Part shown: piece after piece, positions 1-64,000 of the stretch
How positions within the stretch are numbered: the stretch's first letter is position 1
How the letters are laid out: every line of letters starts with the position of its first letter
From: Acidimicrobiia bacterium
Lineage (GTDB): Bacteria; Actinomycetota; Acidimicrobiia; Acidimicrobiales; UBA8592
DNA length: 64,000 bases
NCBI GenBank assembly: GCA_963854265.1
Contig: CAWKYX010000001.1
Coordinates: 396-64,395 of the forward strand
Direction: 5' to 3'
Notes under the pieces: model-generated
Databases searched by the model: none
What the model was told of the DNA's origin: nothing
The model's input: the letters and a program-made list of their open reading frames with translations, nothing else
Translations under genes and position numbers: made by a program

Positions 1-1034
1 GCAACCTCGCAGCCCTCGGAGCAGACGCAACATTCGCCATCGAGATGACTGCCAAGCGCATCAATGACGCAGGTGGCATCTACGGCCGCATGATTGAGAT
101 CATCGTCCAGGACGATGAGTACAACGCCGAGAAGACCACTGCGAACTCGCAGTACTTCATCGACCGCGAAGAAGTGTTCGCCATTTGGGCCAGCATCGGC
201 TCGGCTCCGCTCGTGTCAGCGATCCCGCTGCATGACGAGTCGAACACGCCGACCTTGTTCCCTTGGGCGCAGGACCTCAGCCTTTATGACATTGAAGCGC
301 ACCCGCTGTTCTTCTCGGTCAACCCCCCGGCTTATGCCCAGACGAAGGGTTTCTCCGACTACCTGAAGAATAACTTCGACACCTCCGAAACCAGGGTTGG
401 CTTGTTGACGATCAACTCGGTCGACGGCGAGCAGACTGTGAATGGCTTCAAGGACGGCCTCGGCGGCGATCTCCTCGTCAGCGAGCAGACGTGGGAGCCT
501 GACGCAACCACCGTGCTTCCGCAGGTCCTTGCGCTCAGCGATGCCGGCGTGACCGATGTCTACATCGGTACCGGTGACGCATTGTTCGCCCAGTTCCTGC
601 AAGAAGCCGATCAACTCGGTCTCGAAGCACGCTTCTGGGGTTCGACCGGCACGATTACGGCGAACACCATTGCATTGGCCGGCGACTTGGCTGAAGGCGC
701 CTATGGCGTCAACGTCATTGCCAGCGGCTCGGCTGTGGAAGTCCCCGGCATCGCTGCTTACAACGCCGAAATGAAGGCAGCCGGTGCTGAAGACGATCAA
801 ATCGGTACTGCTAGCCTTTTGGCTTACACCGGTGGCCTGGTCCTCGAAGAGGCCCTCAACCGGGCCGGCGAGTGCCTGACGATTGATTCCTTTGTGGAAG
901 CAATGGAATCGATCAAGGACTTCGATACCGGTGGCATCATGGCACCGCTGAACTTCTCAGCGGACAACCACCTCGGCAACAACGGTGTGGTCATGCTCAA
1001 GGTCATCGATGGCGTGTGGGTAGGGATTGGCTGA
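1..1034 (+). CDS. ABC transporter substrate-binding protein, LivJ / branched-chain amino acid type (5' end lies outside the window)
   Basis: The frame of ORF 45..1034 stays open back to nt 3 (NLAALGADATFAIEMTAKRINDAGGIYGR...), so the gene starts upstream of the window. The INxAGGIxGRxIE..DD segment is typical of Leu/Ile/Val-binding-type periplasmic proteins. It sits directly upstream of LivH/M/G/F-like genes. Confidence 0.8.
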   Translation, partial: NLAALGADATFAIEMTAKRINDAGGIYGRMIEIIVQDDEYNAEKTTANSQYFIDREEVFAIWASIGSAPLVSAIPLHDESNTPTLFPWAQDLSLYDIEAHPLFFSVNPPAYAQTKGFSDYLKNNFDTSETRVGLLTINSVDGEQTVNGFKDGLGGDLLVSEQTWEPDATTVLPQVLALSDAGVTDVYIGTGDALFAQFLQEADQLGLEARFWGSTGTITANTIALAGDLAEGAYGVNVIASGSAVEVPGIAAYNAEMKAAGAEDDQIGTASLLAYTGGLVLEEALNRAGECLTIDSFVEAMESIKDFDTGGIMAPLNFSADNHLGNNGVVMLKVIDGVWVGIG

Positions 1035-1047
1035 TCTGACGTAGCGT

Positions 1048-1080
1048 GTGACGTCGGCCCCTTTACGGGGTCGGCGTCAC
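1048..1080 (+). terminator. Stem-loop 14 nt after the SBP stop codon (possible intra-operon attenuator or terminator)
   Basis: GTGACGTCGGCCCC-TTTAC-GGGGTCGGCGTCAC forms a 14-bp stem with two G-U wobbles. There is no clear U-tract. A second small hairpin (GTTCC-TTT-GGAAC) follows at about 1087-1099. Confidence 0.4.
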
Positions 1081-1239
1081 AGTGCGGTTCCTTTGGAACT
1101 AACGCATCTCAGCCGGGTCATTTGACTTTTTGGGATGTTTGCTAGTTGAATCCCACGGTCGGAGCCCTCTTCGTTGGGCTGCGATGCATTTTCCCTGCCT
1201 GGTGATTGTCGCCGACGGGGCGCTTCGGGGGGAGCAAGA

Positions 1240-2127
1240 ATGAGCTCTTTAATTCAGTTGATGTGGTCGGGTCTGATCTCAGGGTTCGCGTATTCGCTTG
1301 TCGCTCTGGGCCTCGTGCTCGTGTTCAAGACCGCACGTATCCTCAACTTCGCCGCCGGCACAATGGCCGGCTTCGGCGGTTTCCTCGCCTACTGGTTTTC
1401 CGTCGAAAAGGGTGTGCCGTGGGGTTTTGCCATCCTGCTAGCGCTGCTCCTGAGCGGCGTCGGCACGGCGATCATCGAACGGCTGACTATTCGCCCCTTG
1501 ATCGGTGAAAAAAGTTTCCTTCCCATCGTGGTCATGACTCTTGGCATTGAAGTCGCACTCGCCAACTGGTCGCTGGAATGGTGGGGTGGGACTGCGAAGA
1601 GCTTCCCAGTGCCTGGCAGCATCGATCGCACTAACTGGGAGATCAGCGGGGTGCGCTTTAACGCATGGCACCTCGTGATCGCCGGGGCCACCTTCGCGAC
1701 CCTGGCAATTGTCGGCTACATCGTCAACCGCACCGAGTTAGGTCTCGCGATGCGTGCTTTCGCTGAGGACAAAGAGGCTGCGAAACTCATGGGTATCAAG
1801 GAGTCGACCGTGTCCCAGGTCACCTGGGTCCTCTCGGCACTGGTCGGCAGTGTCACCGGCATCCTCTACGCTCCAGTGCTCTTCCTCCAGCCTGACTACA
1901 TGAACGTCATCTTCATCAAGGGCTTCGTGGCCGCGATCCTCGGCGGGTTCACCAGCCTCTCGGGCGGCGTCTTCGGCGGGCTGTTGCTCGGCGAGCTCGA
2001 AGCGTTCGCCGTGAAGTATTCACCCAGAGAGTTCGCTGCGGCTTTGCCCGTAGTGATCGTGTTCATCATCCTCCTCGTGAGACCGCTCGGCCTGTTCACT
2101 CGGGCCAAGTCGCACGAGCGGGTCTGA
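1240..2127 (+). CDS. Branched-chain amino acid ABC transporter permease (LivH-type)
   Basis: ORF 1174..2127 is trimmed to ATG 1240, which is preceded by GGGGGGAG. The product is a polytopic hydrophobic protein (MSSLIQLMWSGLISGFAYSLVALGLVLVF...), and this N-terminus is typical of LivH. Confidence 0.85.
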   Translation: MSSLIQLMWSGLISGFAYSLVALGLVLVFKTARILNFAAGTMAGFGGFLAYWFSVEKGVPWGFAILLALLLSGVGTAIIERLTIRPLIGEKSFLPIVVMTLGIEVALANWSLEWWGGTAKSFPVPGSIDRTNWEISGVRFNAWHLVIAGATFATLAIVGYIVNRTELGLAMRAFAEDKEAAKLMGIKESTVSQVTWVLSALVGSVTGILYAPVLFLQPDYMNVIFIKGFVAAILGGFTSLSGGVFGGLLLGELEAFAVKYSPREFAAALPVVIVFIILLVRPLGLFTRAKSHERV

Positions 2128-2137
2128 GGAGGCTGCC

Positions 2138-4006
2138 ATGACTGTTACTGACCGAAACACCACCTCAAGCGCTGACTCGGGCCGGACGGCGTCGAGTGCG
2201 CTCGAACGGGCGGGCATCCCACTCCCCACTTACTTCCGGATCAATCACATCCTCGGCCTCGTGTTCTTCATTGCGATCTGGTTCCTGGCAGATTCCTACA
2301 GCCAGTACTCCCAGGTCATGATGCTGACGGTCATCTATGCCGTCATCGGTGCCAGCCTGATCGTGGTGCATGGGCTAGCGGGCCAGCTGACACTAGGTCA
2401 CACGATCTTCGTCGCGGTGGGCGCTTTCCTCTCGGCCAACATCACCGCTTCATGGGGGCGCGGTCTAGAAACCGAGATACCCATAGCGTTTGCTGTTGCG
2501 CTGCTCCTTGGTCTCCTTGTTGGTCTCCCGAGTCTCCGCGTGGGCGAGTTGTACCTGGCCCTGGCGACGTTCGCCATAGCGTTCGTTGGCGTCCAGGTTT
2601 TGTTCGAATGGAAACAATTCACCAGCGGCGGAACCGGCAAGCCCGCAGGCACGCTTGAGTTCTTTGGACATGAGTTCAACCGAGGCATCACCTTGGTACG
2701 CATCTCACTCGTGGTACTTGTCATCGTCTTCTGGCTCGTCGGTAACATGATCGATGGCCGGACCGGGCGAGCCATGAATGCTCTACGCACAAGCGAAACT
2801 GCCGCTAAATCCGTGGGTATTCCGGTCCCGTGGCTCAAAGTGCTTGCCTTCGGAATCGGCGGTGGCTTTGCTGGCATCGCCGGCGTGCTCTACATCCATT
2901 CGATCCGGCGCGCCATCCCCGAGAACTTTGGCGTGAACTTTTCGATCATCGTGATCTTGACGCTCATCATTGGTGGCCAGCACCGCCTGGCCGGCGCGGT
3001 GGTGGGCGCGATCTTCGTTCGCTGGATCCCCGAGTTGAGCCGAGATATCCAGCAGTACGAGGGAATGATCTACGGCGGTGTGCTAATCATTCTGACCCTC
3101 TTCTCGCCCAACGGGCTCGTTGGCCTGTTCGAGAAGGCCTTCAAGGCGATCCGCAACATCGTCAAACCCAAGCCGCCATTGGAACTTGACCACGTCGATG
3201 GACAGGCGCTTGCGTCGCCGTTGCTGGCTGATCTGGCCGGGCCGAAGCGGGGGCACCTGGTTGTTGATGATGCCAGGGTCTCCTTCGGCGGCGTTCACGC
3301 TGTCGACGGCGTTAGCTTCGAGGTCGAAGCGGGAGCGGTGACCGGGTTGATTGGCTCGAACGGGGCTGGCAAGACCACCTGTTTCAACGCGATGACCGGC
3401 CACGTGAAGGGCGCCAGTGGCCGTTTCCTTCTCGACGACACCGATCTGAGCGGGAACCCGATCCATCAGCGGGCCTTGTCTGGCATGGGGCGAACGTTCC
3501 AGAACTTGAACCTGCACGGGGATTTGACCGTGCTCGATCATGCGTTGCTGGGCCTCGACCGCGAGCTCGGCTATAGCCGGATATCGGAGTTCTTCCGGCT
3601 TCCGTGGGTCCTCAAAGCTGAACGGCGGGCGTACTGTCGAGCCGCCGAACTTCTCGACCACATGGCCTTGCTCGAACACTGGAACGACAAAGTCGAGGAT
3701 CTGCCCTACGGCTTGCAGAAGCGAGTCGATGTGGTGCGGGCCATCGCCACGAACCCGGCGATCTTGTTGCTGGACGAGCCGGCCGCAGGCCTGCCGACCG
3801 CCGAGGCCGCCGTGATGATGGAACATGTTCGCCAGTTCGCCGAGTTCACCGGCGCCGGTGTGTTGGTGATCGAACACAACGTTGAGCTGGTCGCGAACGT
3901 CTGTGAGCGAGTCATCGTCATGGACGCTGGGAAGATTCTTGCTGACGGAACTGCCGAAACAGTCATGGCTGACGAACGCGTCATCGCCGCTTACCTGGGG
4001 GCTTGA
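2138..4006 (+). CDS. Fused ABC permease (LivM-type) and ATP-binding (LivG-type) protein
   Basis: The 622-aa ORF has a GAGGAGG RBS. The N-terminal ~340 aa are multi-TM. The C-terminal part carries Walker A GSNGAGKTT, a signature-like YGLQKRVDV and Walker B ILLLDEPAAGL. Confidence 0.85.
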   Translation: MTVTDRNTTSSADSGRTASSALERAGIPLPTYFRINHILGLVFFIAIWFLADSYSQYSQVMMLTVIYAVIGASLIVVHGLAGQLTLGHTIFVAVGAFLSANITASWGRGLETEIPIAFAVALLLGLLVGLPSLRVGELYLALATFAIAFVGVQVLFEWKQFTSGGTGKPAGTLEFFGHEFNRGITLVRISLVVLVIVFWLVGNMIDGRTGRAMNALRTSETAAKSVGIPVPWLKVLAFGIGGGFAGIAGVLYIHSIRRAIPENFGVNFSIIVILTLIIGGQHRLAGAVVGAIFVRWIPELSRDIQQYEGMIYGGVLIILTLFSPNGLVGLFEKAFKAIRNIVKPKPPLELDHVDGQALASPLLADLAGPKRGHLVVDDARVSFGGVHAVDGVSFEVEAGAVTGLIGSNGAGKTTCFNAMTGHVKGASGRFLLDDTDLSGNPIHQRALSGMGRTFQNLNLHGDLTVLDHALLGLDRELGYSRISEFFRLPWVLKAERRAYCRAAELLDHMALLEHWNDKVEDLPYGLQKRVDVVRAIATNPAILLLDEPAAGLPTAEAAVMMEHVRQFAEFTGAGVLVIEHNVELVANVCERVIVMDAGKILADGTAETVMADERVIAAYLGA

Positions 4007-4719
4007 TCATGACCGGACTACAAATCAAGGACCTCAAGGTCGGCTACAAGCGAAACCAGGTCATCCATGGCCTGAACCTGCATGTCGACCGTGGTGAGCG
4101 TGTCGCTCTCTTGGGCGCCAACGGCGCCGGCAAGTCGACGATCCTTAAGACCATTTCGGGACTGCTCACGCCAAGCACAGGCACGATCAGCTTCGACGGT
4201 GAGGATGTCACGGGTCAGAAGGCATCGAACATCGTCGACCGCGGCATCATCCATGTACCCGAGGGCCGGCGCGTGTTTCCTGCCCTCAACGTTGAGGAGA
4301 ACCTCCAGGTTGCCAACTACGGTCGGGGCGCCAAGCGCCTTGAGGAGGGCTTGGCCGTGGCCTACGCAACGTTCCCGATCCTGAAAGAACGCCGTAACCA
4401 GGCAGCTGGGCTACTCAGTGGTGGCCAGCAGCAGATGCTGTCGTTGGCCCGAGCTATCATCGCCCGACCCAAGCTCTTGTTGATCGACGAGATGTCGTTG
4501 GGGCTCGCACCGGTGTTGGTCAAGGAGTTCTACGACACGTTGGGGCAGCTCTTCTCCGATGACGTCACGCTCTTGTTGGTGGAACAGAACGCCGGTATGG
4601 CGCTGGCTCACTGCAAGCGTTTCTACGTCATCCGCAACGGCGAACTCGCACTTGAAGGCAATGCCGCCGAGTATCGTGACGATCCCACCGCACTGCAGTC
4701 GGCTTACCTCGGCGTCTAA
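4003..4719 (+). CDS. Branched-chain amino acid ABC transporter ATP-binding protein (LivF-type)
   Basis: Walker A GANGAGKST, signature LSGGQQQML and Walker B LLLIDEMSLGL. The start is either TTG 4003, which overlaps the upstream stop, or ATG 4009. Confidence 0.9.
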   Translation: MIMTGLQIKDLKVGYKRNQVIHGLNLHVDRGERVALLGANGAGKSTILKTISGLLTPSTGTISFDGEDVTGQKASNIVDRGIIHVPEGRRVFPALNVEENLQVANYGRGAKRLEEGLAVAYATFPILKERRNQAAGLLSGGQQQMLSLARAIIARPKLLLIDEMSLGLAPVLVKEFYDTLGQLFSDDVTLLLVEQNAGMALAHCKRFYVIRNGELALEGNAAEYRDDPTALQSAYLGV

Positions 4720-4738
4720 GCTCCCGTGTTCGACGCTG

Positions 4739-5239
4739 TCACCGGCCGAAGGGCAGTTCTTCGCCGGTGTCATCGTCCCACTGGCTGCGCGAGGTGGCGA
4801 AGAGGTCGCCGCCGTACACGTGTAGTGCTCGCATGGGTGCCGAGCCCGAGTTCGTGATCCGATGCACGGCATCGGGTGGAAGCGCCAGAGCGTCGCCCTC
4901 GCCCAAGATGGCTCGGCCTGTTTCTGCGATCCCGTCGGACATGCGATCGTAGAAAATGTTGTCTTCGTTGCCTTGATAGATCCCGACCACAGCCCAGATG
5001 GTGTGGTTGTGGGCCGGGCTGACAAAGCCCGCCGCCACCTCGAGCCCGAGCACGGTGAGGTTGTCGTCTCGATGCACAACCGCAGCTTGGCCGGGCGCAG
5101 GCCGGAGCGCCTCGATGCGCGCGGACAGCGCGCCCGCATCGGCAATGACCGCTTGCACGGCATCGGCCACCCGTTCGGCAGCGTCAGGCTCGTCAACCAG
5201 TGACGCACAAGTTTGGACGAAGGCAGCCAGGTCGGTCAT
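4739..5239 (-). CDS. Cupin / double-stranded beta-helix metal-dependent protein (cysteine-dioxygenase-like fold)
   Basis: The 166-aa ORF has SPAHNHTIWAVVGIYQGNEDNIFY ... HRITNSGSAPMRALHVYGGDL, which is a cupin-type His-containing pattern. It is convergent with the liv operon. Confidence 0.5.
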   Translation of the reverse strand: MTDLAAFVQTCASLVDEPDAAERVADAVQAVIADAGALSARIEALRPAPGQAAVVHRDDNLTVLGLEVAAGFVSPAHNHTIWAVVGIYQGNEDNIFYDRMSDGIAETGRAILGEGDALALPPDAVHRITNSGSAPMRALHVYGGDLFATSRSQWDDDTGEELPFGR

Positions 5240-5320
5240 GACGCGACTTTAGTCCTGAGTCGCCGGGCCTGGCCGGTGGCCACTAGGTTCGACCCCTTGG
5301 CCGCCGCTCCCTCCAGCTTC

Positions 5321-6694
5321 ATGACACCCGTTCCGACGCGGGCATGGGTGGTGCTCATCGTGGTGAGCATTGGACAGATGACCACCACGTTCGCCGGCTC
5401 GGCACTCAACGTTGGTTTCGGTGTCATCGAAGAAGACCTCGGCGTTGAACGAACGACGTTGGCTTGGTCGATATCCGGCTATGCGATCGCGGCGGCCGCG
5501 TTCATCCTGGCTGCCGGCCGAGCGGTCGACCGCGTCGGCGGCCGCCGAGTGTTCTTGTGGGGCATGGCGGGGTTCGCTGTGGGTTCGCTGGTGTCGGCGG
5601 TGGCGCCAGGGGCAGGCACGTTGATAGCGGGTCGAGTTATCCAGGGGCTCGCAGCGTCGGCCATGATTCCCAGCTCACTGAGTCTGGCGTTGCACGAGTT
5701 TCCCCTTCAACGCCGATCGCTAGCCGTGAGTGTGTGGGGTGGCATTGCCGCGGTCGCCGGCGCCTCCGGCCCACCGCTTGGGGCGGCGCTGATCGAGCTG
5801 GGCAGTTGGCGCTTGGTCTTCGTTGTTCTTGTCGTCTTCAGCGTGGGGGTGTTCATCATTGGGTTTGTGGTGCTGACTGATCCGCCGTTGGGGCGGTCTC
5901 AGGGGCGCGTCGACGTCATCAGCGGGCCCTTGGCTTCCTTGGCCGTTGGGCTTCTGGTGGCCGCGCTGTTACAAAGCGCCGTATGGGGGTGGGGTGATGC
6001 GCGCGTCTTGGCCGCGTTGGCGGCTTCGCCGATCCTGCTCGCCGTGGTCGGGCGACGCTCCTCGACCCATCCGACTCCGCTGGTGGACCTCGCGCTGCTA
6101 CGCAAGCGCCGATTCGTGACTGCGTCATCGATGACCACCGTCTACAACGCCGCAGCAACCGGCTACTGGCTGGCCGCCCCGCTCTTTTTGCAGACCATTC
6201 GGGACTGGAGCATCCTCCAGTCAGGGTTCGGAATTATCGGTACACCCATCACGCACATGCTCGTCACCGGCCCCTTTGGACGGCTGGCCGACCAGGGTCG
6301 GCACAAGTTGCTGATGGTCATCGGTGCGTTGATGACCGCCGGGGCCTTTGGCGGGTTCGCAATAGTCGTCACGGAAACCTCGAGCTACTGGACATCGATC
6401 CTGCCGCTAACGATCCTGTTGGGAGCTGGGACCGGGATGGCTTGGCCGGTGTTCACCTCGGCGGCGCTGATCGGTGTCGAACCAAGCCAGTACGGGCAGG
6501 CCAACGGGCTGAACCTCACCATGCGCCAGCTTGGCGCGGCCATCGGCATAGCTGTGGTGATTGCGGTCGTCGGGAACAGCGGGGAAGCGACCCTCGACGA
6601 CTTCTCGGCGGCGTGGGCTATGGCTGCGATCGCGTTGGTCTGCTGTGCTGCGGTTATCGCCGTTGCCTACCCGAGTAGATCGTCCGCCCACTGA
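5321..6694 (+). CDS. MFS transporter, DHA2 (EmrB/QacA-like, about 14 TM)
   Basis: ORF 5213..6694 is trimmed to ATG 5321, because the 5213 start would overlap the divergent cupin gene. The product has many hydrophobic segments and the DHA2-like motif LAAGRAVDRVGGRRVFLWG. Confidence 0.8.
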   Translation: MTPVPTRAWVVLIVVSIGQMTTTFAGSALNVGFGVIEEDLGVERTTLAWSISGYAIAAAAFILAAGRAVDRVGGRRVFLWGMAGFAVGSLVSAVAPGAGTLIAGRVIQGLAASAMIPSSLSLALHEFPLQRRSLAVSVWGGIAAVAGASGPPLGAALIELGSWRLVFVVLVVFSVGVFIIGFVVLTDPPLGRSQGRVDVISGPLASLAVGLLVAALLQSAVWGWGDARVLAALAASPILLAVVGRRSSTHPTPLVDLALLRKRRFVTASSMTTVYNAAATGYWLAAPLFLQTIRDWSILQSGFGIIGTPITHMLVTGPFGRLADQGRHKLLMVIGALMTAGAFGGFAIVVTETSSYWTSILPLTILLGAGTGMAWPVFTSAALIGVEPSQYGQANGLNLTMRQLGAAIGIAVVIAVVGNSGEATLDDFSAAWAMAAIALVCCAAVIAVAYPSRSSAH

Positions 6695-6774
6695 GCCGTC
6701 CCCGTTCCCCGGTGGGTCGACGGCATTGGACGCGCTGGCATAGTCTCCAACCATCACCCCGGAGGTAAGCATCC

Positions 6775-7167
6775 ATGCGTACGTCGACACCATCCGAAGC
6801 CGCTCTCGAGTACATCAACGCGTACAACTCACATGACCCCGAGCGGCTTCGCCGCGGGTATCACCCGGACTTCGTCGTAAGCAATCCGATCTTCGAAGGA
6901 ACCAAGAACGCCGATGAAACAGTCGCTTTCATCTCCCACGTGTGGGACACCTTGACGGGTGCTCGATTCGAGTTGTTCAATCTGGCCGTTGACGGAGACA
7001 CAGCGTTGCTCGAGTTCACGTTCGCGTGGGACGACCAGCGCGACAACACCACTAAGCGGACACCGGTCGCTGATGTCTTCACGGTGAAAGATGGGCTGCT
7101 CTACAACCTGCGCGCCTACATGGAGGGCACCATGGTGCACGGCTGGGTGGAAGAAATGGGCGGCTAG
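6775..7167 (+). CDS. NTF2-fold / SnoaL-like small protein
   Basis: The 130-aa ORF has a GGAGGTAAG RBS. The N-terminal EAALEYINAYNSHDPERL pattern is typical of SnoaL/ketosteroid-isomerase-like proteins. Confidence 0.7.
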   Translation: MRTSTPSEAALEYINAYNSHDPERLRRGYHPDFVVSNPIFEGTKNADETVAFISHVWDTLTGARFELFNLAVDGDTALLEFTFAWDDQRDNTTKRTPVADVFTVKDGLLYNLRAYMEGTMVHGWVEEMGG

Positions 7168-7210
7168 TCGCAACCCGCACGAGCCCGGCAAACGGGTTCG
7201 CTCGCCTTGG

Positions 7211-8002
7211 TCAGGCCAAGACGCCGTTGGGTGCGGCCTCGAGGTCGGCCCAGTGGAGGTTCACTGGACCCCCAATACTGATGAGGATGAAGTCGACGCC
7301 CTCGGGTCCAGGCTTTTCGGGCCCGTAGCTGCGGCCGCCCTTCACCCACCGGACGTCACCGGTTTCATAGAACGGTTCTTGTGGCCCGAACTCCATGGCC
7401 CCACCGATGATGAAGTACACGGTGTCGAAGTCGTGCCAGTGCTCACCGGCGATGTAGTCAGGCGAAAATCGGCTTCGGAGAATGTACGGGTCCCCGTCGG
7501 AGAGTATTTTCACGGGTTGGGTCGGGCGTCCGGCGGGGTCAGGGAAATCCATCCATTCGGGATCGTCGATGTTGACTTGTCCAAACGGCTGATCGAAGGT
7601 CGCGACGCGTTCGGTGAGCTCGGATGGGACGTCGTAGATGTCTGCCCAATTGAGTCCCACTTCGCCGCCGAGCCCGAGGATGAAGAACTCACAGCCCTCG
7701 GGTCCCGCTTCTTCGGGTCCGTAGACGTGGCCGGCCTTGACCCATCGGATGTCGCCGGGCCCGTAGCTACCTTCGCCGCCGACCTTCATCTCACCTTTGG
7801 TCATGATGTAGACGGTGTCGTAGGGGTGCCAGTGATCGCCGGCGTAGAAGTTGGGCGGGAACTGGACCTCGAGAAGGTTCGGTCCGTTCAGGGGGGTCAG
7901 ATTGCGGACCGGGCTCGTGGGGCGATCGTTGGGATCGTGGAACATCTCCCACTTCACATCGCTAGGGCGGATTCGGCCGTAGAGCGGTGCTGCACTCGTC
8001 AT
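7211..8002 (-). CDS. Bicupin protein (two tandem cupin domains)
   Basis: Two internally repeated halves: GDHWHPYDTVYIMTKGEMKVGG...GDIRWVKAGHVYGPEEAGPEGCEFFILGLGGEVGLNWAD and GEHWHDFDTVYFIIGGAMEFG...GDVRWVKGGRSYGPEKPGPEGVDFILISIGGPVNLHWAD. Confidence 0.6.
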   Translation of the reverse strand: MTSAAPLYGRIRPSDVKWEMFHDPNDRPTSPVRNLTPLNGPNLLEVQFPPNFYAGDHWHPYDTVYIMTKGEMKVGGEGSYGPGDIRWVKAGHVYGPEEAGPEGCEFFILGLGGEVGLNWADIYDVPSELTERVATFDQPFGQVNIDDPEWMDFPDPAGRPTQPVKILSDGDPYILRSRFSPDYIAGEHWHDFDTVYFIIGGAMEFGPQEPFYETGDVRWVKGGRSYGPEKPGPEGVDFILISIGGPVNLHWADLEAAPNGVLA

Positions 8003-8041
8003 GTGCCGAGGCTAGCAGGGCCCTGTCGGCCGAGGTCTGGG

Positions 8042-9538
8042 TCAGGCGAGCTGTTCGCGGAGCTCGACCTTACGGATCTTGCCGGTTGCAGTACGCGGAA
8101 ACTCCGTGACCTCGATGAATGACTCCGGCACCTTGATCTTGGCCAACCGGTCAACGCACCAGGCTTTGAGGTCGTCCAGGTCGGTGGGCTCTCGGAGCTC
8201 GACAAATGCTGCGGGTCGTTCTCCCCAGTCAGGGTCGGGCCGGCCAACGACGGCAACTTCCGCGACTGCTGGGTGGTCATACAGCACGGACTCGATCTCG
8301 CTGGGGTAGATGTTGACACCGCCGCTGATGAGCATGTCCTTGGCTCGACCGACGATGTACAGGTATCCCTGGCTGTCTTGTCGGGCCAGGTCGCCCGTAT
8401 GAAACCAGCCGTCGATGATGGCTTCGGCTGTGCGCGCAGGATCTCGCCAGTATCCGGCCATTACCTTTTCGGTCCGGACGCACACTTCGCCAACATCGCC
8501 GTCCGCCACGATCAAACCTGACTCATCGCGCAGCTCGATTCTGACACCCGGCACGGTTCGGCCACACGAGTCCAATAGCTCCGGGCGACCGGTCATAGCG
8601 GTGTCATGGTCGGCGGGGAGGAGACCGGTGAGATTGGTGACACATTCCGAGATGCCGTAGCCCTGGTACAGCTCGCAGCCGAACGCTGCATAGGCCCGTT
8701 CGATGAGCGGCCCGGAGGTGGGGGCGGCGCCGTAGACGATCAGGCGAAGGCTGGACAGGTCGCGCTGACCAAACTCAGGATGGTCGAGCACGAGTCGGAG
8801 TTGTGCAGGGACGAGAACGGTGATGGTCACGCCTTGGGCCTCGACTGCTTCGAAGAACGCCTCGGGGCTGAAACGGGGGAGCACAACATGGGTTTGGCCG
8901 TCGGCCAGCATCGAGCTGACGCGGGTGCCTGTGGCGGCGTGATACATCGGTGTGGTCGAGAGGTAGACATCGTCGGACCGGAATTGCTGCACCAGGGCCA
9001 TGGTCAGCCCGTTGAAGGCCAGGCCCCGCTGGGTCAGGCACACGCCCTTGGGACGGCCAGTCGTTCCGCTGGTGTAGATGACCAACGCCACGTCGTCTTC
9101 GGTGGCCCGGTCGATGTCGACGAAGGGTTCTGAGGCCAGAAAGCCGCGGTAGGTGTCACCGTCGAACTCGACCAGCTGACCGGTGGAGCCCAGGGCCTCC
9201 AAACGATCAACGTAGTTGGCGGCGGCCACGGTGAGCACGGGCTCGGCATTCGAGAGGATGTACTCGACCTCGGGATCGGTGAGTTGGGTGTTGACGGGCA
9301 CGGCCGCCGCCCCCAGGTACGCGACTGCCAGATAGACGTCGAAGTAGACCAGGCCGTTCCCGGCCATCAGCGCGACCCGGTCACCCCGGCCGATGCCCGC
9401 CGATTCAAGGCCTGCGGCTAGTCGACGGACCCGGTCGGCGAACTCGGCAAACGTCACCGATGGCCCGCCGGCGACTGTTACGGCCGTGTGATCGGGGTAC
9501 AGCGCCGCGTTGCGTTCCAGCAGATCAACCACGCGCAT
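8042..9538 (-). CDS. Acyl-CoA synthetase / AMP-dependent ligase (ANL family)
   Basis: IYTSGTTGRPKGV, GYGISE, WFHTGDLARQDSQGYLYIVGRAKD and PRTATGKIRK. Confidence 0.9.
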   Translation of the reverse strand: MRVVDLLERNAALYPDHTAVTVAGGPSVTFAEFADRVRRLAAGLESAGIGRGDRVALMAGNGLVYFDVYLAVAYLGAAAVPVNTQLTDPEVEYILSNAEPVLTVAAANYVDRLEALGSTGQLVEFDGDTYRGFLASEPFVDIDRATEDDVALVIYTSGTTGRPKGVCLTQRGLAFNGLTMALVQQFRSDDVYLSTTPMYHAATGTRVSSMLADGQTHVVLPRFSPEAFFEAVEAQGVTITVLVPAQLRLVLDHPEFGQRDLSSLRLIVYGAAPTSGPLIERAYAAFGCELYQGYGISECVTNLTGLLPADHDTAMTGRPELLDSCGRTVPGVRIELRDESGLIVADGDVGEVCVRTEKVMAGYWRDPARTAEAIIDGWFHTGDLARQDSQGYLYIVGRAKDMLISGGVNIYPSEIESVLYDHPAVAEVAVVGRPDPDWGERPAAFVELREPTDLDDLKAWCVDRLAKIKVPESFIEVTEFPRTATGKIRKVELREQLA

Positions 9539-9541
9539 GGG

Positions 9542-10078
9542 CTATGCGCCATGACCGAGATCGGCCGCCAGCTTCGTGCCGACCGCGTTGACGGGTGTTC
9601 CCGACACCAGGTCGCCGACATAGGTCGACGCATTGACGTAATAGTAAAAGCTGAGCTTGCGTTCTGCGAAGAGCCACTCGCCCGAGACCCGCCGGTAGAC
9701 ATCGTCGTAGCGCACAGCCGAGATCATGGGGTTGTTTTCGCGCAAGACCTCGGCGTGAGACAATAACAGGCCTGTCGCTCGATCCGGATCATTCGGATCC
9801 ATGTCGACCGCATGCCCGTGGGTGACGTGGAAGCTCCCCAGGATGGTGTCCCACCGCCCGGCGAGAGCGTCCATCACTGCTTCGATACCTTGCGCATCGA
9901 CGACACCGTTGACCCAGTACCACCGCGCGTCCTCGGTGAATTGGGCACGGAGGCCAGCGGCGTCGTGTGCGTCCACGACGTCGCCGTAGCGAACGGCGAG
10001 TTGCTTGATTTGGTCTCGATCCTCGAGCTCTTGGACCCGGTTCTCGAGTGCGGCTAATCGCGCTGCAACATCATCCAT
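9542..10078 (-). CDS. NTF2-fold / SnoaL_4-like protein
   Basis: The 178-aa ORF has an N-terminal LENRVQELEDRDQIKQLAVRYGDVVD pattern typical of SnoaL_4 proteins. Its stop lies 3 nt upstream of the next gene's start. Confidence 0.7.
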   Translation of the reverse strand: MDDVAARLAALENRVQELEDRDQIKQLAVRYGDVVDAHDAAGLRAQFTEDARWYWVNGVVDAQGIEAVMDALAGRWDTILGSFHVTHGHAVDMDPNDPDRATGLLLSHAEVLRENNPMISAVRYDDVYRRVSGEWLFAERKLSFYYYVNASTYVGDLVSGTPVNAVGTKLAADLGHGA

Positions 10079-10151
10079 TGCGTGGCCCCTTTTTCTGTTC
10101 GGATCTTGGTCGTGCTTTCCCGGCCTGGAGCCAGAACACTATGGTTCAACT

Positions 10152-10583
10152 ATGGACGCAAGCCAAACACGTGTACACAACCGGAAAGCTATCAAGGCCT
10201 ACTTCGACTTGATCGCCACGGGCGATGTCGATGCCCTGGCCAAGTATTGGCATGACGACCTTCTCTTCGAGGCGCCGTTCTCGTTTACGGGGACGCCATC
10301 ACAGACTCAAGGTAAGGCCACGGTCTATGACCGTCTCGCGGGCTCGTATGGCTTGGTCACGATGGCATTCTCGATCACCGAGATTCACGACCTGGCCAAT
10401 CCCGACACGTTCTTCGTCGAGTACACCAGCGACGGCAACATGGTCGGATCAGGCGAGCGCTATCAAAACGTCTACATCACCATGGTTGAATTTCGTGACG
10501 GGTTGATGAGCCGGTTTCGCGAGTTCTACGACTCCCAGCGTTGCGCCGCTGCATTTGGCCACCTTTTGGGCCCCAACCATTAG
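10152..10583 (+). CDS. NTF2-fold / SnoaL-like protein
   Basis: ORF 10005..10583 is trimmed to ATG 10152. The sequence NRKAIKAYFDLIATGDVDALAKYWHDDLLFEAPF is typical of the SnoaL/ketosteroid-isomerase-like fold. Confidence 0.65.
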   Translation: MDASQTRVHNRKAIKAYFDLIATGDVDALAKYWHDDLLFEAPFSFTGTPSQTQGKATVYDRLAGSYGLVTMAFSITEIHDLANPDTFFVEYTSDGNMVGSGERYQNVYITMVEFRDGLMSRFREFYDSQRCAAAFGHLLGPNH

Positions 10584-10588
10584 GGGTC

Positions 10589-12160
10589 TCATCGGCGGGT
10601 CATGAAGCCCGCATCCTCGCGGTCCCATATGTCATCGTCGCGGTTCGCACGGAGTTCGTGCTTACGAACCTTCTCGGTTGGGGTCTTGGGGAGCTCGTCG
10701 ACTGCGACGATGTAGCGGGGCATCATGAATCGGGGGAGACGCGGCTGGAGATACTCCATCAAGGCCAAGGGGTCGAACCCGTCGCTTGACGGGACAACGA
10801 ACAGCTTGATGTCTTCCTCGCCGAGCTCGGACGGCACGCCAATGGCCGCAGACTCGACCACGGTCGGGGCATCGTTGACCACGGCCTCGAGCTCCATCGA
10901 CGAGATATTCTCGCCCCGATGCCGAATGGCGTCCTTCATGCGGTCGAGGAAGTAGAAGTAGCCGTCCCCGTCGTACATGCCGGCGTCACCGGTGTGGAAC
11001 CAATAGTTGCGCCAGGCCTCGGCTGTCGCCTCAGGATTGCGCCAATAGCCGGTCATCAACAGCCAAGGTTCCTCGGCGCGAACGGTGATCTCGCCCAAGG
11101 TATTCGCTGGGACTTCGTAGTCATCCTCATCGACGATGCGTACTTGATAGCCCTCGCGCAGGCGTCCCGCGCTGCCTTTGGGGCCGAGGTGCCAACCCGA
11201 CATGATCGGACACGAAATCTCGGTCATGTTGAAGACCGTGGCGATGGTGAAGTTGAACCGTTGCATGAATGCGTCGGGGTCGTCGGGCAGTGGGGCCATC
11301 AGGACGTTGCGCAACGGATGGTCACGGTCGTCGGGCTGGGGAGCCAAATTCCAGATGAACGCGGGAGTCGACCCAATCAGCATCGTGCAGGTGCAGTCGA
11401 AGCGGCGAATGTCGTCCCAGAAATCGGCGGTCTTGAATGCATCCCGAAGGACGAATCGGCCGCCAAAGAGCGCGGAGGCATAGAACGCGAGCTTTCCGCT
11501 CATGTGGAACATCGGGAACGGCGAGTACCAGGCATCGCCGGAGCCGAGTTTGTCGAGCGGAATGCACCCGGTGGCCGACGCGTGGGCATGAGCCCACGGA
11601 ATGATCACGCCTTTCGATGGTCCGGTTGTTCCCGAGGTGTACAAGATGCACGCGGTGTCGTGAGGCTTCGGCCGAACCAGGTCGCGAGGCGGAGCGGAAC
11701 GTGCCAACAGCTCCTCCGCAGCCAACACGTTGAAGGGTGCGTTGTCGGGCTGGTCGCCCAGCACAACAAGAGTCTCGAGTTGTTCGAGGCCGGGGGCAAT
11801 GGCCGCAACGTGTTCGACAAAGCGAGCCCCGACGATGGCAACGCGGGCGCCGGCGTTGTTCAGGACATGGGTGAGAATCCGCCCCACGTAGGCCGTGTTG
11901 ACTTGGACTTCGATCGCGCCAACACGAGCAACGGCCAGCCAGGTCATCGCGGACTCAAACATGTTGTCGAGCATCACGACCACGGTGTCGTCGGGCTTGA
12001 CGCCTTCACTTTGCAGCGCGCCGGCCCAGGCCAGCACGGCCGTGTCGAGTTGTCCGAACGTCAAGCTCGAGCCATCGACGTGCTGAAGGAAGAGCTGGTC
12101 GGTGTGGGAAATGGCATGGTCTGCCAAGAGGTTCGGCAGTACGTGAGCGTCAGTCAGCAT
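10589..12160 (-). CDS. Acyl-CoA synthetase / AMP-dependent ligase
   Basis: LYTSGTTGPSKGV, WFHTGDAGMYDGDGYFYFLDRMKD and PKTPTEKVRK. Confidence 0.9.
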   Translation of the reverse strand: MLTDAHVLPNLLADHAISHTDQLFLQHVDGSSLTFGQLDTAVLAWAGALQSEGVKPDDTVVVMLDNMFESAMTWLAVARVGAIEVQVNTAYVGRILTHVLNNAGARVAIVGARFVEHVAAIAPGLEQLETLVVLGDQPDNAPFNVLAAEELLARSAPPRDLVRPKPHDTACILYTSGTTGPSKGVIIPWAHAHASATGCIPLDKLGSGDAWYSPFPMFHMSGKLAFYASALFGGRFVLRDAFKTADFWDDIRRFDCTCTMLIGSTPAFIWNLAPQPDDRDHPLRNVLMAPLPDDPDAFMQRFNFTIATVFNMTEISCPIMSGWHLGPKGSAGRLREGYQVRIVDEDDYEVPANTLGEITVRAEEPWLLMTGYWRNPEATAEAWRNYWFHTGDAGMYDGDGYFYFLDRMKDAIRHRGENISSMELEAVVNDAPTVVESAAIGVPSELGEEDIKLFVVPSSDGFDPLALMEYLQPRLPRFMMPRYIVAVDELPKTPTEKVRKHELRANRDDDIWDREDAGFMTRR

Positions 12161-12614
12161 CGGGTGCCTCGGCCGATGTGGTGAGCGAGGTGGCGAGCGA
12201 TGCCGGGAGGAGGACCTCGGCTTGCCCTTGCAGAATTATTTCGCCGCCGTCTCGCACCAATTCGACGTCGCAGTGGGCCATGATCCTGTTTCCGAGATTG
12301 CTGCTCTCGCCGTTCTTGGTTTCGCGAAGCTCGACCACTTTGCCCCGGGCCTCCAACCGATCGCCGGGACACGAGATCGAATGGAAGCGCATCTGGATCC
12401 GACGAATCGCCTGCGGCGAGCCAGCCCACGCGATCAGCATGTTCATTACGTAGGCGATGTTGGCCGGGCCTTGATTCACGCGGCCGCGAAGACCGAGCTC
12501 CGCAACCAGCTCCTCGTCGACGTGGACCGGGTTCATGTCTCCCATCACGTCCATGACGGCGACGATGTCCTCGATGCGGACTTCGGGAACGACGAAAGGC
12601 GGGATAGTGGTCAC
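12150..12614 (-). CDS. MaoC-like (R)-specific enoyl-CoA hydratase, hotdog fold
   Basis: The 154-aa ORF has MGDMNPVHVDEELV...VNQGPANIAYVMNMLIAW, which is the MaoC dehydratase pattern. It overlaps the flanking genes (GTGA with the upstream gene), so it is probably translationally coupled. Confidence 0.75.
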   Translation of the reverse strand: MTTIPPFVVPEVRIEDIVAVMDVMGDMNPVHVDEELVAELGLRGRVNQGPANIAYVMNMLIAWAGSPQAIRRIQMRFHSISCPGDRLEARGKVVELRETKNGESSNLGNRIMAHCDVELVRDGGEIILQGQAEVLLPASLATSLTTSAEAPDAD

Positions 12615-13057
12615 GATGCAGCCTCTGCTGTCCGGGGGAAGACATAGGTTTCGTCCGACACCACGATCAATATGTTGTCGGGGTCGACGAGCTCGAGATG
12701 CAGCGTCACGAGGTCGAATACCCCTGCTCGGCTGCCACGCTTTCGTTCCACAGAAGCAATGTGGCCGCGGACCAGATAATCAACACCGATGAGCATCGGT
12801 TGGTGGTAGGTGAGGTCGCCCTCACCGAACAGGACACCCGAGTCCATGTCGGCGCCGACCATGTCGAAGAACTCGGGCAAGTTCCATCCCATGCCGCAGT
12901 GGGGTGCCACGTGTGCATAGACCGGGTGGGCGACACCGAACGCGTAGTCCTCGGCGTGCACGGCGCCGACGGCCTTCGCGTGGGCTTCGGGTTCGATCAA
13001 ATAACTGCCGTCGGGGAGTTCGGTCCCGACAAGCGCTTCGAGGTCACTGAAGTTCAT
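12611..13057 (-). CDS. MaoC N-terminal-type hotdog protein (probable partner subunit of 12150..12614)
   Basis: The 148-aa ORF is immediately upstream of the MaoC gene and overlaps it. The arrangement matches two-gene hotdog hydratases such as ChsH1/ChsH2. Confidence 0.6.
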   Translation of the reverse strand: MNFSDLEALVGTELPDGSYLIEPEAHAKAVGAVHAEDYAFGVAHPVYAHVAPHCGMGWNLPEFFDMVGADMDSGVLFGEGDLTYHQPMLIGVDYLVRGHIASVERKRGSRAGVFDLVTLHLELVDPDNILIVVSDETYVFPRTAEAAS

Positions 13058-13178
13058 GATGTGGTCTTTCGCGCCGGGCCACGGGCCGTCTGATGGGGGC
13101 GAACCGTTCGACGTTTCAGGTTAACTATTAGCAGGAACTCGTCAACCAGGGTATTTTTGTGGTGACGGCCAGCAGACC

Positions 13179-14432
13179 ATGGGGGAACAATCGTTGAGCG
13201 ACACTACTGACGTCGACCTGACCGGGGCATTCAATGCCTACGTGACCGACCCCGAGTCGTGCGACCCCTATGACATCTTCGCCCGGATGCGCGATGAAGC
13301 ACCCGTTCTGTGGAGTGAGCCCCTCCAAGCCTGGGTCATGACTCGTTGGCCCGATGTCTCACGAATGTTCGAAGACACCGAGCACTTCGGTCCGCTGATG
13401 AACCAGCCCGGGACATCGAGCATCTTTGGTCGCGCGCTGCTCCAGATGGCGGGCGACGAACATCGACGCAAGGAAACCATCATTGCGAAACGTATCCGCA
13501 GCCCCAAGCGTCTGACCGCCGATCTCGACGACCTCATCCGCTCGCTGGCGGAGGAATATGGCGACGAGTTGCCTCTCGCCCCTGATGTCGCCGACCTGCG
13601 CACCGGGCTCACCGAGCCCGTGCCCCTCGGTGTGATCGCCGAGCTTATGGACATGTCCGAGGCCGGCAACTTCCGGCACTGGTATCAAGACATCGTTTCC
13701 GCCGGCATCTCCAACGTCAACAAGGACCCGCACATCCACGCCAAGGGCGAGGCCGCCCGCGACGAGTTGTTTGCGTTTGTTACGCCAAGCATCGAAGAAC
13801 GTCGTGGTTGCCCCGGCGACGAGCTGTTGTCCGATCTTTGCTCCATGGAGTACGAGGGCGAACGGTTGTCTGACGACGAGGTTCGGAGCTTCACGGCATT
13901 CTTGTTGTCTGCCGGTATCGAAACCACCGATCGCGCGTTCGCCAACTTGGTGAAGCACCTGATCCTCCAACCCGATCAGTGGCGGCGTATCAAAGAGGAC
14001 CGATCGTTGGTGAGCTCAGCGGTCACCGAGATCCTCCGGTATCGCCCGCCGGTCCAGGGCACGATTCGTTTGGCGCTGCAGGACTTTGACATTGATGGGA
14101 CCGTGGTCCCGGCCGGCTCGAAGGTGTTCTCGTTCATCTCCAGCGCCAATCATGACCCATCAGTCTTCAACAATCCTGAGATCTTCGATGTCGGCCGATT
14201 CGTCGGTGGCGAACGTCCCCACTACACCCCGATCGGGCCCGTACGGGCATTCGGCGCGGGACCGCACACCTGCACGGGTTCACTCTTGGCGAAACTCGAG
14301 ATGGAACGGACACTTGAGTACCTGTTGGACCGATTCGACCGGATCGAGTTCGCCGGCGAAGTCCCGGTCGACACCGGCTTGATGCTCCGGTCCCCGGCGT
14401 CGCTCGACGTGCTGTTGCATCCGGTCAGCTGA
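13179..14432 (+). CDS. Cytochrome P450
   Basis: Heme loop FGAGPHTCTGSLLA, I-helix LLSAGIETTD and ExxR in EILRYRPP. Length is 417 aa. Confidence 0.9.
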   Translation: MGEQSLSDTTDVDLTGAFNAYVTDPESCDPYDIFARMRDEAPVLWSEPLQAWVMTRWPDVSRMFEDTEHFGPLMNQPGTSSIFGRALLQMAGDEHRRKETIIAKRIRSPKRLTADLDDLIRSLAEEYGDELPLAPDVADLRTGLTEPVPLGVIAELMDMSEAGNFRHWYQDIVSAGISNVNKDPHIHAKGEAARDELFAFVTPSIEERRGCPGDELLSDLCSMEYEGERLSDDEVRSFTAFLLSAGIETTDRAFANLVKHLILQPDQWRRIKEDRSLVSSAVTEILRYRPPVQGTIRLALQDFDIDGTVVPAGSKVFSFISSANHDPSVFNNPEIFDVGRFVGGERPHYTPIGPVRAFGAGPHTCTGSLLAKLEMERTLEYLLDRFDRIEFAGEVPVDTGLMLRSPASLDVLLHPVS

Positions 14433-14507
14433 ACGCCGGTTATACCAGTCGCTATCAAGACCAACCGACGAAGACTACAGAAGACCACCGAGGAGACACG
14501 GAGACCA

Positions 14508-15302
14508 ATGGGAGAGCGACTACAGGGAAAGCGCACGATCGTGACGGGCGCGGGCTCGGGAATTGGGGCGACCGCTGCCGCCTTGTTCGCGTCTGAAGGT
14601 GCACAAGTGATTTGCGCGGACATCAACGGCGATGCTGTCGCCGCACTTGCGGCCGAGATCGGCTCTGCAGCCAAGGCCGTCCAGGTGGACGTGGCCGACC
14701 CGGCCTCCTGCGAGAACATGGTGGCCGAGACTATGGCTGCTTTCGGGGGCGTTGACGCTGTCTACTCCAACGCAGGTATCGCCGGGCCGGGACGAGCAGG
14801 TGACATCAGTCTCGAGGATTGGAACCGTGTGCTGTCGATCAACCTGACCGGCAAGTGGCTGGCGGTCAAGTATGCGCTGCCGCACATGATCGAGGCGGGT
14901 GGTGGCTCGTTGGTTCTCCAGGCCAGCGTCGGAGGCATCGTCGGCGTCCCCGGGATTGCCGCCTATGCCGCAGCCAAAGCGGGGGTCATTGGGCTGACCA
15001 AGCAGATGGCCGTCGACTACGGGCCCGACAACATTCGCGTCAACGCCGTGTGCCCGGGCACAGTCCCGACACCTCTCGTGCGCGAGACCTATGAGCAAAG
15101 GGGCGGCTTTGCTTCCACGGCGGCGGTCGGTGAGGATGCGACCATCGACGACATGATTGATGCTGCGAGTGCTCGTCACCCCATTGGGCGGGTGGGCACC
15201 ACAACCGACGTTGCTCAACTGGCGCTTCATCTCGCGTCCGACGAGGCCAACTGGACCACCGGGTCGATCTTCACGGTCGACGGCGGCATGACCGCGGCCT
15301 GA
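14508..15302 (+). CDS. Short-chain dehydrogenase/reductase (classical SDR)
   Basis: TGAGSGIGAT cofactor motif, NAG, YAAAKAG (YxxxK) and C-terminal VDGGMTA. Confidence 0.9.
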   Translation: MGERLQGKRTIVTGAGSGIGATAAALFASEGAQVICADINGDAVAALAAEIGSAAKAVQVDVADPASCENMVAETMAAFGGVDAVYSNAGIAGPGRAGDISLEDWNRVLSINLTGKWLAVKYALPHMIEAGGGSLVLQASVGGIVGVPGIAAYAAAKAGVIGLTKQMAVDYGPDNIRVNAVCPGTVPTPLVRETYEQRGGFASTAAVGEDATIDDMIDAASARHPIGRVGTTTDVAQLALHLASDEANWTTGSIFTVDGGMTAA

Positions 15303-15313
15303 GGGAGATCATT

Positions 15314-16375
15314 ATGACCGGATCACTGTCGCTTGAACATGGCGACGCGATGGAAGAGATGTTCGAGCGCGGATGGACCGACGGGCTGCCCGTCGTGCCG
15401 CCGACCCCAGAGTTGGTCCAAGCCATGCTCGATCATGCTGGTGTTGTGGCCACCGACGTTGTCGGCACGGTGCCCGAGCGGTCGCGGACGGTCACAGCCG
15501 ATAAGGCCGCGATTAACGCGGTCATGGCCGGCTGTCGTCCCGAGTACTTCCCTGTTGTTCTCGCCGCGCTGGCGGCCATGCTCGAACCCGTCTTTGGCGC
15601 ACACACCGTGGTCACCAGTACCGGAGGCGCTGCGCTGTGCGTGGTGGTCAGTGGTCCGCTGGTCGATGAACTCGGCTTCAACTCCTATCGCAACGCGTTG
15701 GGTCCGGGGAACCGGGCCAACGCGACGGTTGGTCGGGCAGTTCGTCTCGTGGCGATGAATGTGCTGGGAGCGCGTTCGGACAGTCTTGACGGTTCCTCGC
15801 TGGGCCACCCTGGGAAGTTCACGATGCTCGTGGCCGAGGAGGCCCCGCCCGAGGGTTGGGATCCGCTCGGAGTGGAACTGGGCTACGAGCTCGAGGACAC
15901 GACGGTCTCGATGTTTGCCACCGAGAGCCCGCACCAGATCGCTAACCACCTCAACGGAGACCCCGAAGGCATCCTGCTCACTTTCGCCGCGGCCATGAGC
16001 AACCCCGCGACGTATTGTGTCGGGAAGGGTCACGAAGCGGTGATCGTTGTTGGGTATGAACACCGTCGTGCGCTGGCCGAGGGCGGCTGGACCAAGCCGC
16101 AGGTCAGAGAATTCCTGGCTGAGCACAGCCGCGTTACACCAGAACAACTGGCTACAGGTGGTGTCCTGCTCGAGAACACCAAGCAGAACGACATGATCCC
16201 CGGACCCGACGGCAAGCTCGGCACGGTTACTGGTCCCGACGACATCCATCTGGTCACAGCCGGCAGTCCAGGCGCCGGCTGGTCCGCGTATATTCCCGCC
16301 TGGGCGCCCAAGGTCCACTCGGTCAGCGCGACGCGAAAGGTCGCGGCACCCGGAAATGGTCTACCGTTAAACTGA
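15314..16375 (+). CDS. Conserved hypothetical protein (353 aa), partner of the candidate selenoprotein
   Basis: The ORF is long with coding-like GC3 bias. The N-terminal ERGWTDGLPVVPPTPELVQAML segment looks conserved, but I cannot assign a family. Its stop lies 17 nt before the next start. Confidence 0.6.
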   Translation: MTGSLSLEHGDAMEEMFERGWTDGLPVVPPTPELVQAMLDHAGVVATDVVGTVPERSRTVTADKAAINAVMAGCRPEYFPVVLAALAAMLEPVFGAHTVVTSTGGAALCVVVSGPLVDELGFNSYRNALGPGNRANATVGRAVRLVAMNVLGARSDSLDGSSLGHPGKFTMLVAEEAPPEGWDPLGVELGYELEDTTVSMFATESPHQIANHLNGDPEGILLTFAAAMSNPATYCVGKGHEAVIVVGYEHRRALAEGGWTKPQVREFLAEHSRVTPEQLATGGVLLENTKQNDMIPGPDGKLGTVTGPDDIHLVTAGSPGAGWSAYIPAWAPKVHSVSATRKVAAPGNGLPLN

Positions 16376-16392
16376 AGCATCCCGGAGGTGTC

Positions 16393-16926
16393 ATGTCACT
16401 CATCACTATTTTGAGCCCTGAATTCGAGGCCGACGCACCCGAGCTGGTCCCAATGGCCGCTCGCACTGTGCCGACCGACCCGGTGACCATCACCATCATC
16501 GACAATGCGAAACCGAAAGCAAAAGAGCTCCTCGGCTACATCGCCGAGGGCCTCCGAGATCGGCTTCCTGTCGCTGATGTGGTTGTCCACAGCAAGTCCG
16601 CTGCCGGCAAGCCCATCGATGCCGACGTTGCCGAAATGTTGGCGGCGAGGTCACACTTGGTGATCTCGGGCCTTGGCGATTGAGGTGCTTGCACCGCGTG
16701 CAGTTTGCACGATGCGATCCAGATGGAAGCCCTCGGCGTTCCTGCGATGTTGTTGATCACCGAACCATTCATCCCGATCGTGGCGTCGTTCGCGCCGACA
16801 ATCGGAATGGACGACTATCCGGCCGTGGCAGTGCCGCACCCGGTCGCGCCACTTGATGACGATGGGCTGCGGAAGTTGGCCTCGACGGTGATCGACGAAG
16901 CCGTGGCTCGCCTAACTGTCGGCTGA
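16393..16926 (+). CDS. Candidate selenoprotein with a U-G-A-C motif (UGSC-like family); in-frame TGA at 16681..16683 read as Sec
   Basis: ORFs 16393..16683 and 16705..16926 share one frame. Read-through gives ...LVISGLGD-U-GACTACSLHDAIQMEALGVPAMLLITEPF... Coding bias continues across the TGA. A GGAGG RBS precedes 16393, and there is none before 16705. A hairpin follows the TGA. Confidence 0.6.
16697..16711 (+). promoter_or_regulatory. SECIS-like hairpin downstream of the in-frame TGA
   Basis: CGUGCA-GUU-UGCACG forms a perfect 6-bp stem that begins 13 nt after the TGA. The loop G and U fall at +23/+24 counted from the U of UGA. Confidence 0.45.
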
Positions 16927-17031
16927 GTTGCCGTTTCGCTGAGGGCCTGCAATCTCACTCTCTTTCGCGAGACAGCTACAGAACGAGGTAGTTCGGTCGA
17001 TGGATACCGGTGGAAGAGCCCGAGCGAAGCA

Positions 17032-17289
17032 GTGAACGCGAGAGCGAGCGGATTGTCGTCGAATTTGCGTTGTCGGGGGGGTGTGGCGCTGTGGACACCG
17101 TTTGTGTCGGCCACTGGGAAGATCCGTAACGTGTCCCTGACAGGAGTGAGCGTCGCGCTTGACAGCATGGAGCCCAAGATCACCCCGGGCACCTCGGCCA
17201 TGGTGACCATTGGAGATACGACCATCCACGCGAAGGTACGACACGTTGGACAGCAGGATCGACCATGGGACCCTTGCTACGGGCTTTAG
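17032..17289 (+). CDS. Possible small PilZ-like protein (weak call)
   Basis: The 85-aa GTG-start ORF lies in an otherwise empty ~510-bp gap. GKIRNVSLTGVSVALDS...GTSAMVTIGDTTIHAKVRHV resembles the PilZ (D/N)xSxxG beta-barrel segment. I see no clear RxxxR motif and no RBS. Confidence 0.3.
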   Translation: MNARASGLSSNLRCRGGVALWTPFVSATGKIRNVSLTGVSVALDSMEPKITPGTSAMVTIGDTTIHAKVRHVGQQDRPWDPCYGL

Positions 17290-17414
17290 TTCGTCGCTAC
17301 CCGAGGTGAGATTGCTCGCTGCCATCGCTGAGTCTCGATAAAGACGTCATCGAAGCCTTCGGCCGCAAGGTCACCCTCAAACCAGCCGCCGTCTGACCAC
17401 ATCTCCCCTCCGGG

Positions 17415-17433
17415 GCTGCGCTAACCGCGCAGC
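17415..17433. terminator. GC hairpin between convergent genes (candidate bidirectional terminator)
   Basis: GCTGCGC-TAACC-GCGCAGC lies 7 nt beyond the stop of the minus-strand crotonase gene. No strong U-tract. Confidence 0.4.
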
Positions 17434-17439
17434 TTCGTG

Positions 17440-18288
17440 TTATGCGCTGGCTTGCGGACCGTCGGAGTCCAACAAGCCGTCGTTCATGAGTTCCAGTGCG
17501 CGCTTGACGCCGTGGTCGCGCACGACCTTACGGAACGATCGCGCCACCTTGCTGGCCTGAGCCAAGACGTCGTACGCCACCGCCGACTCGCGCATGCCGC
17601 TCATGCCCATGGCTTCAGCCGCGGCGTTGGCCGAGGCCTTCTGGATTGTCAGCATCTCTGTGGCCGTCTTGGCAATCTCTGACGCGAGGTCGTGCACTTC
17701 ATCGGCGAGGCGATCGGCGGGAACCGACCGGTTGATCATGCCCATGTGAGCGGCTTCGGCGCCACTGACGAGTCGGGCGGTAAACAAGAGTTCCTTGGTA
17801 TGGCGGATGCCTGCGGTGAGTGGCCACAGTCCATGGTCGGGAGCGAGGCCGATGGCACGGGCCTCGGGCTGACCAAACAGTGCGTCGTCGGCTGCCACAA
17901 CGAGGTCACATTCCATCGCGATCATCAAGCCGCCCGCCACGCAATGGCCGTGGACTTGCGCGATCGTCGGCTTCGAGCATTCCCAGAGCCGCCGCCAGGT
18001 GGCGACCTCGCCCAGTACCCAATGCATCCCTTGGGCAGACGTTCGAGTCTTCGACGGCTTCGTGCCGATCGACTCATCCGGACTGAGGTCGTTCCCGCTG
18101 CAGAATGACTTGCCCTCGCCCCGGACGACGATGACTCGCACGTCGTCATCGTCGAGCAGCTCGGTGATTGCTTCATCGGCGGCGTCTTTGAGCGCGGTTG
18201 AAATGGCGTTGCGTTTTTCGGGTCGGTTGAGGACCAGATACCCGACCCGCCCTCGGCGCTCGGTGAAAACTGCGGCCGTGTCGGTCAT
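17440..18288 (-). CDS. Enoyl-CoA hydratase/isomerase (crotonase family)
   Basis: ORF 17440..18336 is trimmed to ATG 18288. LVLNRPEKRNAIS, FCSGNDL and HGHCVAGGLMIAMECD are crotonase oxyanion-hole patterns. Confidence 0.85.
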   Translation of the reverse strand: MTDTAAVFTERRGRVGYLVLNRPEKRNAISTALKDAADEAITELLDDDDVRVIVVRGEGKSFCSGNDLSPDESIGTKPSKTRTSAQGMHWVLGEVATWRRLWECSKPTIAQVHGHCVAGGLMIAMECDLVVAADDALFGQPEARAIGLAPDHGLWPLTAGIRHTKELLFTARLVSGAEAAHMGMINRSVPADRLADEVHDLASEIAKTATEMLTIQKASANAAAEAMGMSGMRESAVAYDVLAQASKVARSFRKVVRDHGVKRALELMNDGLLDSDGPQASA

Positions 18289-18421
18289 TGTCGGAGCGCT
18301 CCCATGGCGTGAATGTTTCCTGAACATTACCCTCACGACATGATGAGTTCAGAGGAATGTTCTGGTCAGCGGATTTGCGGTGTCTCGATGAGCGCTGTGT
18401 CTCGATGAGAACGGGGCCGAG

Positions 18422-19363
18422 ATGAGTGCGACTGCGCTGTTAATTGGTGGACGCGGCTTTGTCGGATCGCGTCTGACCCCGGTGCTCGTTGAGCGTGGGT
18501 TCCGCATGGTCTGTGTCGAACCCACGGCGACCAACCTCGGCCGCCTCACGCCCTGGGCCGATCACGTCGATCTGGTGACGGGCTCGGTAGCAGACCTTGA
18601 CGCCATCGCTGAGATCGTTGGCCGAGTCAAGCCGGACTTAATTGTGAACCTCGCTTTTGCACGCGGCCTGGGAATCGCCGGCGAGCTCGATGTCATGGCG
18701 CGGGGTACCTGGAACGTGCTCGAAGCCGCGGTAGCCGGTGGTTGCCGCCGGGTGGTGCTGGCGAGTTCTGTGCGGGTCTACGGGCCTCAGCGCGCCCATG
18801 GTCTCGACACGCTGCTGAACGAAGACTCACCGGTTAAGCCGATTCTCCGGTACGGCCACTACAAGTATCTCGGTGAACAGGTGGCTGCCGACTATCGCCG
18901 CAAGCACGGGTTGGAGGCAGCGGCACTCCGCATTCCCATGGCCTACGGGCCGGGTGTGCGCGAAGGCGCCTACGGCGTCTGTGTCCCGGCGCTGGCCGCA
19001 GCAACTGGCGATTCGATGACGCTCCCCTATGACGGGGCCGCCACGTTGTGTCTGGCGCACGTGGGTGAGGTGGCTCGGGCCTTGGCTGATCTGGGCGACC
19101 CCGCTGTCGCCCCGCCCCAACATGGCGTGTATGAGCTCGGGGGCCACATGGTCACCTACAGCGAGATGGTGGAGGTCGCCGCCGCGTTGGTGGACACCCC
19201 TGTGGACGTCCGCTTTGCTCCAGAGCCACGTGCGACCGAGTACGACTTCGCGTATCGCCTCGACAACCGGCGTCTCGCCGACGAGTACGGGTTCGAGCAC
19301 CGCTCGTTGGGCGACGGCTACCAGAGCATCATCGACCACGTGCGTACTGAGGTCACGCCGTGA
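18422..19363 (+). CDS. NAD-dependent epimerase/dehydratase (extended SDR)
   Basis: LLIGGRGFVGSRL Rossmann motif and YKYLGEQ (YxxxK). Length is 313 aa. Confidence 0.8.
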   Translation: MSATALLIGGRGFVGSRLTPVLVERGFRMVCVEPTATNLGRLTPWADHVDLVTGSVADLDAIAEIVGRVKPDLIVNLAFARGLGIAGELDVMARGTWNVLEAAVAGGCRRVVLASSVRVYGPQRAHGLDTLLNEDSPVKPILRYGHYKYLGEQVAADYRRKHGLEAAALRIPMAYGPGVREGAYGVCVPALAAATGDSMTLPYDGAATLCLAHVGEVARALADLGDPAVAPPQHGVYELGGHMVTYSEMVEVAAALVDTPVDVRFAPEPRATEYDFAYRLDNRRLADEYGFEHRSLGDGYQSIIDHVRTEVTP

Positions 19364-21009
19364 TCCGCGAAATCATGGGCCATACGTTGGTCAGCGACAC
19401 ACTCGGCGGCTCCTTCGACTGGGCTGTCGCCGACCATCCCGACCGGGAGTTCGCTTGGTTCGAGGACGAGGTGTACACCTTGGCCGAGCTCGACGATATG
19501 GCTCGCCAAGTCGGCGCGGCGTTGGCCCGCGACGGTGTCGAGCCTGGCGATCGTGTCGCAGTGTTGATGTACCCATCGCCATGGCACCTGGCGGTGCTGC
19601 TGGCGTGCGCCCGCCAAGGGTTCGTGTGGTGTCCCCTCAATGTTGCGCTCGCCCGCAACGACTTGACCTACTCCCTCGACGATCTCGAACCGGCATTCTT
19701 GTTGGTCGATGACGATCTGACCGGCACGGTCGACCTCGTCGTGGCCGAGCACCAGCGTCTGCAGTCGATCCCTCAAGTCCGCTGCGCAACGCACTCAGGC
19801 AAAGGTGGCCCGAACTTCAGTGATGGGTGGCTGACCAGCGATCGATGGCAAGGCGCATGTGTCGCCTCGGCGAGTGACAGCTTTGCGATCGTCTACAGCG
19901 GTGGCACCACGGGTCGGCCAAAGGGCATCGAGATCTCGCAGTTCTACTGCCTGTCAGCGGCACTCCGTCTCAGCGAGATGGCCGACTTCGACGAACACGA
20001 AACGTTCTTTTCGGTCCTGCAGTTCTCCCATGCGTGGACACCCATCACCATCATGCCGTTCTGCCTGATCTTCGATCACACGTTCGCGTTCTGGCGCTGG
20101 TGGAGTGCAGGCCAATTCGTTGAAGCGGCACACAGCTGTGGCGCCACGATCGTCGACCCCTACGCAGGCATGGCCTCGACCCTGTTCCTGAGCCAGGACG
20201 AGTTCACTCCCGAAGCGTTCCCGGCGACGCGAGGCGTCGCGGGTTGGGGCGGCGATGAAGAAGCATCCAAACGCATTCGGCATCAGTTCGAAGATCGCTT
20301 CGGTGTGCACACACTCCAGATGTATTCGCTCACCGAGGTCGGCCCGCTGGCTTGTGTCGAGTGGGAAGGCGAGGAGCGCCGCTTCGGGTCATCGGGTAAG
20401 CCCCGTGGCTGGTACGACGTGATCATCGCTGACGACGAAGGGATGCCGCTGGCCCAGGGCGAGGTCGGCGAGATCTTGGTGCACCCGCGATTCCCCAACA
20501 TCATAGCGAAGGGCTACATCAACCGGGCCGAGGACACGCTGCAGACCTGGCGAGACCTCTGGGTGCACACCGGCGACCTGGGCTACTTCGACCCCGACGG
20601 GTACCTCTACTTCGTGGGTCGCCAAGGCCACTTCCTGCGCCGCCGCGGCGAGCTCGTGTCGGTCAGCGAAGTCGAGGCGTTGATCGCCGACCTCGACGAG
20701 GTTCGCGAGGTGGTCGTGTTTGCCGTGCCGTCGGAGATGGGCGAAGACGACATCATGGCCGTGTTGACGCTTCATCCGCCGTCGACGCTGATGCCCCAGG
20801 ACGTTGTCGATCACTGCGCCAACGAGCTGGCTGCGTTCAAGGTGCCGCTTTACGTCCGAGTGGTCGACGACATGCCCCGGAGCGCCACGAAGCAAGAAAT
20901 CGAGCGGTTCCGGCTGGTGGACTTGCCCCGCGGCGAGCCGCTGCGGGCAACCAAACCCCGCGTGGCTACCTCGAACCCGAATGCTCAAACCCAAAGGGAT
21001 GATGCTTGA
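19360..21009 (+). CDS. Acyl-CoA synthetase / AMP-dependent ligase
   Basis: VYSGGTTGRPKGI, WVHTGDLGYFDPDGYLYFVGRQGH and PRSATKQEIER. The GTG start overlaps the upstream stop (GTGA). Confidence 0.85.
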   Translation: MIREIMGHTLVSDTLGGSFDWAVADHPDREFAWFEDEVYTLAELDDMARQVGAALARDGVEPGDRVAVLMYPSPWHLAVLLACARQGFVWCPLNVALARNDLTYSLDDLEPAFLLVDDDLTGTVDLVVAEHQRLQSIPQVRCATHSGKGGPNFSDGWLTSDRWQGACVASASDSFAIVYSGGTTGRPKGIEISQFYCLSAALRLSEMADFDEHETFFSVLQFSHAWTPITIMPFCLIFDHTFAFWRWWSAGQFVEAAHSCGATIVDPYAGMASTLFLSQDEFTPEAFPATRGVAGWGGDEEASKRIRHQFEDRFGVHTLQMYSLTEVGPLACVEWEGEERRFGSSGKPRGWYDVIIADDEGMPLAQGEVGEILVHPRFPNIIAKGYINRAEDTLQTWRDLWVHTGDLGYFDPDGYLYFVGRQGHFLRRRGELVSVSEVEALIADLDEVREVVVFAVPSEMGEDDIMAVLTLHPPSTLMPQDVVDHCANELAAFKVPLYVRVVDDMPRSATKQEIERFRLVDLPRGEPLRATKPRVATSNPNAQTQRDDA

Positions 21010-22598
21010 TGCGCGCAATTACTGACCCGACGGTGGCATCGCTCATCCGAGCGACCTTTCGCCGTTACTCGTCCAAGACCGCTATCAAGACCGAGACCGG
21101 CGATGAGATCTCATTCTCCCAGTTACAGGATCGGGTGCGGAGACTCGTCAACGTTCTCACCGATGGGCATGGGCTGAAGCTCGGCGATCGCGTCGCGGTC
21201 TTGGCAGACAACCGGGCCGAGTACATCGAGCTTGACTATGCCTGCGCACTTGCCGGCCTGGTCAAAGTGCCGTTGTACATGCGCAACGCGGCCCGTGAAC
21301 ACCTGCACTTTGTCGTGGATTCGGACGCGATCGCCCTGGTCGCGGAACCCCACACGCTCGGTCCGTTGCTGGATGCCATGGACGGCGACTGGGGTCCCCT
21401 CGATGGTCGCGTGCTGTCGCTCGACGAGCCACCGGCTGACGTGCCCGGTGTCGAGAGCTACGAATCCCTTGTCGCGGCCGCATCGCCCCGCGAGACCGTG
21501 ATCGAGGTCGGGCCCGAGGACTACTACCAAATTCGCTACACCTCAGGAACGACTGGTCAACCCAAGGGTGCGGCCACCGATCACCGCGGCATGTTGGCCG
21601 CGACGCTCGGCAACGTCACGTTCCACAGTCTCGAGTGTGCGGTGGGCCCCGACGACGTCGTGGGCCATGTGATGCCGTTCAGTCACGCGTCGGCGTTCAA
21701 CCTCGCGGGGCATTCTTGGATGGGCACGACACACCTGCCTATCGCCAGATGGGACCCCGACCGCTACATGCGCCATGTCCAAGACGACGGCGTGTCGATA
21801 TCGATGATGGCGCCAACGATGATCGCAATGATGGTCAACGAGTCCGAGACGGTGGGGACCGTCGACACTTCCAACCTGCGCACCATCAGCTATGGCGGGG
21901 CACCCATTGCCGAGTCGGTGCTGGAGGGTGCGCTTGCATCGTTCGGTTCGATCTTCACCCAGGGTTACGGCAGCACAGAGACCCCCAGCATGGTGGTGTA
22001 CCTCGAGAAGCGGGATCACGTCCTTGGAAGCGAGCGTCTCCAATCCTGCGGATTGCCCTGCTCGTGGGCCGACGTCGATGTCTTCCGACCCGATGCGACG
22101 GTCTGCGATCCAGGCGAGATCGGCGAGATCTGGACCCGAAGCCCGAGTGCGCTGCGCGAGTACGTCAACAACCCCGAGGCCACCGCAGCCGCGACCGAGC
22201 ACGGCTGGTATCACAGCGGCGACATGGCGCTGCGAGACGACGAGGGCTACTTCTTCCTCAAGGACCGCAAAAACGACATGATCATCAGCGGCGGCTTCAA
22301 CATTTACCCGGCCGAGGTCGAGAACGCGCTGATGAGTCACCCCGCCGTCATCGAGTGCGCTGTCGTGCCGACCCCCGACGACCAATGGGGTGAGGTGGTG
22401 AGCGCAGTCGTGCGCTTCCGCCCGGGGATGCAGGCGTCCGCCGAAGACCTCGAGGCGCATTGCACGCAGTCGATCGGCAGCTACAAGCGGCCCCGACGCA
22501 TTGTCTTCGCCGACGAACCCCTGCCCAAGAGCGCCGTCGACAAAATGCTTCGCCGTATCGCCCGCGAGCAGTACTTCCCAACCGATGACGAAGCATGA
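21006..22598 (+). CDS. Acyl-CoA synthetase / AMP-dependent ligase
   Basis: RYTSGTTGQPKGA, GYGSTE, WYHSGDMALRDDEGYFFLKDRKND and PKSAVDKMLRR. The start is TTG 21006 or ATG 21009. Confidence 0.9.
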   Translation: MMRAITDPTVASLIRATFRRYSSKTAIKTETGDEISFSQLQDRVRRLVNVLTDGHGLKLGDRVAVLADNRAEYIELDYACALAGLVKVPLYMRNAAREHLHFVVDSDAIALVAEPHTLGPLLDAMDGDWGPLDGRVLSLDEPPADVPGVESYESLVAAASPRETVIEVGPEDYYQIRYTSGTTGQPKGAATDHRGMLAATLGNVTFHSLECAVGPDDVVGHVMPFSHASAFNLAGHSWMGTTHLPIARWDPDRYMRHVQDDGVSISMMAPTMIAMMVNESETVGTVDTSNLRTISYGGAPIAESVLEGALASFGSIFTQGYGSTETPSMVVYLEKRDHVLGSERLQSCGLPCSWADVDVFRPDATVCDPGEIGEIWTRSPSALREYVNNPEATAAATEHGWYHSGDMALRDDEGYFFLKDRKNDMIISGGFNIYPAEVENALMSHPAVIECAVVPTPDDQWGEVVSAVVRFRPGMQASAEDLEAHCTQSIGSYKRPRRIVFADEPLPKSAVDKMLRRIAREQYFPTDDEA

Positions 22599-22649
22599 GA
22601 ACGGACCGCGCCAGGCCGAAACCCGAGCGGCCCGATCAGGAGACAAACG

Positions 22650-23177
22650 ATGAACAGCAATGACGAGGCCCGCGTTCTCGCGACGACCGACAAGGACGAG
22701 ATTCGCGACGTCTTGATGCGCTACGGCAGAGGTGTCGATCGGCTCGATGAAGAGATCATCCGTTCTTGCTACCACCCCGACAGCCACGACGATCACGGCC
22801 ACTGGAAAGGCAACGGTCACGACTTTGCCGCGTTCATCATTGGATCGTTGTTGGAGCGGACTCACCACACGACCCATGCGGTGGCGAATGTGTTGATCGA
22901 ATTAGACCCCGACGATGTCGACCTCGCCCGGTCCGAGTCGGTGAGTCTCGCGCATCTCCGGCGAACTGACGAAGACGGCGTCGAGTGGCTCGACATGTTT
23001 TCTGGGCGGTATGTCGATCGTTTCGAACGTCGAGCCAGCACCTGGCGGATCGCGCGCCGCGTTGTGGTGCATGACTGGTCGGTATCCAACCGTCTCGACC
23101 AAGACGGGTTTCCCCTCCCGATGGACAGCTTTGTTCAGGGCGAACGCTCGAGAAGCGATCTGATCTACACGATCTGA
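22650..23177 (+). CDS. NTF2-fold / SnoaL_4-like protein
   Basis: The 175-aa ORF has DKDEIRDVLMRYGRGVDRLDEEIIRSCYHPD, a typical SnoaL_4 N-terminus. Confidence 0.7.
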   Translation: MNSNDEARVLATTDKDEIRDVLMRYGRGVDRLDEEIIRSCYHPDSHDDHGHWKGNGHDFAAFIIGSLLERTHHTTHAVANVLIELDPDDVDLARSESVSLAHLRRTDEDGVEWLDMFSGRYVDRFERRASTWRIARRVVVHDWSVSNRLDQDGFPLPMDSFVQGERSRSDLIYTI

Positions 23178-23266
23178 CCCCCCTGCCCGATCGAACGGTG
23201 CTGAATGAGGACGTCTGGTCCGCCGAATCGGTCTCAGAGCAGGGCCTGCCATGAGTTTGCTATACT

Positions 23267-23286
23267 AACCAAGCAAGTGCTTGGTT
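23267..23286. promoter_or_regulatory. 20-bp palindrome, candidate TetR operator
   Basis: AACCAAGCA-AG-TGCTTGGTT has 9-bp perfect arms. It lies 50 nt upstream of the LLM start, and that gene heads an operon containing the TetR gene. Confidence 0.5.
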
Positions 23287-23335
23287 GCTCGCCCTTTCGA
23301 GGCGTGAGCTCGGCACTCCTGAGATTGGAGAACGG

Positions 23336-24388
23336 ATGAAGTTTGGGATCAATAACCTGTTCGCGGGCCGCCAAGACACCGATGCCCGCCGCATCTATGG
23401 GGAGGCTCTCGACCAGATCGTGTTGGCCGAAGAGTTGGGGTTCACCTCGGTCTGGATGGCCGAACACCATTTCTCGAACTATGGGCTCCTCCCGCACATC
23501 GCTACGTTTGCCGCTGCTGCCGCAGCTCGCACGACGACCATTCGTTTGGGGACAGCGGTGTTGGTGCTCCCCTTCGGAAATCCTGTCCGGCTCGCCGAAG
23601 AGATGGCCATGGTCGATGTCTTGTCCAACGGACGACTCGAGCTGGGCGTAGGGCGGGGGTACCAGCCTCAGGAATTCTCGGCACTGGGTGTCGATCCCGA
23701 ACACTCCCAAGCCGTCTTCGACGAGTACCTCGAGATCATGCGCCGAGCGTGGTCCAACGAACGTCTGACGTTCCACGGCGAGCACTACGACATCGATGAC
23801 GTCGAGGTCCTCCCCAAGCCCGTCCAACCCGGGGGTCCGCCGGTGAGGATCGCAGCGGTCAGCCGGTCGACATACGAGCGCCTCGGAGCGCGCGGCGAAC
23901 TGTTGATGCTGTCGCCCAACTTCACGCCGGTCGAAACGGTTCGGGACAACCTGGCGTCGTACCATGCGGCGGCAGCGGCAGCGGGCCACGACCCTGCGAC
24001 GTTGCATACGCCCCCGATGATCCAGCAGGTCTACATCGACGAGTCCGACGCGGTCGCGAAGTCCGACCCCGAGCCCTATGCCATGTGGTTCTTCGGCAAG
24101 TTCTCCGAGATCCTCCCCGGGAGCGGCGGCGGCGATGTTGCCTCGCAGTACGAGGACTATCTCAAGATCCGAGCTTCTGTCGACAACGTCAGCTACGACC
24201 GCATTGTGAGTGACGGTGCCGCCTTCGGTGATCCAAAGTCGATTATTGACCGCTTCCGCATGCTCGAGGACGAACTCGGCGTCACCGAGATCGCATGCTG
24301 GTTCAACTTCGGCGATCTGCCGCACGAACGAGTCGTGTACAACATGAAGCTGTTCGCTGAAACGGTCATGCCCGAGTTCGCCACATGA
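23336..24388 (+). CDS. LLM-class flavin/F420-dependent oxidoreductase (luciferase-like monooxygenase)
   Basis: ORF 23285..24388 is trimmed to ATG 23336 (GGAGAA RBS). MKFGINNLF...LGFTSVWMAEHHFSNYG is the classic LLM N-terminus. Confidence 0.8.
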   Translation: MKFGINNLFAGRQDTDARRIYGEALDQIVLAEELGFTSVWMAEHHFSNYGLLPHIATFAAAAAARTTTIRLGTAVLVLPFGNPVRLAEEMAMVDVLSNGRLELGVGRGYQPQEFSALGVDPEHSQAVFDEYLEIMRRAWSNERLTFHGEHYDIDDVEVLPKPVQPGGPPVRIAAVSRSTYERLGARGELLMLSPNFTPVETVRDNLASYHAAAAAAGHDPATLHTPPMIQQVYIDESDAVAKSDPEPYAMWFFGKFSEILPGSGGGDVASQYEDYLKIRASVDNVSYDRIVSDGAAFGDPKSIIDRFRMLEDELGVTEIACWFNFGDLPHERVVYNMKLFAETVMPEFAT

Positions 24389-24984
24389 ATGCCACGGCCT
24401 CGACATCGACCAGACGGGACGAGATCCTCGACATTGCCGCCGTGGGGTTCGCTCGGTCTGGGTTCGACGGATGCAGCGTGCGTGAGATCGCGCGAGAGGC
24501 CCAGATTTTGTCCGGCAGCTTGTACCACCACTTCGCGTCCAAGGACGAGATGGTGGTCGAGATCATTGCGCACTATTGGGAACGTCTCTTTGGTGCCTAC
24601 GAGCAGGTGCTGGACGTCGAGGCCTCACCCGATGACACATTGACTGCGCTGGTGATGGCATCGCTCGCGGTTGCGGCGGAATGCCCCAACGAGGTACGGA
24701 TCCTCCACCAGGACTGGCACTACCTCAGCGCCGTCTTGCCCGACCTTGATGAGAACATGGGCCGCATCGAGCGCACGTTCACCGCCATTGTGGAAGCCGG
24801 GGTCGCCGAGGGGATTTTGCGCCGTGACATCGACCCGCGGATCGCCTATCGCACCATCATGGGCGCGATCTCCTGGGTGACCCGCTGGTACAACCCAGGT
24901 GGTCCGCTGTCGATGCCGGAGATCGGTGCGACCCAAGCAATGCTCTGGGTCGATGGTCTGCGGATCCACGAGGTCGCCGCATGA
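24385..24984 (+). CDS. TetR/AcrR family transcriptional regulator
   Basis: The HTH region is RRDEILDIAAVGFARSGFDGCSVREIAREAQILSGSLYHHFASKDEMV. It has an ATGA overlap with the LLM gene. Confidence 0.9.
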   Translation: MNATASTSTRRDEILDIAAVGFARSGFDGCSVREIAREAQILSGSLYHHFASKDEMVVEIIAHYWERLFGAYEQVLDVEASPDDTLTALVMASLAVAAECPNEVRILHQDWHYLSAVLPDLDENMGRIERTFTAIVEAGVAEGILRRDIDPRIAYRTIMGAISWVTRWYNPGGPLSMPEIGATQAMLWVDGLRIHEVAA

Positions 24985-25763
24985 ACCGGTTCGAAGGTCG
25001 GGTGGCGCTCGTGGTTGGCGGCGGTGCCGACGGCCCGCCGCGCACAACCGGCGAACTCGCCATGGGCAATGGGCGAGCGATAGCCATGCGACTTGCCGCT
25101 GAGGGAGCTCAGGTTGCGGTGACTGACATTGATGAAGCTGCGGCAAGCGCAACCGTGGATGCCATGGGCGGCGGCCTCGCTATCGCTGCCGATGCCGGCG
25201 ATCCCGATGCGTGCCGTAATGCCGTCAGCCAAGTCGAGGAAACCCATGGCCGTCTCGACATCGTCGTCTGCAACGTCGGTATCTCCGGATGGCACAAGCT
25301 CAAGACACAAACGCTCGACGATTGGCAGACCAGCGTCGACGTCAACGTCACGAGCAACTGGGTGACCGCGCAGGCCGCCGTCCCGGGCATGGTCGAGCGG
25401 GGGTCGGGTGCCTTCGTGTTCGTGACGTCGCTCGCGGCGCTGGCGTCGTCGGGGAACTCCTTGGCTTACGAGGCCACGAAGTCCGCGCAGCTGGGCATCA
25501 TGCGTCATGTTGCTGTGCGTTATGCGTCGCGAGGCATCCGCTCGAACGCTCTGGTGTTGGGAGTCATCGACTCCACGATGGTCCGTAAAGCATTCGGCAA
25601 CGACGACGAGCGCCATGACGGTCGTGACCGGATGGCACCGATTGGACGCCAAGGTCGCCCCGACGAGGTTGCGGGGGCAGCGGCATTCTTGGCATCGGAT
25701 GATGCAAGCTATGTGACAGGATCCACGCTCACCGTCGACGGAGGACTCAGAGCTTCGCTATGA
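24981..25763 (+). CDS. Short-chain dehydrogenase/reductase
   Basis: VGGGADG...GRAIA cofactor region, NVG, YEATKSA (YxxxK) and VDGG near the C-terminus. It has an ATGA overlap upstream. Confidence 0.85.
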   Translation: MNRFEGRVALVVGGGADGPPRTTGELAMGNGRAIAMRLAAEGAQVAVTDIDEAAASATVDAMGGGLAIAADAGDPDACRNAVSQVEETHGRLDIVVCNVGISGWHKLKTQTLDDWQTSVDVNVTSNWVTAQAAVPGMVERGSGAFVFVTSLAALASSGNSLAYEATKSAQLGIMRHVAVRYASRGIRSNALVLGVIDSTMVRKAFGNDDERHDGRDRMAPIGRQGRPDEVAGAAAFLASDDASYVTGSTLTVDGGLRASL

Positions 25764-25773
25764 ACACGTCACT

Positions 25774-27012
25774 ATGAACACAGTTGCTGACGAGCCCGCG
25801 AGCGGGCCTCCACGATGGCTCGAAGGTGTTGTTGTGCTCGACCTCACCCGCTATGTGGCGGGTCCAGTGTGTACGCGCCTGTTGGTCGAGATGGGCGCCG
25901 ACGTGATCAAGGTCGAGCACCCGCCCTACGGCGACCCGAATCGATCCAGTCGGCCACGGATCAATCGCCGATCCGGCGCGCACATTCAACAGAACCGCGG
26001 AAAGCGGAGCCTCTGTATCGACATCAACACCGATGCTGGAGCGGCGCTGATCCGCGACCTCGCCGCTCATGTTGACGTCGTTGTCGAGAACTTCAGCCCG
26101 GGCGTCATGGACCGGAAAGGTCTCGGCTACGGCGCGCTGTCGGCTATCAATCCCGATCTCGTGATGGCTTCGATCTCGGGGTTTGGTCAGACGGGGACGC
26201 TCGCCGCGCAGCCATGTTTCGATCTGGTGGCGCAAGGTTACGCAGGCATCATGCACATGACCGGTGACCCGGATGGACCGCCGACCTTCGCTGGCATTGC
26301 CGTTGCTGACAACAACGCAGGTGTCCATGCCTTCGCGGCGATTGGTCACGCGTTGTTTCATCGCGAACGCACCGGCGAAGGGACCCACCTCGACATTGCA
26401 ATGGTCGATTCGCTCTTCCACTTCCAGGAGGAAGCGATCCACGCAGCCTCGATGGATCCGGAATTCGTCGCGATGCGCTCGGGCCGCGAGCACCCGTCGA
26501 TAGCGCCGGCCGGAACGTTCCGTGCGCCCGACGGATGGGTGACGATTCTGTGCACCGAAGCGCAGGTGCGAAACCTGTGGGCGGCGATGGGGCAGCCCGA
26601 GCTGGTTGATGATCCACGTTTTGACACCAATCCGCACCGAACTGCGCATCGTCGCGAGATTCGTGTCTTGATCGAACGCTGGATGGCGACATTCGATACC
26701 TACGACGAGGTGTTGGCCGCACTGGCCGCATCGCGCGTTCCGTCGGGGCCGGTCCTGGCCCCCGGTGACGCGCTGACGCACCCGCACTTCGTCGAGCGGG
26801 GACTCGTGCGTACTGTCGAGGACCCGCTTGCCGGCTCGGTCGTCCTCCCCGCCTTCCCCTTCCGGAGCACGTCGCCGCTGCCGCCCGACGACTATGAGAC
26901 AGCGGCTCTTGGCGAGCACAACGCCGAGGTGCTGGTCGAGATCCTCGGCCTAAGCCAAGAGCGGGTCGCGCAGTTGGCAGCCGATGGCGTTCTGGCGAGC
27001 AAGGGCCACTAA
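25774..27012 (+). CDS. Family III CoA-transferase (CaiB/BaiF-type)
   Basis: VLDLTRYVAGPVCTRLLVEMGADVIKVE, ENFSPGVMDRKGLGY and SGFGQTG...DLVAQGYAGIMHMTG. It is a paralogue of 40711..41925. Confidence 0.85.
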   Translation: MNTVADEPASGPPRWLEGVVVLDLTRYVAGPVCTRLLVEMGADVIKVEHPPYGDPNRSSRPRINRRSGAHIQQNRGKRSLCIDINTDAGAALIRDLAAHVDVVVENFSPGVMDRKGLGYGALSAINPDLVMASISGFGQTGTLAAQPCFDLVAQGYAGIMHMTGDPDGPPTFAGIAVADNNAGVHAFAAIGHALFHRERTGEGTHLDIAMVDSLFHFQEEAIHAASMDPEFVAMRSGREHPSIAPAGTFRAPDGWVTILCTEAQVRNLWAAMGQPELVDDPRFDTNPHRTAHRREIRVLIERWMATFDTYDEVLAALAASRVPSGPVLAPGDALTHPHFVERGLVRTVEDPLAGSVVLPAFPFRSTSPLPPDDYETAALGEHNAEVLVEILGLSQERVAQLAADGVLASKGH

Positions 27013-27321
27013 TGCCGAGAGGGCCCCAGGGGCCCGTAATGCACCCCGGGACCCAGCCGGAATCCGCCGCCGAGCAGAGGTGCTGAGCCACAACTTGACC
27101 TGACGCACCACCGGTGTCAGGAAGTATGGGCCGACGACGGTGGCGCATGTGTGCCAACTTCGGGACCGGCATGGCCGATCGCTGCGAGGTTGCCCGCACT
27201 TCCACTCTGCACGCTGTTGACGGCAGCGGCCAACACCGCCAGACCCAGCGGCAGGGCCGCCCGGCCCGACCGATCGACGGTATGGTATGACGGTCAGTCC
27301 ACGTGAGTGAAGGGGTGTCAG

Positions 27322-28317
27322 ATGGGTCATGGTGCGGATTTCTCGCCTGCGCTCAATGATTGCTGGTATGCGGTCGCGACCATCGATGCGATTGGCGCCG
27401 AGCCGCTGGCTGTCGACGTGCTGGGTGTCTCCTATGTCATCTGGAGGACAGCCGACGACAGCCTCGTCGCGGTGGCGGATCGATGCAGCCATCGAGAGGC
27501 CAAGCTGTCGCTGGGTACCACCGAAGCCGGCTGCCTGCGATGTCCGTACCACGGCTGGACCTTCGGCGAAGCTGGCCGTTGTGTTGAGATCCCGTCGTCG
27601 GGCGAAGGCGCTCCGATTCCGCCAAGTGCTCATCTCGATGTATTGCACGTAAAGGTTCACTACGGCCTGGTCTGGTTCTGTCCTGGGAACCCGAGTGGGC
27701 CGGTGCCCCATCTTGGCGTCGATGGCGACAGCAGCTTTACCCGCCTCAACACCGACATGCAGGTCTGGAACTGTTCTTCCACGCGGATGATCGACAACAT
27801 GCTCGACGTCGCCCACTTCCCCTATACCCATGCGGGGACGTTCGGCCGCGACCAAGAACGGGAAGTTCCCAACTTCACTCTCGGCCAGCTTGATGACACC
27901 TTCTACGGCTATGAGTACGCCGTCGTGATCAACAACGAGGGCGAGGCCAAGACGATGTCGGGCGGGGGACCTGACGTGATCGGCCTGGAAATGTCGACCG
28001 GGTTTGCGCTGCCCTTTTCGGTCCGGAGCACGATGTCGTTCGAGACCGGCGTGGAACAGACGTTGTTCATGACCGCCACGCCGATGTCCAAGGATCGCAG
28101 CGCCTACACATTCATCCTCTGGCGCAACGACGACGTCTCGGTCATCGGCGAGAAGATCGTTGATTTCGAGCTGGCTGTCACCCACGAGGATCAAGTCATG
28201 CTAGAGCGTCTGCCGGGTGAGCTGAGCCTGGATCGCGGAGCGCTCGTGGATGTGCGGTCCGATAAGGCGTCAGTCGAATGGCGCCGCCGATATCGCGCGC
28301 TCGTCACTGCCGACTAG
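27322..28317 (+). CDS. Rieske [2Fe-2S] non-heme iron oxygenase (VanA / phthalate-family-like, single-component oxygenase subunit)
   Basis: The Rieske motif is CSHREAKLSLG...CLRCPYHGW. ORF 27307..28317 is trimmed to ATG 27322, which is preceded by GAAGGGG. Confidence 0.8.
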   Translation: MGHGADFSPALNDCWYAVATIDAIGAEPLAVDVLGVSYVIWRTADDSLVAVADRCSHREAKLSLGTTEAGCLRCPYHGWTFGEAGRCVEIPSSGEGAPIPPSAHLDVLHVKVHYGLVWFCPGNPSGPVPHLGVDGDSSFTRLNTDMQVWNCSSTRMIDNMLDVAHFPYTHAGTFGRDQEREVPNFTLGQLDDTFYGYEYAVVINNEGEAKTMSGGGPDVIGLEMSTGFALPFSVRSTMSFETGVEQTLFMTATPMSKDRSAYTFILWRNDDVSVIGEKIVDFELAVTHEDQVMLERLPGELSLDRGALVDVRSDKASVEWRRRYRALVTAD

Positions 28318-28334
28318 CGGTTTTTCGGACCCCG

Positions 28335-29546
28335 CTAAGGCCGAGGCGCGCCCCCGGCGGCCTCGTAGCGGTCCACCAGCCACGAGTTGAATTGGGCCAG
28401 TACGCCCTCTTGCCAGGAGTACCGTCCGCGCGGCGCAAACCGTGACTGCATCCCCATCTGTGTGGCCACATTGGTGGGCATGTCCTGCCGGTTGAAGTTC
28501 GAGACGCCGGCGATGGCTTCCTCCAGCGTCGGTCCGAAGTCAGGGAGTTCGACCGTCGATTTCGGGAAGATGTACGCCATGCTGAGGGCGTGGGTTGTCG
28601 GGCCTGTTGGGTCGACATAAAACCAGAAGGCCGAGTCTGACTGGAACCCCATGATCAGCGACGGTGCCACGAGCGCGAAGATGATTCGCTGACGCTCTTT
28701 CATCGTCGTGCCGGGCAGCGGGGGGAACAAGGCCTTGAACGTCGGGTTGAACCCACCGTCAGGTTCGACGGTTTCGTTGTAGCCGAACATTGCCACATCA
28801 CCGGGTTCGTAGTCGGCGTACCAAGCGCCCGAAGACGGCGCGAACTCGTGGATTCCTTGGTGCAGCCGACTGTTGTGGTACATCTCCATGAAGTTCTCGA
28901 TCATGATCTTCCAGTTGAACGGAACATCAGGGATCGTGAAGGGGTCGACGGTCACCAGGGATTCGACGTCGTAGTTCGCCAGAGCTTCGTCCAGCTTGGC
29001 GAGGCCGGGCGCAAGCGGGGCTGCATCGGCGTCGAAGTTGGCGAAGATGAATCCCTGCCACAGCTCGACCGCGAGTCCAGGAAGCCGCACGTCGGCCATG
29101 TCGAAGCCGGTGGTCTTGGCCATCTCAGGGGCGCCAATGAGCTGCCCTTCCAGGTCATAGACCCAGTAGTGGTACGGGCACCGAAAGCTTCGGCCAGTCC
29201 CGGATTGGAGATCAGGCGGGTCGAGCATGTCATCGTCGGTTCGTTCGACCGAGGCCGTCAGGCACATCCCGCGGTGTTGGCAGACCGCAGACATCACCCT
29301 GATGAGCTCATCGGTGCCGCGCACAACGATCAGTGGTTCTCCGGCTCTGGTAACCGAGAGGTAGTTGCCCGCTTCGGGAATCTGTTCCTGGCGGCCGACG
29401 CAGAGCCATTCGCCGCCGAACACGGCTTCCATCTCGAAGCGGTGGAAATCGGGGTCGGAGTAGACGTCGGGCGGAAGGCCGATTGCATGAACGAAACTCC
29501 CTCGAGAACGGCGCAGGCTCTCGAGCGGGATCGGACTCTCAGTCAT
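28335..29546 (-). CDS. Rieske ring-hydroxylating oxygenase, alpha subunit-like
   Basis: The Rieske motif is CQHRGMCL...RCPYHYW. The 403-aa protein has a C-terminal catalytic domain with EMYHNSRLH. No adjacent classical beta subunit is present. Confidence 0.85.
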   Translation of the reverse strand: MTESPIPLESLRRSRGSFVHAIGLPPDVYSDPDFHRFEMEAVFGGEWLCVGRQEQIPEAGNYLSVTRAGEPLIVVRGTDELIRVMSAVCQHRGMCLTASVERTDDDMLDPPDLQSGTGRSFRCPYHYWVYDLEGQLIGAPEMAKTTGFDMADVRLPGLAVELWQGFIFANFDADAAPLAPGLAKLDEALANYDVESLVTVDPFTIPDVPFNWKIMIENFMEMYHNSRLHQGIHEFAPSSGAWYADYEPGDVAMFGYNETVEPDGGFNPTFKALFPPLPGTTMKERQRIIFALVAPSLIMGFQSDSAFWFYVDPTGPTTHALSMAYIFPKSTVELPDFGPTLEEAIAGVSNFNRQDMPTNVATQMGMQSRFAPRGRYSWQEGVLAQFNSWLVDRYEAAGGAPRP

Positions 29547-29631
29547 CGTTGGAATCCTTCGGCATGACGAGTGGTAAGACCATCAGACCACGGCTAGTGT
29601 CACTCTCGCAAGCCGCTCTAAGGGGGACCCC

Positions 29632-30159
29632 TTGACCTACCCAAACGTGCTCGTCTTCGTCGATTTCCCGACAGACGACGTCAACGCCGCTCGAGCGTTC
29701 TATGCCGAGGTCTTCAACTGGGAAGTCGAAGATCGCATCACCGATACGTTCGCTCGCATCGTGCCAGGTCAGAACTTCCTCAACGAGGACGGAACCCAGA
29801 GTTCCATCGGCAACCTGCATATGGGCATCTCGAACGCCGCGAACGTGCGGCCCGAGAAAGACCCCAACCCCACCGAGCCGACTCACCTGAACCCCGGTGG
29901 GCGCGCTGCCCGGGCGTGGATTCTGGTGAGCGAGGATGACTCTTTCGAGCGCATCCTCGAGGCTGCAGTACGCCTTGGGGCAACCGAATTGTGGCGAGAC
30001 CACTACTGGACCGAGTTCGGCGGGGCTAATGCCTCGTTCATGGATCCGTGGGGCAACCAGCTCATGCTGTGGCAGCACCTTTCCGACAACGAGACTGACG
30101 ACGACACTCACCAGGTGATCGGCGACGTCAAGCTGCCCAACGGCTGGACCTTGGAGTAG
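29632..30159 (+). CDS. Glyoxalase/VOC-fold protein
   Basis: The TTG start is preceded by AAGGGGGA. VFVDFPTDDVNAARAFYAEVFNWE and DPWGNQLMLW are VOC-like patterns. Confidence 0.6.
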   Translation: MTYPNVLVFVDFPTDDVNAARAFYAEVFNWEVEDRITDTFARIVPGQNFLNEDGTQSSIGNLHMGISNAANVRPEKDPNPTEPTHLNPGGRAARAWILVSEDDSFERILEAAVRLGATELWRDHYWTEFGGANASFMDPWGNQLMLWQHLSDNETDDDTHQVIGDVKLPNGWTLE

Positions 30160-30169
30160 TCGGACCGCT

Positions 30170-31138
30170 CTAGGCCTGTCTGTCCGGGCCCTGTCGAGCG
30201 TTTGCTCGGGCGCGGCGCTTGCGCGATTGTGACGTCGGCACCGGTGGCAGCTTCAGAACCGCAGTGACAGCTCCGAGCACCACGACGCCGCCAATGAGCT
30301 GGGTCGGCGTCACGGGTTCGTCGTGCACGGGCCATGCCAACGAGACCGCGAAGATGTTCATCGCCAGCAACGCAACCGATGATCGAGCCGCCTGCACGTA
30401 GCCGTGCACCCAGCTCATCAACGTGTGCCCGAAAACGCCGGTGCCGTAGGCAAGTATTACCAACCACAACCAGTCCTTGGCATCGATGGTGTCGAAGTCG
30501 GACCGTTCGAGGAAGAGAAACCCGAACGGCACGGCCGTCGCGAATGCCCAGACGTTGATGGCGGCCATCCACTGGAAGGGATCAACGGCCTTCGTGGAGC
30601 GGGCCAACCTGGTGAACACGAAATAGACCGTGAAGGTGCAGACCGCGAGGAGCGCCCAAATGATGCCCAGTGCTGACGCTTGGAGTTCGCTCCCGGCCCC
30701 CAGCACAACCGCTGCCGCACCAGCGACCGCGACGCCGGTCCAGAGCACGTGGAGCCGCGTTGGTCGCTCGCCAAACATGGGCCCCGCGACGAGCAAGACG
30801 AGTGCCGGTTGCATCGTGGTGCCAACCGCGAGGACGGCCACGGTCGCTTCTTGCACTGCCTCGAAGACGAAGATGAGGTTGATGCCAAAGGCGATGCCCG
30901 GTGGAGCTGCGCGCAACAACACGGCCTTTGGTACTCGTCCGCCGCGCAGGTGCACGATCGCGAAAAGGACCGGGAAGGTGATGCCAAACCGGAGGAGCAC
31001 ACCGACGAGCGGGGGAGCAGTGACGAGCTTCGTGATGACTGGCCCGGCGCCCCACGCGAGAATGATGAAGGCCAGAGCAACGTAGGGAAGGTGAGCCGCT
31101 GGCTCTGTGGCCCGACGGGTGGGGCTTGACCTGGCCAT
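30170..31138 (-). CDS. EamA/DMT family transporter
   Basis: ORF 30170..31231 is trimmed to ATG 31138. The product has about 10 hydrophobic segments and two EamA-like halves. Confidence 0.75.
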   Translation of the reverse strand: MARSSPTRRATEPAAHLPYVALAFIILAWGAGPVITKLVTAPPLVGVLLRFGITFPVLFAIVHLRGGRVPKAVLLRAAPPGIAFGINLIFVFEAVQEATVAVLAVGTTMQPALVLLVAGPMFGERPTRLHVLWTGVAVAGAAAVVLGAGSELQASALGIIWALLAVCTFTVYFVFTRLARSTKAVDPFQWMAAINVWAFATAVPFGFLFLERSDFDTIDAKDWLWLVILAYGTGVFGHTLMSWVHGYVQAARSSVALLAMNIFAVSLAWPVHDEPVTPTQLIGGVVVLGAVTAVLKLPPVPTSQSRKRRARANARQGPDRQA

Positions 31139-31270
31139 AGTCAGATTCTCCTCGGCAACCTCGTGGCCGGGCGATCGGCCACGAATGCACGCCGAGGACA
31201 TGGTCTCGTGCCCGGCAGCTAACCGTGCCACCCTAGTGCCGCGTCAGAGAACGACCGTGGGGGAGGCGAC

Positions 31271-31375
31271 ATGTTGCGTTGGGCCATTCTGGGGACGGGG
31301 CTCATCTCGCACACGGTGGTCGAGGCGATCGACCTGAGCGACGCATCGACGGGCCATCTGGTGGCGGGTCGCGGG
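31271..31375 (+). pseudogene. 5' stub of a Gfo/Idh/MocA-type oxidoreductase gene (about 35 codons only)
   Basis: GGGAGG RBS followed by ATG. MLRWAILGTGLISHTVVEAIDLSDASTGHLVAGRG matches the N-terminal Rossmann strand-loop-helix of Gfo/Idh/MocA enzymes. The frame then runs antisense into the convergent SDR gene. Confidence 0.4.
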
Positions 31376-32098
31376 TTACTGCGGAATTTCTGGTGGTCGC
31401 GGGAGCAGCGTCATGAGCCCCTTGGACAAACCGCCATCCACATAGATGACCTGGCCGTTCACATAGGAAGCGTCGTCTGACACCAAGAACGCAACCACGT
31501 TCGCGATGTCTGCGGGCTCGGCCAGTCGCCGCATCGGGATCGCACCCGAACGAATCTCACGGATGTTCGGGTCGTCGTAGACGTCGCCAGCCCCGGGGGT
31601 GGGGACCAGACCGGGGCCGACGGCATTGCAGCGGATGCCCCGCGGGCCCCACTCGAGCGCGACCTGCTCGGTCAGCGACAGCAGCGCAGCCTTGGAAGGC
31701 CCGTATGAGCCCACGGCGGGATTGGCGTGTTTGGCGGCGATCGAAACGATGTTGACGATCGTGCCCTCGCCCCGCTCGAGCATCGACGCGCCGAAGCTCT
31801 GCATGACGTTGAACGGACCTTTGAGGTTGACGTCGATCGCGGCTGCGAAATCCTCTTCGCTCACATCCTCGAGTGCATCGAATCGCCACAGCCCGGCGTT
31901 GTTGACGATCACGTCGACGGGCCCAATTGCATCAGCCGCGTCCTGGACGCCAGCTGCATCACGAACGTCGCATGCGACGATGCCGTCGGCCGCCGTTATG
32001 TCGAGTGGCACGACCTCGAAACCATCAGAGCGAAGGCGTTCCACGATGGCCGCGCCGATGCCTCGGCCACCGCCCGTTACCACTGCACGTTTACTCAT
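31376..32098 (-). CDS. Short-chain dehydrogenase/reductase
   Basis: ORF 31376..32125 is trimmed to ATG 32098. VTGGGRGIGAAI, NNAG, YGPSKAA and VDGG. Confidence 0.85.
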   Translation of the reverse strand: MSKRAVVTGGGRGIGAAIVERLRSDGFEVVPLDITAADGIVACDVRDAAGVQDAADAIGPVDVIVNNAGLWRFDALEDVSEEDFAAAIDVNLKGPFNVMQSFGASMLERGEGTIVNIVSIAAKHANPAVGSYGPSKAALLSLTEQVALEWGPRGIRCNAVGPGLVPTPGAGDVYDDPNIREIRSGAIPMRRLAEPADIANVVAFLVSDDASYVNGQVIYVDGGLSKGLMTLLPRPPEIPQ

Positions 32099-32124
32099 AA
32101 GCAGAATCGTAGAAGACTGTCGCA

Positions 32125-32886
32125 ATGCGAACGATCGAAAACATGTCAGTACTCATCACCGGGGGCGGTTCGGGAATCGGAGAGGGTGCCGCCGAGCACC
32201 TCGCTGCCCGTGGGGCCAAGGTCACCATCACGGGAAGGCGCGAGGGCCCACTCGTTGAAACCGCGACAAGGATCGGCGACCGTTGTCATGCCGTCGCGGG
32301 CGACGTGACCAACGCCGATGATCGAGCGCGCATGGTCCAGGGCGCCGTCGATCATGGCGGTGGCCTCGACGCGCTCATCAGCAACGCCGGGAATATGTAC
32401 CGCTGCCTGGTGCAGGACTATGACGAGCAGGCGTTGCTGGAGGTCTTCAACACCAACGTTGTGGGCGGCATGATGTTGTGCCGCGAAGCGCACGAGCATT
32501 TGAAGGCCTCCAAGGGGTGCATAGTCTTTGTGGGCTCGGTCCATACCCAACGTGCGTTCCCGACGGCGTCCCCCTACGCCGCCACCAAAGGTGCGCTCGA
32601 AGCACTCACGGGTGTGTTGGCGGCCGAGCTTGGCCAAGACGGCATTCGTGTCAGCTGTGTTCGCCCAGGCGGCGTGCTCACTGAACTTAATGTGCGAGCC
32701 GGCCTCGGAACCACAGAAGAACAACGCATCCGTCTGGAAGGCATGGGGTCGATGCATGCGCTTGGCCGACACGGAACGGCCACCGAGATCGCTGAGGCTT
32801 TCGAGTACCTTATTCGGGCCGAGTGGACCACGGGCTACGTCATGACGGTGGACGGCGGTCTCGGGCTCGGTGTAACCATCGAGTAG
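32125..32886 (+). CDS. Short-chain dehydrogenase/reductase
   Basis: ITGGGSGIGEG, SNAG, YAATKGA and VDGG. Confidence 0.85.
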   Translation: MRTIENMSVLITGGGSGIGEGAAEHLAARGAKVTITGRREGPLVETATRIGDRCHAVAGDVTNADDRARMVQGAVDHGGGLDALISNAGNMYRCLVQDYDEQALLEVFNTNVVGGMMLCREAHEHLKASKGCIVFVGSVHTQRAFPTASPYAATKGALEALTGVLAAELGQDGIRVSCVRPGGVLTELNVRAGLGTTEEQRIRLEGMGSMHALGRHGTATEIAEAFEYLIRAEWTTGYVMTVDGGLGLGVTIE

Positions 32887-32932
32887 TTAACCGAAACGGG
32901 GCAACAACGGCCCTGGAAAGTGGAAGGAACCC

Positions 32933-33370
32933 ATGGGTATACATACGGTGATCGACAAGCAAGCGATCAAGGACCTGCAGGTCCATTATTCGATGTCCAT
33001 GGATGCGGGGGAGTACGACAAGCTCGACGATGTCTTCATCCCCGATGTGATTGCCGACTACGGCCATGCGGGTCAGCACCAAGGGGTGGAGACCATCAAG
33101 GGCGCTTGCGCCAACGCCCTGGACGTGCTCGACACGGCCCAGCACACGAACGGCAATCACTGGGCCGAAATCGACGGCGACAGCGCGACGGCTGGTTGCT
33201 ACTTCACGGTGCACATGTACATGGAGGGCACACCCGGCGGCGATCACTACGAGATGGGTGGCCGCTACGACGACGACCTGATCCGCACGGCCGCGGGGTG
33301 GCGGATCACCAGGCGCACCCTCACCATCTTGTGGAGCGAAGGCAACGACCAGGTTCGCTTCAAACGATGA
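32933..33370 (+). CDS. NTF2-fold / SnoaL_4-like protein
   Basis: The 145-aa ORF has DKQAIKDLQVHYSMSMDAGEYDKLDDVFIPD, a typical SnoaL_4 N-terminus. Confidence 0.7.
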   Translation: MGIHTVIDKQAIKDLQVHYSMSMDAGEYDKLDDVFIPDVIADYGHAGQHQGVETIKGACANALDVLDTAQHTNGNHWAEIDGDSATAGCYFTVHMYMEGTPGGDHYEMGGRYDDDLIRTAAGWRITRRTLTILWSEGNDQVRFKR

Positions 33371-33380
33371 TTACACGGCC

Positions 33381-34595
33381 ATGACCCCGCTCGAGGAGCT
33401 TGTGACGCTCCTACCGGGCGACTCGGGACTCGACCACTACGCCACGTTCGAGCGACTCCGGAACGAGGCTCCGGTCGTGTTCTGCGAACCCATGGACGGC
33501 TGGGTTGTGACCCGTTGGGCCGACGTCACCCGGGTCTTCGAGGATGCCGAGCACTTTGCGCCTATGGCCGCGGGGTCTGGGAGTTCGGCCATTTATGGGC
33601 GCACCATCTTGCACATGACGGGGGTCGAGCATCGACGAAAGGCCGCGATCTTGGGCCGGCGGATGCGTAACCCCCGAAGACTCAAGGGTGACATCCGCTC
33701 GATCGTCGCTCGTCTGGTCGGCGAACATGGCGACCGGTTGCCCGATGGGCCCGCGGTTGGCGATGTGAAGGGCCTGTTCACCTCCCTCGTGCCACTCGAT
33801 GTGATGGGCGAGTTGATGGCCATGCGCGGCGCGACCGCATTCCCGACCTGGTACCACCGCATCGTGTCGGCCAGTATCTCGAACGTCACCGGTGACGTCG
33901 GCATCCACGACAGTGGAGTGGCCGCACGCGAGGACCTGTTCGCGTGGCTGGACCCTGAGATCGACGCCAACCGTGCTGATCCCGACGACAACCTGCTGTC
34001 AGACCTGTGCACCGTCGAATACGAAGGTGAGGCACTCACCAACGACGAGATCAAGTCGTTCTGCGCGTTCTTGTTGTCCGCGGGGATCGAGACCACCGAT
34101 CGCGCGTTGGTCAACCTGTGCCGAGAGCTGATTGCCCACCCCGACCAATGGGAGCGGCTCAAGGACGACCGGTCATTGGTGCCGTCGGCCATTGCCGAGA
34201 TTCTGCGTCTCCGACCCCCTGTCCAGGCATCGATTCGCCAAGCGGCACTCGACACCGAACTCTCAGGGGTCGCGATTGCTGCCGGCGACAAGGTGATGGT
34301 GTTGTTGGGATCGGCCAACCACGACGCTGAGGTCTTCACAGACCCGGGCACATTCGACGTCGCCCGCTTTGCCGACAACGCGCCGGCACAATTCACTCCT
34401 GCGGGCACCAACCGCGGCTTTGGCGGTGGCGCCCACAACTGCACAGGCTCGCTGTTGGCGAAGCTCGAGATGGAGGTCGCGCTCGAGTATCTGCTCGATC
34501 GGTTCGACCACATGTCCCACGCCGACAACCCGCCCGCGGACGAGGGCTTCGTTCTGCGATCCGCGCCCACCCTCGACCTCATCCTCAGTACCTGA
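33381..34595 (+). CDS. Cytochrome P450 (paralogue of 13179..14432)
   Basis: FGGGAHNCTGSLLAKLEMEVALEYLLDRFD, LLSAGIETTD and EILRLRPP. In the C-terminal segment I aligned by eye, 28 of 41 residues are identical to the first P450. Confidence 0.9.
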   Translation: MTPLEELVTLLPGDSGLDHYATFERLRNEAPVVFCEPMDGWVVTRWADVTRVFEDAEHFAPMAAGSGSSAIYGRTILHMTGVEHRRKAAILGRRMRNPRRLKGDIRSIVARLVGEHGDRLPDGPAVGDVKGLFTSLVPLDVMGELMAMRGATAFPTWYHRIVSASISNVTGDVGIHDSGVAAREDLFAWLDPEIDANRADPDDNLLSDLCTVEYEGEALTNDEIKSFCAFLLSAGIETTDRALVNLCRELIAHPDQWERLKDDRSLVPSAIAEILRLRPPVQASIRQAALDTELSGVAIAAGDKVMVLLGSANHDAEVFTDPGTFDVARFADNAPAQFTPAGTNRGFGGGAHNCTGSLLAKLEMEVALEYLLDRFDHMSHADNPPADEGFVLRSAPTLDLILST

Positions 34596-34634
34596 GCGAG
34601 CTCTACTTCGTGGCCACGAGGAGCGCCCTCAGCG

Positions 34635-34922
34635 TCAGACGCGAGCTGCGGTCATGTAGGCGTCGAGCTCGCGCTCGATGTCGGGGCCGGCGGGTTGGTA
34701 CGCGACCTCGGCGGTGCCGGCTGATTCCCATGCGGTCAGACGCTTGCGAAGCTCCACTGGGTGCAAAGCGCAGCCCATCATGGTTATGACCTCAGGCGTG
34801 ATTAACGAACGTTCCGAATCGGCGTTCTCCCAAACGACGAGGACAGTGCCGGACGTGAGCATGGTTTGCCAGCTCAAGTTGGCGATGGCATCACCCCCGG
34901 CCAAGAGAACGCCGTCGGCCAC
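34635..34922 (-). pseudogene. Possible C-terminal remnant of an LLM-class oxidoreductase (weak call)
   Basis: The 95-aa ORF lies in the gap between two P450 genes. HPVELRKRLTAWESAGTAEVAYQPAGPDIERELDAYMTAA resembles the usual LLM C-terminus (GTPEEV..RL..Y.EAG.D.V.L.P.G.D). The ~200 N-terminal residues are missing. Confidence 0.3.
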
Positions 34923-34992
34923 CTCGCGGGCGACCCCTTGGCCCGTTCCTCAACCCGGGCGGGCAGACGGAAGTACGGTTACCGCTGGAGGA

Positions 34993-36237
34993 ATGCGCAT
35001 GCCACGCGGTGTCGACAATCCATTGGTCATCTCCACGTGGGACAGCGCGCGGGAGGCCTACCGGTCCAAGCACCTGCGCCAAGGGCTCTACGACGGTGGC
35101 GTCGTCATGGACAACGTCTTGATCAACCTGCGTGGGATCGAGCATCGTGATCGGCGACGCCTCGAGAACCCACTGTTTCGACGCGAAGTACTGGCTCGTT
35201 ATGAACGCGAGTCCTTCCCCGATGTGCTGGCGGCTCGCCTCGACCCGTACCTTGCCGACGGACGACTCGAACTGTTGTCGTTCGGCCACGCGGTCATGTT
35301 GGAACTTGCCGCGATCAATGCTGGGGTCGATCTCGACATTGGCGATGTCGACGCCACCGAGCGCCTCGGTGAACAGCTCCTGGTGTTCATCGACGGGGCC
35401 CGAATCCTGCATTACACCGGCGACAAGGAAGCGAAAGAGAGCGAGGTCGCCGCCGCTCTGGCGGATTTCGAGACCCAGTTCATCGCACCCGCGATCAAGC
35501 GGCGCCAGGATCTGTTGCACGACTGTTCGGCCGGCCGAGTCTCGCCCGACGAAGTGCCTCGCGACATCCTGCGCGTCATGGTCGAGAACGTTGAAGGACT
35601 CGAGCTCGACCACTCGACAGTGGTCCGCGAAACGGCGTTCTTCTTGTTGACGGGGGCCAGCACGTCGGCCGTCGCGCTCACGCGAACCTTGGACAACATT
35701 TTTGCGTGGACCAGGGATCACCCCGCTGACGTCGACCGCCTCCAGGCCGACACCGAGTTCGTGCAACGGTGCGTGCTGGAGAGTCTTCGGCTGGCTCCCA
35801 TCAGCCCCATCGGTGCTCGCTGGGCGACCGGTGACTTCGCGCTGGCCGATGGCACCCAGGTGGCCGAGGGTGATCGGGTTCACATCGACATGGGGGCCGC
35901 CAACCGCGACCCTCTGATCTTCGGGTCGATGGCCGGTGCGTTCGATCCCCACCGCTCCCTGCCCAATGGCATCCCATTGGCGGGTGTCAGTTTCGGGCAT
36001 GGGATGCATCACTGCATCGGCCAAGAGTTGGCCGTCGGGACCGAGCCCGGCAACGGCTCTGCATCTGATGTGGAGCTCTTCGGGCTGGTCGGCACCGTGA
36101 TCCAAGAGCTGTTGCGTCACAGGGTTCGCCCGGACCCGCAGCACCCTGCAGAGCTCGACGACACGAGTCAACGTGGCACGTTCAGTACCTATCCCGTCTT
36201 GGTAGACGCCAAACCAACCTCCCGGAGCACCACCTGA
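34993..36237 (+). CDS. Cytochrome P450 (third copy, more divergent)
   Basis: ORF 34678..36237 is trimmed to ATG 34993. The heme loop is FGHGMHHCIGQELA, and ExxR is present in ESLRLAP. Confidence 0.85.
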   Translation: MRMPRGVDNPLVISTWDSAREAYRSKHLRQGLYDGGVVMDNVLINLRGIEHRDRRRLENPLFRREVLARYERESFPDVLAARLDPYLADGRLELLSFGHAVMLELAAINAGVDLDIGDVDATERLGEQLLVFIDGARILHYTGDKEAKESEVAAALADFETQFIAPAIKRRQDLLHDCSAGRVSPDEVPRDILRVMVENVEGLELDHSTVVRETAFFLLTGASTSAVALTRTLDNIFAWTRDHPADVDRLQADTEFVQRCVLESLRLAPISPIGARWATGDFALADGTQVAEGDRVHIDMGAANRDPLIFGSMAGAFDPHRSLPNGIPLAGVSFGHGMHHCIGQELAVGTEPGNGSASDVELFGLVGTVIQELLRHRVRPDPQHPAELDDTSQRGTFSTYPVLVDAKPTSRSTT

Positions 36238-37238
36238 TGCAACTCGACAGATTCGACTGGCTCGCCCAACGCGTTGAGTCGGCCATTGATCCAGACCGCG
36301 TCATCGTCGACCCCCACCATCACCTCTGGAAGCGCGGGGGCAGTACCTACCTTGCTCCGGAGCTGCTGGCGGATCTGACCGTCAGCCACAACGTGATCAA
36401 GACCGTCTTTGTTGACTGCCTGGCCAATTACGACCGCGATCTCCCGAAGCACATGGCGCCCGTTGGCGAGACCCGGCTTGTCGCGGGTGAAGCCGATGCC
36501 ACCGATGCCGCTGGTGGGCCGACGATCGCGGGCATCGTGAGTCACGCCGACATGATGCTGGGCAACGCGGTCGAAGAAGTCTTGGCGGCCCACGACGCCG
36601 CCGGCGGAGGTCGCTTTCGGGGTATTCGTCATGCCACGTCGTGGGATGCGAGCGACGAGATCGGCCCGGGCCACAGCAAGCCTTTCGAGTCGATGATGAT
36701 CACCGATGACTTCCGGACCGGCGTACGCAAGCTTGCGGCTATGGGGTTCAGTTTTGATGCGTGGATCTTCCATCCTCAACTGGGCGAGTTGGCTGACCTT
36801 GCCGCCAATGCCTCCGAGGTCACGATCATCCTCAATCACCTTGGTGGGCCGATGGGTGTTGGACCCTACGCCGGCCGACACGACGAGATTCGGGTCCAAT
36901 GGCGCAACGACATGAGCGTCGTCGCGGCCAACCCCAACGTGATGCTGAAGGTGGGCGGCATCGGTATGAGTCATTTCTACGGCATGGACTGGAACACCTA
37001 TGCCATGCCTCCCGGGTCCGAGGAGGTCGCTGCCTTTTGGGCCGATGATGTGCACTTCTGTATCGACCTGTTCGGTCCCGATCGATGCATGTTCGAATCC
37101 AACTTTCCGGTCGATCGCCAGACCCTCACGTACTCGGTCTTGTGGAACTCCTTGCAGATCCTGGCAACGCGCTACAGCGATGCCGAGCAAGGCCAGTTGT
37201 TTGCCGGCACCGCAGAACGGGTATACCGACTGCCATGA
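36237..37238 (+). CDS. Amidohydrolase-2 family metal-dependent hydrolase (TIM barrel)
   Basis: DPHHHLW near the N-terminus is the metal-binding HxH. Length is 333 aa. The start overlaps the P450 stop (TGATG). Confidence 0.8.
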   Translation: MQLDRFDWLAQRVESAIDPDRVIVDPHHHLWKRGGSTYLAPELLADLTVSHNVIKTVFVDCLANYDRDLPKHMAPVGETRLVAGEADATDAAGGPTIAGIVSHADMMLGNAVEEVLAAHDAAGGGRFRGIRHATSWDASDEIGPGHSKPFESMMITDDFRTGVRKLAAMGFSFDAWIFHPQLGELADLAANASEVTIILNHLGGPMGVGPYAGRHDEIRVQWRNDMSVVAANPNVMLKVGGIGMSHFYGMDWNTYAMPPGSEEVAAFWADDVHFCIDLFGPDRCMFESNFPVDRQTLTYSVLWNSLQILATRYSDAEQGQLFAGTAERVYRLP

Positions 37239-38347
37239 GCCTTAACTTCGAGATGCGCCCCGAGTGGGAAGAGCTACGCCTTCGGGCCCGCGAGGTCGCG
37301 GCCCACGGGGTCGCCGTCTACGGTAAACACCACGACTCCTGGGTCAACGGCTACTCCAAGGAGTTCTCCCAGGTTCTCGCGGCTGAGGGGTGGATCGGGA
37401 TGACCTGGCCCACCGAAGTTGGCGGCGGCGGCCGCCCAGGGATCGAGCGCATCATCATGGCCGAGGAGATGATCAGCGCAGGTGCTCCCATCTCAGCCAG
37501 CTGGGTGGCCGATCGTCAGATGGGTCCGGCCATCTTCACCTATGGCACGGCTGATCAACAGGCTGAGTTTCTCCCCGGAATGTTGTCGGGTCAGGCCACC
37601 TGGTGCATTGGCATGAGCGAGCCCGATGCGGGGTCGGACTTGGCGGCGCTCAAGACGTCGGCGGTGCGCGACGGGGTCGACTACATCCTCAACGGCCAGA
37701 AAATCTGGACGAGCTTCGCCGCAAATGCCGAGTACTGCTACCTGATCTGTCGGACCGACAGCAGCGGACCGCCCCATAAAGGCGTCAGCGAGCTCATCGT
37801 CCCCATGGGCCTTCCTGGCATCGAGGTTCGCACGGTCGAAGACATGATCAACAACGATCATTTCTGCGAGGTTTTCTTCACCGATGTACGGGTTCCTGCC
37901 GAGAACCTGGTGGGCGTCGAGGGTGATGCCTTCCGCCAGACCATGGCGCAGCTCGGTAACGAGCGCGGCGGGATCGATCGGCTGGTCTCCAACCGCCCGC
38001 TCTATGACCTTGCACTCGAACATGCCGATCGGAGTGACCCCCTCGTGCGTCAGGAGATCGCGAAGCTCGAGACGGGCTACCGGCTGGGACGGTTGCTTGT
38101 CTATCAGGGGGCGCTGGGCCAAGGCCTCGCCGATTTCAGCGCTGGTACGAAGGCCTTCTGCACCGAGCATGAGCAACGTGTTGCCAACTTTGCCGCCCGG
38201 GTACTTGGGCCTGCCGCGATGGTGGGCGACGAGATCCCCAACGCTGTTTGTTATCAGCCGGCCTACACAATCCAGGGCGGCATGTCGCCTATCATGCGCA
38301 ACATCTTGGGCGAGCGAGTCTTGCGACTCCCGCGCGAACCGAGGTAG
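37235..38347 (+). CDS. Acyl-CoA dehydrogenase
   Basis: ORF 37085..38347 is trimmed to ATG 37235 (ATGA overlap). GMSEPDAGSDLAALKTSA and the C-terminal QGGMSPIMRNILGERVL are ACAD patterns. Confidence 0.9.
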   Translation: MSLNFEMRPEWEELRLRAREVAAHGVAVYGKHHDSWVNGYSKEFSQVLAAEGWIGMTWPTEVGGGGRPGIERIIMAEEMISAGAPISASWVADRQMGPAIFTYGTADQQAEFLPGMLSGQATWCIGMSEPDAGSDLAALKTSAVRDGVDYILNGQKIWTSFAANAEYCYLICRTDSSGPPHKGVSELIVPMGLPGIEVRTVEDMINNDHFCEVFFTDVRVPAENLVGVEGDAFRQTMAQLGNERGGIDRLVSNRPLYDLALEHADRSDPLVRQEIAKLETGYRLGRLLVYQGALGQGLADFSAGTKAFCTEHEQRVANFAARVLGPAAMVGDEIPNAVCYQPAYTIQGGMSPIMRNILGERVLRLPREPR

Positions 38348-38351
38348 CCCC

Positions 38352-39131
38352 ATGGATCTCGACCTCGCCGGCAAGACTGCATTGATTACGGGTAGCTACC
38401 GGGGGACCGGTGCCGGTATCGCCGCGGTCCTGGCCCGTGAAGGTGCCAAGGTTCTGGTCCATGGCTTCGAGGGTGGACAGCCAGATGAGACCGTGGCCGG
38501 CATTGTCCAAGCCGGGGGAGTGGCCGAGGGTGTCGTTGCCGACATCAGTACCGACGAGGGCGCTTCACAGCTTGCAAGTACGGCCGGCGAGGTTGACATC
38601 CTGGTCAACAACTACGGCACACCCGTCGGCTCCACGTGGTCGTCGATGGATGACTGGGCCGAAGAGTGGAACCGCAACGTGCTGGTCAGCGTGCGCGTCG
38701 CTCAGCTCTGTATCCCCACCATGCGTGAGCAGGCGTGGGGTCGCATTGTCTTCATCGGCACCATTGGTGCTCGCCAACCCGGCACCCATAATCCGGGTTA
38801 CTACGGCGCCAAGGCGGGGCTGCACGCGATGGTCCGAGCGCTGGCAAAGGATCTCCGCGGTGCTGGTGTCACGGCCAATCTGTTGAGCCCCGGCATGATC
38901 GCCACCGCCGAGGTGCGCGAGATGCTGACGCGCCGCGCCGCCAAGCGCGACATCGGCCCCGACTGGGCCGACGTGCAGCGCTGGGGCATCGAACACGCGA
39001 TGCCCAACCTGACCGAGCGCATCCCCGATCCCGAAGACATCGGTCGAGTGGTCGCGTTCTTGGCTAGCGAAGCGGCCTGGCACATCAACGGTGCCGACAT
39101 CGCGGTCGACGGTGGGGCACTCGACGCCTAG
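38352..39131 (+). CDS. Short-chain dehydrogenase/reductase
   Basis: ORF 37884..39131 is trimmed to ATG 38352. ITGSYRGTGAGIA, NNYG, YYGAKAG and VDGG. Confidence 0.85.
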   Translation: MDLDLAGKTALITGSYRGTGAGIAAVLAREGAKVLVHGFEGGQPDETVAGIVQAGGVAEGVVADISTDEGASQLASTAGEVDILVNNYGTPVGSTWSSMDDWAEEWNRNVLVSVRVAQLCIPTMREQAWGRIVFIGTIGARQPGTHNPGYYGAKAGLHAMVRALAKDLRGAGVTANLLSPGMIATAEVREMLTRRAAKRDIGPDWADVQRWGIEHAMPNLTERIPDPEDIGRVVAFLASEAAWHINGADIAVDGGALDA

Positions 39132-39162
39132 CGAGTCACCGAAGAAGCGGCTTTGGGCTGAG

Positions 39163-39639
39163 CTACGGCTCGGCCCGCTGGACCCAGGTCCACTCAGTAC
39201 CGGCAAAGCCCTCGACGCCCATCGCCTCGAGTCGGCGGTGTGCGATGAGCCATCCATCGGTGGTTCGGACGAGCTGGTCGATGTATCGAAGCCGCAATGC
39301 TTCTTGGCGATCGTCACGCCACTCGTGCCAAGCCGTCACATATGTGGTGGCCGTTGCCTGGTCGCCATCGATCGTGACAATGCTCTGGCCGAGTTGATGT
39401 GCGGTCCGCCGAAACGATGCCTGTCCATCGGCGATGCGCTCGGCGATCTGACGTCGCCCCACGACCTCACCGCCGCGTCCGGGGCCATAGTCGGTGATGG
39501 CGTTGTGGGTGAACGTCGCTGCCACTCCCTCGATGTCGTATTCGTCAAGGCGCTCGCAGTAGCGAGCCAACAGGTCGGCGATCTGTTGTCGATCGAGAAG
39601 CTCGCGCAGGGCACGATCAGGCAGGGCCGGGTCGGTCAT
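39163..39639 (-). CDS. NTF2-fold / SnoaL_4-like protein
   Basis: ORF 39163..39738 is trimmed to ATG 39639 (ATGA overlap with the LLM stop). RELLDRQQIADLLARYCERLDEYD is a typical SnoaL_4 N-terminus. Confidence 0.7.
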   Translation of the reverse strand: MTDPALPDRALRELLDRQQIADLLARYCERLDEYDIEGVAATFTHNAITDYGPGRGGEVVGRRQIAERIADGQASFRRTAHQLGQSIVTIDGDQATATTYVTAWHEWRDDRQEALRLRYIDQLVRTTDGWLIAHRRLEAMGVEGFAGTEWTWVQRAEP

Positions 39640-40604
39640 GACCGGTCGGCCTGTCGTCGATCCGGCGCGAGGGCTTGCACAACCGGGGCCATGGCCCCGG
39701 CGGCGCTGTCGTAGAAGCTGACGTAGCTGAATCCCCATCGCTCTCGTTGACGTTCGAGTTTGTCGACGATCTGGTCAAGCGAGCCCAGCATGACATGAGG
39801 CGACGCCACGACGGCATCAACGTCGATGTCGATGTCGAAACCGAGTCCGCTACACCACCGGCTAGCCGCCCGGACGGGATCGTCGGTGACTTCCGCCAGA
39901 TACACCTGAAGATGCAATTCGAGCTCGTCGAATCGTGAGCCAGCGGCGCTCCGAACCCACTCAAGCTGTTCATCAGTGCTCGCCTCGTTGCCGGTGGGCA
40001 ATGCCGTGGCGTCGAACTGGCCGTTTCGGAGGTTCCAGTTGCAGCTGACGATGTCGGCCCGTCGTGCCGCTATCTGCAAGATGCGGCGGCCACCTCCACC
40101 GATCAACAGCGGGGGACGGGGACGCTGGGCCGCAGAGGGGACGGGGACGAGTCCGCTCACGTTGTAGGCCGGACCGGAGCTGCTCGTGAGCTCGTTTCTG
40201 AGGGCTTGGTCCAGCAGGTCCAGTGTCTCGACCATGCGGTCGATCCGGAGCGGTGCCGGATCCATTGGGATCCCCGACTGCTCGTAGTCCTCCAGCATCC
40301 AGCCGGCCCCAAGGCCCACCTCGAGGCGCCCGCCCGAGAGCAGGTCGATGGTTGCCAGCTCCTTCGCGAGGATCGCCGGCTGGCGGAAGTCGTTGGCCAG
40401 GACCGCCGATCCAATGCGAAGTGTGGTGGTGGCCATCGCGGCCGCCATGAGTGCTGGGATCGGGGCCACCGGAGACCGCTCGAAGTGATCGCTGAACAAG
40501 ACGATGTCGTAACCGGCGCTCTCCCAGCTTTGGATGAGCTTGATCCAGTCCGGGCCATGGGTCACCGGCGACATGTCGAGAACGCCAAATCGAAACGGAT
40601 GCAT
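39636..40604 (-). CDS. LLM-class F420-dependent oxidoreductase
   Basis: ORF 39636..40820 is trimmed to ATG 40604. MHPFRFGV...SDHF...LRIGSAVLANDFRQPAILAKELATIDLLSGGRLEVGLGAGW. Confidence 0.8.
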   Translation of the reverse strand: MHPFRFGVLDMSPVTHGPDWIKLIQSWESAGYDIVLFSDHFERSPVAPIPALMAAAMATTTLRIGSAVLANDFRQPAILAKELATIDLLSGGRLEVGLGAGWMLEDYEQSGIPMDPAPLRIDRMVETLDLLDQALRNELTSSSGPAYNVSGLVPVPSAAQRPRPPLLIGGGGRRILQIAARRADIVSCNWNLRNGQFDATALPTGNEASTDEQLEWVRSAAGSRFDELELHLQVYLAEVTDDPVRAASRWCSGLGFDIDIDVDAVVASPHVMLGSLDQIVDKLERQRERWGFSYVSFYDSAAGAMAPVVQALAPDRRQADRS

Positions 40605-40710
40605 GCCAAACCGTACGCGACGATTGCCGAACGGGCGAGCGTCCCTGCCCCGTCGAGGGGTCTGTGTGCGCCATGATGGGACGAAGTTCCGAGAGAGGTG
40701 TCTGGTGGCG

Positions 40711-41925
40711 ATGGAAGAACAAACTTGGCTCGAAGGCGTGCGCGTCCTTGACATCACGCGGTATTTGGCGGGCCCGGCGTGCACGCGTCTGCTGGTCGAG
40801 TTGGGTGCCGATGTGATCAAGATCGAGCAACCTCCCTATGGCGACCCCAATCGATCGAACCAGCCACGGATCAACCGCCGAGCCGGCTGTCACATCCAAC
40901 AGAACCGCGGCAAGCAGAGTGTGTGTCTCGACATCAACACACCCGAAGGTCAAGATCTCATTCGGCGCATCGTGCCCCACGTCGATGTGGTTGTGGAGAA
41001 CTACAGCCCTGGCGTATTGGCCCGCAAGGGTATCGGCTACGACGATCTCAGTGCCATCAAGCCCGACATTGTGATGGCATCAGTCTCGGGCTTCGGCCAG
41101 AGCGGCCCGTACTCCGAGCGGCCGTGTTTCGACCTCATTGCCCAAGGCATGGCCGGAGTGATGGAGATGACCGGCGAAACCGACGGTCCGCCGATGTTCG
41201 TGGGTATCGGGATGGCTGATACCAACGCTGGCGTCCATGCGTTTGCCGCGATTGGGCATGCGCTGTTTCACCGGGAGCGCACTGGCCGCGGCACCCACCT
41301 CGACATCTCGATGGTTGATTCGTTGTTCCACTTTCACGACATGGCCATCCACTCCGCGTCGATGGCTCCCGATGCGCCGCCGCTCACCCGTCAAGGGCGC
41401 GACTTCCCGACGTTGTCCCCGGCTGGGGCGTTTCGTGGCCCTACCGGTTGGATTGTCATCCTGTGTACTGAGTGGCAGATGGCGAACCTGTGGGACGCGC
41501 TTGGTCGACCGGATCTGGCCGACGACCCCAGGTTCTCGTCCAACCCGAACCGCATCGAACATCGTGGCGCGCTCACCGGGGTGATCGAGTCGTGGATGGG
41601 GACCTTCGATACCGACGAGCAAGTTCTTGCAGCCCTCGAGGCCGCCCGGGTCCCGTCGGGCCCGGCGCTCACGCCCACTCAGGCGCTCACCCATCCGCAC
41701 TTCGTCGAACGGAACATGGTTCGTCAGGTCGAAGACCCGCTCGCCGGCACCGTCACGATTCCGGGCTTCCCGTTCAAGAGCACCGACCCGCTGCCACCGG
41801 ACTCCTATGTTGCGCCCGCCCTCGGCGAGCACAACGTGTCGGTTCTGGGCGGCCTAGTCGGCCTGAGCGACACTGAGCTCGCAGCGTTGTCCGAGCAGGG
41901 CATCCTGGCATCGAAGCAGCACTGA
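40711..41925 (+). CDS. Family III CoA-transferase (paralogue of 25774..27012)
   Basis: ORF 40534..41925 is trimmed to ATG 40711. In the N-terminal segment I aligned by eye, 58 of 72 residues are identical to the 25774 gene (WLEGVRVLDITRYLAGPACTRLLVELGADVIKIE...). Confidence 0.85.
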   Translation: MEEQTWLEGVRVLDITRYLAGPACTRLLVELGADVIKIEQPPYGDPNRSNQPRINRRAGCHIQQNRGKQSVCLDINTPEGQDLIRRIVPHVDVVVENYSPGVLARKGIGYDDLSAIKPDIVMASVSGFGQSGPYSERPCFDLIAQGMAGVMEMTGETDGPPMFVGIGMADTNAGVHAFAAIGHALFHRERTGRGTHLDISMVDSLFHFHDMAIHSASMAPDAPPLTRQGRDFPTLSPAGAFRGPTGWIVILCTEWQMANLWDALGRPDLADDPRFSSNPNRIEHRGALTGVIESWMGTFDTDEQVLAALEAARVPSGPALTPTQALTHPHFVERNMVRQVEDPLAGTVTIPGFPFKSTDPLPPDSYVAPALGEHNVSVLGGLVGLSDTELAALSEQGILASKQH

Positions 41926-41932
41926 GGGCACT

Positions 41933-42409
41933 GTGATGGCTCCCAAGACGACGAGCGACGAACAGTACCGGACCCGCTTCCTCGACGATCTCGAGGTCGG
42001 TGAGTCCTTCGAGTCAGACTGGACAAGCCTGTCGATCGAGGAGATGTTGCGGTTCTCGAATGAGTTCGACCGCCAGTACTTCCACACCGATGTTGAGGCT
42101 GCTGCCGATTCGCCGTTTGGTGAGGTCATCGCGTCGGGTGCACACACATTTGCGGTCTGGAACCTGATCAACCTCGACGTCAACGGCGACATCGCTTGGA
42201 TTGCCGGCCTGGGTTTCGAGGAGTTCCGGTTCCCGAATCCCATGCGACCCGACGTTGAGTTCAAGGCAACAAGCGAGCTGGAATCTGTCCGGTCTTCGGG
42301 CTCGGATCCCAGCCGCGGTGTTACCCAGCACCGCTATCAGCTTGTCGGCCGCGATGGCGCGCTGCTGTTCACTGCGTTGTGCATAGCCCTGGTGCAGCGT
42401 CGAGGCTGA
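41933..42409 (+). CDS. MaoC-like dehydratase (hotdog fold)
   Basis: The 158-aa ORF has FDRQYFHTDVEAAADSPFGEVIASGAHTFAV, which is the MaoC pattern. The start is GTG 41933 or ATG 41936. Confidence 0.7.
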   Translation: MMAPKTTSDEQYRTRFLDDLEVGESFESDWTSLSIEEMLRFSNEFDRQYFHTDVEAAADSPFGEVIASGAHTFAVWNLINLDVNGDIAWIAGLGFEEFRFPNPMRPDVEFKATSELESVRSSGSDPSRGVTQHRYQLVGRDGALLFTALCIALVQRRG

Positions 42410-42536
42410 CCTGCGATTGTCTGCCGCCCACGTCGCGGCTTGCTGATGCGAGCATTGCGGTCACCCAGTACCGTGGAGTACTGAATCGCGTGCACGGGCT
42501 CGCCCCTCACCGTTTGTCGACCTCCAGGAGTGACCG

Positions 42537-43727
42537 ATGACAGATCTTGCCCCCAACGACGTGGTGATCGTCGATGCCGTGCGATCCGCTACGGCTCGCC
42601 GCAATGGCCGCCTGGCCGCCAAGCACAGCACCGCCTTGCTCGGTGAGGTTCTTGTCGGTTTGTTGGATCGCAACGCAATCGATGCAAGCGACGTCGATCA
42701 CGTCGCCGGCGGTTGCATCAACCAGGTTGGGATGCAGGGCAACAACATCGCCCGCACGGCGTGGCTTGCCGCCGGTCTTCCCATCGAGGTTCCGGCCAGC
42801 ACCACGAGCACCCAATGCGGGTCGGGACAACAGGCCAACATGTGGGCCCATTCGCTGATTGCCGGCGGCTTGGCCGACATTGTGATCGCATGCGGTGTGG
42901 AGTCGATGACCAACGTCCCGCTGGCATCCAACGTCCCGCGCGACGACGCTGGTGATCCGATGTTCGGCGAGCGGTTCACTCCGGCGTATGAAGCGCTGTA
43001 CGACGGCACCAACCAGTTTGAGGGTGGCGAGATGGTCGCTGCTCAGTGGGAACTCACCCGTGAGGAGCTCGACGCCTTTGGCGTCCGTTCACAGGCTCTG
43101 GCCCGGCGGGCTTGGGACGAAGGGCGCTTTGACGGCCAGATCATTCCTCTCGACACCACGACTCCCGATGGCGAACACATCGTGCATGATCGCGACGAGG
43201 GTTTACGTGAGACCGATATCGAAACTCTTTCGGCCCTCAAAGCCATTGCCGGACCCGACGGATACCACACCGCGGGGACGGCCTCCCAGATTGCCGACGC
43301 TGCCAGCGCCGTGTTGCTTATGAGCGCCGCCAAGGCCGAAGAGCTGGGGATTACCCCCCTTGCTCGGGTGGTCGATTCGTGCCTGGTGGGCAGCGACCCC
43401 GAGCTCATGCTGACGGGCCCGATGCCAGCGACGCGCAAGTTGCTCGAAGACAACGACCTGACGACCGATGACATCGACATCTATGAGATTAATGAAGCGT
43501 TCGGCGCGGTCGTGGTGGCCTGGGCAAAGGAACTCGGTATCGAGATCGATGACCGGGTCAATCCAAATGGGGGAGCGATTGCCATTGGGCACGCGCTTGG
43601 TTCAACGGGTCCCGTGCTGATCACCAAGACCGTCCACGAGCTCATTCGGTCCGGCGGTCGCTATGGCCTCGTCTCGATGTGCTGCGGCGGCGGACTCGGA
43701 ACCGGCACGCTCATCGAGCGCGTCTAA
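42537..43727 (+). CDS. Acetyl-CoA C-acyltransferase (thiolase)
   Basis: The active-site region is TTSTQCGSGQQA. NEAFGAVV, NGGAIAIGHALGSTG and C-terminal SMCCGGGLGTG are also present. Confidence 0.9.
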   Translation: MTDLAPNDVVIVDAVRSATARRNGRLAAKHSTALLGEVLVGLLDRNAIDASDVDHVAGGCINQVGMQGNNIARTAWLAAGLPIEVPASTTSTQCGSGQQANMWAHSLIAGGLADIVIACGVESMTNVPLASNVPRDDAGDPMFGERFTPAYEALYDGTNQFEGGEMVAAQWELTREELDAFGVRSQALARRAWDEGRFDGQIIPLDTTTPDGEHIVHDRDEGLRETDIETLSALKAIAGPDGYHTAGTASQIADAASAVLLMSAAKAEELGITPLARVVDSCLVGSDPELMLTGPMPATRKLLEDNDLTTDDIDIYEINEAFGAVVVAWAKELGIEIDDRVNPNGGAIAIGHALGSTGPVLITKTVHELIRSGGRYGLVSMCCGGGLGTGTLIERV

Positions 43728-43794
43728 GGAGCCGCGACCAGGCTCCAGGGCCCGAACGGCCCGCCCCGGAGGGGCACGAGTGGGGATAGGCGCA

Positions 43795-43836
43795 AGGACT
43801 TCAGTGGGAGAATTGCTCCCTAGCCGCTGAAGTCCT
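43795..43836. terminator. Nested stem-loop between convergent thiolase and crotonase genes
   Basis: The outer stem is AGGACTTCAG...CTGAAGTCCT (10 bp). It encloses GGGAG-AATTG-CTCCC. A GCCCC-GGA-GGGGC hairpin lies about 30 nt upstream. Confidence 0.4.
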
Positions 43837-43865
43837 AAGCCGGTGCTGGCGGTCTCAGGCTGTCG

Positions 43866-44612
43866 TTACCGGTCGAGGAAGGCTTGCACCGCGGCTTCGG
43901 CTTCGTCGGTGAAATAGCCGAGCGCGGTGGACTCAACGGCCATCGCAAGGCCATCGTCGGTGTTGCGGCGCAAGAACCGTTTGGCGGTGTCGGTCGCGGT
44001 CGACGAGTTGGCGGCTACCGCGCGGGCCATCGCAGTTGCGCGTTCCAAGAGCTGGTCAGCCTGTACGACTTCCATGACCAGGCCAATGGCCGCTGCCGTG
44101 TCGGCATCGATCACTTCGGCAGTGGTGGCCAACCGGGTTGTCCATGGGAGACCAATGACATCGGGTCCGCGGGTTAGTCCGAAGCCCGGGATCAGCCCTA
44201 GTGATGCTTCGCGGAATGCAAATGAGGCAGCCGGAGACGCTATTGCGAAGTCGCAAGCGAGGGTGATTTCGGTCCCACCACCGTGCGCGATCCCATTGAC
44301 CGCGCCGATGACGATCACCGATGCTTTTTCGATGGAGTGGAAGGCATCGAACACCGCCTTCAGATGTGGACGTACCGCGCTGATGTCGTCCATCAGCGCG
44401 GGGAACATAGCGATGTCGCCGCCGGCGGAGAATGCGCGGCCGGCACCCGTGAGGACCGCGGCTGACACCTGCGGGTCTGCGCTCAGCTCGTTCATCACTG
44501 CTGGCAGCTCAGCGAAAAAGGTCCGGTTCATGGCGTTGAGCTTCTCGGGCCGATCCATCGTCACGATGGCAACGCCGTCGGCCTTGGCGACCGAAATGGT
44601 TTCATAGCTCAC
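43866..44612 (-). CDS. Enoyl-CoA hydratase/isomerase (crotonase family)
   Basis: VTMDRPEKLNAMN, FSAGGDI and GIAHGGGTEITLACD. Confidence 0.85.
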   Translation of the reverse strand: MSYETISVAKADGVAIVTMDRPEKLNAMNRTFFAELPAVMNELSADPQVSAAVLTGAGRAFSAGGDIAMFPALMDDISAVRPHLKAVFDAFHSIEKASVIVIGAVNGIAHGGGTEITLACDFAIASPAASFAFREASLGLIPGFGLTRGPDVIGLPWTTRLATTAEVIDADTAAAIGLVMEVVQADQLLERATAMARAVAANSSTATDTAKRFLRRNTDDGLAMAVESTALGYFTDEAEAAVQAFLDR

Positions 44613-44651
44613 TGTTGTCTCGCTTCTCTGCGTTGCAGGTCGTTGACCAGG

Positions 44652-46370
44652 TCAGGTCGACGTCACCCTGGGCGCTTCGGTTATGCCGCGTTCGGCTAGT
44701 TCTGCTGCGATTTGTTCGCGGAGAATGTACTTCTTGATCTTCGTGCCCGACATCGGCCACTCGGCCACGAAGCGGACATATCGCGGCACCTTGAACGTCG
44801 AGATCTGCCCGCGGCAATGGTCGATGAGCTCTTGCTCGGTTGTGGTGGCGCCAGCCTTGAGCTCGATGAAAGCGGCGGGGACTTCGGTGTAGCGGGAGTC
44901 TGGGGCCGAGACGACTTGCACGATCTGGACGGCGGGATGGTCGACGAGGTGACCCTCGATCTCGGCCGCGGCGACGTTCTCGCCCCCGACCTTGAGCATG
45001 TCTTTGATGCGCCCCATATAGGTGACGCGGCCGTCGTGGTCGATGGTGCCGATGTCGCCGGAGTGGAACCACCCCTCGGCATCGATGACCTGGGCTGTGA
45101 GCTCGGGCTCGTTGTAGTAGCCCAAGAATAGGTTCCAGCCGCGATAGATGATTTCGCCGACCGTCCCGGGTGCGACGTCCTCGCCGGTGTCGAGGCCGAT
45201 GATGCGCACCTCGATGCCATCGAGGGGATGCCCACCCGTGGTGAGTCGTGTCTCCGGTGGATCATCGGGTAGCGCGATTGACAGGTGCGAGGTGGATTCG
45301 GTTCCCCCGAAGGTTGTGACCATCGGGGCTTGGGGGAATCGGTCCTGCATACTCCGCAGCCGCTCGGGTATTCCTACCGCGAGTACGAGCCTGATGGCAC
45401 TGAGGTCGGTCGCCGTGAAGTCGGGATGGTCAAGGATCTGGAGCCAGATGGTCTCGAACGCGGGGAGTGCGATCGTGCAGCGCTCGTCGACCAGCTGGCG
45501 GAGGGCGACGTCGGCGTCAAAGTGCCCGGCGTGCACAGCGGTGCACCCGGCAACGAAACAGGTGATGAGATAGCTCAGCCCACCAATGTGGAACATGGGC
45601 AGGGGAGTCCACGCCGCATCGTCGGGCCCGAGATGGAATCGGGTCTTGGCCACCAGGTGGCCTTGGCGGACCAGGGCTTCGTGGCTGAGCATGGCGCCCT
45701 TGGGCGAAGCCGTCGTTCCCGAGGTGTACATCATGAGACCGATGTCGCTTGGCCGGACCCGGATCTGGCGATCCTCGACGTCGTCGGGGCCCGCTTTGGC
45801 CGCCAGCAGGTCCAGGTCCGAACGGTTCAGGAAGCCGTCGCGACGCTCTTCCTCGACCGTGGCGACGTGGCGGAGCAGCGGCGCATCGGCCACGGCAACC
45901 TGGCCACCACCACCTACGCCGGTGGTGGCCAGCTCGGGGAAAGACTCGATCAGCAGGGCCGGGAAGTCGACCGCACCAGCCACACTCGTGGATGTCAGCA
46001 CGACTGCGAGGTCGCCGTTGGTAACCACATGGCGCAGCTCGCGAGCTTTGAATCGGGCATTCATGAGCACTGGGATTGCCCCGATCTTGGCTGCACCGAA
46101 CATTGCACCGAGGAAATCGATCATTGGTGGCAGCAGCAGCCCCACGGTTTCGCCGGGTTCCACGCCCAGGCCGAGCAGCGTTCGCGCGTAGTGGTCGGCG
46201 CGATCGGCAAGCTGGCGGTAAGTGGCGCGGTCGTCGGGGAGAGCCAGTGCGGTGACGTCGGGCGTCAGCTGCGCCTGGCGGTCGAGGAGGTCCCCCAGCG
46301 TCGTCACGTCGATCCATGGACGCACCGAGCCGTCAGGCCCGATCCGGTAGGTGGCCGGGTCAGTGGTCAT
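44652..46370 (-). CDS. Acyl-CoA synthetase / AMP-dependent ligase
   Basis: MYTSGTTASPKGA, WFHSGDIGTIDHDGRVTYMGRIKD and PMSGTKIKK. Confidence 0.9.
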   Translation of the reverse strand: MTTDPATYRIGPDGSVRPWIDVTTLGDLLDRQAQLTPDVTALALPDDRATYRQLADRADHYARTLLGLGVEPGETVGLLLPPMIDFLGAMFGAAKIGAIPVLMNARFKARELRHVVTNGDLAVVLTSTSVAGAVDFPALLIESFPELATTGVGGGGQVAVADAPLLRHVATVEEERRDGFLNRSDLDLLAAKAGPDDVEDRQIRVRPSDIGLMMYTSGTTASPKGAMLSHEALVRQGHLVAKTRFHLGPDDAAWTPLPMFHIGGLSYLITCFVAGCTAVHAGHFDADVALRQLVDERCTIALPAFETIWLQILDHPDFTATDLSAIRLVLAVGIPERLRSMQDRFPQAPMVTTFGGTESTSHLSIALPDDPPETRLTTGGHPLDGIEVRIIGLDTGEDVAPGTVGEIIYRGWNLFLGYYNEPELTAQVIDAEGWFHSGDIGTIDHDGRVTYMGRIKDMLKVGGENVAAAEIEGHLVDHPAVQIVQVVSAPDSRYTEVPAAFIELKAGATTTEQELIDHCRGQISTFKVPRYVRFVAEWPMSGTKIKKYILREQIAAELAERGITEAPRVTST

Positions 46371-46780
46371 GACGTGGGACTGAGTGCCACCACCGCGGTG
46401 CCGACAACGACGTCTTTGTCGCCGCGGGCGAGGCGGATGTCGCAGGTGGCATGGCGTTCGTCAGCGACGTCGTCGATGGATGTGACTGTGCCAGTGGCGG
46501 TGACCTCGTCACCTTCGAGGACCCAGCCCGTGAAGTTCACCTTGAGCCGTCGGATGCTGGCGGGCCCTTGCCAGGCCATGAGCATGTTGGCGATATAGGA
46601 CAGGTTGAGGGGCCCTTGGTTCACGACCCGTTCTGTCGGGAGCGATTCCAGTGATTTGTGATCCCAGTGGATGGGGTAGGGGTCGCGCAAGATCGCGGCC
46701 ATGGTCTTCATCCGCTGTGGGTCGACGCTTTCCATCTTCCACGGCGGGATTTCGGTGCCCACGTCCGCGGTGCTGCTCAT
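46367..46780 (-). CDS. MaoC-like hydratase, hotdog fold
   Basis: The 137-aa ORF has VVNQGPLNLSYIANMLMAW, as in 12150..12614. It has ATGA overlaps on both sides. Confidence 0.7.
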   Translation of the reverse strand: MSSTADVGTEIPPWKMESVDPQRMKTMAAILRDPYPIHWDHKSLESLPTERVVNQGPLNLSYIANMLMAWQGPASIRRLKVNFTGWVLEGDEVTATGTVTSIDDVADERHATCDIRLARGDKDVVVGTAVVALSPTS

Positions 46781-47232
46781 TGTTCTCTCCTGAAGCGCCA
46801 GTGGTTTGTGACCCGGGCGACCAGCACGCCATCGGGCGAGCGCATCTCGATCGAGAACACGAAGCGGTCATAGAGCTTGCCGCTGGGGGCCGTCATGCGC
46901 TCCACCTCGAGCACCGACCCCTCGACCGCGTAGTCGACTTCTTCTTGGAGCGGGCCAAAGTACTCCCAGTCGTAGCCATCAAGTCCGACCGAGCCGGCGC
47001 CTTCGACATGGCCCAGTTCGAAGAGGTCGGCAATAGAGGTGCCCGCTCCCTGGATGGGGACGTGGAAAAGGCTGACGGGGTGCACAAGCCCATCAGGCAG
47101 TTGCTCAATCCCGGCGCAGTCGGTGAGGAGCCAGTTCTCCCAGTGCTCGATGCGTCGAGTGCCTCCGGGAAACTTGTGCCCGATCAAGGCGACCATGGTG
47201 GCTTCGTCTACTTCAGCCATGTTCAGCTCCAA
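46777..47232 (-). CDS. MaoC N-terminal-type hotdog protein (partner of 46367..46780)
   Basis: The 151-aa ORF has the same order and overlap pattern as the 12611..13057 / 12150..12614 pair. An alternative ATG lies at 47220. Confidence 0.6.
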   Translation of the reverse strand: MELNMAEVDEATMVALIGHKFPGGTRRIEHWENWLLTDCAGIEQLPDGLVHPVSLFHVPIQGAGTSIADLFELGHVEGAGSVGLDGYDWEYFGPLQEEVDYAVEGSVLEVERMTAPSGKLYDRFVFSIEMRSPDGVLVARVTNHWRFRREQ

Positions 47233-47852
47233 ACGTCCTGGCCGCTGCGTTCGACTTCCATCAACCGACCCAGGTTGTGGCTGACGACTTTGTCTATGTG
47301 CAGCTGCATCATGTGGCGGTCGGGGGCTGCGAAGGTTGCGATCTCGCGCTCCAGGCGTTCAGGAGACGGCGGCCGACCGCCGCGCGCCCTCGTCAGAAAT
47401 GCATTGGTGTAGCGGCGGAGGAGGTCGTCGTCCTGGGTCATCTCGATCTGGCCTCGTAGTGTGACCTGGCGGCCGATGTCTTCGGGGTCCCACATACAGA
47501 ACGATGCGGCCGGGTTGCGTTTCCATGAGTGGAACTTCGCCCGGTTGGTGGTCGAGGTCACGGTCACCAGTTCGTCCAGGACCACATACAGCATGACCGC
47601 CTGGACCGGCTCGTTCGCCTTCGTGACCCAGGAGACGACGGCGTGGGTCGCGGTGTTGATGATCTCGTTGACCTCATCGTCGGCCAACGTGAACGGGGCT
47701 ATCTCGCGTCGCGCGAACCAGGGTGGACGTGAAGGGCTCGGGCTCTCGGGTTCAGGTGGCACGAGCCGATCGTAGTGGGTGGTCGATGGGCGCGTGCTCG
47801 GCTCAGGAGGCCTGTCGGGTATGGCTGAGCGAACGCGTGGGCGTCCACCCAA
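47223..47852 (-). CDS. PPOX-class (pyridoxamine-5'-phosphate-oxidase-like, probably F420- or FMN-binding) protein
   Basis: INTATHAVVSWVTKANEPVQAVMLYVVLDELVTVTSTTNRAKFHSWKRNPAASFCMWDP is a split-barrel PPOX-like pattern. The ORF start at 47852 overlaps the upstream gene by 50 nt, so GTG 47762 is a more likely start. Confidence 0.5.
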   Translation of the reverse strand: MGGRPRVRSAIPDRPPEPSTRPSTTHYDRLVPPEPESPSPSRPPWFARREIAPFTLADDEVNEIINTATHAVVSWVTKANEPVQAVMLYVVLDELVTVTSTTNRAKFHSWKRNPAASFCMWDPEDIGRQVTLRGQIEMTQDDDLLRRYTNAFLTRARGGRPPSPERLEREIATFAAPDRHMMQLHIDKVVSHNLGRLMEVERSGQDVWS

Positions 47853-48627
47853 AATGGGTTCGCAGGATCCGGTTCCACTTGTTTGCGCCCAGCTCGCCGT
47901 GCAGTGCCGCCAGCCCCACGCAGTACTTGCTCATCTGCACGGGTCGGATGTGGTTGGCCCATAACAGCCTGTCCATAGTCGTTGATCCGGACACGGACTT
48001 CGTTTCCACGAGGGCGTGACCAGCGAGCTCAACCTGTGCGCCTTCGGGTTCGGTGCAACACAAGCCCACGTCGATGGTTGCTCGGCTCGTACCGGCATCG
48101 ATCAGAAGGGTCGCTCGGAGATACGCCGTGGTCAGCGTGTGCTGCAGGTTCGAGCTCTGGGGGCCATCCGGGTCGACCTCGGCGATGAAGTGTCGGCCCT
48201 GTTGATTAAGGAGGTGGCGGTCCGCGAGCGGATAGTCGAGCCGGTGCTTGATGGTCTGGCCGTTGCGGTCGCGCGTCTTGACTTCCAACGCACATGCACT
48301 TGAGTCCACATAAGCCCGCGTTCGGACCTTGCGGCGCCGGGGCCGACTCCGTGCCGCATCGCGGTAGGACTGCAAGTCCGCGGTGTCGAAGTAGATCGAC
48401 TCGTAGCGAAACAGCCGTGTCTTGTCGATCTCCAGCGCCTTGGTGTCCGTGCCGAAGTCGGTAAACAATCCTCCGAGCGTCGACACAGGAACGATGTACT
48501 TGCGGTCTCGGCGATGCTGGAGCGAAGCCGCACTGGCGAGCGCGTCCAGCCCGAGGCTCGGTAGGGAGCCAAGCGCGGCAACCAGATCGTTGGGCGCGCG
48601 GTTGTCGTCCATGTTGGCGCCGGTCAA
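47803..48627 (-). CDS. VTC-domain (polyphosphate-polymerase-like, triphosphate-tunnel fold) protein
   Basis: RKYIVPVSTL, RYESIYFDT, RRRKVRTRAY, LEVKTRDRNGQTIKHR and VETKS are basic beta-strand motifs, as in bacterial VTC-domain proteins. The start is TTG 48627 or ATG 48612. Confidence 0.6.
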   Translation of the reverse strand: MTGANMDDNRAPNDLVAALGSLPSLGLDALASAASLQHRRDRKYIVPVSTLGGLFTDFGTDTKALEIDKTRLFRYESIYFDTADLQSYRDAARSRPRRRKVRTRAYVDSSACALEVKTRDRNGQTIKHRLDYPLADRHLLNQQGRHFIAEVDPDGPQSSNLQHTLTTAYLRATLLIDAGTSRATIDVGLCCTEPEGAQVELAGHALVETKSVSGSTTMDRLLWANHIRPVQMSKYCVGLAALHGELGANKWNRILRTHFGWTPTRSLSHTRQAS

Positions 48628-49208
48628 CCGTTGGTAGGAGACGGGTTGATTTGGTAGCGGACTTCGACCGTGGTCGTGTCGCGGACCAGGTCGACCCGAC
48701 GGACTTTCACCCGGTGGATTCGGCCACCCAGCAGTTCCCCAGAGCGGTCGCGGAGCTCGGTCTCGTCGGTGATGGCGGCATCCAGGTTGAGCACCTGGAC
48801 CCGATAGTCAGCGTAGAGACGGGGGTGGTCGCCGACGAACAACGCGGCCAAGAGGGCGCCCATCAGCGCTGGTGCCAGCCAACCAGGTTCGACCTCGAAC
48901 CCAGCGATCAGCCCCATCGCCAAGGCGGCGAAGTAATAGGCGACCTCTTCTTGATCCAGCTCGGCCGAACGAAGGCGGATGATCGACAACACGCCGAACA
49001 GGCCCAGCCCGAGTCCGATCCCCACCGAGTCCGATGCCAGCGCCGAGGTGACCGCCAAGACGCCGGTGTTTACCCCGAGGTAGGCAACCACCATGTCTTT
49101 GCGCCGGTGGCGCGGGAAATATAACGCGAAGGTCAAAATGGCGATGGCGACGATGTCCAGTGCAAAAAGCGCTGATTGGGGCACGAACCCTCCTAGGGGC
49201 GACGACAC
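48624..49208 (-). CDS. Small membrane protein, DUF4956-like (usual partner of bacterial VTC-domain genes)
   Basis: Three to four hydrophobic helices are followed by a soluble tail. It overlaps the VTC gene by 4 nt. An alternative start, GTG 49184, is preceded by AGGAGGG. Confidence 0.5.
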   Translation of the reverse strand: MSSPLGGFVPQSALFALDIVAIAILTFALYFPRHRRKDMVVAYLGVNTGVLAVTSALASDSVGIGLGLGLFGVLSIIRLRSAELDQEEVAYYFAALAMGLIAGFEVEPGWLAPALMGALLAALFVGDHPRLYADYRVQVLNLDAAITDETELRDRSGELLGGRIHRVKVRRVDLVRDTTTVEVRYQINPSPTNG

Positions 49209-49592
49209 GTGAATAGCAGGTATCTGTGGCCGTCAGCGATATTCGACGTCGCGGCCGCGCGTCGAGTTCCCTTCTCAAGATCGGTTGTTTCGCTCCCGAA
49301 TCCAGGATCGGGACGGGCGAGGCCGTTGGATCGCAGCGTTGTGAACGGCCCGCACCGCCCAGCGCGTTCGTAGGGTGGCGGCCATTGCGACCTCTGACTA
49401 TGGGCTCACCATGGGATTCACGAGGCTTGGGTGGGCGACTCAAAACCAAACCGTTGCCACGCGGGTAGAGGCCGGTCCCGAGACACAGGCCAAGCGTCGA
49501 GCAGCGATTCGTTTTGGGTGGTCCGTTGAGGCGCGCTACGCGCCAATAGCTGGGCCACAGTCGGCCGCCCCCCGCCCTGTCAGGACCGCTGG

Positions 49593-50486
49593 TCAGCTTC
49601 CGGGTACAACACCGGCTGGCAAGGACTCGATGTGCGACGCTATGTGTCTTGGTTGGGTCAGCCAGACGTCGTCGCGTCGTTCCGCTATGTGTTTCAGGGC
49701 CTCGCGGAGCGGTCGCATCCGGAATGGTTGGCCCACAAGGAACGGGTGGAGCGAGATCGAATAGACCAGTGGTTGTTTTGCTGACTGTTCGAGCATCTCG
49801 TCGAACTGGTCGATCATCATCTCGGCGAATTGGCGGCCAGTGTTGTGGCGTCGCACGAAGATGCCCACATCATTCATCTCGACGGGGTACGGAATGTTCA
49901 AGATGGGCTCGGACCGGGTCTTGATGTAGATGGGCTGGTCGTCGCACGGCCATTGCATCGTGTAGCCGTACCCGGCCTCTTTCAAGAGGTCGCTGGTGAC
50001 GGCCGACTCGGCGATCGAGGGGCCCATCCAACCAGTTGGGCGTTGGCCCCAGTGTTTGGTGATCTCTTCGGTGATCTCGCCAATGAAGCGCTCTTCGTCG
50101 TCTTCCCAGAAGTTGCTGGAACGCTCGGAGTTGGTGCGCCCATGGGCGACGAGCTCGTCGTCGCGTTCGATCACCTTGGCGATGATGTCGGGGTAGCGAG
50201 CCATGACCTCGGAGTTGATGTTGTGGGAGAGGGGGAGGTCGAGTTCGTCAAAGGCGTCGAACATGCGCCAGATGCCGATGCGGTTGCCATAGTCACGCCA
50301 TGCCGAGTTGCGGTGGCTGGGGTCGGCGTCAACCGCCGAATCGTTGAGCCCGACGCCGGCCTTGAACGCGAAGTGTTCGAGGTTGTTGGAGAGCACCACG
50401 GCGAGCCGCGTCCCGTTCGGCCAGTCATACACCGGCCGCTGGTTGATCGGGATGTAGTCGTAGCGGTCGTTCTCTGGAAGTTTCAT
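49593..50486 (-). CDS. Polysaccharide-deacetylase-fold protein (PuuE/allantoinase-like)
   Basis: ORF 49593..50798 is trimmed to ATG 50486 (ATGA overlap). RDYGNRIGIWRMFD...ELVAHGRTN...ISLHPFLVGQPFR resembles PuuE-type deacetylase-fold enzymes. Confidence 0.6.
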   Translation of the reverse strand: MKLPENDRYDYIPINQRPVYDWPNGTRLAVVLSNNLEHFAFKAGVGLNDSAVDADPSHRNSAWRDYGNRIGIWRMFDAFDELDLPLSHNINSEVMARYPDIIAKVIERDDELVAHGRTNSERSSNFWEDDEERFIGEITEEITKHWGQRPTGWMGPSIAESAVTSDLLKEAGYGYTMQWPCDDQPIYIKTRSEPILNIPYPVEMNDVGIFVRRHNTGRQFAEMMIDQFDEMLEQSAKQPLVYSISLHPFLVGQPFRMRPLREALKHIAERRDDVWLTQPRHIASHIESLPAGVVPGS

Positions 50487-51325
50487 GATTCCTCGGCTTG
50501 TCGGTCCAAAAAGGCTTGGAGATGGTTGGCGATCTCGGGGCTCGCGGTGGTGAAGTGCCCGAGCACATCGGTGAGGTGGGGGAGCGAAACGACCTCGGCC
50601 TGGGGTGGGAGCAGCGGCAACGCTCTGGTGGTTTCGGCATCGAGGTCGTCGGCGACGTGTAGCGCTAAGAAGGGTTGACGGATCTTCCCAAGCAGGCCGC
50701 CGGTGTCGTGTTCGAAGACTGCGTGATGCCCATACCAGGCATCGGGTTGGCACAGCAGGTGATCCATGACGAACTCGTGCAGGAGCTCGGGGTCCCAAGC
50801 TTTTGACCGGACTGCGGCGCCCCCGAATCCGCCGTCACGCCACCACCGCCAATACCAGTCGAGGTGTGAGCCGTCGTGATCGGGTTCTGGCTCGTGGAGA
50901 TAGCTGTCCTTGTAGTCGGAGATCTCATCGGAGGCGAAGACCGGTACGGCTACGACCGCAATGCTGCGAACTCGGTCGGGGTGGTTGGCCGCCAACTCGA
51001 TGGCCTCACATGAACCTGTGTGGATCCCCACAACATCGAATCGATCGATCCCCATGCCGCTCAGGGCTTCGACCGTGGCGTCGGCGTACTGGGCAAGTGA
51101 GATTGGTGCCTGGGGGTGATCGGACACGCCCGAGCCGAGTCTGTCCGGGGTGACAACACGTCGCGAGGTCTCGAGGAGCGGCGTGATGTGGCGGAACATT
51201 CGGCTTGATGACAGCGACATATGCAACATCACGAGCGGTAGGTCGCCATCACCGCTACTGCGCACGTGAACATGGCCGTGTTCAGTCCGGATCAGTGTCC
51301 GCGTCATCTGTTCGGGACTTCTCAT
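50483..51325 (-). CDS. Alpha/beta-fold protein with a non-canonical G-I-H-T-G elbow
   Basis: The alpha/beta hydrolase layout is present: LVMLHM... (oxyanion region), DVVGIHTGSCEAIELAANHPDRVRSI, and a C-terminal GH. His occupies the position where Ser or Asp is expected. Confidence 0.7.
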   Translation of the reverse strand: MRSPEQMTRTLIRTEHGHVHVRSSGDGDLPLVMLHMSLSSSRMFRHITPLLETSRRVVTPDRLGSGVSDHPQAPISLAQYADATVEALSGMGIDRFDVVGIHTGSCEAIELAANHPDRVRSIAVVAVPVFASDEISDYKDSYLHEPEPDHDGSHLDWYWRWWRDGGFGGAAVRSKAWDPELLHEFVMDHLLCQPDAWYGHHAVFEHDTGGLLGKIRQPFLALHVADDLDAETTRALPLLPPQAEVVSLPHLTDVLGHFTTASPEIANHLQAFLDRQAEES

Positions 51326-51348
51326 TGTGCAGAGCGTATTCTATCTGT

Positions 51349-52206
51349 ATGCACCGCGGGTATGCCGATACGACCTTGGGCCAGATCCACTATGTGGAGG
51401 CCGGGACTGGCCCACCCATTGTCTTGCTGCACCAGACGGCGAGCAGTTCGGTTATGTACGAGCGCGCCATGCCGTTGCTTGCTGCTGGCTACCGCGCCAT
51501 AGCCATCGACACGCCGGGATTCGGCATGTCTGATGGACCGGCGGGGCCTGAAGGTGTGATTGAGCACTACGCCGAAGCCGTAGTTGGTGTCATGGATCAT
51601 CTCGGCATCGAAGCTGCGCACATTGTCGGGTTTCACACTGGCGCCACCACTGCGGTCGAGCTGGCGAGTGCGCACGCGGACCGTGTCCGGTCGCTGGTGA
51701 TCTTCTGTGTCTTGGCGTTGGCATCCGACGAGGAGCGGGCGGAATGGCTGTCGCGCGACGACCTCGCCACCGCGTGGGTGCCCGATGGCGAGGGTCGGTT
51801 CCTCGAGACCGACATCGTCGATTACGTGGCCCACTTTGCAACACCCGACGATGGTGAGACGTACGTCCGCGAGCTGATAGCGAAACTCCAAGCCGGGCCC
51901 GAGTATTGCTGGGCCTACGAGGGTGTTGCTCGCTATGATCACTACGCGAGCTATGCCAAGCTGGCTTGCCCCACGCTGGTACTGAACGCCGAGAACGAAG
52001 TCCTGCACTCCTATACCGAGCTGGCGCACGCCGCGATCGCACACAGCGAGTACCAAGTCATTGCTGGGCCCGAGCCCGAGGTCCGTGGGTGGGTCGCGGT
52101 GGTTCCCGAGTACCCGGCCGAGTTCGCCGAGGCGATCACAGGTTTCGTCGAACGCGTCGAGTCGGGCGAGGCCGCCCTCCCACAGGGTGACGCGGGCCGA
52201 CCATGA
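51349..52206 (+). CDS. Alpha/beta-fold protein with a non-canonical G-F-H-T-G elbow (paralogue of 50483..51325)
   Basis: ORF 51205..52206 is trimmed to ATG 51349. Motifs are IVLLHQTASSS and HIVGFHTGATTAVELASAHADRVRSL. Confidence 0.7.
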   Translation: MHRGYADTTLGQIHYVEAGTGPPIVLLHQTASSSVMYERAMPLLAAGYRAIAIDTPGFGMSDGPAGPEGVIEHYAEAVVGVMDHLGIEAAHIVGFHTGATTAVELASAHADRVRSLVIFCVLALASDEERAEWLSRDDLATAWVPDGEGRFLETDIVDYVAHFATPDDGETYVRELIAKLQAGPEYCWAYEGVARYDHYASYAKLACPTLVLNAENEVLHSYTELAHAAIAHSEYQVIAGPEPEVRGWVAVVPEYPAEFAEAITGFVERVESGEAALPQGDAGRP

Positions 52207-52240
52207 CGAGGGGACCGACCATGAGACGAGGGGACCGACC

Positions 52241-52648
52241 ATGAGAACAGCGATTGATCGTTACTTCAACGAAGTGCTCAGCAATGAGAACCCCGCTGCG
52301 GCCGACGAACTACTCACCGACGATGTGGTGTGCCGCTTGCCGACGGGACAAACAACGCACGGGGTTCAGGCCGTGAAGGACGCCGTAGCCGGGGCTGCCG
52401 CGGCGTTCCCTCATCGCGGCGTGCATGTCGATCAGGCAATCTTGCTCGACGACCGGGCAGCCATCGTCTACACGCTCGTGATGGCACACGTTGGCGACTT
52501 CTTGGGTATCGCAGCCACGGGCAACGAGATCACGGTCACCGGCGTCGACATCTTCCGTTTCACGGATGGCAAAATCAGCGAGATCGATGTGTTCTATGAC
52601 CCGCAGCTGATCTTCGAACAACTGGGCATTGACCCCGACGCCCTCTGA
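52241..52648 (+). CDS. SnoaL-like / ester-cyclase-type NTF2 protein
   Basis: ORF 52061..52648 is trimmed to ATG 52241. Motifs are IDRYFNEVLSNENPAAADELLTDDV and TGVDIFRFTDGKISE. Confidence 0.75.
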   Translation: MRTAIDRYFNEVLSNENPAAADELLTDDVVCRLPTGQTTHGVQAVKDAVAGAAAAFPHRGVHVDQAILLDDRAAIVYTLVMAHVGDFLGIAATGNEITVTGVDIFRFTDGKISEIDVFYDPQLIFEQLGIDPDAL

Positions 52649-52651
52649 CCG

Positions 52652-53959
52652 CTAGCCCCCCGTGGCTTGTATTGCTTCCACCTCATCGTCTGACATCTCC
52701 AGCAGCCCGCGAAGAATCTCGTCGTTGTGGGCACCCAAGGGTGGACCAGCCCACTTGATTGAACCTGGGGTATCGGAGAGATGTGGGGCCACGTTCTGCA
52801 TCCGTAGGTCGCCGAATTCCTCCGATGGCACGGTGGCGATCGACCCGCGTGCGGCGAAGTGTGGATCCTCCAACATCTCGGGCGCGCGGTAGATGTGCCC
52901 AGCCGGGACGCCGTGCGTTTCGAGTACCTCGAGGAGGGCTTCGCTGTCGAGGGTTCCGGTCCAGGCAGCAATCATTTCGTCGAGTTCGACTTGGGTTTGA
53001 CCGCGTGCGGCGTGGGTCGCATAGCGATCGTCGGTAGCGAGCTCGGGGCGCCCCATGGCTTCTGCGAGCCGGACAAACACGGTGTCTTGGTTGGCGGCCA
53101 CGAGAATCATCTGGTCATCTGCGGTTGGGTAGACATTTGACGGCGCGACGTTGGGGATGATCGCGCCGGTGCGCTCGCGGATGTAGCCGGCCACCTGGTA
53201 CTCGGGGATGAGCGATTCGGTGAAGGCAAGCACCGCTTCGTATATGGCTGAGTCCACGATCTGGCCCCTGCCCGTTGTTTCTCGAGCATGGACGGCGGCG
53301 AGACCACCGAGCGCGGCCATCGTGCCCGCAAGGCTGTCGCCGATGCTGATCCCCATACGGCTGGGTGGAGACGACGGGTCGCCGACGATGTAGCGCAGGC
53401 CACCCATGGCTTCGCCGATGGAGCCATAGCCGGCCCTGCTCGCGTATGGCCCGGTCTGGCCAAACCCCGTGACTCGGATGAGGATGATGCCGGGGTTGAC
53501 CTTGACGAGGTCTTCGTAGCCGAGGTTCCAGCGCTCGAGCGTGCCGGGACGGAAATTCTCGACGACGATGTCCGATGTTGCTGCCAGACGGCGCACCATG
53601 GCTTGGCCGGCCTCGCTGCGCAGGTTGACCGTGACCGACTTCTTGTTCCGGGCGACGACGGGCCACCACAGTGAGCGACCGTGGGGCTTCTCGCGACCCC
53701 ACTCGCGCATGGGATCGCCGATCCCGGGTTGTTCGAGCTTGATGACTTCAGCGCCGAAGTCCCCGAGCAGTTGTGCACAGAACGGGCCAGCCAGCAGCTG
53801 GCCCATCTCGATCACCCGCAGTCCGGCCAGTGGCCCGTCTGAAGGTGCTTCGTTTTCGGTTGCCGCTGCAGTCAAAGGGGCCTCAATCAGTGCTGTGTAT
53901 ACTCCGTGCACACTAGCTGAATTCGGGGCTGGCCGAATCGGCTCTGATTGGCAACACAT
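52652..53959 (-). CDS. Family III CoA-transferase (CaiB/BaiF-type)
   Basis: GLRVIEMGQLLAGPFCAQLLGDFGAEVIKLE, ENFRPGTLERWNLGY and TGFGQTGPY. The true start is probably downstream of 53959, for example TTG 53875 preceded by GAGG. Confidence 0.85.
   Translation of the reverse strand: MCCQSEPIRPAPNSASVHGVYTALIEAPLTAAATENEAPSDGPLAGLRVIEMGQLLAGPFCAQLLGDFGAEVIKLEQPGIGDPMREWGREKPHGRSLWWPVVARNKKSVTVNLRSEAGQAMVRRLAATSDIVVENFRPGTLERWNLGYEDLVKVNPGIILIRVTGFGQTGPYASRAGYGSIGEAMGGLRYIVGDPSSPPSRMGISIGDSLAGTMAALGGLAAVHARETTGRGQIVDSAIYEAVLAFTESLIPEYQVAGYIRERTGAIIPNVAPSNVYPTADDQMILVAANQDTVFVRLAEAMGRPELATDDRYATHAARGQTQVELDEMIAAWTGTLDSEALLEVLETHGVPAGHIYRAPEMLEDPHFAARGSIATVPSEEFGDLRMQNVAPHLSDTPGSIKWAGPPLGAHNDEILRGLLEMSDDEVEAIQATGG
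53895..53913. promoter_or_regulatory. Weaker third copy of the GTATAC...G(T/C)ACAC box
   Basis: GTGTATACTCCGTGCACAC shares TGTGTATAC with the 62704 box, but the spacer is 2 nt shorter. It lies between the divergent CoA-transferase gene and the lyase-MFS-GntR operon. Confidence 0.3.
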
Positions 53960-53980
53960 CCGGGTTTGAAGGACGTGGGC

Positions 53981-54934
53981 ATGCGAGACGGAGTCGAGAC
54001 AGGCGGGACAGGCGGCGCGGTCGACATCATCGAGGTCGCACCGCGCGATGGCCTGCAGGACGAACCCGTCCAGCTGAGCACCAGCGACAAGGTCGACTTC
54101 ATCACTCGCCTAGTCGAGGCCGGCTTCACCCGTATCGAAGTCACGAGCTTTGTTCATCCGCGGGCCGTGCCCCAGATGGCAGATGCCGAAGACGTGATGG
54201 CCGCGCTGGCTCGAAGCGATGCCGTGTCCTACAGCGCCCTGGTCCTCAATGAGCGTGGGCTCGAACGGGCGCTGGCTGCAGGCGTTGATGAGATCAACTA
54301 CGTCGTCGTGGCCACCGACACGTTCGCCGGGCGCAACCAGAACACCACGACCGCAGACGGACTCGCGCTTTGGAATCGGATCTCCGAACTCTCCCGTGCC
54401 TCGTCGCTGACCACGGCGGTCACCATCGGCGCGGCATTCGGCTGTCCGTTCGAGGAAGAGGTCGAGCCCAGCCGGCTCGAATGGATCCTTCGCGAGTTGG
54501 CCGAGAACCCGCCCGACGAGATCTCGCTCGCTGACACCATTGGTGTCGCTGTACCAAGCGACGTGATCCAACGCCTCGGGCTGGTCAAACAGATCGCACC
54601 GACTGTGCGCAGACGACTCCACGTGCACAACACGCGCAACACCGGCATCGCCAACGCCTACGCAGCCGTCGAAGCGGGTGTCGATGCCCTCGATGCCAGC
54701 GCGGGCGGGATTGGCGGCTGCCCGTTTGCGCCAGCGGCCACCGGCAACATCCCGAGCGAGGATCTCATTTACATGCTGCATCGGATGGGTATACAGACGG
54801 GCGTGGTGCTCGAGTCGCTCATTGACACGGTGGGTTGGCTTGGCGAGGTGCTTGGTAAGGAGCCACCGGGGCTGCTTTCACGCTCCGGGATTTTCCCGCC
54901 AACGAAGTTACCCAGTAACTACGAGGTCGGATGA
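53981..54934 (+). CDS. Hydroxymethylglutaryl-CoA lyase-like (HMGL/DRE-TIM family)
   Basis: ORF 53948..54934 is trimmed to ATG 53981 (GAAGGA RBS). Motifs are EVAPRDGLQ and HVHNTRNTGIANAYAAVEAGVDALDASAGGIGGCPFAPAATGN. Confidence 0.85.
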   Translation: MRDGVETGGTGGAVDIIEVAPRDGLQDEPVQLSTSDKVDFITRLVEAGFTRIEVTSFVHPRAVPQMADAEDVMAALARSDAVSYSALVLNERGLERALAAGVDEINYVVVATDTFAGRNQNTTTADGLALWNRISELSRASSLTTAVTIGAAFGCPFEEEVEPSRLEWILRELAENPPDEISLADTIGVAVPSDVIQRLGLVKQIAPTVRRRLHVHNTRNTGIANAYAAVEAGVDALDASAGGIGGCPFAPAATGNIPSEDLIYMLHRMGIQTGVVLESLIDTVGWLGEVLGKEPPGLLSRSGIFPPTKLPSNYEVG

Positions 54935-56451
54935 CTACACCTCGACTCCGCTGGTTGGTCACCGCGGCCGGCGCGCTCACGGCGCTGGTTCTCAACCTCG
55001 ACCAGGCGACGATCCTGCTCGCGATCCCGACCATCTCTGACGCCCTGGATGCCGATCTCTCCCAGACGCAATGGATCCTTTCCGGGTTCTTGTTGCCGCT
55101 GGCGGCGCTGGTGATTCTGGGTGGTTCGTTGGCCGATCGGTTTGCTCCGGTCAGGATTCTCCAAGCGGGGCTCTCGACGTTTGCTGCGGGATCGGTGGTG
55201 AGTGCCCTGGCGTCGGACGTTGCGATTCTCACGGCCGCTCGCGTGGTTGCAGGATCGGGGGCGGCGCTTGCATTTCCCGCGTCGATCGCAATCCTGTACC
55301 GATCGCTCGATGGCGCAGAGCTGACCGTTGCACTTGGCGCTTGGTTCAGCGGGGCACTTACCGGCTCTGCTGTTGGTCCCGTTATTGGTGGACTGCTGCT
55401 TCGAGCCTGGCCCTGGGAATCAGTTCTGTGGATGTCGGCTGGGCTGACGGTGGCGGTGTTGATACTGGTCACGTTGTTCGTTCCGGCTGAACGTCAGCGC
55501 TCGGGCGCGCCGCTTTGGCTTGGCCCCAATGCTGTCGTGGCAGTGGCGATGGCATTGATGGTTTGGGGACTGATCGAAGCTGGGTCGGGGGGTTGGGGTT
55601 CGACCCGGGCGTTGGGCCCGGTCGTCGCTGGCGCACTGATCCTGGCCGGCTTCGCCGCGGCGGGTCTTCCACGTCTCGATCAGCCGTCGGAGGCGACGAG
55701 GCTCGTTGCTGCCGGACTGGTCATGATGATGTTGGCCATTCTCTCAGTCGTTGGCACGGTCTTCTTCGTCATCACGTTTATGCAAAACGTGCTTGGGTAC
55801 AGCCCGCTGCGTGCCGGCTTCGGGCTTCTGCCGTTCGGGGTGACCGCTGCCGTCTTGGCGCCGATGGGCGCACGACTAATCCGGCGACACGGCCGGATGC
55901 CTCTCGTTGTTGTGGCTATTGGCTGCGAGGCTGCTGGCCTGATCGGGCTATCGCGCATTACGCCGACGTCGACTTATGTTGGAATTGGGATCTTCTTAGC
56001 CCTGTTCGGCGCGGCGATGGCTATCTTCCCGGCTGTCTCGTTGGACCTCGCGCTCAGCAATGCGCCCCCAGATCGCGGGGGTGTTGTTTCCGGAGCACAC
56101 GCGGCTGCGCTGCAATTCGGTCAGCTGATCTCGATCGCAGTGATGGGGTCTCTGGTGTCTTCGTGGGTCGGGGGCATTTATCGATCGAAGTTGGCCGATG
56201 CCGGGTTGGCGACAGAGGTTCCCGGAGGCTTAGTCCAAGACCTCGGACGAGGCCTGAGTTCGGCTCCTTCCGCAGCATCTCCCGGCGAGATTTTACGTTA
56301 TGAAACTATTGGCGAAATTGCGTTCACAACCGCGGTTGGTCGCGCCATCATTTTCATGTTGGGCCTGTCAGCTTTTGCATCTATCGTCTTCGTGACGCTG
56401 CTTAAAATGCCCCTAGGTCGTAGCGAGATGCGAGCCACGAGTTCGAGATGA
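54931..56451 (+). CDS. MFS transporter, DHA2-like
   Basis: The 506-aa protein has about 14 hydrophobic segments and the motif LGGSLADRFAPVRIL. It has an ATGA overlap with the lyase gene. Confidence 0.8.
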   Translation: MTTPRLRWLVTAAGALTALVLNLDQATILLAIPTISDALDADLSQTQWILSGFLLPLAALVILGGSLADRFAPVRILQAGLSTFAAGSVVSALASDVAILTAARVVAGSGAALAFPASIAILYRSLDGAELTVALGAWFSGALTGSAVGPVIGGLLLRAWPWESVLWMSAGLTVAVLILVTLFVPAERQRSGAPLWLGPNAVVAVAMALMVWGLIEAGSGGWGSTRALGPVVAGALILAGFAAAGLPRLDQPSEATRLVAAGLVMMMLAILSVVGTVFFVITFMQNVLGYSPLRAGFGLLPFGVTAAVLAPMGARLIRRHGRMPLVVVAIGCEAAGLIGLSRITPTSTYVGIGIFLALFGAAMAIFPAVSLDLALSNAPPDRGGVVSGAHAAALQFGQLISIAVMGSLVSSWVGGIYRSKLADAGLATEVPGGLVQDLGRGLSSAPSAASPGEILRYETIGEIAFTTAVGRAIIFMLGLSAFASIVFVTLLKMPLGRSEMRATSSR

Positions 56452-57098
56452 CCATCGACGTCCCTCAGCCGAAACGCAGCCGCGTATACGACGCTCTCAA
56501 GCGCCAAATTGTCGAGATGGAACTCGAGCCGGGCACCCCGCTGTCGGAGGTCGAGCTCAGTAAGCGGCTCGGCAGCAGTCGGACCCCCGTGCGTGAGTCG
56601 CTGCACCAGCTCAGCCGTGAGGGTCTCGTCCGCTTGGTCCCTGGCCGCGGGGCATTTGTGGCCGAGATCTCCATGCGCGATATTGTAGAGTTGTTCCAGA
56701 TGCGCGAAGCCCTCGAGACCCATGCGGCCCGGCTGGCCGCCCAGGCCTCTAACCGAGCCGTCTTGGTCGAGCTTGCGGAGGAAATGCGCGGGGCCCATGC
56801 CCTCATCGAAGCGGCGGACTATCGGGCGTACTATGACCTGACTGAGCGGATTGACAAGGCCATCGTCGCCCTCGCAGGCAACGCTCGACTCAGGGGGGCC
56901 TTGAGCGAGTTGTGGGATCAGATCAAACGGGCACGCCACATTGCACAGGCGAAACCAGAACGACTGGGCGAGACGGTCTCTGAGCACCTCAGCATCCTCG
57001 CGGCCATCACCTCAGGCAACGAGGAACAGTCGGTCGACGTTGTTCGGGCGCACGTCAAGAACAGCATGCGTAGCTTGCTCGAACCCTCGGCGCTCTGA
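56448..57098 (+). CDS. GntR family regulator, FadR/FCD subfamily
   Basis: The winged HTH is YDALKRQIVEMELEPGTPLSEVELSKRLGSSRTPVRESLHQLSREGLVRLVPGRGAFV. The C-terminal domain is helical and FCD-like. It has an ATGA overlap with the MFS gene. Confidence 0.9.
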   Translation: MTIDVPQPKRSRVYDALKRQIVEMELEPGTPLSEVELSKRLGSSRTPVRESLHQLSREGLVRLVPGRGAFVAEISMRDIVELFQMREALETHAARLAAQASNRAVLVELAEEMRGAHALIEAADYRAYYDLTERIDKAIVALAGNARLRGALSELWDQIKRARHIAQAKPERLGETVSEHLSILAAITSGNEEQSVDVVRAHVKNSMRSLLEPSAL

Positions 57099-57120
57099 CC
57101 ACGAGCCCATCGGGGCTGAG

Positions 57121-57798
57121 TCAGATGAGGTGCTCGATCACCTGATCGACGCCCATGACGTCGGCGTACTTGGCATCGAGGTCGAAGAGTCCGATCTGGT
57201 GGCTGATTTCGATGCGGTCATACACGCACTCCTGAGCAACGACCGTGTGGAAGTTGAACGAGAACGCATCCACCGCGGTGGCTCGAATGCAACCGCTGGT
57301 CGTGCACCCCGCCAGAATGACGGTGTCGCAGCCCAGATCAACCAGGTAGCTGGTGAGTGCGGTCCCGAAGAAGGCGCTCGCGTGGCGCTTTGGCAAGAGA
57401 ATGTCGGCCTCGACCGGCGCAACCTCGGCGACGAATTCATAGGCGTGTTCCGGGATCGCGGTGATGCCCGGGTTGATGCTCCCGAACCGGCCTGCGTCGA
57501 CGGCCTTTTTGGGGGCGACGTAGGGGTAGATCACCGGAATGTCTGCCTCGCGGGCCGCGGCGAGGAGCCGGGCGATGTGCGGGATGGCCGCCCACGCGCG
57601 ATCACCACACGAGGTGGGGTACATCGTCTCGATGGATTCGCGGATGGGGAGCGACGAGTCGCCCGCTGTCCGGTATTGCACATCGATCAACAACAGTGCA
57701 GGGCGTTGCCCGAAGCCTGATGGGCCACCAAAGCCGGCGAGCTCATAGACCCCCAGGTCCTCTTCGGGTATAGCCGAAAGCCATGATGGGTCACTCAT
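57121..57798 (-). CDS. Isochorismatase-family cysteine hydrolase (N-carbamoylsarcosine-amidase-like)
   Basis: PALLLIDVQ, LPKRHASAFFGT, and VILAGCTTSGCIRATAVDA, which contains the catalytic Cys. Confidence 0.75.
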   Translation of the reverse strand: MSDPSWLSAIPEEDLGVYELAGFGGPSGFGQRPALLLIDVQYRTAGDSSLPIRESIETMYPTSCGDRAWAAIPHIARLLAAAREADIPVIYPYVAPKKAVDAGRFGSINPGITAIPEHAYEFVAEVAPVEADILLPKRHASAFFGTALTSYLVDLGCDTVILAGCTTSGCIRATAVDAFSFNFHTVVAQECVYDRIEISHQIGLFDLDAKYADVMGVDQVIEHLI

Positions 57799-58729
57799 TG
57801 GTGCCTCGTCTCAGGTCGTCTTCGAGGTCGTCGAAGTCTTTCAGGTTCATCAGCGATTGGCGCTCTTCCCAGGTGATCATGCGGTCTGTGAGTCCTGCCG
57901 ATTCGCCGTTGCCGCGCAGATAGGACAATGCGTGCTGCGCTGCGTGCACAGTTACTCGCAAGAGCAGGTTGGCATGGAGGACGAGGCGGAACCCCATGGC
58001 TTCGAGTTCTGCCGCCGGGAGTTGGGGGGTCTTGCCGCCCTCGACAATGTTGATCATTATCGGAACGCCGGGAAGCTCGCTCGGGATACGTCGCAGTTCG
58101 TCGACGGTTTGGGGGGCCTCGACGAAGATCACATCAGCGCCTGCGTCGATGTACCGGCTGGAGCGGGCCAGTGCTTGATCGAGTCCTTCGACCGCCCGTG
58201 CGTCGGTCCGAGCGATGATCGCGAAGTCCGGATCTGAGCGAGCGTGGCGCGCCGCGCGAATCTTGGCCACCATCTCTTCGACGTCCACGAGTGTTTGGCC
58301 ATTGAAGTGTCCGCAGCGCTTGGGCGACGCCTGGTCTTCGACCTGAATCGCAGCGGCCCCGGAGCGTTCGAGCGAATGGACCGTTCTCATGACCGAGAGC
58401 GGACCTCCGTAGCCGGTGTCAGCGTCGACGATGACGGGGATCGAGACAGCGTCGACGACCCGTGTGGCCTCGTAGTCGACCTCGGTCATCGACAAGAGGC
58501 CGATGTCGGGCAGTCCGAACTGGGTGTTGGCAACACCAGCGCCGGTGACAAAGCAGCACTCGAATCCGGCTTGCTCGGCTAGGCGGGCAGTGAGGGCGTT
58601 GGTGACACCCGGGACAACGGTGGCTGTGTCGCGAGCGAGAATTGCTCGGAGCGTTACGCGGCCGGTGTCGAGCGATCGGGGCCCGATCCCCGGGGGCACC
58701 TCGAAGGGATCCGAATCGCTGGACCTCAC
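57791..58729 (-). CDS. Isocitrate lyase / PEP mutase superfamily enzyme (methylisocitrate-lyase / carboxy-PEP-mutase-like)
   Basis: IVDADTGYGG and IQVEDQASPKRCGHFNGQ are the family signature. The start is GTG. Confidence 0.8.
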   Translation of the reverse strand: MRSSDSDPFEVPPGIGPRSLDTGRVTLRAILARDTATVVPGVTNALTARLAEQAGFECCFVTGAGVANTQFGLPDIGLLSMTEVDYEATRVVDAVSIPVIVDADTGYGGPLSVMRTVHSLERSGAAAIQVEDQASPKRCGHFNGQTLVDVEEMVAKIRAARHARSDPDFAIIARTDARAVEGLDQALARSSRYIDAGADVIFVEAPQTVDELRRIPSELPGVPIMINIVEGGKTPQLPAAELEAMGFRLVLHANLLLRVTVHAAQHALSYLRGNGESAGLTDRMITWEERQSLMNLKDFDDLEDDLRRGTNE

Positions 58730-58794
58730 GCGTTGCCCGTCGCGGCCAACGATTCGCTCATTGCATCTGTCTCCTGATCAGAAAGATGCGCGTA

Positions 58795-58813
58795 GTATAC
58801 AGCATGCGTACAC
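58795..58813. promoter_or_regulatory. Conserved 19-nt box GTATACAGC-N4-GTACAC (candidate GntR operator), copy 1
   Basis: GTATACAGCATGCGTACAC lies in the divergent region between the PEP-mutase operon and the dppB-like gene. It matches the box at 62704..62722 at 15 of 19 positions, and both are followed by GTGTTC. Confidence 0.45.
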
Positions 58814-58948
58814 TCGGTGTTCCGGAGCGCCGCGCCAGCGCCGCACCGCTCGAAGAGGGGTAGGAGCGACGTTGGGAGCAGACGTAGGAGCGCTCGTTTG
58901 GCGAGAGTCGAAACGTGCTGATGCGCCTCAATTCGAGGCACCGAACCT

Positions 58949-59968
58949 ATGACCGCGCGCGCCTGGGCGTTATTGATTCTGCGTCGGCTGCTCTTCATGA
59001 TTCCGATCCTCTTCGCTATCGCCAGCGCGACGTTCTTCCTGACCCGTTTCGCCGGGGGCGACCCGGCGTATCAGATTGCCGGCTCATTCGCGACCGAGGA
59101 ATCGATCGCGAACATTCGGGCCGACCTCGGAACCGATCGACCCCTCGGTGTGCAGTATTGGGAGTTCCTGACCGACTCGGTTCGAGGCGATCTGGGAACC
59201 TCGTTGTTCACCGACAGACCGGTTCGGACCGACCTCGCCGACCGCTTGCCGGCGACGCTCGAGCTCATCACCATGTCCCTCGCTGTTGCCGTCGTGGTGG
59301 GCCTGGGGTCAGGTAGCTACGCCGCGCACCGGCGCGGGACGAAGCGGGACAAGGCGGTCAGATACGGGAGTTTCACGGCCCTGTCGCTGCCGGATTTCTG
59401 GCTTGGGCTCGTGCTGTTGTTTGTCTTCTTCTTCAAGCTGGACTGGGCCCCGCCACCCATTGGCCAGATTGCCCCCGGCGCCACCGCGCCCAGATACGTG
59501 ACCGGCGCGGCGGTCGTGGATGCATCCATCACCTTGAACTGGTCGGCGCTCAAGGCCTCGTTGCATCAGATATGGCTGCCGCTCACCACCATGGCAGTGA
59601 TCTTCAGCGGACCACTCACACGCCTGGCGCGGTCCGCAACCATCGAGGCCCTCGGCTCCGACGCGATCTTGTTCGGGCGAGCATGCGGCCTGCCTCGTTC
59701 GACGTTGTGGCGCTACGCGACTCGGGCCTCGCTCCCCCCCGTCGTGACCTTCGTCGGCATTCTGTTCAGCGTGTTGTTGGGCGCCTCGGTCCTGGTCGAA
59801 ACCGTGTTCTCTTGGGGAGGAGCGGCGCAGTACGTCGTGAATGCGATTCGCGTCAACGACTTCCCGGCCGTTCAAGGCTTTGTTCTGGTGTCTGGCGTGT
59901 TCTCTGTAGTGATCTTCTTGATCGTGGACCTCCTCTACGTCGCCATCGACCCCCGGGTGAGACTGTGA
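58949..59968 (+). CDS. ABC transporter permease (DppB/OppB-type)
   Basis: The 339-aa protein has 6 hydrophobic segments and is the first of four genes coupled by overlapping stops and starts. Confidence 0.85.
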   Translation: MTARAWALLILRRLLFMIPILFAIASATFFLTRFAGGDPAYQIAGSFATEESIANIRADLGTDRPLGVQYWEFLTDSVRGDLGTSLFTDRPVRTDLADRLPATLELITMSLAVAVVVGLGSGSYAAHRRGTKRDKAVRYGSFTALSLPDFWLGLVLLFVFFFKLDWAPPPIGQIAPGATAPRYVTGAAVVDASITLNWSALKASLHQIWLPLTTMAVIFSGPLTRLARSATIEALGSDAILFGRACGLPRSTLWRYATRASLPPVVTFVGILFSVLLGASVLVETVFSWGGAAQYVVNAIRVNDFPAVQGFVLVSGVFSVVIFLIVDLLYVAIDPRVRL

Positions 59969-60816
59969 GCCGCACGGAGCTGGGTCAACGGCGTGAACGG
60001 GTGCCGGATTGGGTGAATCCGCCGTTGGCCATTGGGCTTGGGCTCATCGTGTTGCTGGCGGTTGGTTCCTATGTCGTTCCGGCGCTGTCGCAGTTCGATG
60101 CGGAGATCGCGAACCCTCGCGAAGCCCTGCAACCTCCGAGCAGCCGCCATCCGTTCGGGACCGATCGATCCGGCCTCGACATCTTCGTCCGAGTTTTTCA
60201 GGCCCCACGGATCGATCTCACGATTGTGGTTCTGGGCGTCGGTCTGGGTGCGGTGATCGGCGTGGTGTTGGGTGTCGTGACCGGATTTTCACGAGGGATT
60301 CCCGGTGAGATCTCGATGCGGGTTGCCGACATTATCCAGGCGTTTCCGCTGTTGATACTTGCCATTGCGTTGGTGTCGCTGAGCGGCAACAACCTCACGA
60401 ACGTGGTTTATGTGCTGGCGTTCGTCAACGTGCCCGTTTTCTTGCGACTCACGCGTAGTCGCGTGCTGACGATCCGCGAACAGCGGTTCGTGCAGGCGTC
60501 GGTTGCGTTGGGCAATTCGACGCCACGACTGGTGTTTCGCCACATTCTCCCGAACGCGCTCGGGCCGGCGACTGTCCAGTTCGGTGTTTCGATGGGGTAC
60601 GGCATCCTGACTCTGGCGGGTCTGGCGTTCCTTGGTGTCGGCGTGCAGGTGCCTACACCCGAGTGGGGCTCGATGATTCTGACCGGGTCCTCGAACATGA
60701 CCACGGGGCAGTGGTGGATCGCGCTCTTCCCCGGATTGGCGCTCTCGGTGGCTGTTTTTGCGTTTAACTTGTTGAGCGAGGGCATCGAGAAGGCTCGAGA
60801 GGTCGGGTCGAGGTGA
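59965..60816 (+). CDS. ABC transporter permease (DppC/OppC-type)
   Basis: ORF 59572..60816 is trimmed to GTG 59965 (GTGA overlap). HPFGTDRSGLDIF is the typical DppC N-terminal motif. Confidence 0.85.
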   Translation: MSRTELGQRRERVPDWVNPPLAIGLGLIVLLAVGSYVVPALSQFDAEIANPREALQPPSSRHPFGTDRSGLDIFVRVFQAPRIDLTIVVLGVGLGAVIGVVLGVVTGFSRGIPGEISMRVADIIQAFPLLILAIALVSLSGNNLTNVVYVLAFVNVPVFLRLTRSRVLTIREQRFVQASVALGNSTPRLVFRHILPNALGPATVQFGVSMGYGILTLAGLAFLGVGVQVPTPEWGSMILTGSSNMTTGQWWIALFPGLALSVAVFAFNLLSEGIEKAREVGSR

Positions 60817-61634
60817 GCGAGCTGCTGTTGGACGTTCGTGGCCTGGAGCTTGAGATCGCGACCCGACGGACGTCGACGGCGATCCTCCATGGCGTCGACC
60901 TCGCGCTCGACGCCGGGCAAATGCACGGTCTCGTTGGCGAAACCGGCTCGGGTAAGTCGATGACGGCGCGCGCAATCGTTGGGCTCCTTCCGCCAGGCGG
61001 ACGGGTCACCGCAGGCTCAGTCACATTCGGGGATCAGGACCTGCTGGCCAAGACCGAGGCTGAAATGCGCGAGGTCCGTGGTGCTGCTATCGGCATGATT
61101 TTCCAAAATCCACGTACGGCCCTCTATCCCATGTTGAACATCGAGCAACAGATGAGCAACGTCATCAAATCGCACCTCGACCTGGACAAGGCCGAGCGTG
61201 TTGCTCGTGTTCGTGAACATCTGGGACTGGTCGGCATCGATGACGTCGATCGCGTGGCCAAGGCGTACCCGCACGAACTCAGCGGCGGCATGGCGCAGCG
61301 TGCGGTGATTGCCATGGCGTTGGTGTGCGGTCCGTCGTTACTGATAGCCGACGAACCAACGACGGGGCTCGATGCCACGATTCAACGCCAGATCCTGGAG
61401 CTGATCCGTTCTTTGCAGGACCAGCTCACGTTGTCCGTCCTCATCATCACCCACGACCTTGGCGTCGTTGCGCAGTACTGCGACACGGTGTCAGTGATGA
61501 CAGAAGGGCGGGTGGTCGAGGATGGAGCCGTCCGTTCAGTGCTGCTCGAACCCGCCGAGGAGTACACCAAGAAGCTCATAGCGGCCTCGGATTTGGGCGA
61601 CATTCGGAAGAAGCGACTGGCGGCCCAACAATGA
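60813..61634 (+). CDS. ABC transporter ATP-binding protein (DppD/OppD-type)
   Basis: GETGSGKS, LSGGMAQRAVIAMAL and LLIADEPTTGLD. Confidence 0.9.
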   Translation: MSELLLDVRGLELEIATRRTSTAILHGVDLALDAGQMHGLVGETGSGKSMTARAIVGLLPPGGRVTAGSVTFGDQDLLAKTEAEMREVRGAAIGMIFQNPRTALYPMLNIEQQMSNVIKSHLDLDKAERVARVREHLGLVGIDDVDRVAKAYPHELSGGMAQRAVIAMALVCGPSLLIADEPTTGLDATIQRQILELIRSLQDQLTLSVLIITHDLGVVAQYCDTVSVMTEGRVVEDGAVRSVLLEPAEEYTKKLIAASDLGDIRKKRLAAQQ

Positions 61635-62689
61635 CCGATGCTGGAACCGACGCCCCCGACGATGTCGCCGCCACCGATTATGCGATCGTCGTCGAGGGCT
61701 TACAGAAGACCTTCCGAGCGCGGCGGGGCCAGGCCGAAGTCGTCGCGATCGATGACGTGTCGTTCGTCGTCGAGCGAGGCCAGACGCTAGGTGTTGTCGG
61801 CGAGAGTGGTTCGGGCAAGTCCACGGTTGCGCGCTGCTTGCTCGGTCTGACTCCTGTCGACGCCGGCCGCGTCGAGGTGTTGGGAAGATCCATTGTCGAC
61901 GCGAAGCCAAAAGAGTTGCGGTCGTGGCGCAGCGAAATGCAGATCGTCTTTCAGGAACCGCTGGAGTCACTGGACCCGCGATATCGAGTGCGTGACGCAA
62001 TTGGTGAACCGCTGCTCCTTCACACGGACTTACGAGGGGACCAGCTCCAGGCCCGGGTAGAGGAGTTGCTCGAGCAGGTATCACTGGCCACCGAGCTCGG
62101 CGCCCGATACCCCCATGAGCTGTCCGGAGGTCAACAGCAGCGGGTGAACATTGCCCGGGCGCTCGCGACCGAGCCATCGGTCATGGTTCTCGATGAACCG
62201 ACAGCGTCGCTCGATGTCTCGGTGCAGGCCGAAGTACTCGCCCTGCTCGTGGACCTTCAGGAGCGGTTCGGGCTCACGTACTTGCTGATCTCGCACGACC
62301 TCACGACCATTCGTGCCGTGTGTGATCGCGTGGCTGTGATGTATTTGGGTCGACTCATCGAGGTAGGCCCGGTCGACCAGGTCCTCACCAAACCCGAGCA
62401 CCCATACACCGAGTTTTTGATCGGGGCGGAGCTATCCGTGAACCCTGATGTCAAGCCTGCTGCTCCGGTCGTACAAGGTGAAGTGCGCAGCGGCGAGCGA
62501 CCCTCCGGTTGCGTCTTTGCACCGCGTTGTCCGCTCCGTATGGATGCCTGCGAGGAGGCTCAACCCGAGCTTCGCGCCGCGAGCGAAGGCCATGTGGCTG
62601 CCTGTCTTGTTGTGGGCAACAAGCACGACCTGGCAAGCGTTGTCGACGATGGTCCGCCGCCGAGTGGCGGGCATCGCGGCATCAACTGA
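61631..62689 (+). CDS. ABC transporter ATP-binding protein (DppF/OppF-type)
   Basis: ORF 61325..62689 is trimmed to ATG 61631 (ATGA overlap). Motifs are GESGSGKST, LSGGQQQRVNIARAL and VMVLDEPTASLD. The C-terminal oligopeptide-type extension contains CxxRCP. Confidence 0.9.
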   Translation: MTDAGTDAPDDVAATDYAIVVEGLQKTFRARRGQAEVVAIDDVSFVVERGQTLGVVGESGSGKSTVARCLLGLTPVDAGRVEVLGRSIVDAKPKELRSWRSEMQIVFQEPLESLDPRYRVRDAIGEPLLLHTDLRGDQLQARVEELLEQVSLATELGARYPHELSGGQQQRVNIARALATEPSVMVLDEPTASLDVSVQAEVLALLVDLQERFGLTYLLISHDLTTIRAVCDRVAVMYLGRLIEVGPVDQVLTKPEHPYTEFLIGAELSVNPDVKPAAPVVQGEVRSGERPSGCVFAPRCPLRMDACEEAQPELRAASEGHVAACLVVGNKHDLASVVDDGPPPSGGHRGIN

Positions 62690-62703
62690 CAACACGGGGT
62701 TGT

Positions 62704-62722
62704 GTATACAGCGCTTGTACAC
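62704..62722. promoter_or_regulatory. Conserved 19-nt box GTATACAGC-N4-GTACAC (candidate GntR operator), copy 2
   Basis: GTATACAGCGCTTGTACAC lies 66 nt upstream of the SBP start. The outer arms TGTGTA / TACACA form an inverted repeat. Confidence 0.45.
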
Positions 62723-62787
62723 AGTGTTCGCGTGACGTATGCTCACATCGCCCCATCTCTGGGGAGCTCTGAGGGGGCACATATCTA

Positions 62788-64000
62788 ATGGACGTTTCGA
62801 ACAAGGGAACTCGCAGGAATCGGCCAGGACGGTGGTCAACGTTGTTGGCGCTGTTCATGGTTTTTGCGCTGATTGCCGCAGCTTGCGGTGATGACGATGA
62901 CGAACCTGCTGCTCAGCCATCGGGGGACTCGTCGAGTTCCGATGACTCATCAAGTTCGGACGATTCAAGTTCCGATGATTCAAGTTCCGATGATTCAAGT
63001 TCCGATGATTCAAGTTCCGATGATTCAAGTTCCGACGATTCAAGTTCGGATGATTCGTCCGGGTCTGACGATGGAGCGGAGCCGCCGGCTTCGGCGATCC
63101 CGGCAGAGGTCACCATTGCTCATAGCGGGCCTGTCCTTGCCGTAAACCCCGGTGGGCCAGGTCAGAACAACCTGCCATCGGTCGAGATCTTCTTCGCCAC
63201 CTACGACAGCCTGGTCAACTGGGCAATCCCCAGCGACCCCGACGAGCTCCTCTCGGCCGTTGGCGGGACCAACGCCGAGCAGGCCGAGCCCGAGCTGGCC
63301 GAGAGCTGGGATCTCGATGTTCTCGATGACGGCTCCGCTGTCTATACATTCCACCTGCGTGCCGGAGTCATGAGCGACTTTGGTCGTGAGATGACCGCCG
63401 AGGACGTGAAGTGGTCGATCGAGAAGGGGCTGACCGACGGCACCGGCGGCTTCTGGATGTTCGTCGGTGGCATGTGCGTGGCAGCGTTCGGTTGTCTCGA
63501 TGGGTCCGGGATAGAGGTCATCGATGACCTGACCGTGCAGTTCACCTTGGCAAGCAACGAAGACAAGTTCCTTCCCACCCTCGGGTCAGGTTGGTTGGTC
63601 ATCTATGACTCGGTCGAAGTGCTCAGCCACGCAACCGAAGAAGACCCCTCCGCTAACGAGTGGCTGAACCAGAACACCGCCGGCTTCGGTCCCTACCGCA
63701 TCGCGGACTTCGGACCTGGCGGCGAGTCTGTCACCCTCGAAGCTCGCGAGAACTACTGGGGCCAGCAACCTGCCCTGCAAACCGTTACCCAGCGCAGCGT
63801 CCCTGATGCCAACACTCGCCTCCAGTTGCTCCTGAGTGGCGATGCGGTCTATGCCGCTGAACTCGGCATCTTGGCCCTCGACGAGGTCCGGGCCACGGAC
63901 GCGGTGACGGTCACGGAGATTCCGACGACCACCGGCGCATTCTTGGCGCTGACGTTCGAACCACCGTTCGACGATCTCGCAGTGCGGGCCGCCATTGCCC
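62788..64000 (+). CDS. ABC transporter substrate-binding lipoprotein, family 5 (peptide/nickel type); 3' end lies outside the window
   Basis: This ORF is not in the ORF track because it has no stop inside the window. My own translation gives MDVSNKGTRRNRPGRWSTLLALFMVFALIAAAC (signal peptide plus lipobox-like Cys). That is followed by a (DSSSD)n linker and then SBP_5-like sequence (YTFHLRAGVMSDFGREMTAEDVKWSIEK...). Confidence 0.85.
   Translation, partial: MDVSNKGTRRNRPGRWSTLLALFMVFALIAAACGDDDDEPAAQPSGDSSSSDDSSSSDDSSSDDSSSDDSSSDDSSSDDSSSDDSSSDDSSGSDDGAEPPASAIPAEVTIAHSGPVLAVNPGGPGQNNLPSVEIFFATYDSLVNWAIPSDPDELLSAVGGTNAEQAEPELAESWDLDVLDDGSAVYTFHLRAGVMSDFGREMTAEDVKWSIEKGLTDGTGGFWMFVGGMCVAAFGCLDGSGIEVIDDLTVQFTLASNEDKFLPTLGSGWLVIYDSVEVLSHATEEDPSANEWLNQNTAGFGPYRIADFGPGGESVTLEARENYWGQQPALQTVTQRSVPDANTRLQLLLSGDAVYAAELGILALDEVRATDAVTVTEIPTTTGAFLALTFEPPFDDLAVRAAIA
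62941..63060 (+). repeat. 15-nt in-frame tandem repeat (GATTCAAGTTCCGAT)n encoding (DSSSD)n
   Basis: There are four identical units at 62962..63021, two units with one mismatch at 63022..63051, and degenerate copies on both flanks. Confidence 0.95.

Follow-up and report, generated by a model that had tools for sequence, protein, structure and literature searches.

The stretch of DNA analysed here, 64,000 nucleotides long and hereafter called the window, carries on its forward strand a coding sequence of 177 codons plus stop (16393..16926) that contains an in-frame TGA (16681..16683). We conclude that this is very probably a genuine selenocysteine-encoding gene of the UGSC family, producing a single protein of 177 residues. 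The two ORFs that make up the sequence, 16393..16683 (96 aa) and 16705..16926 (73 aa), lie in one reading frame, and only the TGA and seven sense codons separate them, as originally described. When the TGA is read through, the product is ...SHLVISGLGD-U-GACTACSLHDAIQMEALGVPAMLLITEPFIP..., and the peptide across residue 97 is SGLGD-U-GACTACSLHDAIQMEALGVPAMLLITEPFIPIVASFAPTIGMDDYPAVAVPHPVAPLDDDGLR. The proposed selenocysteine (residue 97) thus falls in the U-x-x-C motif that had been predicted, and the protein also reads U-x-x-C-x-x-C. The cysteine of the motif, Cys100, is encoded by TGC at 16690..16692 (forward strand) and occupies a conserved column of the family. Reading the sequence directly, we find a Shine-Dalgarno-like GGAGG at 16384..16388 (forward strand), 4 nt 5' of the ATG at 16393.

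A second gene lies immediately upstream on the same strand. It encodes 353 aa (15314..16375) and is called the partner gene below; its stop codon is an ordinary TGA, and 17 nt separate it from the start of the UGSC gene. A scan of positions 13000-17500 for promoters and terminators gave nothing above background. The composition of the UGSC gene does not change at its TGA: GC3 is 0.72 over the 50 codons that precede it and 0.74 over the 50 that follow, in agreement with the original prediction. Elsewhere in the window TGA behaves as a stop, terminating 36 of the 50 long coding-like ORFs, the partner gene included. Hence, the recoding would be local and not global. Gene callers split the UGSC gene into pieces of 96 and 73 aa, again as anticipated, and each piece receives a PF24696 tag.

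The UGSC family and the column of the TGA

[quoted passage not shown] The GOS dataset contained 255 Sec forms and 21 Cys forms (PMC2398784). A TGA-encoded selenocysteine in a UGSC protein is therefore already known, and the gene in the window adds a member to a described family. The resemblance to this family had been suggested from size and motif, and two curated HMMs now place the read-through protein in it at full length. The Pfam model PF24696 gives 155.6 bits (cutoff 25), with residues 6-175 aligned to profile positions 2-171 of 172. The NCBIfam model NF041046, curated as a selenoprotein family, gives 125.8 bits, only marginally over its cutoff of 125. Like other members, which measure about 177-190 aa and come in Sec and Cys forms, the protein has the site G-[LVI]-G-D-[U/C]-G-[S/A]-C, here GLGD-U-GAC, and continues for about 80 residues beyond it. 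The motif in the window is U-G-A-C and not U-G-S-C. The original prediction reported this UGAC motif correctly; it is an ordinary variant within the family and not a distinction: the GACTACS subtype is common to the window and to members from Acidimicrobiales and Solirubrobacterales. The reference member of the family comes from Hyphomonas neptunium (ABI76733.1), whereas the host of the window gene belongs to a high-GC actinobacterial lineage: its partner protein shares 78% identity with the one found in Ca. Poriferisocius (Acidimicrobiales).

Homologues have either Cys or TGA in exactly the column of the TGA, and they continue beyond it, which is what the prediction needed. Among 36 GTDB loci, the column is TGA in 10 and Cys (TGC or TGT) in 26. 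The ten TGA-bearing loci come from Acidimicrobiales, an Actinomycetes MAG, Solirubrobacterales and Chloroflexota, i.e. from three phylum-level groups. We also searched metagenomes with a pattern that stopped short of the hairpin described below. This retrieved 120 matches, of which 117 are UGSC-like, with TGA in the column and an open, conserved frame after it. Truncated homologues in the databases all stop after G[LV]GD; those of full length have the sequence GLGD-C-GACS. Cys100 is invariant in the alignments of Cys forms and conserved in essentially all UGSC-like Sec forms.

The hairpin downstream of the TGA

The sequence CGUGCA-GUU-UGCACG (16697..16711, forward strand) starts 13 nt 3' of the TGA. 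It pairs 16697-16702 with 16706-16711 in a stem of 6 bp and leaves a triloop at 16703-16705. Counting from the U of UGA as +1, the loop GUU occupies +23 to +25, which puts G at +23 and U at +24, exactly where the original prediction had placed them. Its thermodynamic stability is unremarkable (fold of 66 nt, z = -1.15; 27 of 200 shuffles fold as well). The significance of the hairpin thus comes from the comparison of homologues and not from the single sequence.

This comparison involved 122 distinct Sec forms and 26 Cys forms. In 94% of the Sec forms, the same register is paired over 5 bp or more and closes a G23-U24-N loop. The stem has at most 2 bp in all 26 Cys forms, including three with an identical ACSLHDA peptide. 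If synonymous codons for the window peptide are drawn at random, a stem of at least 6 bp arises about 6% of the time. The codon usage of the serine at positions 22-24 also separates the forms: it is AGU in 111 of the 122 Sec forms, and AGC or UCN in 23 of the 26 Cys forms. Paired cells reach 83% in the true register, against 21-47% when the partner strand is slid. The covariation score is 0.339, compared with 0.139 in shuffles, and none of 500 shuffles reaches the observed value. Both sides vary in six of the nine stem pairs, and the compensatory changes include some that alter the protein (His to Gln; ACSLH to AGSVL). A covariance model spanning 45 nt, the UGA plus the hairpin, scores 54 bits at the hairpin and 9.2 bits at the next best site of the window. 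It assigns 50-56 bits to Sec forms and 8-31 bits to the sites of Cys forms. These results show that the hairpin is conserved, that its strands covary and that it belongs specifically to the TGA forms, as far as the aligned sequences reveal. We propose that it may act as a bacterial SECIS.

The original prediction likened its geometry to that of the SECIS of E. coli fdhF, in which G23 and U24 are the critical loop bases and a bulged U17 lies on the 5' side of the upper stem (PMC8659212). The likeness holds for the loop and fails for the bulge. As in fdhF-type elements, the hairpin sits in the coding sequence just past the UGA, exposes loop G and U at +23 and +24, and constrains the codons that it overlaps. 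In alignment A6, G23 does not vary, and U24 is conserved to at least 90%. The differences are in the stem, which has 6 bp in the window (up to 9-10 bp in relatives) and closes a loop of 3 nt. Position 17 is C in the window and pairs with G31, so there is no bulged U17; this pair, in a stem without a bulge, occurs in 57 of 64 sequences. The stem of fdhF-type elements starts at +15, whereas it starts here at +17 (or +14). An Rfam scan of 16300-17500 matched no relevant family.

Proposed selenocysteine insertion and other readings of the TGA

We propose that the UGA at 16681 would be read as selenocysteine during translation. The hairpin would bring SelB and its Sec-tRNA(Sec) to the ribosome, where they would compete with RF2, and the product would bear a U97-G-A-C100 redox motif.

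Another way to obtain the full-length protein is read-through without selenocysteine, for instance by near-cognate insertion of Trp or Cys or by a suppressor tRNA, in which case the hairpin would only stimulate read-through or would have some other role at the RNA level, such as in mRNA stability or pausing. We consider this very unlikely. Every homologue without TGA has Cys in this column, the hallmark of exchange between Sec and Cys, and the family is curated as a selenoprotein (NF041046; PMC2398784). The absence of the U17 bulge of the E. coli SECIS would fit non-Sec read-through, yet the loop G23-U24 fits the positions contacted by SelB. In one database entry (P0001) the codon is rendered as W; the simplest reading is that the gene was called with a genetic code in which TGA encodes Trp. 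The remaining argument in favour of this alternative is that the Sec competence of the source organism is judged from relatives, against which stands a close relative that encodes a Sec-type SelD beside the module.

The original prediction had called for a search for this machinery. None of selA, selB, selD and tRNA-Sec is found in the 64-kb window, and ARAGORN, run on the window and on 60 related loci, detected no tRNA-Sec. When E. coli SelA, SelB and SelD were compared by tblastn with the window and about 1.07 Mb of related loci, the matches were a selD on contig L093 and three GTPase domains. One of these three was looked at as a candidate SelB, that of locus L110, and its 421-aa ORF is too short. 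The selD of L093 lies 4 kb from the UGSC module and has itself a TGA at the position of E. coli Cys17 (HGAG*GCK). L093 belongs to the same GACTACSLHDA clade as the window, and its partner protein is 69% identical. The class Acidimicrobiia includes organisms with a complete Sec machinery (bioRxiv 10.64898/2026.04.03.716425). From these relatives we infer that the source organism is probably Sec-competent and that selenocysteine is presumably inserted at residue 97 of its UGSC protein.

If translation ended at the TGA, we would be dealing with a pseudogene or with a split gene, whose parts of 96 and 73 aa would be translated separately. The annotation of the locus in two pieces by gene callers agrees with this, as does the lack of Sec machinery in the window, but TGA recurs in the same column in 10 GTDB species of three phylum-level groups and in more than 100 metagenome contigs. 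The second piece would also need a start. The original prediction placed its first ATG at 16705, inside the hairpin; the position is right, but the codon is TTG, an alternative start of the ORF track that could formally serve. It is correct that there is no usable ribosome-binding site: the sole Shine-Dalgarno-like run is the GAGG in UGA-GG, 19 nt upstream, which is too far, and the candidate start lies inside the conserved hairpin. Furthermore, the seven codons between the TGA and 16705, encoding GACTACS, are the most conserved segment of the family. Purifying selection continues beyond the TGA: relative to the related locus L067, dN/dS is 0.05 before it and 0.10 after it (66 codons, dS about 1). 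A true stop is thus hardly credible. The chance that the TGA is a sequencing or assembly error for TGC or TGT is negligible, since it is identical in six independent assemblies of the locus from different samples (four JGI metagenomes and two SRA runs), and since the window has the Sec-specific hairpin and the rare AGU serine codon that Cys forms lack.

The partner gene and a possible two-subunit enzyme

Of 154 loci, 120 have the partner gene next to the UGSC gene in the same orientation, and the median distance between the two is about 20 nt. There are 25 loci in which UGSC was detected without the partner, and 24 of them have less than 1.2 kb of flanking sequence on one side. The partner is thus adjacent to UGSC in nearly every related locus whose flanks can be checked. 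The commonest further family, an acyl-CoA synthetase, is found in only 15 of about 150 loci. Hence, there is no third conserved gene and no pointer from the neighbourhood to a substrate or reductant.

The partner has at least 7924 homologues, and all those with a source name are called "hypothetical protein". It has no sequence match in Pfam, NCBIfam or the PDB, and Pfam searches at E <= 1 with 43 of its homologues returned only noise. The family has an invariant Cys74 and a WTDGLP motif, and shows no recognisable cofactor or catalytic motif. Its AF2 model is of high quality (pLDDT 89, pTM 0.90), and the best PDB matches reach a TM of only 0.26-0.30, with no convincing structural relative among them. 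The Foldseek matches, class-I fumarate hydratase and Toblerone-fold hydrolases (TM 0.2-0.3), were not treated as homology. Three longer homologues (P0109, P0124 and P0141) were considered as partner-UGSC fusions; they carry a different C-terminal CxxC domain instead. We found no mention of the partner family in the papers that we consulted. The GOS paper reports a domain, "Unknown_1", fused to UGSC, and this domain could be the partner family.

UGSC itself has no sequence match in the PDB, and Pfam searches at E <= 1 with 49 UGSC homologues gave noise apart from UGSC. A thioredoxin-like fold was suggested for it in 2008 (PMC2398784). We modelled with AF2 the Cys homologue P0002, which is 49% identical to the window protein. 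The model (pLDDT 90) has a repeating strand-helix topology, and its best PDB matches are flavodoxin-like domains (TM about 0.5). In this flavodoxin-like alpha/beta fold, a buried beta-strand leads into a helix, and the redox motif sits at the N-terminus of that helix. On the predicted structure of this homologue, we reject the thioredoxin fold and predict that UGSC is flavodoxin-like.

The Sec site of UGSC bears a weak resemblance, at the level of sequence, to that of selenoprotein B (GrdB/GrdF/PrdB; TIGR01917, TIGR01918, PF07355). The window protein matches TIGR01917 and NF040794 at E = 0.0018 across the Sec region, far below the family threshold (17.2 bits for a cutoff of 602). TIGR01917 is also matched by 10 of 49 Cys forms, with E between 0.003 and 0.1. 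PF07355 (GRDB) has no match to the window protein at E <= 0.01, nor to the 49 Cys forms at E <= 1. When alignment A5 was compared by hhalign with the PrdB-like sequences of the GOS, the Sec/Cys columns coincided with E = 0.012 and a probability of just 3.6%. In both groups Sec occurs in U-x-x-C(-x-x-C) directly after a hydrophobic strand; next come a helix, a turn of the form E-x-x-G-[VI]-[PS]-[TA] and another strand. Both also have a larger non-seleno subunit encoded alongside. In contrast, the long N-terminal region of GrdB is absent from UGSC, and while GrdE/PrdA are pyruvoyl proenzymes, the UGSC partner matches no Pfam or NCBIfam model, theirs included if present. The hosts differ as well: those of UGSC are mostly aerobic Actinomycetota and Pseudomonadota, those of selenoprotein B are Stickland-fermenting clostridia.

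These observations lead us to a tentative mechanism, which is much less certain than the encoding of selenocysteine. The UGSC gene would be co-transcribed with the partner gene 17 nt upstream, and its product would most likely work with the 353-aa partner protein. The two would form a two-component oxidoreductase: the partner, as the large subunit, would bind the substrate, and UGSC, as the small one, would supply the selenol/thiol redox group. If UGSC acts like selenoprotein B of the glycine and D-proline reductases, its Sec would attack either the substrate or a residue of the partner in oxidised form, giving an adduct that Cys100 would resolve as a selenenyl-sulfide. The physical interaction and the chemistry are both proposals. 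That UGSC is a redox subunit of a widespread two-component enzyme, and not a stand-alone protein, is an idea that we rate as somewhat less likely than not; the pair might then be a distant analogue, in aerobic lineages, of the glycine and proline reductases.

Few selenoprotein families are as abundant in aquatic metagenomes as UGSC. Standard gene callers split or cut short the gene in the window and more than 100 others found here. The 45-nt covariance model leaves a gap of about 20 bits or more between Sec and Cys forms, and could serve to repair these annotations. The partner gene, the flavodoxin-like predicted fold and the weak resemblance of the Sec site to that of GrdB/PrdB are starting points for finding the function. 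If the two-component reading is true, the UGSC pair would be an undescribed enzyme, with a large subunit that has at least 7924 homologues.

Probable selenocysteine recoding in a UGSC-family gene

Re-reading the sequence confirmed that the ORFs at 16393..16683 and 16705..16926 (+) lie in one frame, split only by the TGA at 16681-16683 and seven sense codons. The read-through product has 177 residues (...VISGLGD-U-GACTACSLHDAIQMEALGVP...), with the candidate selenocysteine (Sec) at residue 97 in a U-G-A-C motif. Third-position GC content is steady across the TGA (0.72 before, 0.74 after). The ATG at 16393 has a GGAGG ahead of it; no comparable run lies at a useful distance before 16705, where the codon is TTG and not the ATG start of the original prediction. 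We searched profile databases with the read-through product, replacing U by C. It matched Pfam PF24696 ('UGSC family') from end to end, residues 6-175 covering profile positions 2-171 of 172 with 155.6 bits, and NCBIfam NF041046 ('UGSC family (seleno)protein') at 125.8 bits, narrowly over the curated cutoff of 125, which bears out the proposed family resemblance. UGSC is an established selenoprotein family, among the most abundant in the GOS data with 255 Sec and 21 Cys forms; the earlier Sargasso Sea survey had already turned up every GOS selenoprotein family (PMC2398784). A member was recorded in Hyphomonas neptunium (PMC1976440), and reviews of 2022 and 2026 still describe the family as uncharacterised.

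The window sequence is of metagenomic origin, and the same TGA occurs in the identical locus of four JGI metagenome and two SRA-run assemblies, which speaks against a sequencing error. As anticipated, gene callers split the gene: the identical locus is annotated elsewhere as two ORFs of 96 and 73 aa, each assigned to PF24696. One database homologue (P0001, ENA, 155 aa) carries Trp at the site, the TGA being translated straight through (GLGDWGACTACS), and was likely called under a genetic code that reads TGA as Trp. The genome of the window has not reassigned TGA, which ends 36 of the 50 long coding-like ORFs in the window, including the gene immediately upstream of UGSC. Three further TGAs, at 58235 (+), 22596 (+) and 18829 (-), also form same-frame junctions with coding-like composition on both sides, and are probably neighbouring genes sharing a frame by chance.

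In the protein search, homologues are either truncated at this column or carry Cys there. About two dozen cover no more than 54% of the query, from its start, and all those aligned stop exactly at G[LV]GD; full-length homologues read GLGD-C-GACS at the site. Among loci of GTDB species representatives, 26 have TGC/TGT as this codon and 10 have TGA, with conserved sequence carrying on past it; the latter comprise three Acidimicrobiales chromosomes, one Actinomycetes MAG, four Solirubrobacterales and two Chloroflexota. We also scanned metagenomes with a pattern that stops at U-G-x-C, so that the scan was blind to the hairpin discussed below; 117 of the 120 contigs retrieved were UGSC-like, with the frame open and conserved after the TGA. 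Against the closest relative (locus L067), dN/dS is 0.10 over the 66 codons after the TGA (dS ~1) and 0.05 before it, indicating that the post-TGA segment is under purifying selection.

The 64-kb window yielded no tRNA, and tblastn with E. coli SelA, SelB and SelD matched nothing in it. The related contig L093, of the same GACTACSLHDA clade and with an upstream partner gene (see below) 69% identical to that of the window, encodes a selD at 4674..5720 (-), ~4 kb from the module. The product shares 42% identity with E. coli SelD, and its reading frame has a TGA where E. coli has Cys17 (HGAG*GCK), making it the classical SelD of the Sec type. The nearest named relative of the window organism is Ca. 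Poriferisocius (Acidimicrobiales; partner 78% identical). For Actinomarina, of the same class Acidimicrobiia, a preprint reports the full Sec machinery along with a Sec-type SelD (bioRxiv 10.64898/2026.04.03.716425). The L093 selD and the Actinomarina machinery indirectly favour Sec competence of the window lineage.

A conserved hairpin downstream of the TGA

The predicted perfect 6-bp hairpin, CGUGCA-GUU-UGCACG, is present at 16697-16711, 13 nt past the TGA, with its loop G and U at +23/+24 (U of UGA being +1). Taken alone it is statistically unremarkable: its fold z-score is -1.15, and when the window peptide is encoded by random synonymous codons, a stem of 6 bp or more forms in 6% of draws. 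Its conservation is more telling. In the register where columns 17-22 pair with 26-31, 94% of 122 distinct Sec forms have stems of 5 bp or more and 116 have a G-U-N loop; none of 26 Cys forms exceeds 2 bp. Three Cys forms without the hairpin encode the identical ACSLHDA peptide, and the Ser codon at the stem-loop junction is AGU in 111/122 Sec forms and AGC or UCN in 23/26 Cys forms. Synonymous resampling that kept each protein produced stems of 5 bp or more in no more than ~6% of trials. Codon choice follows the hairpin structure. A subtype of divergent Sec forms with GSCTFAG or GSCTWAG (L118, L125, L140, L142, L160, L161) has a 6-bp hairpin displaced by 1-2 nt, with a 5-nt loop instead of the G23-U24-N triloop (for example UGCCGG-CGUGU-CCGGCA).

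Compensatory changes are frequent among Sec forms and some alter the protein. From CGUGCA/UGCACG, we observed CCUGCA/UGCAGG (His to Gln), CGGGCA/UGCUCG (ACSLH to AGSVL), CGGCCA/UGGCCG, CGUGGA/UCCACG and CGAGCA/UGCUCG. In an alignment of 64 sequences, 83% of cells were paired, versus 21-47% with the partner strand slid; 55 cells had changed on both sides, versus 16.7 +/- 3.2 in shuffles; and the covariation score was 0.339 versus 0.139 shuffled, a value reached by none of 500 shuffles. From this alignment we derived a covariance model, which scores the window site at 54 bits, with the next best site of the 64-kb window at 9.2 bits; other Sec forms, several of them training sequences, score 50-56 bits and Cys-form sites 8-31 bits. 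No Rfam family matches the hairpin. Loop bases G23 and U24 are those that SelB needs to bind the E. coli SECIS (PMC8659212). The likeness to the fdhF SECIS proposed originally holds for these two bases and fails for the bulged U17, which is absent because C17 pairs with G31. We regard the element as a putative SECIS that would act similarly to that of fdhF without being identical to it. In every respect open to testing, the gene behaves as a member of the UGSC family and as a bacterial selenoprotein gene. The recoding interpretation is supported overall, and we consider it very probable that the window carries a genuine Sec-encoding UGSC gene.

A two-gene module and its neighbourhood

The partner gene (15314..16375, +; 353 aa) ends 17 nt ahead of the UGSC start. 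It has no sequence match in Pfam, NCBIfam or PDB, and at least 7924 database homologues, of which all those with a source name are called 'hypothetical protein'. By tblastn, it adjoins UGSC in essentially all 36 GTDB loci and is present in ~95 metagenome loci at 27-75% identity. The two genes are same-strand neighbours in 120 of 154 loci from Actinomycetota, Pseudomonadota and Chloroflexota (partner upstream in 88, downstream in 32) and lie on opposite strands in none. With the partner upstream, a median of ~20 nt separates the genes; of all 120 pairs, 109 are at most ~150 nt apart. UGSC was too diverged for the tblastn query in nine loci, and was detected without a partner in 25; 24 of the latter have a flank shorter than 1.2 kb on one side, locus L123 being the sole possible exception.

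In Conexibacter sp. CPCC 206217 (L020), a second, divergent Cys-form UGSC paralogue (6642..7170; GSGD-C-GSCTSWS) and a second partner paralogue (7226..8203; 36% identical) directly follow the first module, a tandem module duplication. Three partner homologues of 432-443 aa (P0109, P0124, P0141) are extended at the C terminus by a domain of ~90 aa that contains a CxxC (...LRSDGADL...SQACADCVMP...); this domain may resemble a NifU C-terminal-like domain and might replace or supplement the UGSC subunit.

We found no third conserved gene family near the module: the top one, acyl-CoA synthetase, occurs in 15 of ~150 loci. It is followed by 3-hydroxyacyl-CoA dehydrogenase, ABC transporter components, CaiB-type CoA-transferase, luciferase-like monooxygenase and acyl-CoA dehydrogenase; acyl-CoA enzymes recur around the module in other loci, each in at most 10%. 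Window positions 12600..21000 and the wider L001 flanks encode a P450, two SDRs, a MaoC-like dehydratase pair, four AMP-binding acyl-CoA synthetases, SnoaL-like proteins, an enoyl-CoA hydratase, a 3-beta-HSD/epimerase, a luciferase-like monooxygenase, a TetR regulator and a CaiB-type CoA-transferase. Hence, the module sits within a catabolic-looking cluster, a setting similar to that of the other loci. A gene-free gap of ~510 nt (16927..17439) separates the UGSC stop from the end of the enoyl-CoA hydratase gene, which runs convergently; the gap has no Rfam match and no terminator-like site.

Predicted fold and possible function

We modelled UGSC with AF2 on the Cys homologue P0002, 49% identical to the window protein (pLDDT 90, pTM 0.83). 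The model is an alpha/beta domain of repeating strands and helices, with the C/U residue at the N-terminal end of the helix after strand 3. Its best PDB matches are flavodoxin-like domains of flavodiiron proteins (TM ~0.5) and not thioredoxins; the predicted fold is flavodoxin-like, contradicting the 'likely Trx-like fold' suggested in 2008 (PMC2398784). The partner model (pLDDT 89, pTM 0.90) has no convincing relative in the PDB (best TM 0.26-0.30). Its invariant residues include WTDGLP (21-26), Cys74 and TSTGG (101-105).

The window protein also matches TIGR01917 and NF040794 over their Sec region (E = 0.0018), and 10 of 49 Cys forms match TIGR01917; neither the window protein nor these 49 match Pfam GRDB. 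UGSC shares with GOS PrdB-like sequences the layout strand-U-x-x-C-...-A-x-Q-x-E-x-x-G-[VI]-P-[TA]-strand, and hhalign aligns their Sec/Cys columns with E = 0.012 but a probability of only 3.6%. These similarities suggest a weak but recurrent link to selenoprotein B of glycine and proline reductases. From this signal we infer a two-component oxidoreductase, in which UGSC would be the U-x-x-C redox subunit and the 353-aa partner the substrate-binding subunit, and in which Sec would make the nucleophilic attack and Cys100 would be the thiol that resolves it. That both proteins form a two-component enzyme is a tentative proposal, to which we give slightly less than even credence. The window gene adds a member to a known family, its UGAC motif being an ordinary subtype. 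The near-universal partner, the family-wide conserved G23-U24 triloop SECIS and the predicted flavodoxin-like fold do not seem to feature in the publications consulted.
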